DNA of 64,000 nucleotides. Origin: Hypanus sabinus. Taxonomy: Eukaryota. The stretch covers positions 34,472,001-34,536,000 of the forward strand of contig NC_082712.1 in NCBI RefSeq assembly GCF_030144855.1, written 5' to 3'. The notes under the pieces were generated by a model. It saw nothing but the letters and a program-made list of their open reading frames with translations, searched no databases and had not been told where the DNA came from. Positions 1 through 64,000 of this stretch are shown here, in pieces. Numbering within the stretch: position 1 is the stretch's first letter; the number at the start of each line of letters is the position of its first letter. Both the position numbers and the translations under genes were made by a program.

Positions 1-1680
1 CCAGTATGTTTCCTGTAACACCATACGATTTTATCTTAAGGTGCCTCATATAAGTTTATCTTATCAAACACCTTCTGAGAATCTAAATAAATGACATCCA
101 CTGCTTCTCCCTTGTCCACCCTGCTTGTTACTTTGGAGAACTCCTAACAGATTTGTCAAGCAAGATTTCCCTTCAGAAACCATGCTGGCTTTGATTTATT
201 TTATCATTAGTCTCAAAGTACCCTGAAATCTTGTCCTTAATAATGGACTCTAACTGCTGAGGTTAGGCTAAGTGGCCTATGATTTCCTTTCTTTTGCCTT
301 CCTTCCTTGCAGTGGAGTGACATTTACACTTTTCCAATCCTCTTAGACCTTGCCAGAACCAGGTGATTCTTGAAAGATCATGATCAATGCATCCATTATC
401 TCTTCAGTAACCTCTCTGACTCTGGGATGTTGTCCATCTAGTCTAGGTGACTTCTCCACCTTGAGACTTTTGAGTTTGCCTTGCACTCTTTCCTTTGAAA
501 TAGCAATGGCACTCACTTCTGCTCCCTGACACTTGTGGACCTCTGGCATTAATGTGTCTTCCACAGTAAAGACTGAAGCAAAGTACTTACTAAATTGATT
601 TGCTATTTCGTTGTTTTCCCCCATTGCTACCTCACTAGCATCTTCCAGTGGTCCAATATTAATTCTCGCCCCCCCCCTTATTCTTTATGTAACTGAAAAA
701 AGCATTTAGTATCCTGCTTTATATTATTGGCTAGTTTACCTTCATCTTTTATCTTTTCCCTGATAGCTTTTTTGGTTGTTTTTTTTATTTTTAAAAGCTT
801 CCCAGTCATCCTAGCTTCCCACTCACTTTTGCTATCTTGTATGCCCTTTCCTTTTAAGCAGTCCTTAATTTCTCGTCAACCACAGTTGCCTACCCCTGCG
901 ACCTGAGAACTACTTGTGTGAGACATGTCTATCCTGTGCCTTGTGAGCTATTCTCAGACTTCAGCCTCCACTGCTTTGTTGTCATCCCTACCAGTATCCC
1001 CCTCCAATCCACCTGGGCACGCTCCTCTGTACTTTATTCCATTGCAATACTGATACATGTGACTTGTGTTTCTCCCTCTCAAACTGCAGTATGAATTCAA
1101 TCATATCTTGATCACTGCCTCCTAAGGATTCCTTTACATTAAGCTCCCTAATAAGATCAGTGTTATTACACAACACCCAATCTAAGATGGCCTTTCCCCT
1201 AATAGGCTCAAGCACAAGCTGCTCTAAAAAGCCATCTCGTAGGCACTCAACAAATTCCCTCTCTTGCAATTGCACACCAACCTGATTTTTCCCAATCCCC
1301 TTTCATATTAAAGACCCCCATTACAATTGTGATGTTAAACTTATTACATGCCCTTTCCAGTTCCCTTTGCAATCTCAACCCCACATCTTGGCTACTATTT
1401 GGAGGCCTATAGATGATTCCCCTAATGGTTTTATTACCCTTGCAGTTTCTTAACTCCACCCACAAGATTCAACTTTCTCAGACCCAATGTCACCACTTTC
1501 TAAGGATGTAATTCCATCTCTTGCCAACAGAGCCACACCACTGCCTATGGCTTCCTGCTTGTCCTTTTGATACAAAGTATGTACTTTAATGTTAACTCCC
1601 AACTATGACCTTTCAGCTACGATTCGGTGATGCCCACAATGTCATACTGATCAATCTCTAATGGCGCCACAAGTTCTGAA
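1..1680 (-). mobile_element. Degenerate CR1-type LINE ORF2 fragment (endonuclease to RT) in a ccnb1 intron
   Basis: Broken minus-strand ORFs 1247-1465 (IYRPPNS..IVMGVFN, APE endonuclease), 988-1275 (LEQLVLEPIRGKAILDWVL) and 343-624 (YFASVFT..KSPRLDG) are typical of CR1 ORF2, with many frameshifts. Boundaries approximate. Confidence 0.9.
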
Positions 1681-2279
1681 TGCAGGAGCTTCAGTCCTGC
1701 TTTATGAATTTTGCCTCTGAATATGGTATTAAAGTTGCAGTTAGATCAACATGATCTTATTAAATAGTACAGTAGGCTGAGCCAAATGGGCAGCCTACTG
1801 TTTCAATATGTATGATATCCTTTGGAACCTGAGCAGGATTAGGTCTTGTGCAAGGTCCAAGGCTTGCTGTTTGGAAAAGGATTCATTAATTTTAAAGACA
1901 TTTTCCCCACTCTATTCCATTAGATTTTAAGGTTTCATGCTTCCAATAACAGTATATCTGGTAAGGTTCTGGTTGAACTTGCAAAGATGTTTGCTAGCAG
2001 CATACTGTAGACTTGTTGAAACTACAATACTTCAGGCTTTCAAAATGGTGGACATGTCTGGTGTATAAAATTAATGCCATTTGGCCAATGGGAAATACTA
2101 CTGACATTCGGTATTGATCTTGTTCAAAACTTGTACAACACAAGAATCCACTTTCTCTAAGTTGAGGGAGTAAAACCACAGGTGTAAAATTTGTACCTTG
2201 AGTGTATTTTAAAATACCTGCTATTTTTAATATTTGGTTAATGCATCTATCAAATTTGGTTATTTGTTTTCTGGTGTAG

Positions 2280-5200
2280 GATGAAACAATACTTCTCCCA
2301 AATACAATAAAATGTGCCTCTCCAAAAAAGGAACCTGCAAAGATGTGCAAACAGCCGGAGGTTCTACCGCAAGAGTTCTTTCCAGAAGATTTAGTAAAAA
2401 TTGAGGTTTGGACTTGATTAGCAGATCTAGTAAAACCATATGTATATTTGTCTCAAATCTTGGCCTTTGGTCATCTGGAGCATAGAGGATTGAAATAAAA
2501 TGAATTCCTGTTTTTGGAAATTCATTCTACAATTTAATTAAGATTGATTAATTATTGATGGAAAATCTTGTACCCTTGGGATTTGAGGTTGTGATCCTGA
2601 GAATTTAGCTGTGGGATTTTTCCTGTCTACAGACTTTTTTAAATGGGGAAAATTAATCCTTGTACTATTTTTAAAACTTTGCAATTTATTAAAACTGCAG
2701 TTTTACAGCTTTGTGTGAAGGATTTCTCTTTAGAAAGTATCCAAGTTAGACGGACTCATGATTTTTTTAACATTCCTTTTTTCCTTAAAAGGAAGAATTT
2801 CTTTAGCTAATGAAAGTAGTATCTGACAAATGCTTAGATGCTGCTTGTTCTGAAGCACTGTTCTTAGTGAACAATTGGTTTAACACTTGTACAAACTGAA
2901 ATATTCAGAAAGGTGTTTTGGTGGAGGGTTTGTGGTATTGGTGCTGGGCTCAAAGGATTGGAATGACTTTGTCGTCTAGAGCCACTCTCTAAAGACAGAT
3001 TATATTAATTTTTCATTTTTGAAGGAACATGTAATTAAATTCAAAACTGACTTGAATGTTCAATTAGAAATTTAAAATGCAAGGTGCTGGCCCTATGTCT
3101 AAGTTGTCACTTCCTATAACATTGCAAATACTATACAGGTACCACCAACTCCAATGGACATTTCAATGTGCGTGTCAGAAGAACTGTGTGATGCCTTCTC
3201 AGTCTCAATCCTTCCTGTTGAAGATGTTGATATAAATGATGGCAACAACCCAGTACTCTGCAGTAACTACGTTAAAGATATCTACAAGTATTTAAGACAA
3301 CTAGAGGTTGGTCTTTCTCTGAACTTTAAAGTGGATCTAAAGCACTACAGTACAAACCACAGAATAGTCTATTAATTATGAGGAGAAATTGAGACATGGG
3401 TAAAAACTTTTTTAATCCTTGGACCTTGAATTTAGAATGTAACTCTGGGCTATTAGCTGGCTAAAGAAGTGTGCCTATAAATCAGTGGCAAAAATAGCAA
3501 ACTTCTGGAAGATGTCAATGGATCAGGCTGCTTCTATGAAGGGCACGAGCAATTGATGGTTTGGTTCAAAACTCTTTATTTGTTCCAGGTGGAGTGTCTC
3601 AAGCCAAAGCTTGGACTGCCCATTTTCTTCCTGACCCACCAAGCTCCCCCAGCATTTGTTGTTTGCACCAGATTCCAACATCTGTAATCTTGCCTTTAAA
3701 CCAAATGGACCTGAAGTCTTAAACACTGTTGCTCCATCTTTTACATTACTTAGATTTCTAAGCTTGTGTAAGATGGAAAATTTGTAGCTGGATTTGAAGA
3801 GGTAGGATTTGTGGACATGAGGTAGCCAGGATCTTGGAGCAGCCTAGGACTTTCAGTTAACCTGACCAGTAGCAAATGAAGTTTTGATAAAAGATGTGCT
3901 GTACTGTTTTGTATGGGATGAATTATTTTCCAGAGGGAGGCAACTATGAATATGCTGCTGAGGTAATTTCCAAGAAACTGCCAAGTTCCAAGAACTGTCC
4001 TGTTTCTTTGAGCTATATGGTTGTTGTGGAAAACACTGAACTGGTGGCAAAGGTGTATCCGGTAAGAGCATGTTGCAGCAAAATTATGACAACTAAGTGG
4101 ATATTTGCTTGAGCACTTGGGTTATTGAATGGGGCTTAAATGGATAAGTCTTGCCTAATGATTAGGATCTTTCTGTGGAAAGATGTGATTAAATGGCCTG
4201 AAAGATGGCTTGTTTATTTGGTATGTAGCTTTCTTGGTTGTGAAGTGCTCAAAGATGAGTATGCACTAGCTTCTATTACTGAAGTCTGGCATAACATTTC
4301 ATAAATCACTACTGTCATTCAGGCTATTCTAATACATTACTCAAGTGCTTTCAATATGGTTGAAGTTTCCAATTCTCTCTTAAAATTGAAAATCCTACCA
4401 AATTGTCATGAATCACCAACTTTTGTAGCTTTATTACTAAAGTACATGACTGGTCCTTCCTCATACAGGTTGAGCAAGCAGTGCGACCAAACTACTTGGC
4501 TGGGCAAGTGATAACTGGAGCTATGCGTGCTATCTTAATTGACTGGCTTGTGCAAGTTCAAGTAAAATTTAAGCTACTTCCAGAAACGCTCTACATGACT
4601 GTGTCCATCTTGGACAGGTTTCTCCAGGTAAGGATTCCTGAGGGGAAAATGGACTATTATTCATCTGTGCAAACTGCCCAACTACGCATCTATTTTGGTC
4701 CATGGATAAGCACTTGAAAGAAAGGTACTATTTAAAATACAAATGGAGTGAGCATTTTTCAAAACAATAACTTGTTTCTGAATTGAGTCTGGCATGACCA
4801 TGAATTGAGTATATAATGATTTCTAACTTTCCAATTTTTAAAAAATAAGCTTAATTGTGAATAGCTCTAATTCTTGGATGAAATAAATGTTACCAATACA
4901 ATCAAAGGCAGAAGAAATTCTGAATTTTTGTTCATTATAGATTACTTTTCTTAGGATAACCCAGTAACCAAGAAAAATCTGCAACTTGTTGGAGTCACGG
5001 CAATGTTTATTGCTTCTAAATATGAAGAGGTTTATCCTCCAGAAATTGGGGACTTCGTCATCATCACTGATAATGCTTATACTACTGCTCAAGTACGTCA
5101 AATGGAGAGGTGGATATTGAAGAAACTCTGCTTTTCTCTTGGCAAGCCAGTTCCACTGCACTTCCTCAGAAGGGCATCAAAAGTTGCAGATGTAAGCATT

Positions 5201-7378
5201 TTCCTATAATTTGATGGCTTTGACAAAATGTTGGTTTTAATATCCCAGAAGATGGCCTCACACGATCAATATAGAACAAATTGAGCTTTTCCAACAGTGA
5301 ATGTCCTGTTGTAAGCATGTTGGTAGATCTACCAGTAATTGTGATTGTTAAACTGTATCTTGTGTATTCTTGTTTCCACATTTCCATGAATTCTGTATGG
5401 TTAAGAGCTGTGCAGTATGACATCTCCATGATCAACTTTCATGATTAACTAGTGGAACATTTCAAGTTGCATTACCTGATATTTAACCTCTTGATGTAGG
5501 TTAGTGCAGAACAACATGCTCTTGCCAAATACCTAATGGAACTGACAATAGGGGATTATGACATGGCACATTATCCTCCATCCCTGATTGCAGCAGCGGC
5601 CATCCACCTTGCTCAGAAACTCTTTAACTCTGGTGAATGGGTGAGTACCTTGAGTATTGACAATAATTCTGGTTTGAACCAATGCATGTTCAAAACATAG
5701 ACAATAGACAATAGGTGCAGAAGTAGACCATTCGGCCCCTTGAGTCTGCACTGCCATTCTGAGATCATGGCTGATCATTCACTATCAATACCCAGTCCCT
5801 GCCTTGTCCTAGTATCCCTTGATTCCCCTATCCATCAGATATCTATCTAGCTCCTTCTTGAAAGCATCCAGAGAATTGGCCTCCACCGTCTTCCGAGGCA
5901 GTGCATTCCACACCTCCACTTCTCTCTGGGAGAAGAAGCTCTTCCTCAACTCTGTTTTAAATAACTGACTTATTCTCAATCCATGCCCTCTGGTACTGGA
6001 CTCTCCCAACATCTGGAACATATTTCCTGCCTTAATCCTATCAAATCCTTTAATTATCTTAAACGTTTCAATCAGATCCCCTCTCAATCTCCTCAATTCC
6101 AGCGTGTACAAGCCCAATCTCTCCAATCTCTCGGCGTAAGACAGCCCTGCCATCCCAGGAATCAACCTAGTGAATCTATGCTGCACTTCCTCAATTGCCA
6201 GAATGTCCTTCCTTAAACCTGGAGACCAAAACTGTACACAATATTCCAGGTGTGGTCTCACCAGGGCCCTGTACAAATGCAAAAGGACATCCTTGCTCTT
6301 GTACTCAATTCCCCTTGTAACAAAGGCCAACATTCCATTTGCCCTCTTCACTGCCTGTTGCACTTGCTCATTCACCTTCATTGACTGGTGAACTAGGACT
6401 CCTAGGTCTCTTTGCATTCCTCCCTTACCTAACTCTACACTGTTCAGACAATACTCTGCCCTCTTGTTCCTGCTTCCAAAGTGGATAACTTCACATTTAT
6501 TCACATTGAATGACATCTGCCAAGTATCTGCCCACTCACCCAGCCTATCCAAGTCTCCCTGTATTCTCCTAACGTCCTCTTCGCATGTCACACTGCCACC
6601 CAGTTTAGTATCATCAGCAAACTTGCTGATATAGTTTTCAATGCCCTCATCTAAATCATTGACATAAATCGTAAAGAGCTGTGGTCCCAATACAGAGCCC
6701 TGTGGTACCCCACTAGTCACCTCCAGCCAGTCCGAGAAACACCCATTCACTGCTACCCTTTGCTAATCATTGTTGTTTTTAGACTCCCCTCTTGCAGTAT
6801 TACCTCTCGTATGAAGAAGAGGATTTGCTTCCAGTTATGCAACACATAGCAAAAAATGTTGTCCAAGTCAATAACGGTCTCACCAAGCATATGGTAAGTT
6901 TAAAACTTGAGCTAGCTTGGTAACAGTTGACATTTTTCAAAGTGGGTCTTTAGTTGAATTTGGCACATAACATCCTTGCCTGCAGTGGAGAAAAATGCCT
7001 TTAAGAATCCAGAAGAGCCTTCTGACTGAACTAAATGTTCAAACATTTTGCCAAATGTTCAGTCAATGTGCTGCACTGTTCAGTCTTGTCAAAAATCCAG
7101 TGTTTCAATTAACTGGATGCAGACATGCGGTAGTGCATAAACAAGAATGCAGAAATTTATTTAGTCTAAATAAATGCCTCAGACAATACAAATGTTTTCT
7201 AAGCTGCATTAACCATAATTTTAGCAAGCCAGACTTTTATAAATTGAAACTCTTTTCTTTCGTGCAGACTGTTAAGAACAAATATGCTAGAAAGAGTGAA
7301 CTAAGGATCAGCACCATCTTGCAACTGACATCAGTCCTGATTTTCAATTTGTCAAGATCACTAATCTCCAAACAATAA
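2280..7378 (+). CDS. ccnb1: G2/mitotic-specific cyclin-B1, 5'-partial (7 exons in window; D-box exons lie upstream)
   Basis: Exons 2280-2405 (least certain), 3139-3306, 4469-4627, 4955-5191, 5500-5640, 6783-6893, 7268-7378 (TAA); all AG/GT bounded, all phase 0. Translation has EELCDAFS (NES/CRS region), [29 protein letters not shown] (cyclin box), [35 protein letters not shown] and VKNKY. B1-type [10 protein letters not shown] and a downstream cenph support B1 over B2. Confidence 0.95.
5696..6764 (-). mobile_element. Young, 5'-truncated CR1 LINE (RT C-terminus plus 3' tail) in a ccnb1 intron
   Basis: Uninterrupted 313-aa ORF 5809-6750 ([36 protein letters not shown]). Microsatellite tail ATAGACAATAGACAATAG at ~5697-5714. 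Confidence 0.95.
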
Positions 7379-7435
7379 AGTAGTATGTCTGTACTGCTTG
7401 AACTTGTTGCTGGCAGTGTCTTAACTAATTTATTA

Positions 7436-7458
7436 TTTTATGCATTTTAATCAATAAA
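7436..7458 (+). promoter_or_regulatory. ccnb1 3'UTR: two cytoplasmic polyadenylation elements next to the AATAAA hexamer
   Basis: TTTTAT 7436-7441, TTTTAAT 7445-7451, AATAAA 7453-7458, about 60-80 nt after the stop codon. This is the classic maternal cyclin B1 mRNA layout. Confidence 0.75.
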
Positions 7459-7599
7459 GAATTTCTTGTTTGAAAGCCTATGCTTGTACTGCACTTTCAT
7501 GTCACTCCAGTAGCAGTACTGAATTAGACCAATTGCCCTGCTGACCTCTACCTGTAGACTTGCCCATACAATGCTGGATAGCTTTGAAGTTGTGAGCTT

Positions 7600-8215
7600 T
7601 ATTTCTAACCTCTAGCCATCCACACTTGTATTGGACACAAAGGTTGTCTAGGATCTTGGAGCAACAGGAAAGATGAGCAAATAAATGGCATATGACACTA
7701 ATATCACAGTATTGCATTTTGGGAAGTTAAACCAGGGCAGGGTATATAGGTTAAATAACAGGGCACTGGAATGTTGTAGACTTGGGGGTGGGGGGGGGGG
7801 GGGGTATGAGTACATTTTTACCAGAAAATAGTGACAGGGATATAAAGTGAAGGTATGGCACACTTGTATTAATCAATAAGGCACTGAGTACAAGAATTGA
7901 GTTGTATTACAGCCATTTAAAACATTAGTGAGACAACACTTGGAATATTGTGTGTAATTCTGATTGTTATTGTATTAGGAAGGGTGTGATTGAGGTAGAA
8001 GGAACAAAAGATTCACAAGGATGTTGATGGGACTGGATGGCTTGAGAGACTTGGATCTTGCAGAGATTTTTTTTTTAAATCTTGAGGGTCATGGGGAGTT
8101 AAGTCTTTTCACCCAAGATGGGTGAATTTAAAATGAGGGCACAGGTTTAATAAACAAAGGGGAAGGATTTAAATTGGGGCTGGAATTGTTTCCACGCAGG
8201 GTGGTGTACATGGAG
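7600..8215 (+). mobile_element. Highly degenerate CR1 3' fragment, interrupted by a Tc1 element and resuming at ~9785-9900
   Basis: Decayed CR1 RT motifs (ttgcattttgggaag, cacttggaatattgtgtg, agattcacaaggatgttg). A CR1 3'UTR-like gggccgaag... stretch follows the Tc1. Confidence 0.6.
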
Positions 8216-8217
8216 TA

Positions 8218-9782
8218 CACTGGTGCTAGGAAGTTTGTGGACCCATAGAATTTTCTATTTCTGCACAAATGACTGAACTGTGATCAGATCTTCATGCAAA
8301 TCCTAAAACTAGATAGAGAACCCAATTGAATAACACAGTCGTTTGTTTAGTGAGGAAAAATGAACCAATATTTCGTGTATTTGGGGAAAAAATGTGAACC
8401 TTTGCTTTCAGTAACTGGTGTCACCCCTTGTATAATAACTTCAACCAAACATTTACAGTAACTGTTGATCAGTCCTACACATTGGCTTGGAGGAAATTTA
8501 GGCCATTCCTCCTTGCAAAACTGCTTCAACTCTGGGATGTTGGTGGGCTTACTTGCACGAACTGCTTGATTTCAGGTCTGTCCACCACATTTCTATAGGA
8601 TTAAGAACTTTGGGCCATTTCATAATACAATTTTATTTAAACCATTCTGTTGATTCACTCTTTAAGATCACTGTCTTGTTGCATTATTCAACTTCTATTA
8701 AGCTTCAGGCGACAAACTGCTGCCCTAACATTTTCCTGTAAAATGCCTTGATACAATTTCAAATTCATCGCTGAATTTGATGAATTCATCGATTCATTGC
8801 TCCCTCAATGATTGCAAGCTGTCCAGTCCCTGAGGCAGCAATGCCACCATGCCTCACATTTGAGATGGTTTAGTATTGGTGTGCAGTGCCTGTTTTCCTC
8901 CACACATAGCAATGTGCATTTCTGCCAGAAAGTTCAACTTTTCTCTCATCCATCCAAACACAGAACATTGTCCTAGAAGCACTGTAGAACATCCAGGTGG
9001 TCTTTTGCAAGTTTGAAATGTGCAGCAATGTTTTTTATTAGAGCATTAGTTTCCTCTATGGTGTCCTTTCATAAGCCCCATACTTATTTGGTGTTTTCTT
9101 TTGTGGACAGAGACTTTAGCAAGTTCTAAGGTTTTCTGATGGGACTTCTGTTCTTACCCCTGGGTTCTTTTTCATCTTGGTGTTATCTTTGCAGGATGGC
9201 CACTCCTGGCAAGAGTACAGAGTTTCTACCATTTGCAGACAATTTCTCTTGCTGTGGACTGAAACACTACAAATGTTTTTGTAGCCTTTTACAGCTCCAT
9301 GCAAGGCTACTATTCTTCTAGGGTCATCAAAGTTCTTTTGATGGGGGCATGGTGACATGCACAGATTTCTCTTGAAGAGCAGGCTCTGACAGTAACGTGA
9401 CTTCCTCCTTTTTCTGTCAACAGTATCTTGCCCAGTGTTTCAAGTCCCCATCAAATAACTGCCTCGATGGGGAGGCTCTCCGCTTCCACAATCCTGTTGC
9501 GTAGTGTCTTCCATACTTCAACTGCCGCCCGGATAAAAATCTCATCTCATTAATTGGAACACCTGACTCCAAATAATTTTTGAAGGCATTACCTCAGAGG
9601 TTCGTACTTTTTCCAACAAATACGTGGAATAGTATTTGTTGATCATTTTTCTCAACAAAAACATACTATTTTATTTAATTGAGTTCTCTCTAGTTTTAGG
9701 CCTTACGTGAGATCTGATTGGGTCATATTTACGCGGGAATAGATAAAATTCTGCAGGGTTCACAAACTGTCGGACGAACTAG
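8218..9782 (-). mobile_element. Degenerate Tc1/mariner DNA transposon
   Basis: TA flanks (8216-17, 9783-84). Imperfect TIRs: AGTTTGTGGACCCATAGAATTTTCTATT at the left end versus the reverse complement of AATAGATAAAATTCTGCAGGGTTCACAAACT at the right. Transposase C-terminal remnant KQFCKEEWPKFPPSQCVGLINSYCKCLVEVI at 8347-8529. Confidence 0.85.
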
Positions 9783-9899
9783 TAAAGGCAGCTACAATTA
9801 CAGCATTTGAAAGGCATTTGGACAGATTCTGGGATGAGTTTTGATAGATGCGGGCCTTGACTGAGTTGGGCCGAAGTGCCCGTTTCCATCCCGTATCAC

Positions 9900-10620
9900 T
9901 GTTTTAAGCCTGTGCTAGGCAACTTCCAACTAAATCCCAACGCTACTTGGCAACCACATGAAACAAATGCCGAAATTTGAGCTTACCTTTGATAAATGTT
10001 GGAAATCCAGTTCACTTGATTGAAACGCTCCCTCGAATGGACTTCCAGACTTCTAGATTTAGGATTAAACACGGCAGAGGGCATGGTTTCGGGATAGATT
10101 CTGGACTTCACTAAATATCGACAGCAATCTGCAAGCGATGTCTCGACCGCTCGGCAATCGGAAGAAGAAAGTGACATTTGGGGAGCAACTAACTTACCGT
10201 GAGTTACCAAACACCGTCTGACGCTGGCGTGGATACAGGTGATGGGACTGTTTGGGTTTTCCAGTGCACTTTTCTTTTAACTCTAATAGCCCGCTTAATT
10301 TTCTTTATGGTCTGATGGCAATGACAAAGTTCGTACCACCCCTTGCAGTATTTGACAATCCTCATATCCGTCTCCAGGTCAGGCCACGGCAGAAAGCGCT
10401 CATCGCCATGGCAATGCGATCCGGTCCCACTTCGTTTTCCTTCTCAAAGAGCTAAAGTTATCTTCTCCCTTTTACCGGGCTTTGAAGGAGAAGGATGTCG
10501 TAACCACCGAGCAAGTGGGACAGATTGAGGTAAAGTTATATTGCATGTTATTTTGTCCCGTTGAACTTTGAGTCGCGAGCAGTTCTCGGGTCAATAGACA
10601 AGCAGACGCCGCTCTGCAGT
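9900..10620 (+). promoter_or_regulatory. CpG-enriched promoter/first-exon region of the CARD-coiled-coil gene with two RFX X-box-like sites
   Basis: Local rise in CpG density around exons 1-2. TGTGCTAGGCAAC 9911-9923 and GCTACTTGGCAAC 9942-9954 resemble RFX X-boxes (GTTGCCnnGYAAC). Confidence 0.55.
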
Positions 10621-13600
10621 TTTAACCTTAAAATTTCTTGTACAGGTGAACTTCCCCGTTGTTGACTGCAGAGAGTCCTAGCAAATATGAAAGTGTTACA
10701 ACGCACCCCCTTGTTTTACACCTGTTATTCTTTGTAACTTACTAATAACAAATTTTCCTACTTGCAAATCATTTTCATGACCTCTTTGCTTTGTTCCTCT
10801 CCCCCCCCCCCCCGGTATTTTGTGACAAGTGATCGTACAGTTTAAAAGATGCAGCTTGGAAGTACAGTACTGAGCTCGGTTATTTTTACAGCAACGATTA
10901 CCGGGGCGATAGCAAATTAAGAAGGGGTTGGATTCTGATGTGAGCTCTATCTCTGTAATAGCCCGCAATCATAAGTTATTCTGGGTCCATTGAAATAAGG
11001 AAACTCATCTTGACTGGCAGCTTTTCGGAATCTTCTGCAAATAAGATCCATCACCAATAATGTATAACCAGTTTATAAAATATTCGTCCGGTTCCTAATA
11101 GAACATCATGTAAAAAAATAATGAACTCTATTGTATTGGAAACAGAAAGTGCTGAAAGTAGACATAATTTGTAGCCAGTTCATGATTGAAACTTAACTGA
11201 ACAGATATGGCTCAGAGGTAATATCATTTTCTAACCCCTTCACATATGGTGGCAGGTCGATGACATATTTTGGGGAAAATATCAATGCTATTTGAGGTTG
11301 TAACCCTCACACTAGGTAAGTCCATGTATAAGATCTCAACCAATATCAGAAAGGAGAATTTTTTTTTTTACACAAATTCTCACACAAGGGACAGGCGTTA
11401 TCATTTTAGCAACCTTGGGTAAATGTCCAGTTGGAAACTGTGGACTGAATATTATGAAGATAGTTTGGGAATATATATGTTTCTCTAGAATGGCAACAAC
11501 TGGGCACAACAGTACAGGATTTTGTTTATTTTTGGGGGGATGTGGGCATCACTGGAATAACCAGCACTTACTGCCTTTGAGAAGGTGGTGCTGAGCTGCT
11601 GCCTTGAGTCACTACAGTCGTTCGGGTGAGGATGTTCCCGTAGTGCTGATAGACAGGAGTCCAAGATTCATACCCTATGATGACAAAGGGTCAATAACAT
11701 TTCAAAATTGGGGTGGTGTGAGGCGTGGAGGGGAGCCTGCAGGTAGTGCTGTTAACATCTGCCTGTCTCCCCCCTTGGTTGTCTTAATAGTAGAGGTCAT
11801 GCTACTGGGGGAGCACAACATGCTAGTGCCTCAGTTGTGGAAATGAACATCTAGATGGTGTACGGGGTGCCAATTGAGGAAGTTGCTCTGTCCTGGGTGG
11901 CATCAAGTGACCGGGATTTTGTTGGAGCCACAATTATCTGGCAAAGTGGAGAGTATGTAATCATTCTCATAATTGTGCCTTATAGAGTGTGAAAAGGCTT
12001 TGTGGTGTTAGGAGGTGAGTCACTCGCCTCAGGATACTCAGTCTCTGACCCACTCTTGTAGCTACTGTTGTAAGTGGCTGGTTTAGTTGAACTTCAGGAT
12101 CTGTTGCTGGGGCAATGGAAATGACACTGAATTGAAAGAGTATGGGTTTTGACTCTCTTTTTGGAGCTGATCATTGCTCAGCCCTACCTTAAAGTTCATT
12201 CAGTCCTGCTGCAGGCAGGGAGGCTTTGTTTACTGAGGGATTGGCAATGGAAATGAATGTGGTACAATCCTCAGGAATTGTCATACTTGTATGTCACACT
12301 ATAGACCTAGTAACGGAAGGAAGATAATTGATTAACCAGTTGAATATGCTTGAGTTTAGTTCCTCCACACCGTCTGCTATGGAAGGGCTACTACACAGGA
12401 CCGAAAGAAGCTGCAGAAGGTTGTAAATCTAGACAGCTTCATCTTGGGCACGAGCCTGCAAAGTACGCAGGACATCTTTAGGGAGCGGTGTGTCAGAAAG
12501 GCAGCGTCCATTATTAAGGTCCTCCAGCACCCAGGGCATGCCTTTTCTCACTGTCACCATCAGGTAGGAGATACAGAAGCCTGAAGGCACACACTCAGCA
12601 ATTCAGGAACAGCTTTTTCCCCTCTGCTATCTAGTTCCTAACTGGACATTGAAGCTTTGAACACTACCTCACTTTTTTAATATACAGTATTTCTGTTTTT
12701 GCACATTTAAAAAACCTATTCAATATATGTAATTGATTTAATTGTTTCTTTACTATGTTTTATAATTTTTTTTCTCTGCTAGATTACCTATTGCATTGAA
12801 CTGCTGCTGCTAAATTAACAAATTTCACATCACATGCTGGTGATAATAAACCTGATTCTGATTCTCTTGAATGGTTCTGGGACTGAGGTGGTTGATTTCC
12901 CAAAGCCACTTTCATTTGCGTGATATATGAATCTAACCGTTGCAACCTATTTTGTCCTGTAGCCCATTGGCTTCGGCATTAACAAGCTCCTTGATGCAAC
13001 ACTCAATCAGATGTTGCTTTGATTGTCCAGGGCAGTTACTCCTGTAGAATTTAGTTTGCGAGTTCATGTTGGAACCAATGCTCTGGAGAGAGATGAACCA
13101 GTGAAACACAACTTGGACAACAGTGATGGGGTTTTTCATGCTGTTTGATTCTAAAGATATATTTATACCCTAAAGCTTCACTTAATTGGGAATGAGATGC
13201 CAATTTTTCAGGTTTTCATAACTTTGGAGCTAATTTTGTTCCTCTGAGATCATTGATTTGCAATTATGAAGCAGCAAAATTCAAGTGATCAGGTGCAAGA
13301 AAAGACGGGACAGAAAGGGAGGGTAATGTAGCAGGATTCTCTTTTGAGTCAGTATGGGTGGAAGTCAGGAACAGGAAGGGAGCAGTTACTCCATTGGGAG
13401 TATTCTATAGGCCCCCTGGTAGCAGCAGAGATACTGAGGAGCAGATTGGGAGGCAGATTTTGGAAAGGTGCAAAAATAACAGGGTTGTTATCATGGGTGA
13501 TTTTAACTTCCCTAATGCTGATTGGCACTTGATTAGTTCCAATGGTTTAGATGGGGCAGAGTTTAAGTGTCCAAGATGGATTCCTGTCACAGTACATTGA

Positions 13601-16600
13601 CAGGCCGACTAAGGGGAATGCCAAACTAGATCTAATATTAGGTAACGAACTGGGTCAGGTCACAGATCTCTCAGTGGGTGAGCATCTGGGGGACAGTGAT
13701 CACCACTTCCTGGCCTTTAGCATTATCATGGAAAAGGATAGTCAGAGAGGACGGAAATTTTTAATTGGGGAAGGGCAAATTATGAGGCTATAAGGTTATA
13801 ACTTGTGGGTGTGAATTGGGATGATGTTTTTGCAGGGAAATGTACTATGGGCATGTGGTCGACGTTTAGGGATCCCTTGCAGGATATTAGGGATAAATTT
13901 GTTCCAGTGAGGAAGATAAAGAATGGTAGGGTGAAAGAACCATGGGTGACAAGTGAGGTGGAAAATCTAGTCAGGTGGAAGAAGGCAGCATACATGAGAT
14001 TTAGGAAGCAAGGATCAGATGGGTCTATTGAGGAATATAGGGTAGCAAGAAAGGAGCTTAAGAAGGGGCTGAGAAGAGCAAGAACAGGGCATGAGAAGGC
14101 CTTGGCGAGTAGGGTAAAGGAAAACCCCAAGGCATTCTTCTTTTATGTGAATAACAAAAGGATGACAGGAGTGAAGGTAGGACTGATTAGACATAAAGGT
14201 GTGACGATGTACCTGGAGGCTGTGGAAGTGAGTGAGGTCCTCAATGAATACACCTCTTTGGTATTCACCAATGAGAAGGAACTTGATGATGGTGAGGACA
14301 ATATGAGTGAGGTTGATGCTCTGGAGCATGTTGATATTAAGGGAGAGGAGGTGTTGGAGTTAAAATACATTAGGACGGATAAGTCCCTGGAGTCTGACGG
14401 AATATTCCCCAGACTGCTCCACAAGGCGAGGGAAGAGATTGCTGAGCCTCTGGCTAGGACAGTCATGTCCTCGTTGTCCACGGGAATGGTACCGGGATGT
14501 TGTCCCCTTGTTCAAAATGGATAGTAGGGATAGTTCGGGTAATTATAGACCAGTGAGCCTTTCGTCTGTGGTGGGAAAGCTGTTGGAAAAGATTCTTAGA
14601 GGTAGGATCTATGGGCATTTAGAGAATCATGGTCTGATCAGGAACAGTCAGCATGGCTTTGTGAAGGGCAGATTGTGTCTAACAAGCCTGAAAGAGTTCT
14701 TTGAGGAGGTCACCAGGCATATAGATGAGGGTAGTGCAGTGGATGTGATCTACATGGATTTTAGTAAGGCATTTGACAAGGTTCCACACAGCAGGCTTAT
14801 TCAGAAAGTCAGAAGGCATGGGATCCAGGGAGGTTTGGCCTGGTGGATTCAGAATTGACTTGCCTGCAGAAGGCAGAAGGTCATGGTGGAGGGAGTACAT
14901 TCAGACTGGAGGGTTGTGACTAGTGGTGTCCCACAAGGATCTGTTCTGGGACCTCTAATTTTTGTGATTTTTATTAATGACCTGGATGTGGGGGTAGAAG
15001 GGTGGGTTGGCAAGTTTGCAGACGACAAAGGTTGGTGGTGTTGTAGATAGTGTAGAGGTTTGTCGAAGGTTGCAGAGACACATTGATAGGATGCAGAAGT
15101 GGGCTGAGAAGTGGCAGATGGAGTTCAACCCGGTGAAGTGTGAGGTGGTACACTTTGGAAGGACAAACTCCAAGGCAGAGTACAAAGTAAATGGCAGGAT
15201 ACTTGGTAGTGTGGAGGAGCAGAGGGATCTGGGGGTACATGTCCACAGATCCCTGAAAGTTGCCTCACAGGTAGATAGGGTAGTTAAGAAAGCTTATGGG
15301 GTGTTAGCTTTCATAAGTCGAGGGATAGAGTTTAAGAGTTGCGAGGTAATGATGCAGCTCTATAAAACTCTAGTTAGGCCACACTTGGAGTACTGTGTCC
15401 AGTTCCAGTCGCCTTACTGTAGGAAGGATGTGGAACCATTGGAAAGGGTACAGAGGAGATTTACCAGGATGCTGCCTGGTTTAGCGAGTATGGATTATGA
15501 TCAGAGATTAAGGGAGCTAGGGCTTCTCTCTTTGGAGAGAAGGAGGATGAGAGGAGACATGATAGAGGTGTACAAGATATTAAGAGGAATAGACAGTGGA
15601 CAGCCAGCGCCTCTTCCCCAGGGCACCACTGCTCAGTACAAGAGGACATGGCTTTAAGGTAAGGGGAGGGAAGTTCAAGGGGGATATTAGAGGAAGGTTT
15701 TTCACTTAGTGGTTGGTGTGTGGAATGCACTGCCTGACTCAGTGGTAGAGGCAGATACACTAGTGAAGTTTAAGAGACTACTAGACAGGTATGTGGAGGA
15801 ATTTAAGGTGGGGGGTTATATGGGAGGCAGGGTTAGAGGGTCAGCACAACATTGTGGGCTGAAGGGCCTGTAATTGGCGATACTATTCTAAGTTCAAACA
15901 ACTGTGTCTTTCATTCTGTATTTCCTTACATCAGAAGTTATTGTGTAATGTACAACTGGAAATGTAATAAACATGGCTTTAAAGTAAAATTTAAGAAGTC
16001 AAATAAATTAAAACTGTTAATTGGTGCTCCGTGCAGTTAGAAAACTTGCCAGAACTGAAGGTGGCCAAACTACTTGAGATTGTTCAAAATGCTGATAGCC
16101 ACGTATTCAAGTCATTTTGCCGAGTTCTTGGTGAGATGGGATACTGGTACCTAGCGCAGAGTCTTCAAACTGCCTCTGAAGAGAAAAAATGGACATCTTC
16201 TACAGGTAAACAACAAGATGAAGTGAACTGGATTCTTCAAATTTTGGTGTGACTAAAATTCAAAAATAATTTGTCCTAATAATCTTTTTAAGTCTTATAA
16301 TTGTTTTCCTAAACAGAATATGCCTTGCATCAGTGAATTTTAATTTACAATTATTTTGGGTATGTTTTATTTTTATAAATCCTTTTTACTGTTTTTCAGG
16401 ATAAGATCAACAAACCATAAATACAACTTTAACTATAAAAATTCTTCTTTCTGTCCACTGCACCACTTAATCTGTGTTTGTTATTTTGGATAAGTTTTCA
16501 ATGCCAGTGGATAATTAAAATCAAGTTGGCAAGATTCAACACACCTACATAGTTGATGTTAAGGTTTTTTAAAAACTTAAAATCACACGGTCTTCATGTC

Positions 16601-19600
16601 TTTATAAATAAAATTCAAGGAGTTAGCCTACTTTTGAACAATATTAACCTAATTCCTTTCTTATCACATGTCTGTACTCTCAACATTTTTTGTTTCCATT
16701 TTGAATAGGAAGGTAATTGAAGTTTACAAACCATTAGCACCTCAACAATTGTTTCTGTAAATAAAAAAAAAAATTGGCAGACTTGCACAAAATGGCAGGC
16801 TTCCACTTGATTTAAGCAGCTCCTCTGCCTGCCTGAACTTCTCTCCTTGTTTTGCTCTAAGTTTTTTTTTAATTTGTAAGCTACATCACCTATCCAACAT
16901 TCTATCAATTTTCTTTTGTCCGTGTGGAATCAAGGTGCCTCCAAGTCAACACAGCTGACAGTGAGAGACTGGAACTTAGTGAAGCTCCATCATCCAATCC
17001 TTGAGCCAGGTAGGTTTAGAAATTTATATTGTTGGACTCAACAGTGAACCTTGAGACTGTAAGTTGCGTAGGAGTAGGATCTGCCTGAAAGTGAGGTTGG
17101 AACTGCTTTTCCTTAAGTGTTGGGTTGGGGTCATTGAGGCAAACCTGAGAAGTTAGTTCTGCCTGAGTGACAGCTGGCTGTATTAAGTCATAGGTAGTGT
17201 CCAATAGCCTCATCTTAGAATGGAGGAAGGTGCTACGTTTTAGGCCAAAAAGCTATTATGAAAATGCTCATGAAGAGGACATGGCATATAATCTTGAAAG
17301 GATACTGACTAGAATGTTAAACCTGATCTTTTCCACTTTATACCAGGAAAAAGTAAGTAATTTACAAACCTTGTATTAGAAGTAGAAATTATATTGGTCA
17401 ACAATGTAAATAGTAAGACTGCATCTGTAGTGGGTTAAACAATAGTCAGAAAAGTAAAAATTAATATACTTTTACATTTAATGTCTGATTTTTAAATAAG
17501 CTGATATGCAAAGACACCTGAAGTTATGAATGACCTGACTTACAGAAATACAAATTCTGCAAATTTTCCTAGATTTTTAAAGCATTTTTCAAGCTAGTAA
17601 TAATAATGATAAAATATTCCTCAATTCATTAATGACAGAATATATATTCCATTTGTTTAACTGTGAGTAGTATAGCAAGTGTAAATAATAACAATATGGG
17701 TTCCCATAGAAAACTAATCTTTCTAATTTACAGAAAAATGGCTTGAGGACAATTCTCATGAATGAAACCCATACATGATCTGGTGACTGTATTGGATTTG
17801 TGCCTACATTTCTAGATTTGAAATTTCTATTTAATAAAATTATAAGCTTCTGATGCTCCTTTTGTATGATCATTAACAAAAAATAAATATATATTGGAAG
17901 CGTATAATTTTATGAAAGTTTATACTATGATACAATTGGAGGCTGTTTAGCCCAAGCCCAATAAGGAAATGGCATCAATTTCACTCCTCCTCGTAATTCT
18001 TTGTAATCAATTCTTTGTCCCAACAATTCCACTCCTCCCCTCTTGGTTCTCCTGCTACCACCTGCATGAGGGATAATGTATAGAAGCTAGCTAACTTGCC
18101 ATTCTGCTTGTGGGATGTGGGAGGAGGGGAAATCCAGGGAGAATGCTGAGGGGGGGGGGGAAATGTTGACCGATAATTATTTTATTTACATTATTTCTCC
18201 ACAACTATTTGCACGCGAGTTTGCTAACTTTATATTAAATATTTAATTTTACCTTGTAGAACATATGTCTATATACGATAAGCAGCGCTTGAAAGAAAAC
18301 TTTCTGCTTTCCAAAGAAGCTAATAAAAATCTAAAGGAAGACAACCTGGAGTTGGGTCAAAAAGTGATACTTATGAGGGAAGAATATTTACAAAGGTAAA
18401 TCAGAAATATGTTATTTTCAAAATATTGAAGTACACAAGTAGTAGTGCTGATGATGGGGCAGTTAGTATACAAGAAATGTAGTGAGATTGTGAGGAAGAA
18501 CAGGCAGCTGATAGGGAATAATTGCAGTCAGTGGGATGAGTTGAAGTGTAACATGGCACAAACTCGGAGTGAGAATACAGGACTACAAGTGTTATATTTG
18601 AATGCACGCCATATACAGAATATGATTATCTTGAAGAGATTTGCAGGTATGACATTGTGCGCATCACTGAGACATGGCTAAAAAGATCATATTTGGGCAT
18701 TTAACATCCAAGGACACACTGTGGCTCTGTTGGTAAAGACAATGAAATCAAATCCTTAGAAAGAGGTGACATAGGATCAGAAGATTCTAACCTTGTGGGT
18801 AGAGTTAAGAAACTGCAAGGGCAAAACAACTCTGATGGGAATTGTATACAGAACCCCAAACAGTAGCCAGAATGTGGGATACAAATTTCAACATGAAATA
18901 GAAAAGGCATGTAATAAGGGCAATGTTATGACTGTCATGGGGGATTTCAATATGCATGTAGATTAGGAAAATTAGGTTGGTGCTGGATACCAAAAGAGGG
19001 AATTTATAGAATTCCTACAGGATTTTTTTTTTTTTTTTTGGAACAGCTTGTGTTTGAGCCCACTAGGGGAAAGGCCATTCAGGATTTTGTATTGTGTAAT
19101 GAACCAGATTTGGTTAGGGAGTTTAAGGTAAAGGGATCCTTAGGAGACATTGATAATAATATGATAGAATTCATCCTGCAGTTTGAGGGAGAGAAGGTAA
19201 AGTTAGATATATTAATATTACAGTGAAGTAAAGGACTTTAGAGGCATGAGAGAGGGTATAGCCAAAGTTGATTGGCAGGGATGATGGCAGAACAGTATTG
19301 GCTGGAGCTACTGGTGGTAATTTAGAAAGCTCAGATAGATACTATACGCCCCAAGGATGAAGTATTCTAAAGGGGTGATGAGGCAACTGTGGCTAACAAG
19401 GGAAGACAAAGACAACATAAAAGAAAGAGAGGGCATATAATAAAGCAAAAACTAGTGGGAAGTTAGAGGATTAGGAAGCTTTTAAAATCCAACAGAAAGC
19501 AAGTAAAAGACTATAAGGAGAGAAAAAGTAAAATATGAAGGTAAATGGCCAAAAATATTAAAGAGGATAACTAAAGTTTTTTTTAGATAGACCATAAGTA

Positions 19601-22600
19601 ACAGAAAGATGAATGGATATTAAACTACTGGAAAATCATACTGGAGTGATGGTAATGATGGACAAAGAAATGGCCGACTAACTTTGTCAGTCTTCACTGT
19701 GAAAGACACTAGCAGAACACCAGAAATTCTAGAGTGTCAGGAGGCAAAAGTGGGTGTATTTGCTATTACTAAGGAGAAGGTACTTGGGAAGCTGAAAGGT
19801 CTAAAGGTAGGTAAGCCACATGGACCAGATGGACTACACTCCAGATTTCTGAGATGGATAACTGAAGAGATTGTGGAGGCATTAGTAATGATCCTTCAAG
19901 AATCACTAGATTCTGATATGGTTCTGGAGGACTGGAAATTTGCAAAAGTCACTCCACTCTTTAAGAAGGGAGGGAGGTGGAAAAAAAAGGAAAACAATAG
20001 GCCAAGTTGGCCTGACCTCAGTGGTTGGGAAGATGTTGGAATCCATTATTAAGGATGAAGTTTCAGGATACTTGGAGGCACATGATAAAATGGGCCAAAT
20101 ATAGTATAGTTTCCTTAAAGGAAAATCTTGCCTGACAAATCTGTTGGAATTCTTTGAGGAAAAAAGAGGCAGGATAGACAAAGAAAAGTTGGTGGATATT
20201 TTTTACTTGGACTTTCAGAAGGCTTTTGACAAGATGCTGCACAGGAGACTGCTTAACAAGTTAAGAGCCTATGGTGGTACAGGAAAGATACTATCATGGA
20301 CAGAAGGTTGGCTGACTGGCAGGATACAAGGAGTCGGAACAAGGTGGGGGGCCTGTTCTGGTTGACTGCTGGTGACAGGTGGTATTCTGCGGGGGTCGGT
20401 ATTGGAACCACTTCATGTTATACTGTTTGTCAATGACTTGGATGATGGAATTGATGGCTTTGTGGCCATGTTTGCAGATGACACAAAGATGCATGGAGGG
20501 GCAGGTAGCTTTGAGGAAGCAGGGAGTCTACAGAAGGACTTGGACATATTTGGAGAATAGGCTAGGAAGTAGCAGATGGAACATAGTGTAGAAAGGTGTA
20601 TAGTCATGCACTTTGGTAGAAGGAATAAAGGTATAGAGTATTTTCTAAATGGGGAGAAAATTTAAAAAACAGATGCAAAGGAACGGGAGTCCTTTTGCAG
20701 GATTCTCTATAGGATAACTTGCTGGTTGAGTCAGTAGTGAGGAAGAAAATTGCAATGTTAGCATTCATTTCGAGAGGACTAGAATACAAGATAAGGATGT
20801 GATGCTGAGGTTTTATAATGCTTGGTCAGACTGCACTTGGAGTATTGTAAGCAGTTTTGGGCCACATACCTAAGAAAACATGTGTTGCCATTAGGTCCAG
20901 AGGAAAATGATTCTGAAAATGAAAGAGTTAAGACTGAGAAGTGCTTGATGACTCTGGGCCTGTACTCACTGGAATTTAGAAGAATGAGAGGGGTCCCATT
21001 GAAGCCTATTAAATATTGAAAGGCCTAGACAGTAGATGAGGAGAGCATGTTTCCTATAGTGGATGAGTATAGGACCAGAAGGCACAGTCTCAATAGAGGG
21101 CCATCCATTTTGAACAGAGATGAGAGGAATTTCTTTAGCCAGAGGCTGGTGAATCTGTGGAACTAAATGCTCCAGACAATTGTGGAGGCCAAGTCAATGA
21201 GTATATTTAAAGGAGAGGTTGAAAGGTTCTTGGCTAGTTGGGGAGTCAAAGGCAGGAGAATGGGGTTGAGAAGGGTAATAAATCACCCATGGTGGAATAG
21301 CAGAGCAGACCCAATGGGCAGAGTAGTCTAATTCTGCTGCTATATCTAATGGTCTAAGTTTAATGACATGAGCTAGAAGGTACAAGCAGATGGTCCCTCT
21401 CTCACCCACTCACCCACCAACCAGGTCAGGCAGCATCTATGGAAAAGAATAACGATTCAACACTTGAATGGATGCTACCTAACCTGCTCCAGTGTTTTGT
21501 TCCTCCAGATCTTCAGTATCTGCAGATTCTTTTATGTTTATGAAGCAGATGGAGTAAATGTGGGAAAATAAGGCAATTCAAAGTGATAATGGAAACAGAA
21601 GAAATATATAAAAGATAAAGCTAATAAAGAGCTGTGGTGGAGAGGATCTTGGCATGCTGGTCATGAAATGCAGGAAGTAAATATGTTGCTATCTCATGCA
21701 ACTAGGAAGGCAAATTGTATGTTAATCTTCATTGTAGGTAGAATAGGAACACTAATGTACAGTAATCTTGCTGAGATTGTACAGGCTCTCTAAGATCTCT
21801 TTGGAAGAAATGTATGTAATTTTTATCACTGCATTCAAAGAAAGATTTGCATGCTTTGAAAACAGTGCAGCTTAGGCTCGTCAGACCTAAGATGGAGCTA
21901 CCTAATGAAGAGAGATTCAAATTGACCCGCACTCACTGAAGTAAGTCATTGACATTGTGAATGGCAGACCACTCTGCAAACACTATTTTACTGACTCCTA
22001 TCTGTTTCTTGAGTCCTTATAAATGCACTCATGCTATACTGCATTTTTACACTCAATGTTATTCTTTCCAGTTTTCAACAATGGTGAGTTTGCATTGCAG
22101 TGCTAAATATCGCAGCAAATTGAAAATGGAAGACCACAATCCAGATATACAGTACTTCCCAGTTCTGGAGCAACATCAACAGAGATTTACAGACAATAGT
22201 AATAATTATAAGAGCAGAGAAATAGGTCATTTGGCCTAACATGGCCATGCCGCTGTTTTTGCCCACCTACACTAATATAATTTGCCTCTTTTAGGCAAAT
22301 CTATGTCCTACCTAGCTATTTTCCAATGAAAATGCTTAATAAACATAGATATTCTGTCTCATTCCACTGCCATATCCTCTGGCACTACTTTCAAGTTATT
22401 AACAACTTTCTGTGGGGGGAGAAAAAACTTGCCCCTCACATCTTTAAAATTCCTTCCTCATGTTAAGTCTATGCCACCTTTTTTTTATGGTCCCTATATA
22501 TATGCCTTGTAATTTTATATACTATCAGGTCATCCCCTGGCCTCCTTCACTGAAGGGAAAACAAACCCAGCCTATCTAAAATTCCCCATTACTGAGCCCC

Positions 22601-25600
22601 CCAGTTTCTGCTGACATTCTGGTGAACCTCTTCTGCACTCTGTCTAGTTTGTCACATCTTTTCTACAGTGCAGCAATCAGAACTGCATACAATACACCAA
22701 GTGCAGCCTAACCAGTGTTTTGCAGAAATGCAACATAGCTTCATAACTCTTGTATTCTTTGTCCTATCCTGTGAAGGCAGGCATGCCTTATGCCTTCATT
22801 GACCTCTCGACCAGTATTGCTGCTTTCAGGGAAACATGGACTTGGAGCTGCAGGCATCTCATCAACATTTCTTGGTTCACTACCATTTATTGTATGTGTC
22901 CCATCATAATATGATTTCTCAAAATGCATTACCTTATGCTTGTTAGGATTAAATTCCATCTGCCAATACTCTATAAACTTTTCATCAGATCTGTATGCTG
23001 CTACAGCCTTAAACTACCTTCCTCACTCTCCCGAACAACACTAATGTCAATTTAAAATTGTTCCCAATGAAGCCCAGGATGTCTTGCATCTATTTTATTT
23101 AACTAGGCAATGTGTCTATGACGAAAGGTTTGCCCAATAAATTATTCAAATTGGATTGCAATTCTACATATTTCAAATGTCCTGGTTAATTCGGTGGTTG
23201 CCTAACTGATCCAATACGTAGCCCAGGGAAAATTTGTGGCTCTGCTGACTATGCTGCAAAATTAAACCAATTCACACGTGGCTTATATCCCTCTCTGCCT
23301 GTCTCAATATCCCTTAGACATTGCTATCATATCTGCTTCCCTCAGTTCCCCTGGCAGTGCATTCTAGACACTAATCACCTGGTGGTTAAAAATAAATCTT
23401 GCTTTGCAAGTCTTTAAACATTTCCCCTTCTCACCTGACTGGAGTTCTGTGACCATTCAGCCCACTGCACTGCCATTCTATTATGGCTTATTTATTATCC
23501 CTCTCAATCCTATTCTCCTACCTTCTCTCCACAACCTTTGACACCCTTGCTAATCAAGAAACTACCAACTTTTGCCTTAAGGACTTGGCTGTCATAGCTG
23601 TCTGTACAGCAATGAATTCCACAGGTTCACTATGTTCTGGCTAAAGAAGCTCCTTCCTATCTCTGTGTTAAAGGGACATGTTGGTATTCTGTCCTCTCTA
23701 TGCAGGCCTTTCAATAAGAACTCCCTTATTCTTCTAAACTCCAGTGAATATAGGCTTAGAGCCATCAAACGATTCTCATACGATTGATGGTGGGACCTCT
23801 GCTTGTGATATATACTGTATCTGATTTGATTGAAAACATAGATCAGTGGGTTAGTAACTTTGAAACAAAGATTGCTGGAGTTGTAGCGTGTAATAGGCTG
23901 TCAAAGGGTACTGCAGAATATGGGCAGAAAAATGGCAGATGTAGTTTAATCTGAGCAAGTGTGAGGTGTTGCACTTTGGGAGGTGTATTTAATAGTAGTA
24001 CCCTTAGGAGCTTTGTACAGGAGGATCTTGGCATTCCAGTCCATAACTCGCTGAATGTGGCCATGTAAGTAGATGGGGTGGTAAACAAGACATATGACCT
24101 GCTTTCTTTGCCACTTTCATTGGTCAGAACTTTGAGTATGATTCAGGAATTCATATTGCAGCTATATAAAACTTTGGTCAGGCCCACTTGTAGTATTGTG
24201 TGCAATTCTGGTCACCCCATAAAGGAAGGATATTGGGGTTTTGGAAAAGTACCAAAAAAAAGGTTTATCAGGATGCTACCTAGATTAGAAAGTATGAGCT
24301 ACATGGACAGGTTGGACAAACTTTGGTTGTTTTCTCTGGAGTGTTGGTGACTGAAGGAGACCTTATAGAAATGTATAAAATTATGAGGGGCATAGATAGT
24401 TAAATCTGTTTCCCACAGCAAAAATGTAACAGAGGATATGTATTTAAGGTGAGAGGCTTAAAGGGGACGTGCGGGCAAGTTTATTACACAGAATAGTATG
24501 TGCCAGGAATGGGCTGCCAGGGATAGTGATGAAAGCAGGTATGATAGCAGAATTGAAGAAGCTTTTAGAAGCATGAATAGGCAGAAAATAGAGAGATTAG
24601 AATCCCATACATGGCAGAAGAGGCATTGTTTGGTGCAGACATTGTGTTGTACTATTCTATGTTCTATAATTCAAGTTCTCTAGTCTTGGCAACATCTTTG
24701 TGGATGATTTCTGCACATATCATATCATTCCTATATTGTAACCAAGACTGCATACAATTTTCGAGGTGCAGTCCCACAAGTCTTTTACAGCTGGAATATG
24801 ATCCCATTATAATGACATTGAATGTGAAGTTGTTGTTATGGCATCTCTCACCAGGTGTTCTGTCTCTCTCTTATACACTGACTCATCGTCACTGTATTCA
24901 ATACCTCATTCAATGGGGACATGTGCCATATGTCATCTTTTCCAACGTGTCTGTCTATGCCACCATTTTAAGGGAACTATGCACCTGTACTGCTAAATCA
25001 TTCTGTTGAACAACATTCTCAGGCTGTCATTCACTGTATATCCTGACATCATTTAACATCCCAAATCAAATCACTTCACACTTGCCTGAGTTAAACTCCA
25101 CCTGCCCCTCCTTTCCTACTTGATCTAAATCTTGTTGTAACCATAGACAATTTCCTTTCTGTCCACTATACCACCAATTTTGGATATCATCTACAAACTT
25201 ACTAATCAGGCCACCTACTCATCCAAATCATTAATGTGTAACAAATGACAGTGACCTAGCATGACAGTGAAGTACAACACTGGAAAATCAACCAATGGCT
25301 CTCCACCACCACCTTCTGACTCTTTCCACCAAGCCAATTCTGTATCCAGTTAGCTAGCTCACCCAGTGATCTCACCTTTTGGAACAGTCTACCATGTCTG
25401 TCCTTCTCAAAAGCCTTACTACATTCCGTATAGATATCTACCATCCTGCCTTAGTCAATCCTTAAGGTTACTGACCTCTTCAAAAAACAAATGAGAGAAT
25501 TTCCCACAAACAAAATCATGCTGTTTATTCCTAATCACCATGGTAGAGTAGTAGTTAGCACAACAGTTTACAATACTAGCAACCCAGCTTCAATTTCTGC

Positions 25601-26407
25601 CGCTGTCTACAAAGTTTTGTTCTACCCCTGACTGTGTGGGTTTCCTCCAGGTGCTCTAGGTTTTCTCCCACAGTCCAAAGACACTGGTTGGATATTAATT
25701 GGTTATAGTACATTATCCTGTGATCAGACTAGAGTTACATTGGGGGTTACTGGGTAGTGTGGCTTGAAGGGCCTATTCTGTGCTGTATTGCAATAAATAA
25801 TCACTCCTCCAAATGCTGTTTCTCAGAATCTCCTCCAGTGACATTGGGGTCAACTTTCCTCACACCATTGATTCTTGTGTTATCTGCTAAATTGCTAATC
25901 AGGCCACTTACTATCCAATTCCTTTTTGAAAGTCTTGTTTCTTCTATCATTAATCTAGGGACATGAAATGAACTCACAAATGAAGAAACTTTAAATTGGG
26001 AAGGAAGAATAATTAATAAAATTGATATTGGTCTAACATTTTTCCCCTTTAATTACTTTTCTCTTTCACAATTAGCATGTTTAATACTGCATTTATATAA
26101 TTAGGACAAGGGTTTTCTTGTGACTATATTTAACAGGTTGCAAGTACTTGAAGAAGAATTGGCTTCCGTGACTCATGAAAGAGATACAAGTGTGAAGGAA
26201 CGTAATATCACAATCCTGGAAATTAAAGAACTACAAAATCTCAACCATGAACTTCAGGAGCTAATAATAAAGCTTGAAAATTCTAAGATTAATGCTACAC
26301 ACAAGTATCCTAAATACAGTGTTGAGATGGTCCCTGTACCACCATTGACTGATGGGCAAATAAGTCTGCTGCTTACCTTCAATCAATATGGACAAATAAG
26401 TGATTAA
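10138..26407 (+). CDS. Uncharacterised RVxF-CARD-coiled-coil protein (262 aa; 287 aa with a probable extra exon)
   Basis: Exons 10138-10198, 10378-10529, 16037-16205, [16935-17009], 18260-18395, 26137-26407. All joins are GT-AG, phases match (1,0,1,[1],2) and there is no internal stop. Protein: [127 protein letters not shown]...[89 protein letters not shown]...GQISD*. AATAAA at 26505-26510. Confidence 0.85.
12361..12864 (+). mobile_element. Rex1/Babar- or L2-type LINE 3' end
   Basis: Near-identical in reverse to 46877-47400. RT C-terminal remnant ([21 protein letters not shown]), with tail AATAAACCTGATTCTGATTCT. Confidence 0.8.
13300..15897 (+). mobile_element. CR1 LINE, near-complete ORF2 with frameshifts, in intron 2 of the CARD gene
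   Basis: Consecutive ORFs 13358-13600 ([15 protein letters not shown]), 13805-14524, 14439-14858 ([37 protein letters not shown]) and 15007-15657 ([12 protein letters not shown]). Confidence 0.95.
18420..21355 (+). mobile_element. Degenerate CR1 LINE
   Basis: Fragments [36 protein letters not shown] and VRLHLEYC, separated by many stops. Confidence 0.9.
22200..25530. mobile_element. Cluster of old CR1 3' fragments in both orientations
   Basis: Remnants [13 protein letters not shown] (22741-22959, -), [10 protein letters not shown] (24078-24350, +) and SKAFEK..WIQNWL (25256-25444, -). Confidence 0.7.
25541..25800 (+). mobile_element. V-SINE (HE1-like) remnant
   Basis: tRNA-like head followed by a V-domain-like core TGTGTGGGTTTCCTCCAGGTGCTCTAGGTTTTCTCCCACAGTCCAAAGAC (~25634-25682). 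Confidence 0.7.
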
Positions 26408-28867
26408 TATAATGCAACTGCATTGAATACTTTACCATTGCACTGTTGCCTGTGACACTAAATGAAGTATCAGTCAGCATGTTTAGAAGGAAATCTAACT
26501 GAAGAATAAACTCCTGTGTAAATCCTTGGAATTAATAACTTTTTCATTCAAGCTGTGTGCTGTGGCCTGATTGTTTCACTAAGTGTTTGTACATCCAGAA
26601 TTCTCATACAACCAAGGAAGATTAGACTTATGAAAATAAGCTGATAGAGTAAATTTTATTATACAAATTAAGTCAGAAAAGACATTTTCAATTTACCAAC
26701 ATTGTTACATGAACAGTAAAGTTGTAGCAGCAACATCTTTAAAAATTTGGCACTTCATGTACAGCCATTGAGATTTTTTTGTCTCTATATTAACATTTTC
26801 AATTAGAACTGCAGTGTAAAATATAGTTCTTTAAAAGGAAATGGAAACGACATAGGTAATTTGTTTGAATTCATGTCACATACCAGTGACAATAAACCTG
26901 ATTCTGTAACTAGTGTGCAAATATGAATACTAGTCATGTTCTTTGAACATTGAACATACAACTGGCATTTTCACATTCTCCAAGACTGGGACTATATTGT
27001 GCATTGAATGGATGAATGTACTGTGTACTACAGTACATTAGGTTTGAGCACATTTGAGCAGACCCCCCCCCCCCGAAAAAAAATCATCATTAAATAGTCA
27101 AAATATGATTATAATAAAAACAGAAAATGCTGAAACTATCAGCATCTACTTCAAGGCTTTAAAAAAAAAATTCCAATTCTAATGAAAATTCAAATACATT
27201 ACATTTCAAGGGTAGTGTGTTTCATGACCTGAAATGTAATTTTTGCTGCCCACAAAAGACATGTTACTTGATGTACTGTATTTTCAGCCATTTTTTTGAA
27301 AACTATTTCAGCTTTCCAGCAACTGCAGCTTTTGGTTAACAATGACCATTGCTACCTCTATCTGGCTTTGAAAGTCATGAAGCTATTCTTGTCCCATTGT
27401 TTTCATTACCTTTTTAAATATGAAATTAAGTACTAGTTCAATTTATTTAACTTCCATAGATACTGGATTGTACAGGCATAATCAGTTTTTGTTTAACAAC
27501 TTTCAATTAATGTAAGTACAGGACATTTTAAAATTGTATTTGTCATCACTTGAGGTATATATTAATAACCTTGACCTGGCAGTATTTTTAGTTTATTACT
27601 AACAACCCTATCAACAGAACAAAAACAAGTGAAAATTTACTGTGGTATTTTCATTATAAAAAGCAACAACTTTCAATAGTGGGGATGCTGGAAATTAATG
27701 TTAACAATGAATAGGCCTTTCTCCCCACCCACCCAAGTTCTCAGGCATTTATTAACTCAACTTGTTTTGATCAAGAAGTATTCAACTGAATTAAGTCTTT
27801 CCTGCAATGGAACAACAGGTCAGAGAGGAAAAAGAAAATCACTGAATAGCAATTGAATTGATTTATAGATGGATTTGTTCACCCTCAAATCAAAGTAATA
27901 GGTTATTTGTAATGTCTTTTATACACAACTGTTTTTGTAACACACTTTGTTCAAACATCAGTTTTGAATTGTCATTTACTTAGCGTTGTTCACACCCTAC
28001 GTTAGAATAGCAATAACAAAATGAAAATGCTTAGCAGGTCAGGCAGCATGTGTGGGCAGAAACAGTTATTTCAGTGAAAAGTTGTCAATCTGAAACATTA
28101 ATTCCCTTTCAACAGGTGCTACCAGCTGTTCTTTTCCAGCATTTCATTTTTATCAAGGATTTCCTTTATCTGTAGTTTCTTTTATTTTCTTGATTCTATT
28201 AAAATCTACTAAGATGGTTGTAGTAATGGGTAGGTTTATGGACAGCAGAAGCAATAGCAGATATGGAACCAGAATGCCTCCCATTTCTCTGGCTCAACTT
28301 GGTGATTTGAGCAGAATACACATTTCTGAGCATGTGATCTGAAATCAAAAAGAGTAGTTCTGAATTTCTACTGTAGGAGCAACTCCAATTGCACAAATTT
28401 CAAGCCTTAAGTTCTAGTACATAAAGTAACAGCGATATTGTCATTATGTTTTGACATGGTGAATTCAAGGATGCACCATTTTACATAGCTCAAAGGCAGA
28501 TGGGGAGTTGAGGTATGGATCAGACACAACCCAGCTGAATGATCCATGCTATATCTATGCAAGGTGCAAGCCATGCTTACACCCACTTAACTATAAAATC
28601 ATGATAATTTACAAAAACAGTTTTTACATTTCAACAAATGCATTGACAAAATGCACCAAAACACTCGTCCTTGAGAAAGATCATCTCATATACAAATCAG
28701 TTATAGAGTAAATAGCATTATAAGGATGTTCTAAACTGACAGATTATCATCATTATTATAATAATATGTGAAATATAACTAGTAATTTAAATTATAAAAC
28801 TGACAATATTTACATATTCTTAAAAAGTAATCTGATATGGATGAAAATTAAAATGGTTACAGTCTGC

Positions 28868-31800
28868 TTAGCTGATATATGGCCTGGTGTAGACTGCCTT
28901 TAATGCAAGTAATAATTTAATAACTGGTGTGCACAATGCTGTAATTACAGGCAGGCTGTAATATTGAAGGTAAAATGAGATATCATGGACTTTTATTAAG
29001 CCAAACATTTTCAAAATCCCCCGTTTTGTTGGAGGAAGGCATCGGAATCGCCAATAGCTAACAATGTCATGGTAGCAGCGAAGGTCATGCCCTGATACTG
29101 CTAGGTCCGCCTGCAATTAGAAATAATGAATTTTAACCAAGTGCATAAACTAATTTTCTTCCATTTTTGCAGAGAAATGCTTATGTTCATGAGGGTATTT
29201 AATCCTTTACTATCAATGTTTAATTTACATATGTAACCAAATAAATTACCCCAAGGTTCTTAACAAGAGCAAAAATAATAAAAATATTTTTATCAACAAT
29301 CTACAAGGAGCATAACAAGATGGTTGACCTGAAGCCTGGTCTTAAGGATTGTTGTCAGGGAGGACAGAGTCAAGATGGAAGGACCATAGAGAGCTTTGAA
29401 GTTTGGGGCCAAAACAACTAAGGTTTACCTAGGTTGGGACACAAAAAGTTAACCAGAAGAACTTTGCACTGTGGAAATAAGGCCGTAGACAAAATTTTAA
29501 ACAGCAGATAAACTGAGACAGGCAAATGCAGGCAACATTAGGAGGTAGAAATAGGCAGTTATAGTGATTCATTAATTGGAAAATTTATCTCTGGGGCAAA
29601 CAAATCAATTTACAAATGCTTTGGCTTTGTTATGCAGTTGCCAGGTATGGAAATACACGTTAAGGAAAGGAGTTACATTGGTTAAATTCCAGTACCATGA
29701 TTTATGACTTGTAAATCATAAGACCATTTACCATCTAAATATCCATCTAAAAGGAAATTAAAGTCTGATATTAGAACAGAAGGCAAATTCCACTATTTAA
29801 GTTAGAAGAAATACAGTAAAACATCAAAACTATTTACAACTATATCAAAGCAACCATATTCCATTTTATATACCAACAGTGACTAGATGAGAGACAATTC
29901 TGATTAAAAGATTTGGCCTGACATACTGTATATTAACAAATGCTCAGCAAAATAGTGCAGTGCCTGGAAAGTTGTCCTCTATATCTATATAAATTTACTT
30001 CACACTTCAGTGGATTACATTTGTGTGTGAATGACAAACTGCTTTTGGCAGTCAGCATTATTTACTCGGTAAGCATCATGAAACAAATTTATTAGAAACA
30101 AATTTATTTTGACCTAAAAGTAATGAAGACATGATCTAGGACGGGAGTGTGTTTAGTGATCCTGCTCCTGAAGTTGATAGTCTCTCTCTTACCTACTCAT
30201 CTTGGCAGCAGTATGTTGTCATTATTAAGGAAGCATAGATACCACAAAATCTCAACAGGTTACTATCAGTGTCTCAACACAATTGGCACTGAAACACCCG
30301 TCCTTTTTTAAAAAAAAAGTGGATATGTTTACCTCGGATTGGTAGACACGTTTGCCGAAGCATTGATGAGGGGAAGTCAGTGCAGAGCTCTTTTGCAAAA
30401 TACTGTGGATTCCAGTTAAATGGTTAATCAGGGCAGCAACTTACTTGGGACAACTCTTAACAAAAACTAATCAAAATAGCCAGGATTCCCTTTGTTTATT
30501 TGGGACAGAAGTCTGTTGCCAAGCAGTTTCTAACCAGTCAGTTGTGTGCACTTGTGTGGCTGGTAACACTATACCGTGCTTAGAGGGAACAGTTTATAAA
30601 TAGCATCAGCTGCTTATGTTTGCGTTCAAAAAGCAGTGATTTCCGTCAATGATAGTTAGTGAGAAATAAGCAGCAAGACAATTCAGAACTATTTTGCTCA
30701 CTGTTGTTTTCAAGCATTCAGGCTTGGAGATGGTAGAAATTGCACAGGGTGAAAATGAAACAATTTCACTACTTCAAGTTAGGAACAATGAAGAATTTGA
30801 AGGTATCAACAATCATCTTGAATGTTACAATGAAAATGAAGATTTGGAGGATGCAGTAATCAAAATCATATGAAGGCAGTCTGTTATCTGCACTAGGTGC
30901 CTGTGCCAATTTGTTCATTTGCAGTCAAAAGAACACAGCAGTGTACACTGGAGGAATTCTTGTCAAGAACTATTAGTTCCTAATACTATAGTACTGCAGT
31001 ATTGATAGTGTTCTAATTGGTTCTATATTTCATGAAATACATAGTTTTTACTCAGCATGTCTTTTCTATATCTTTTAACTACTTTCATGAAACTTCAGCT
31101 CATTGGGACAGTCGCTTAGAGACTTCAAAATGTACTGGACCTGATGTGTCCCAATTAACTGGAATCCACTATAAATTCACCTGGACCAAAAGGTCTTGGC
31201 AAGATTGGAGACAAGGCAAAAGAATTGGTTAGTATCAAACTCAGAGAACAGAAGCCAGAAGCAATATCATGGATTGTGGTCACATCACATTAGAAACCGT
31301 ATGTAAACCTTGCTGTGCTCAATTGCTATTGCAGTACAAATTTAAAATGATTGAAAATGTTGAATACAAGAGCATTTGAGATGTTACAGAATTAACAATG
31401 ATTGTAAACCTCTAACATAATATTTATGTTTAAGAAATTCATCTAATTCTATTGAAATTATGATGCAATAGAACAAAATTAGAACTAAAGAACCAGGAGT
31501 GAGAATTCAACTAATGATTTGATAAGGTTGCCCTTTATGGGACCTTCTCATGTCCCTTTAGATGGATGTTATCATGCAAAGCTGAATTTCTAATTTTAAA
31601 TATAGTTCTTTTGCATCGAGTTGAACTGGTACTACATATTTTATTATACATACTGTGTGGGGCTTTATGTGTCCATATCATTCCCTAAATGGCACATCTT
31701 TTCTTTAAAGTCAATACTACTCATTCTTATCAACTGTCACAGCCTTACAGTATCAACACTCACCTTCTTGCTCTGGCAGCTCTTTTATTAAAATTAATTT

Positions 31801-34800
31801 ACTGCACATTCTAAAGTGATGAGGCTTTTCAACAAGGTACTGAATCTGAAAGCATCAGAAGAATTGCTGGGTACACTGATTACTCATATTTAAGCTTTCC
31901 AGAATGTTTTTTAAAAAATTCTTTCCATGTACAAATACCAAGAAAGCTGGGTAATTAAAGATCAATTAACATTTGGGCAAAGGAATTGCATTGTTGAGTG
32001 CTGAGATGTAGAATTTAGTTCAATTCTCTCTTCTTCTACGAAAACTTTGTCTATTTGAAGCTCAACAAGCCAGGTTGAGTCTGTGATCTAATAACTTTGC
32101 AAATCAAAGTATCTTTGTGCCAGCTGGTGATGTAGTGGCATCTGGACCAGACTTTAAGGGTTCAAATCCAGCCAGCTCCTTGCACACTTTCATTCAGTGC
32201 TGGGTTGAGCATTAAGCCAACAACTGCCTTAAAAAAGTAGATGAATGCTAAGGAAACGGCAAGGTTACCACCTGATGCACCACGAGATGTGGAGAGGAAC
32301 AACACAAAGTCCCTTTAAAGGGATTATCTTTCTCTGGATTTTATTATGCTCCTACATTTATCATAAAAAATATAAATACCAACCTCTTATGAAAAAGAAT
32401 CTAGTGCTTTCCCGGTGTATATGATTAATAAACTCCTCTCGGACTGCCCGCTGGGTACAGGTATCGATTATAACTGATGCTTCGATGACAAGCTGTGCAA
32501 AGGGGGCAGAGTTTGTCATTGAAATGCCGATTATAATCGATACCTGTATCCGGATGGAAGAAGAGAAGAGTTTATTCATCAACCAGATATCTTTCTGTTA
32601 TAGTTATGTTAAAGTCTATAAAATGATAAATTATGTCCCTTACCAGTTCTTCTATTAATCTGTACACTGTTCCTTCAATTGCATGTTCAAGATTTTGAGC
32701 AGCAATTAGCAGCTTCAGCATAAGCAAGGTCCATGAAGCAGCAACTACCAACAGAGCCAACCTATACAAGAGTAAGAAAAGGCACCAATAATGATTTTGT
32801 TAACTCAATTAAAAAACACCAACACAAAACATTGCTTATTAGAAAATATGAAACAGCAGAATATGCTGTAAACTATCAGTAGGGCAGGCAGCATCTACAA
32901 AGGAAAACAGTTTGCATCTCAGGTCAATGACCTTGCAACTGAAATAGTCATTGATCAGAAATGCTAACTTTTCTCCATTGATATTGCCTGATCTGCCATT
33001 AAAAGGAAAATGAAAGTTACTGGGCAATCATGGAATAGTAATAACAGTCACCATTTTTCTAACAAAAAATTCTTAACATACTGTTGATGAATTCAGCCTT
33101 CAAACTGGATCATATAACAAGCATCATGCATTTTCTTTAAACTTGTTTGAATCCATAAAGTGTTCATTCTTCAGCTGGGATAGGCTACAGCAGTTTGGTG
33201 CTGCTATGTCATATACTTGGTACCAAATTTTTGTTAAGCAATCAAATCAGAAAAGTTAAAAAAAAATCAGGATTAAACAAAAATGTTGACACTGAAAATT
33301 GTCGCGTTGTGCGCTGAAAATGGTTTATCTATTGACTAAACAACACACACAAAATACTGGAGGAACTCAGCAGGCCAGGCAGCATCTATAGAAAAAAGTA
33401 TGGTCAATGTTTTGGGCCAAGACCCTTTGGCAGGACTGGAGAGAAAAAAAAGAGTAGATTTAAAAGGTGGGGGAGGGGACAGATAAACAAGGTGATAGGT
33501 GAAACCAAGAGGGAGAGGGATGAACAACTGGGAAGTTGATTAGTACAGGCCTAGAGAAGGGAGAGTCTGATAGGTGAGGATAGAAGTTCATGGAAGGGGG
33601 AAGGAGCACTAGAGCGAAGCAATGGGCAGGCAAGAAGATAAGGTGAGAGGGGGAAAAGGGATGGGGACTGGTTAAGGAGAGAGTGGGGGGGGGGGTCCCA
33701 TTACTGGAAGTTTGAGAAATCAACAATCATGTCACCAGGCTGGAGGCTACCCAGATGCAATGCAAGGTGTTGTTCCTCCAGCCTGAGTGTGGCCTCATCG
33801 AGACAGCAGAAGAGGCCATGGATTAACATATCGGAATGGGAAGTGAAATTGAAATGGGTGGCCACTGGGAGATACTGCTTCTGATTGAGTGTGTAGGTGT
33901 TCAGCGAAACAGTCTCCCAATCTCACTTTCACCTATCACCTTTGTTTTTCTCTCTCTCCTCCCTCCAGCTTTTAAATCTACTCCACCTTTTTTCCCTCCA
34001 GCCCTGCTGAAAGGTTTGGCCCAAAATGTCGACCACTTCCCCCCCCCCCACCCCCATAGATGCTGCCTGGCCTGCTGAGATCCTCCAGCATTTTGTGTGA
34101 CTTGGATTTCTAGCATCTGCCGATTCTATTGTTTATCTAATGACTAAAATGAAGATCTAACACAGCCCCTGCACATGGCATTCCCAGATTTGCATACTAG
34201 TGGATATTTTATATATCCAAGTTCCTCACATATTTTATATTTGTGTATTTTTATAAGGAATAATATTTTATATATACACAAATTCCTACCTCCAGGTGTT
34301 CATTTGAACTGTACATCTATGATTTATCACAAAATGTTTTGAAAAAAAAATCAATCATTGGCTACAAGGTGCCATGGGATACTCGGATATTGTAAAACAC
34401 TACATAAATTCAAGGTTTTCCTTGACAAATATTTCCTTTGTTAAGTGTTGGTGACATCTAGTGACAGTATAAATGATCCACAAGAATATTGTGCAATTAT
34501 GTCTTGTCAGTGGAAATTTCATGAAAAAATATTACAGATCTGTAATGTTTCATTTAATCAAAGCAATTGAGCAATCCAAAAATCCCAGAGTTAATCATTA
34601 AACAACTGTACAGATATACAGAATTCCTCAGAATTGGATTAACATTTGATAATTAGCATAGATCTTTAAAGCATACTTCAATTAAAGCATGTCACATGTA
34701 GAAGGGGGAATAGACCTTTCACACCACATGGAATTACAAGAAGTGATGTTACTGGAAAACATTATCTAATTGGTTTCAATAGATCATACTTGACAATTTG

Positions 34801-37800
34801 ATTACATTTTAATAGTTTCAACAATATATATTTTCTCATTCATTCTTAGGATGTGGACATCGCTGGTATTGCCATCTTTTATTGTTCATTCTTAATTGCC
34901 GCAAGGATAACTTCACTATTATGTCTAGAGTCACAAAACCAGAAGTAGGAACAAGTTCTGAAGATTTACTGAACCACCTCCAATTAAATAGCAACATTAC
35001 TGAATCAGGGGACCAATATTCTTCACTACATACTAGACATGGTAATTAATATTGCTAATTAATCCCTTCTCATTGCACAATATCCAATCTAGGATAGCCC
35101 ACTCTCTAGTCAAATACAGGTCCAAAAATCCATCTTCTACATGCTCCAGAAATTCCTCCTGCAACCATTGTTACTAATTTTTTCAGAATGAACTATCCAT
35201 AGATTAAAATCTCAAAATGCTGAGTTCAGGGGTTAAGGGAGACATCAGCCCTAGTCAATAGATAGTCAGTTTCACAGTATCTACTGTTATGAATGTACCA
35301 CAGCTCTGAGGGGCCGAAGGAGCGGGAACAGCCCCCTCCTTCCGGAGAATCGCAAGATCGCTATTAATTCGGGTCTCGGACCCAGGAAGTGAGAGACAAT
35401 GCAACGGTTTTGGCCATTGTTCTTAGAGGCACCTGTGTGACGTGCATGTCCCTGCTACGTGACAGCTACCATGGATATGGACACCCTCGGGCAATGTGGG
35501 GGTGGGGATTGCATCACCCTACTTTGATGGACATCTACAACTCTGCAAGTCAAGATAAAAGGGGACTGCAGGAGGCAGTACCCCAGCGACGCACCAGAAG
35601 GACACCCTCGCTCAGTGCCCCCGTGCCTGGAAGCCACTCAACGCCACGTGCACTCTTAACTCCTTTGCCTGGGGAGCGGGTGGCTGATAATACCGAGAAG
35701 GACTTCGAACTAACAACGGGGAAACAATGTTCCCCTGATTTTACGGAGTGGCTTCATAAAGACCCGGGCAAGTTTTTTTCGTTTTTCACCGATCCCTCTA
35801 AAACACGTGAAACCCAGCGATTCCCCGAAAGGCTAAAGTCTGCAGACTACTGAGTGACTTTTATATTTCCAACGGACAAAATATTATCCCCTAGACAACA
35901 GCCGAGATTACTTCTTAATGATGATTATTACTATACCCGCGCTTTAGATTGAGTATTGACGACGTGCTTTATCTGAATGTTTGTATTAACCTTACTTTTG
36001 TGCCCCTTTATAAATAAAAACGTTTGAAAATAGTGACACCAGACTTCAACGGACCTCTCTATCTTTGCCAGTAAGTTATCCAGTTACGGGATACGTAACA
36101 CTACTTTATCCTTGGTCTCTGTTGCTTTTAATAATTAATTGTACAACTCAGATTTGGTACCAGGTTGTTGCAGCAAGAATTCTCCGCTTTTATATTCCAA
36201 TCCCCCTTGAAGTAAGATCAACATTCTATTAGCCTTCTCTATTATTGGCTACATATATGTAAGCTTTCTATGCTCTAGGGGTTCCAAAACACTGTTGCAG
36301 TTTTCTACAGTTTTACTCTATTTAAATAACACCTCATTTTTATTTCTCCTTCCAAAATGAAGGACTTCACACATTCCCACATTATACACTATTTCAATAT
36401 TTTTCTGTAAACTTGTATCCTCCTCACAAATTTCCCTTCCACCCATTTTTAACGTCATCTGCAAATTTGTCTACAATACATTCACTTCCCTCCTCCAGTT
36501 AACTTATACGAGCTGCAAATCTGACAGGTTGCTAATCAGAAAACTACTTGAAACAAAAAATTCCCTACTCACTGCTATTGCCTGGTCATCGGATCAAAAG
36601 CTCAAGAATGAAAAGTGACACAGAGTGTGATAGATTGCTGAAGCACACATATTACAAACATATTCGGCCTAAACAACTGCCCCCACCTGTTTTGGTTCTA
36701 TAGCTTAGACTCTTGGCTTGAAGAAAGAAGATTGTTAGCAATGAGCAGCTTACCAGTTTTTTGTTCTCTTTGGAGTAAGTCTGCTTTTCTGAATCATGTT
36801 ATCTACGAGGTAGTAAAGCAGTATCATTATCCCAACAACGTACAGCATTACATACAGAATGAAGGTCACGTGAAAAGCTGCTTCAAATTGCCATTGAATC
36901 TTATCCTGTAGTTTAACAAGTCATAAAGCAAGATGGGATATCAGATTCCTGGGCTTCAACTATTTACAACCTCTAAACATGATATAGTTGAGATCCAAAT
37001 TATAAATTAATGCACAAGGTGGTAAATAGAATAGAAATGTGATTTATTCCTTTTGTTAGCAAACATAGAAAAACTGATCTTTTTAAAAATAATGGTTAAG
37101 AGACAAATATTCCAAATCAAAGGAAGCTTATGCATCCTTGTACAGGAATCACATTCTTACAGGGAGTGAGTAGGCCCTTTCTTCTGACTTCAGAATTCCT
37201 AGCCTACCTAGACCTTCCTTCTTGCCATTTATCCTCCAAATACATTTCTCAAAGAGTGGGTTCAGGTGACCCAAGGTTTAAATGTGCAGGAACAGAGAGA
37301 CTGTTCATATCTGGAACAGAGGGCTATATATTTATAAAGGTACTTTGATATATGTGGAGAAGTGGAAAATAGGACCTTAGTTGGTTGTAATTTAAAGTAA
37401 CTAAAGGGCAAATTATGGCTGGAGAACTCAGACCCAGGATTCTGTTCAGGACTCTGCATTCTGTTGGTATTCAGGGACACTACGTCTATCCTGGTCCAAC
37501 TAGTTACTAGTTAAACATATTATGGTAGTCAAGAAGTAAAGGTGAGTAAAGGTGTCATGATACATACCACCAATGGCAAGGGATGAGATCTTTGAACTGA
37601 ACGTAGGCAAGCAGATTAAACACAAGAACCTAAATGATATTTCCTATATCATGTGCCAGTCGGAGTAGAGCTAAAAGGATAAATTAGATTAATGCATGGC
37701 TCGATGAATGGTGTAAGTGGAGGGATGCAAGTTCCTGAGACCTTGTTACTTGTTCTGATGGAGTTGAAACAGTAGGCTCGATATTGGGGATACAGTATTA

Positions 37801-63617: not shown

Positions 63618-64000
63618 GTACGTTTATTCAGTCTATTATTCTACTGTGAAGTAAAAGATGGATTATCTTTTACTTGCCTTAGTACAGTATTATTTTCATT
63701 TTGAGAAATCATTAGGAAGTTCAACATTAATTGTGGAATGATTATTTTCTTTTGCATGTTGTAAGAATTCAAGTGATTGAAAGGGAATTAGAAGATGTAT
63801 CAATCTCTTTCCAGCAGAAGAACATGGCCCTCCATAGGTATGATAAAATCCAGGATTCATTGTTGTGTTTTGGCTCTCAAGGCCAGTATTTTTGCTCATA
63901 CATTATACCTATGCATCTTTACCTATGGAGCATTGAAAGATGTTTATGTCAAGAATGGGTGGAAACATGCTTGGATGTATGCTATGTTCAATCTGCACTT

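What the first reader, a model, noticed from the sequence alone, without database searches (positions are those of the whole stretch)
10138..26407. Unusual architecture: RVxF motif + caspase-2-like CARD + coiled coil, no catalytic domain
Seen: a complete spliced ORF that the ORF track cannot show. Residues ~28-113 ([42 protein letters not shown]...[25 protein letters not shown]) match the CARD pattern. By eye they resemble the caspase-2 prodomain ([21 protein letters not shown]...AFDAFCEALRE) more than CARD9/10/11/14. About 90 aa of heptad-rich coiled coil follow. I do not recognise a named vertebrate protein with this layout. Inference: an oligomerising death-fold adaptor or decoy.
Basis: partly seen in the sequence, partly recalled or inferred. 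Interest (0 to 1): 0.85.

Follow-up and report, generated by a model that had tools for sequence, protein, structure and literature searches.

The report
Uncharacterised PP1-motif CARD coiled-coil gene
The window holds a real stingray gene, conserved in sharks, rays, basal bony fishes, coelacanth, lungfish and amphibians but not found in teleosts or amniotes, whose small non-enzymatic protein combines a phosphatase-1 docking motif, a caspase-2/Apaf-1-like CARD and a coiled coil, and which nobody appears to have studied.

Summary
With one 75-nt cassette exon it missed (16935-17009), they translate exactly to XP_059830005.1, "uncharacterized protein LOC132396481" of Hypanus sabinus (287 aa).

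- **CARD:** Pfam scores 27.6 bits, above its 23.9 cut-off. AlphaFold gives a six-helix CARD (residues 24-122), a disordered linker and one 94-residue helix with 3.5-residue hydrophobic periodicity.
- **Nearest CARDs:** Foldseek puts the domain nearest Apaf-1, caspase-2, caspase-9 and RAIDD, not CARD9/10/11/14.
- **Family:** about 45 protein clusters, all "uncharacterized", from cartilaginous fishes, bichirs, sturgeon, gar, bowfin, coelacanth, lungfish and amphibians. No teleost, amniote or jawless-fish hit appeared.
- **Gene position:** it lies just downstream of cyclin B in ray, sawfish, chimaera and frog, and just upstream of CENP-H in Xenopus.
- **Selection:** dN/dS is 0.28-0.41.
- **PP1 motif:** a stringent PP1-docking RVxF motif is kept in all 40 sequences that carry the canonical first exon.

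Best reading: an oligomeric, non-catalytic CARD adaptor that docks protein phosphatase 1 onto a CARD partner. PP1 binding and the partner are inferred, not shown. I found no paper on it.

The parts
10138..10198 (+). Coding exon 1: start codon and the basic, disordered N-terminus (20 codons plus 1 nt, phase 1)
   Evidence: ATG with G at -3 and donor ACC|gtgagt. Homologous first exons of 49-61 nt occur in Pristis, Callorhinchus and Xenopus.
10165..10179 (+). RVxF-type PP1-docking motif KKVTF (residues 10-14)
   Evidence: It fits the stringent pattern [HKR][ACHKMNQRSTV]V[CHKNQRST][FW]. All 40 family sequences with the canonical first exon have it. It lies in a stretch with pLDDT below 50.
10378..10529 (+). 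Coding exon 2: first half of the CARD (helices 1a, 1b, 2, 3). The CARD begins at about 10386.
   Evidence: Acceptor ctccag| and donor GAG|gtaaag. AlphaFold helices 24-71. The Pfam CARD match starts at residue 34.
16037..16205 (+). Coding exon 3: second half of the CARD (helices 4-6, ending at about 16189) and the start of the linker
   Evidence: The exon alone hits Pfam CARD at E 0.0023, profile positions 47-83 of 85. The Atlas top cluster is CARD, score 0.90. It found the orthologues.
16935..17009 (+).
   Evidence: Acceptor aatcaag| and donor CAG|gtaggt. It is needed for identity to XP_059830005.1. It is present in sharks and rays and skipped in annotated isoforms. No counterpart was found in intron 3 of Callorhinchus or Xenopus.
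18260..18395 (+). Coding exon 4 (exon 5 of the six-exon model): end of the linker and start of the long helix (from about 18274)
   Evidence: Acceptor ccttgtag| and donor AAG|gtaaat. This 136-nt exon is the same size in all five species.
26137..26407 (+). Last coding exon: rest of the coiled coil (to about 26296), conserved C-terminal tail and TAA stop
   Evidence: Acceptor tttaacag|. Helix to residue 251 with pLDDT above 90. Invariant L230, L233, N234, E236 and L244.
26505..26510 (+). AATAAA, the candidate polyadenylation signal
   Evidence: It is the first AATAAA after the stop codon. This is a position-based inference only.

Best explanation
This is the stingray copy (Hypanus sabinus LOC132396481) of an old, conserved and unstudied jawed-vertebrate gene.

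Its 250-290-aa protein has five parts:
- a disordered basic N-terminus carrying an invariant RVxF motif, [KR][KR]V[TS]F;
- a six-helix CARD of the Apaf-1/caspase-2/RAIDD type;
- a fast-evolving disordered linker, with a cassette exon in sharks and rays;
- a helix of about 90 residues with a heptad pattern;
- a short conserved tail.

It has no enzymatic domain.

Most likely mechanism:
1. The coiled coil makes the protein a dimer or higher oligomer.
2. The CARD binds another CARD protein or CARD assembly homotypically.
3. The RVxF motif docks the protein phosphatase 1 catalytic subunit.

The protein would then act as a PP1-targeting subunit for a death-fold signalling complex. The Thr/Ser inside the motif could switch docking off when phosphorylated.

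Shown here: the gene, its splicing, the CARD fold, the heptad helix, conservation of the motif, purifying selection, the taxonomic range and the synteny. Inferred: PP1 binding, oligomerisation, and the identity of the CARD partner.
For: Gene and model:
- The six-exon CDS equals XP_059830005.1.
- Exon sizes and phases are conserved in Pristis, Callorhinchus and both Xenopus laevis homeologs.

CARD:
- Pfam scores 27.6 bits, above the 23.9 cut-off. CARD is found in 10 of 12 orthologues, best E 5.3e-8.
- In the AlphaFold model, helices 24-122 have pLDDT 84-92 and helix 1 is broken, as in CARDs.
- Apaf-1 CARD gives TM 0.87 and rmsd 1.4 A. Caspase-2 tops AFDB Swiss-Prot.

Coiled coil:
- A single helix spans 158-251 with pLDDT above 90.
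- The family-averaged hydrophobicity has period 3.55; 31 of 5000 shuffles reach it.
- Conserved hydrophobic positions run at 7-residue steps from 188 to 244.

PP1 motif:
- The strict RVxF is present in 40 of 40 sequences with the canonical first exon, while its flanks vary.
- It lies in a low-confidence, presumably disordered segment.
- RVxF is the main PP1-docking motif, and phosphorylating its Thr/Ser weakens binding about 30-fold in RepoMan (PMC5005033).

Constraint:
- dN/dS is 0.28 (Hypanus/Pristis) and 0.41 (X. laevis L/S).
- By region it is about 0.25 for the CARD and 0.10-0.19 for the coiled coil; the linker is near neutral.
- Both X. laevis homeologs are retained.

Range and sharpness:
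- In the profile search, nothing falls between E 7e-44 and E 5.
Against: - No binding, expression or localisation data exist, and RNA-seq could not be consulted.
- The basic run before the motif (RKKK) could serve as a nuclear localisation signal instead of, or as well as, part of a PP1 dock.
- The Ki-67/RepoMan extension (KiR-SLiM) is absent, and no second PP1 motif was identified with confidence.
- My crude single-sequence heptad tests were not significant. The coiled coil rests on the family-level periodicity and on the AlphaFold helix.
- Some annotated isoforms in other species lack the first exon and so lack the motif.
- The CARD partner is unknown. CARD similarity ranking does not predict binding partners.
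Confidence: 0.5

Rival explanations
1. CARD decoy or inhibitor. The protein sequesters or caps a CARD partner (an initiator caspase or its platform), like the CARD-only proteins or ARC/NOL3, and the coiled coil only raises avidity. The N-terminal basic motif would be a nuclear localisation signal or irrelevant to PP1.
For: There is no catalytic or other effector domain. The CARD resembles those of caspase-2, caspase-9, Apaf-1 and RAIDD.
Against: The V, T/S and F of the motif are invariant across about 450 million years in an otherwise variable N-terminus. A plain basic NLS would not need them. The coiled coil is the most constrained part of the protein, dN/dS 0.10-0.19.
Confidence: 0.2
2. Fifth member of the CARD-CC family (CARD9-like). 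It would nucleate BCL10 filaments and signal to NF-kB through a paracaspase.
For: The overall order is CARD then coiled coil. Language-model features of the whole protein sit nearest CARD9 clusters, but only at score 0.85-0.86 with 144-147 shared features, which the tool calls a lead only. BCL10 is rank 5 in AFDB Swiss-Prot.
Against: - The CARD ranks CARD9 24th and CARMA1 49th in the PDB.
- No CARD9/10/11/14 entry is in the top 30 of Swiss-Prot models.
- The PDB profile search has no CARD-CC or BCL10 hit at E <= 1.
- A 35-60-residue disordered linker separates the CARD from the helix.
- The literature counts four jawed-vertebrate CARD-CC paralogues (PMC5978004).
Confidence: 0.1
3. Cell-cycle scaffold. 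The protein would be a mitotic PP1 regulator, by analogy with KNL1, RepoMan and Ki-67, with the CARD re-used for a non-death interaction. It would be co-regulated with its neighbours cyclin B and CENP-H.
For: The gene keeps its position between cyclin B and CENP-H. K-V-T-F fits the Aurora B type of site that switches RVxF docking off in mitosis (PMC5005033).
Against: Synteny is not co-regulation. I found no CHR/CCAAT-type pattern conserved within 600 nt upstream of the start codon in five loci, though the transcription start is unknown. This reading is a variant of the best explanation more than a true alternative.
Confidence: 0.12
4. It is not a functional gene: a chance ORF, a pseudogene or an annotation artefact.
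For: Nothing beyond the lack of any experimental record.
Against: Orthologues occur in about 40 species with the same exon structure. dN/dS is well below 1, the splice sites are intact and the frame is open.
Confidence: 0.02

Closest known systems
Caspase-2 prodomain, Apaf-1 CARD and RAIDD/CRADD CARD (apoptotic-initiator CARDs)
   Same: The same six-helix CARD fold with a broken helix 1. Apaf-1 CARD gives TM 0.87, rmsd 1.4 A and 22% identity. Four caspase-2 entries top AFDB Swiss-Prot at 20-23% identity. RAIDD is the best natural PDB sequence hit, E 4e-4.
   Different: There is no protease, NB-ARC or death domain. A coiled coil and an N-terminal RVxF motif are attached instead. Identity is only about 20%, so this is a separate family, not an orthologue.
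CARD9 and the CARD-CC family (CARD9/10/11/14)
   Same: The order CARD then coiled coil, in a non-catalytic adaptor. Whole-protein language-model features sit nearest CARD9 clusters.
   Different: It is much shorter (250-290 aa against 536 aa or more). A disordered linker lies between the CARD and the helix. The CARD is not of the CARD9/11 type. It has an RVxF motif and occupies a different locus. It is missing from teleosts and amniotes, which, from established knowledge, keep the four CARD-CC genes.
RVxF-type PP1 regulators with RV[ST]F (RepoMan, Ki-67, KNL1)
   Same: A basic run followed by V-T/S-F in a disordered region. The internal Thr/Ser is a possible phospho-switch (PMC5005033).
   Different: The KiR-SLiM extension FDxxLP(P/A)N(T/S)PL... 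is absent. The targeting domain here is a CARD. I found no paper that describes a PP1 regulator with a CARD: the one paper holding both 'RVxF' and 'caspase recruitment domain' is an unrelated review.
ARC/NOL3 and the CARD-only proteins (CARD16/17/18)
   Same: Small non-catalytic proteins built around one CARD.
   Different: Those lack a coiled coil and a PP1 motif. CARD16 is only rank 25. What I say about their architecture is from general knowledge, not tested here.

Membership tests
CARD domain (Pfam PF00619, death-fold superfamily) | Profile match above the curated gathering score | tested here: met
   The window's protein scores 27.6 bits against 23.9, E 3e-6, residues 34-115, profile 3-83 of 85. 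Ten of 12 orthologues match.
CARD domain (Pfam PF00619, death-fold superfamily) | Six-helix bundle with helix 1 broken into 1a and 1b | tested here: met
   AlphaFold helices are 24-37, 39-45, 50-58, 64-71, 76-88, 92-104 and 108-122, with pLDDT 84-92. TM is 0.82-0.87 to Apaf-1 CARD crystal structures.
CARD-CC family (CARD9/10/11/14) | CARD most similar to those of CARD9/10/11/14 | tested here: not met
   CARD9 is rank 24 (E 0.02) and CARMA1 rank 49 (E 0.1) in the PDB. None is in the top 30 of AFDB Swiss-Prot. There is no PDB profile hit at E <= 1. This is a similarity ranking, not a phylogeny.
CARD-CC family (CARD9/10/11/14) | Coiled coil following the CARD | tested here: inconclusive
   A heptad helix is present, but only after 35 disordered residues in the 287-aa form.
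CARD-CC family (CARD9/10/11/14) | Binds and nucleates BCL10 | not testable with these tools
   This needs a binding or filament-nucleation assay.
RVxF-type PP1-interacting proteins | Stringent motif [HKR][ACHKMNQRSTV]V[CHKNQRST][FW] in a disordered region, conserved in orthologues | tested here: met
   KKVTF lies at residues 10-14. The motif is present in 40 of 40 sequences with the canonical first exon. pLDDT is below 50 at residues 6-9 and 12-27.
RVxF-type PP1-interacting proteins | Physical binding to the PP1 catalytic subunit | not testable with these tools
   This needs a pull-down or ITC, with an RVxF mutant as control.
Ki-67/RepoMan PP1-binding module | KiR-SLiM FDxxLP(P/A)N(T/S)PL(R/K)(R/K)Gx(T/S)P after the RVxF | tested here: not met
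   The residues after KKVTF (GEQLTYRQATAES...) show no such pattern.
Caspases (caspase-2) | Peptidase C14 catalytic domain after the CARD | tested here: not met
   The only Pfam match above its curated cut-off is CARD. The protein ends at residue 287, and the orthologues are 221-300 aa.

The most novel reading that the evidence does not exclude
The family is the missing targeting subunit that brings PP1 to caspase-2 or its RAIDD/PIDD platform through a CARD-CARD contact. It would set the phosphorylation state, and so the activation threshold, of caspase-2 in anamniote oocytes, eggs and dividing cells.

PP1 is reported to dephosphorylate caspase-2 at the Cdk1-cyclin B1 site, S308 in Xenopus, and to control its metabolic phospho-site (review PMC7290664). 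I know of no targeting subunit for this. Xenopus has the gene, so the idea is directly testable in egg extract.
Probability: 0.12. Interest if true: 0.85.

Novelty: new variant of a known kind. Interest (0 to 1): 0.62.

Why it matters
CARD adaptors and PP1 regulatory subunits are both heavily studied. Even so, this conserved family, which appears to join the two, carries only automatic "uncharacterized" labels and I found no paper on it.

- It was probably overlooked because it was not found in the proteomes of mammals, birds, reptiles or teleosts. Of the main laboratory vertebrates, mouse, chick and zebrafish therefore lack it; Xenopus has it.
- If it does dock PP1 onto a CARD complex, it would be the first death-fold-targeted PP1 holoenzyme that I know of.
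- It would also give a concrete candidate for the PP1 control of caspase-2 seen in Xenopus egg extracts.
- Its apparent loss on the teleost and amniote stems is an evolutionary question in its own right.
- For annotation, the family deserves a name and a model.

Tried and rejected
- **Exon-by-exon searches.** Exon 2 alone has no Pfam or PDB hit. Exon 3 alone is below the Pfam cut-off.
- **Spurious repeat hits.** Phmmer of exon 3 against the PDB and the 1.84-billion-protein library returns alphaRep/HEAT-type repeat proteins. These are sums of many weak repeats and I rejected them as spurious.
- **Is the gene longer?** I first suspected the ORF was the 5' part of a longer CARD-CC or DLG5-like gene running downstream. 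I rejected this: orthologues are all 221-300 aa, and the next gene is on the minus strand.
- **CENP-H.** Because the gene follows cyclin B, I considered that it might be CENP-H. I rejected this: in Xenopus, CENP-H is the next gene downstream.
- **Heptad tests.** Single-sequence heptad register tests were not significant. They were replaced by the family-averaged periodicity test.
- **Promoter scan.** I scanned 600 nt upstream of the start codon in five loci for CHR, CCAAT, E2F, GC and TATA motifs. Nothing was conserved.
- **CENP-H in the window.** Translated Xenopus CENP-H-region segments gave no hit in the window at E <= 1e-4, and Pfam found nothing on the candidate exons. Whether CENP-H starts in the window is open.
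- **Cassette exon outside sharks and rays.** I looked in intron 3 of Callorhinchus and Xenopus and found none.
- **Literature.** Twelve LOC gene symbols and one locus tag returned no paper. 'RVxF' plus 'caspase recruitment domain' returned one unrelated review.
- **Earlier notes of this scan.** A word search for CARD returned nothing.
- **Not done.** I did not build a CARD phylogeny against named reference CARDs, because no tool returned those sequences and I did not type them from memory.
Full report
**1. The observation**

The window is vertebrate DNA of about 40% G+C with LINE-type reverse-transcriptase fragments in its introns.

- 10138-10198 (ATG, then ...[13 protein letters not shown]);
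- 10378-10529;
- 16037-16205;
- 18260-18395;
- 26137-26407, ending in TAA.

An AATAAA follows the stop about 100 nt downstream. Joined, the exons give an open 262-aa frame.

A phmmer search of the 56-aa exon-3 peptide against 1.84 billion representative proteins returned a set of 221-300-aa proteins. In these the match lies at about residues 70-125. One relative, P0061, is XP_059830005.1, 'uncharacterized protein LOC132396481 [Hypanus sabinus]', 287 aa.

P0061 contains 25 extra residues. The six-exon CDS from the window translates to P0061 without a single difference. Skipped forms are annotated in Pristis (262 against 287 aa) and Stegostoma (259 against 289 aa).

**2. The gene is real and constrained**

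I rebuilt the CDS in Pristis, Callorhinchus and both Xenopus laevis homeologs from their genomic loci.
- Exon sizes are 61/152/169/75/136/268 nt in the two batoids, 52/161/166/136/256 in the chimaera, and 49/146/169/136/250 (or 244) in the frog.
- The intron positions are therefore the same.

Nei-Gojobori dN/dS:

| Comparison | dN/dS |
|---|---|
| Hypanus against Pristis | 0.28 |
| The two X. laevis homeologs | 0.41 |

By region, the value is about 0.25 for the CARD and 0.10-0.19 for the long helix. The linker is close to neutral.

**3. Anatomy**

*CARD.*
- Exon 3 alone hits Pfam CARD below the cut-off (18.4 bits).
- The whole protein passes it (27.6 against 23.9 bits, E 3e-6, residues 34-115).
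- Ten of 12 orthologues match, best E 5.3e-8.

*AlphaFold2 model, built on a 31-sequence family alignment.*
- Residues 24-122 form seven helical segments, with helix 1 broken as in CARDs, at pLDDT 84-92.
- Residues 123-157 are disordered.
- Residues 158-251 form one continuous helix, mostly at pLDDT above 90.
- The C-terminal hairpin has low confidence.

*Long helix.*
- The family-averaged hydrophobicity has its strongest period at 3.55 residues; 31 of 5000 column shuffles reach the power at 3.5. The CARD peaks at 3.8.
- Conserved hydrophobic positions run in steps of seven from 188 to 244, with L230, L233, L237, L240 and L244 spaced 3-4-3-4.
- Only 36% of the helix is charged, which argues against a single-alpha-helix domain.
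- I therefore accept the coiled coil. My cruder single-sequence tests were not significant.

**4. The RVxF motif**

The stringent PP1-docking pattern [HKR][ACHKMNQRSTV]V[CHKNQRST][FW] occurs once in the protein, at residues 10-14.
- It occurs at the same place in all 40 family sequences that have the canonical first exon, as KKVTF, RKVTF, KRVTF, KKVSF or KRVSF.
- The 11 sequences without it are N-terminally truncated or alternative-first-exon models.
- The residues around it vary, apart from a frequent acidic residue two positions after the Phe and a hydrophobic pair at +5/+6.
- It lies in a low-confidence segment of the model.
- The Ki-67/RepoMan extension (KiR-SLiM) defined in PMC5005033 is not present. 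So the similarity to those proteins, noted in a separate first-stage entry, stops at the RVxF level.
- The same paper shows that a phosphomimetic at the Thr of RVTF lowers PP1 affinity about 30-fold. K-V-T-F has the basic residue at -2 and the hydrophobic residue at +1 of an Aurora-B-type site. That last point is my inference.

**5. Which CARD**

| Search | Result |
|---|---|
| Foldseek, PDB | Apaf-1 CARD first (E 1e-4, TM by target 0.87, rmsd 1.4 A, 22% identity), then caspase-9, CARD8, RAIDD and NOD1; CARD9 rank 24 (E 0.02); CARMA1 rank 49 (E 0.1) |
| Foldseek, AFDB Swiss-Prot | Top four are caspase-2 of rat, mouse, human and chicken (E 7e-6 to 3e-5, 20-23% identity), then BCL10, caspase-9, CED-3, caspase-1, Apaf-1 and CRADD; no CARD9/10/11/14 in the top 30 |
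| Family profile, PDB sequences | RAIDD E 4e-4, Apaf-1 about 0.14, no CARD-CC protein or BCL10 at E <= 1 |
| AFDB fold clusters | Only the family's own members align over the full length |

NCBI's pipeline named a Bufo fragment of this family 'caspase-2-like'.

The one pointer the other way is whole-protein language-model similarity to CARD9 clusters. The score is 0.85-0.86, below the tool's own reliability line. It most simply reflects the shared order of CARD then coiled coil.

The family is not an orthologue of a known CARD-CC member. The CARD-CC literature counts four jawed-vertebrate paralogues (PMC5978004).

**6. Range and position**

Two profile searches of the 5.8-billion-protein collection found 38 and 39 clusters (about 45 distinct). 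Every one is labelled 'uncharacterized' or 'hypothetical', apart from automatic 'CARD domain-containing' labels, one 'unnamed protein product' and one 'caspase-2-like'.

Taxa represented:
- sharks, rays, skates, a sawfish and Callorhinchus;
- Polypterus and Erpetoichthys, Acipenser, Lepisosteus and Amia;
- Latimeria and Protopterus;
- many frogs, including both Xenopus species, plus Pleurodeles and a caecilian.

In the second search nothing lies between E 7e-44 and E 5. The exhaustive phmmer search also found no teleost, amniote or jawless-vertebrate protein.

The simplest reading is an origin at or before the jawed-vertebrate ancestor and separate losses on the teleost and amniote stems. This rests on annotated proteomes, not on genome searches.

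Gene order:
- The gene lies directly downstream of a cyclin B gene on the same strand in Hypanus (cyclin exons at 3103-7378), Pristis, Callorhinchus and Xenopus.
- In Xenopus, CENP-H follows 5 kb downstream.
- In the cartilaginous fishes a minus-strand multi-pass membrane gene lies next.
- From memory, human CCNB1 and CENPH are direct neighbours on 5q13. If so, the gene was lost from that interval. I could not check this here.

**7. How it most likely works**

The constrained parts are a docking motif for PP1, a homotypic interaction domain and an oligomerising helix. The linker between them drifts freely. That is the layout of a targeting subunit.
1. The coiled coil sets the valency.
2. The CARD chooses the partner.
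3. The RVxF motif brings the phosphatase.

I put about 0.65 on PP1 binding as such and about 0.5 on the whole model.

The partner is open. By resemblance, the candidates are the caspase-2/RAIDD, caspase-9/Apaf-1 and BCL10 systems. PP1 is reported to dephosphorylate caspase-2 at the Cdk1-cyclin B1 site (S340 in human, S308 in Xenopus) and to take part in its metabolic control in Xenopus (review PMC7290664). That makes caspase-2 the most interesting candidate, at about 0.12.

The rivals are:
- a plain decoy;
- a fifth CARD-CC protein that nucleates BCL10;
- a mitotic scaffold;
- a non-gene, which the data exclude.

**8. Novelty and verdict**

- The parts are all known kinds. I found their combination nowhere else.
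- Searches of 8.4 million papers with twelve LOC gene symbols and one locus tag, and with 'RVxF' plus 'caspase recruitment domain', found nothing relevant.
- The proteins exist in databases as automatic predictions, so the sequence itself is not new. The recognition of a conserved PP1-motif/CARD/coiled-coil family, its restricted range and its fixed position next to cyclin B appear to be new.
- I rate it a new variant of a known kind, with interest 0.62.
- Earlier notes of this scan on the same window only repeat the RVxF observation and describe neighbouring genes.

Noticed in passing
window 3103-7378 (+): Most of a cyclin B gene, B1-like by my reading. Cyclin-box exons lie at 4412-4714 and 4955-5206 (Pfam Cyclin_N, E 1e-15 and 3e-23), with further exons at about 5500-5697, 6783-6920 and 7260-7378. 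It ends about 2.8 kb before the CARD gene's start codon. The same neighbour is found in Pristis, Callorhinchus and Xenopus.
   Followed up: partly
window 16935-17009 (+): A 75-nt cassette exon encoding a conserved ...DWN.VKL...EP peptide in the disordered linker. It is present in sharks and rays and skipped in some annotated isoforms. No counterpart was found in intron 3 of Callorhinchus or Xenopus. Its function is unknown; it may be a short linear motif.
   Followed up: partly
window 28871-48786 (-): A multi-pass membrane gene lying tail to tail with the CARD gene. Its exons lie at about 48568-48786, 41124-41255, 39396-39593, 36753-36908, 32605-32748 and 28871-29116. Orthologues are annotated in Pristis (381 aa) and Callorhinchus (388 aa). 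No Pfam family was found, only a weak TMEM107-like hit on one exon. It is not seen between the CARD gene and CENP-H in Xenopus. Another first-stage entry covers it.
   Followed up: partly
window 5809-6750 (-), 13344-15873 (+), 18793-21331 (+), 40051-41000 (-), 52094-52384 (+): LINE-type reverse-transcriptase ORF fragments (FADDT-type motifs). They account for most long ORFs in the region.
   Followed up: no
window 16037-16204 (+), the peptide [28 protein letters not shown]: The second half of the CARD gives misleadingly strong matches to HEAT/alphaRep-type repeat proteins, because many weak repeat matches add up (E 3e-4 in the PDB, E 1.7e-19 in the large library). This is a trap for automatic annotation.
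   Followed up: yes
window 63731-64000 (+): An open frame at the window's end reads like a coiled-coil exon and could belong to CENP-H, which follows this gene in Xenopus. Neither Pfam nor a tblastn with Xenopus CENP-H-region segments confirmed it.
   Followed up: partly
window 10020-10060 (+) and L005 9870-9910: About 100 nt upstream of the start codon, a stretch (...ccagttcacttgattgaaacg...) is nearly identical in Hypanus and Pristis. It may be a promoter or 5'UTR element. It was not analysed further.
   Followed up: no

Follow-up and report, generated by a model that had tools for sequence, protein, structure and literature searches.

The first coding exon of LOC132396481, a gene of the stingray Hypanus sabinus, encodes a peptide (residues R8-L18) that we read as a canonical RV[S/T]F-type predicted PP1-docking motif with basic residues upstream, an assignment that is well founded in silico. 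The motif stands at the N-terminus of a small CARD adaptor, and from its conservation, its disordered setting and its fit to published docking consensus patterns we consider that this adaptor is probably a PP1-interacting subunit that would dock PP1 through the N-terminal RVxF sequence. The DNA analysed, hereafter the window, is a stretch of 64,000 nucleotides of contig NC_082712.1 (positions 34,472,001 to 34,536,000, forward strand), and all coordinates below are positions in the window.

An ATG at position 10138 on the plus strand starts the LOC132396481 open reading frame. Upstream of it the same frame contains a stop codon at 10066–10068 and no ATG in between. Exon 1 (10138–10198, +, 61 nt) covers M1-Y20 and ends one base into codon 21, all within a disordered N-terminal peptide, and closes on a consensus phase 1 splice donor after 10198, where the final C is followed by GTGAGT. 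Searching for AG/GT boundaries gave a unique six-exon GT-AG model, whose translation is identical, residue for residue, to the 287-aa RefSeq "uncharacterized protein LOC132396481" of Hypanus sabinus (P0037). The original prediction had placed a basic-VTF-GEQL peptide at 10159–10191 in a 20-codon first exon; the gene model confirms both the exon and the exact coordinates, which correspond to R8-L18. Exon 2 (10378–10529, +) completes the disordered N-terminus, and the two halves of the CARD are divided between exon 2 and exon 3 (16037–16205, +). Exon 4 (16935–17009, +) adds a 25-codon linker segment that is confined to sharks and rays; it appears as a gap for chimaera and bony vertebrates in a 20-sequence full-length alignment, and isoform X2 of the sawfish protein (P0041, 262 aa) does not contain it. 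The end of the disordered linker and the start of a long helix are encoded by exon 5 (18260–18395, +), and exon 6 (26137–26407, +) encodes most of that helix, which is presumed to be a coiled coil, together with the stop codon and, before it, a conserved C-terminal tail. Introns 2, 4 and 5 of the gene contain remnants of LINE-like reverse-transcriptase and endonuclease sequences.

Members of the family were collected with an exhaustive HMMER scan using exon 3 as a 56-residue query, two word-based searches and a cluster look-up. Orthologues of 221–300 aa were found in sharks, rays, sawfish, skates, chimaera, coelacanth and lungfish, as well as in many frogs, salamanders, a caecilian, bichir, reedfish, gar, bowfin and sturgeon, with Xenopus laevis carrying two orthologue genes (LOC108707279 and LOC121400939). 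No amniote, teleost, lamprey or invertebrate member was seen in the HMMER and word-based searches. As frog sequences 47–57% identical to the 56-residue query were picked up, an equally conserved amniote or teleost protein should have shown; an unannotated or far more diverged gene in these groups is possible. All family members are annotated as "uncharacterized" save for one toad fragment bearing an automatic "caspase-2-like" label, and no publication was found on the family or on six of its LOC identifiers. Its absence from amniotes and teleosts may account for its lack of a name. Several multi-stretch matches in the HMMER scan (P0001, P0005, P0007 and others) were set aside as likely spurious repeat proteins, judged by their multi-stretch pattern, their low identity and the alphaRep matches that single exons gave. 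Searched against PDB sequences, single exons returned only HEAT/alphaRep matches, which we regard as spurious as the pieces are too short.

Conservation of the motif in orthologues had been named as the first check of the original prediction, and it proved to be strict. The core K10-K11-V12-T13-F14 (10165–10179, +), a predicted PP1-docking motif of RVxF type with a phosphorylatable residue at the x position, is present as [KR][KR]-V-[TS]-F in all 38 orthologues that have the canonical N-terminus. Among the 37 N-termini that were aligned, V12 and F14 are identical in every sequence, the positions of K10 and K11 are occupied by K or R throughout, and position 13 holds T in 33 and S in 4, with nothing else observed. 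The columns flanking the core have top-residue frequencies of 0.3–0.6. Across the full length of the protein, the 20-sequence alignment has 11 invariant columns, three of which are K10, V12 and F14. Comparison of the codons in stingray, sawfish, skate, zebra shark, chimaera and Xenopus revealed that the core varies synonymously over these six species (V as GTG, GTC or GTA; T as ACA, ACT or ACC; F as TTT or TTC). An invariant core with synonymous codon changes and drifting flanks argues for selection on the peptide and for translation of exon 1 in this frame. The loose RVxF consensus has been said to turn up randomly in ∼25% of proteins (PMC4794898), and the six-frame translation of the window (127,996 residues) contains 3 occurrences of [RK][RK][VI][ST]F and 105 of the loose RVxF pattern. 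As RVxF-like strings are this common, our case rests on conservation and disorder and not on the match alone. By the alignment counts given above, the conservation of the motif is such that it puts the core beyond chance.

The published RVxF consensus exists in a loose form, [RK]x0-1[VI]{P}[FW], and a strict form, [KR][KR][ACHKMNQRSTV]V[CHKNQRST][FW] (PMC4794898). The stingray sequence KKKVTF satisfies both. Over the family, 38/38 orthologues match the loose consensus and a 5-residue version of the strict form, against 34/38 for the 6-residue strict form. In terms of the named RVxF patterns, those of Wakula, Meiselbach, Hendrickx and ELM all match 38/38, the last two as rendered by us. In a full-length AF2 model built on 20 orthologues, residues 1–27 are disordered (pLDDT ∼40), with pLDDT below 50 at residues 1–10 and 12–27 and no secondary structure, so that a motif in this predicted disordered head should be accessible. 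Downstream of the core the family consensus continues as x-E-x-P-hydrophobic-hydrophobic, with an acidic residue at +2, P at +4 and a hydrophobic pair 4–6 residues past F each found in 29/38 orthologues; the stingray protein has only L18 and Y20 in this region. The hydrophobic pair is compatible with a second PP1 contact of the phi-phi type, one that would be weak in stingray. No SILK or MyPhoNE motif is conserved among the orthologues. The prediction that this peptide is an RV[S/T]F PP1-docking-type motif thus holds for every RVxF consensus pattern applied, for its disordered N-terminal location and for its conservation.

The same residues also form a basophilic site of Aurora B/PKA type, [KR][KR]x[ST]-hydrophobic, which is present in 38/38 orthologues. 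It could therefore be argued that the core is under selection purely for phosphorylation by a basophilic kinase (PKA, Aurora, PKC or another of AGC type), which would regulate the CARD adaptor, e.g. in its stability or oligomerisation, and that PP1 docking plays no part. The x position speaks for this explanation, as it is always T or S in the family, yet the published RVxF consensus allows many other residues there (PMC4794898). However, a basophilic site requires neither V at −1 nor F specifically at +1, and both of these residues are invariant in 37/37 aligned N-termini. Furthermore, docking and phosphorylation coexist in known RV[ST]F proteins, which means that a kinase site is largely nested within the PP1-docking reading. 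We consider kinase selection by itself to be unlikely, but it is an explanation that carries some weight.

Other accounts of the basic cluster and of V-x-F explain less of the pattern. If the cluster were a D motif for MAPK docking, or some other element that docks a kinase, it would be consistent with the general ELM D-motif pattern, again in our rendering, which fits the stingray peptide and 22/38 orthologues. It fails in the other 16/38, those having just two basic residues directly before V; in addition F is unusual at the second hydrophobic position of such a motif and the invariance of T/S is left unexplained, which makes this assignment very improbable. We give equally little credence to the RKKK run being a nuclear localisation signal next to which V-T-F is incidental. 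The four consecutive basic residues that suggest it in stingray are not a family trait, as K[KR]x[KR] is found in 1/38 orthologues, a stretch of five residues with four basic ones is found in 8/38, several frogs retain just two basic residues, and a localisation signal does not account for the invariant V and F. Finally, exon 1 might be untranslated or an annotation artefact, with the true protein beginning elsewhere. The motif is found in 39 of the 48 database models, and the 9/48 that do not contain it could be taken in this sense; these nine begin inside or just before the CARD or bear unrelated N-termini, and they include alternative isoforms X2 (e.g. P0038 and P0075), a 151-aa sturgeon fragment (P0003) and models whose unrelated N-termini resemble prediction differences. 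Against an untranslated exon stand the synonymous codon changes over six distant species and an exon 1 that is conserved, along with its phase and donor, in sawfish, skate, zebra shark, chimaera and Xenopus. Moreover, exon 2 lacks an in-frame ATG, and M1 is followed in frame by no other Met until M105, which sits within the CARD, so that a start downstream of exon 1 would truncate the CARD and an intact CARD needs the exon 1 start. A downstream start had been named in the original prediction as one of the results that would overturn it, and on this evidence we regard it as extremely improbable. The core was also tried as a cyclin Cy/RxL motif and as a 14-3-3 mode 1 site, both of which were rejected with 0/38 orthologues fitting. 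A predicted PP1-docking motif with a phosphorylatable x residue is the reading that we carry forward.

C-terminal to the motif, the only domain above threshold is a Pfam CARD (PF00619) at residues 34–115, with 27.6 bits against a cut-off of 23.9. In the full-length AF2 model the disordered head is followed by a helical bundle at residues 28–119 (pLDDT ∼90), a disordered linker of ∼35 residues (122–156), a continuous helix of ∼94 residues (157–250, pLDDT up to 98) and, after the long helix, a low-confidence C-terminal hairpin. The Pfam Peptidase_C14 domain had no match in eight orthologues, and the protein has no catalytic domain. A Foldseek ranking of caspase-2 obtained with the full-length model had aligned disordered tails (rmsd ∼20 Å); the search was rerun with a separate CARD-only AF2 model (pLDDT 87) and the ranking held. 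With the CARD-only model, the Swiss-Prot part of AFDB returned caspase-2 of chicken, human, mouse and rat at ranks 1–4 (E 3–5e-4, identity 23–27%, TM 0.83, rmsd 1.6 Å), with E-values about ten-fold better than that of Apaf-1, and with the BCL10 CARD also placed below caspase-2 by E-value. The model conforms to the six-helix death-fold bundle of a CARD. Among solved structures, the Apaf-1 CARD matched with Z 15.5 and an rmsd of 1.6 Å over 92 residues and the caspase-9 CARD with Z ∼15, while the best natural PDB sequence-profile match of the CARD was RAIDD (E 7e-5), ahead of NOD1 and Apaf-1. The CARDs of caspase-1, ASC and NLRC4 were a poorer fit (TM ∼0.61–0.66), as were those of CARD9 and CARMA1 (Z ∼11–12 versus ∼15, identity 12–19%). 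A word-based search with the CARD region alone returned only the protein's own family and so gave no ranking of paralogous CARDs, and a Protein Atlas look-up returned generic CARD clusters only. Collectively these comparisons place this CARD with the apoptotic-initiator CARDs of caspase-2, RAIDD and Apaf-1, on the basis of a weak similarity (E ∼1e-4 for caspase-2 and RAIDD) that does not identify the binding partner. The proposal that the CARD is of caspase-2/PIDDosome type is mildly supported in so far as caspase-2, RAIDD and Apaf-1 are its nearest relatives, but not as a statement about the partner.

The genomic neighbourhood of the gene is also conserved. Exons of a B-type cyclin lie upstream on the same strand at 3.1–5.7 kb of the window, and the best solved relatives of this cyclin are human cyclin B1 chains (117 bits versus 66 for cyclin A2). 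In sawfish, skate and Xenopus laevis, too, the orthologue is preceded within a few kb by a cyclin gene of the same orientation, and the upstream gene in chimaera has 68–82% identity to the cyclin exons of the window. On the other side, a downstream neighbour of ∼350–420 aa on the opposite strand is present in sawfish, skate, zebra shark, chimaera and bichir. Given the shared neighbour order from chimaera to Xenopus, the tandem with cyclin B is ancestral to jawed vertebrates, and the adjacency to cyclin B1 noted in the original prediction is a conserved one. Among cell-cycle promoter elements, TTTGAA is present at −332 and −559 of exon 1 in stingray, but its position is not shared by the other species, and as no such element with a conserved position was found we claim no cell-cycle promoter.

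What the analysis establishes is the motif, its coding status, its deep conservation and predicted disorder, the CARD fold and the synteny with cyclin B. PP1 binding, a phosphorylation switch and a particular CARD partner are inferences, which can be combined into the following model. V12 and F14 would insert into the hydrophobic RVxF groove of the PP1 catalytic subunit. The CARD would bring the docked phosphatase to a partner or assembly that itself contains a CARD, and the long helix would serve to oligomerise the adaptor. Phosphorylation of T13 by a basophilic kinase of Aurora B or PKA type would then release PP1, in the same manner as shown for T394 of RepoMan and S507 of Ki-67. In these two proteins Aurora B phosphorylates the x residue of RVTF or RVSF, and a phosphomimetic residue at this position lowers PP1 affinity ∼25–30-fold (PMC5005033).

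Caspase-2 is a CARD-containing protein for which such a subunit had been suggested, and the regulatory background given with that suggestion agrees with published reviews: CaMKII acts on S135 and Cdk1-cyclin B1 on S340 (S308 in Xenopus) to inhibit caspase-2, with PP1 sensitivity at both of these sites. According to one review, PP1 acts on caspase-2 by interacting with it directly, which means that a targeting subunit is not required by known biology. In its full form the conjecture would be that an ancient jawed-vertebrate PP1 subunit brings PP1 to a caspase-2/RAIDD CARD platform and there sets the phosphorylation that silences caspase-2 in eggs and mitosis, that its docking motif is switched off by a mitotic basophilic kinase, and that a gene lost from amniotes and teleosts has otherwise kept its tandem position beside cyclin B1 over >400 million years. 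We regard this chain as a whole as doubtful and quite unlikely to hold in every part.

The general interest of the family lies in the combination of its two elements. PP1 owes its specificity to docking partners that number several hundred, and the platforms of cell death and innate immunity are organised by CARD adaptors. A literature search for a CARD-containing PP1 subunit with an RVxF motif returned a single paper, a review of disordered proteins in viral condensates, and we found no described protein that joins PP1 docking and a CARD. If the motif binds PP1, the adaptor would be the first death-fold PP1-targeting subunit and a concrete candidate for the delivery of PP1 to CARD assemblies. 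Regulation of caspase-2 in Xenopus eggs would in that case be the obvious setting, with the two gene copies of Xenopus laevis at hand. The family also illustrates that a five-residue motif can stay the most conserved part of a protein for >400 million years.

With respect to known CARD proteins, caspase-2 and RAIDD (CRADD) provide the best CARD matches, and the RefSeq label on the toad fragment points in the same direction. Unlike these proteins, the stingray protein has no peptidase C14 domain and no death domain, and its C-terminal half is one long helix. The fold is moreover matched equally well by the Apaf-1 and caspase-9 CARDs (Z 15), and the shared subtype says nothing on the binding partner. 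In the order of its parts, a CARD followed by a coiled coil, the stingray family is similar to the CARD-CC family of CARD9, CARD10, CARD11 and CARD14 (PMC5978004). It differs from the CARD-CC proteins in being shorter (221–300 aa) and in having a disordered linker of ∼35 residues between the CARD and the helix; in addition, the CARD9 and CARMA1 CARDs rank well below those of Apaf-1, caspase-2 and RAIDD, and sequence searches found no connection. To our knowledge an N-terminal RVxF motif is not a described feature of the CARD-CC family. A third group, the CARD-only or decoy regulators (ARC/NOL3, CARD16-18 and ICEBERG), are like the stingray protein small and non-catalytic, and the CARD of the latter could similarly compete for or scaffold CARD-CARD interactions. 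However, ARC, ICEBERG, CARD16 and CARD18 are weaker structural matches (Z ∼10; TM 0.65–0.67), and we know of no regulator of this kind with an RVxF motif or a long coiled coil.

With respect to known PP1-docking proteins, the peptide had been likened to RepoMan (CDCA2) and Ki-67, and a part of this likeness stands: the RV[ST]F core, the basic lead-in and the Aurora B-type x residue are shared by the stingray family. Beyond the core the likeness ends. The residues that follow RVTF in RepoMan are GEDL, which resemble the GEQL of stingray, but GEQL is replaced by GGQL in sawfish and is not a feature of the other orthologues. The PP1_bind profile (PF15276) aligns to the R8-L18 peptide over positions 1–11 of its 62 and remains sub-threshold, with 13.4 bits (E 0.09) for the 20-aa exon and 12.5 bits for 30 aa against a cut-off of 27; as this match was seen in only 1/37 orthologue peptides, that of stingray, we rejected PP1_bind as a family assignment. 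RepoMan and Ki-67 furthermore carry, downstream of RVxF, a KiR-SLiM, FDxxLP(P/A)N(T/S)PL(R/K)(R/K)Gx(T/S)P, that defines their PP1-gamma-specific binding mode (PMC5005033). This element is found in 0/38 orthologues, even when searched for as a loose F[DE]xxLP, and the CARD begins ∼14 residues past the motif, which leaves no space for it. RepoMan and Ki-67 are also chromatin proteins of 1023 and 3256 aa, as opposed to a CARD adaptor of 287 aa.

A closer parallel is provided by generic RVxF proteins such as Inhibitor-1 and DARPP-32, which have RKIQF/KKIQF near the N-terminus, NIPP1 with RVTF and PPP1R15B with KVTF. Inhibitor-1 and DARPP-32 demonstrate that an RVxF motif can function within a dozen residues of the N-terminus. 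These proteins have no sequence homology to the stingray family outside the motif, but they have in common a short basic-V-x-F sequence in a disordered segment, often followed by acidic and then hydrophobic residues, and the family consensus KKVTF-x-E-x-P-hydrophobic-hydrophobic is similar. On the strength of these sequence comparisons, the stingray protein is better described as a generic RVxF protein than as a RepoMan/Ki-67-like one.

The CARD gene (LOC132396481, six exons on the forward strand) lies downstream of a B-type cyclin whose exons occupy positions 3103–5697 of the same strand and which, among solved structures, comes closest to human cyclin B1 (117 bits). Sawfish, skate, chimaera and Xenopus laevis share this tandem order of cyclin followed by CARD gene. 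Degraded reverse-transcriptase and endonuclease reading frames of LINE type (CR1/L2-like) fill the CARD-gene introns (forward strand, 13289–15870, 18430–21330, 23580–24350 and other places), and most long ORFs of the region are remnants of this type.

Within the CARD, a stretch of the form L-[ST]-[ST]-P between helices 2 and 3 (residues about 46–52, positions about 10450–10470) is kept across the family with the consensus LxLSxPxYRxLKE; it may have a structural role or may be a minimal site for a proline-directed kinase. Two short conserved pieces follow the long helix (residues about 250–287, forward strand, 26137–26404). The first resembles [DN]LG[FL]SV[DN][FY]LP and the second is a hydrophobic C-terminal tail. 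Cartilaginous fishes have LLLTFNQ as this tail, whereas the frog version is HLGLVYR and that of coelacanth LALLFH. The two pieces together are modelled by AF2 as a beta-hairpin with low confidence. The linker is encoded in part by exon 4 (25 codons, forward strand, 16935–17009), which occurs only in sharks and rays; the segment is absent in chimaera and bony vertebrates. Because the 262-residue sawfish isoform P0041 skips it, exon 4 looks like a lineage-specific cassette exon.

A four-codon uORF (ATG GTT TCG GGA TAG, forward strand, 10083–10097) lies 41 nt 5' of the start codon; it is relevant only if transcription begins 5' of it. Sawfish has an equivalent uORF. Further upstream, at 9900–9990 (some 240 to 150 nt before the ATG at 10138), we found a promoter block, CTGTGCTAGGCAACTTCCA...CTACTTGGCAACCACATGAAACAAA, that is conserved from chimaera to stingray and is also present in the comparison loci L001 (at about 9710–9765) and L003–L006. 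Xenopus laevis retains the same pair as TGCTAAGCAAC followed, after ∼37 nt, by CTTAGCAACC. The pair consists of two copies of YTRGCAAC, which by sequence look like RFX half-sites (RGYAAC).
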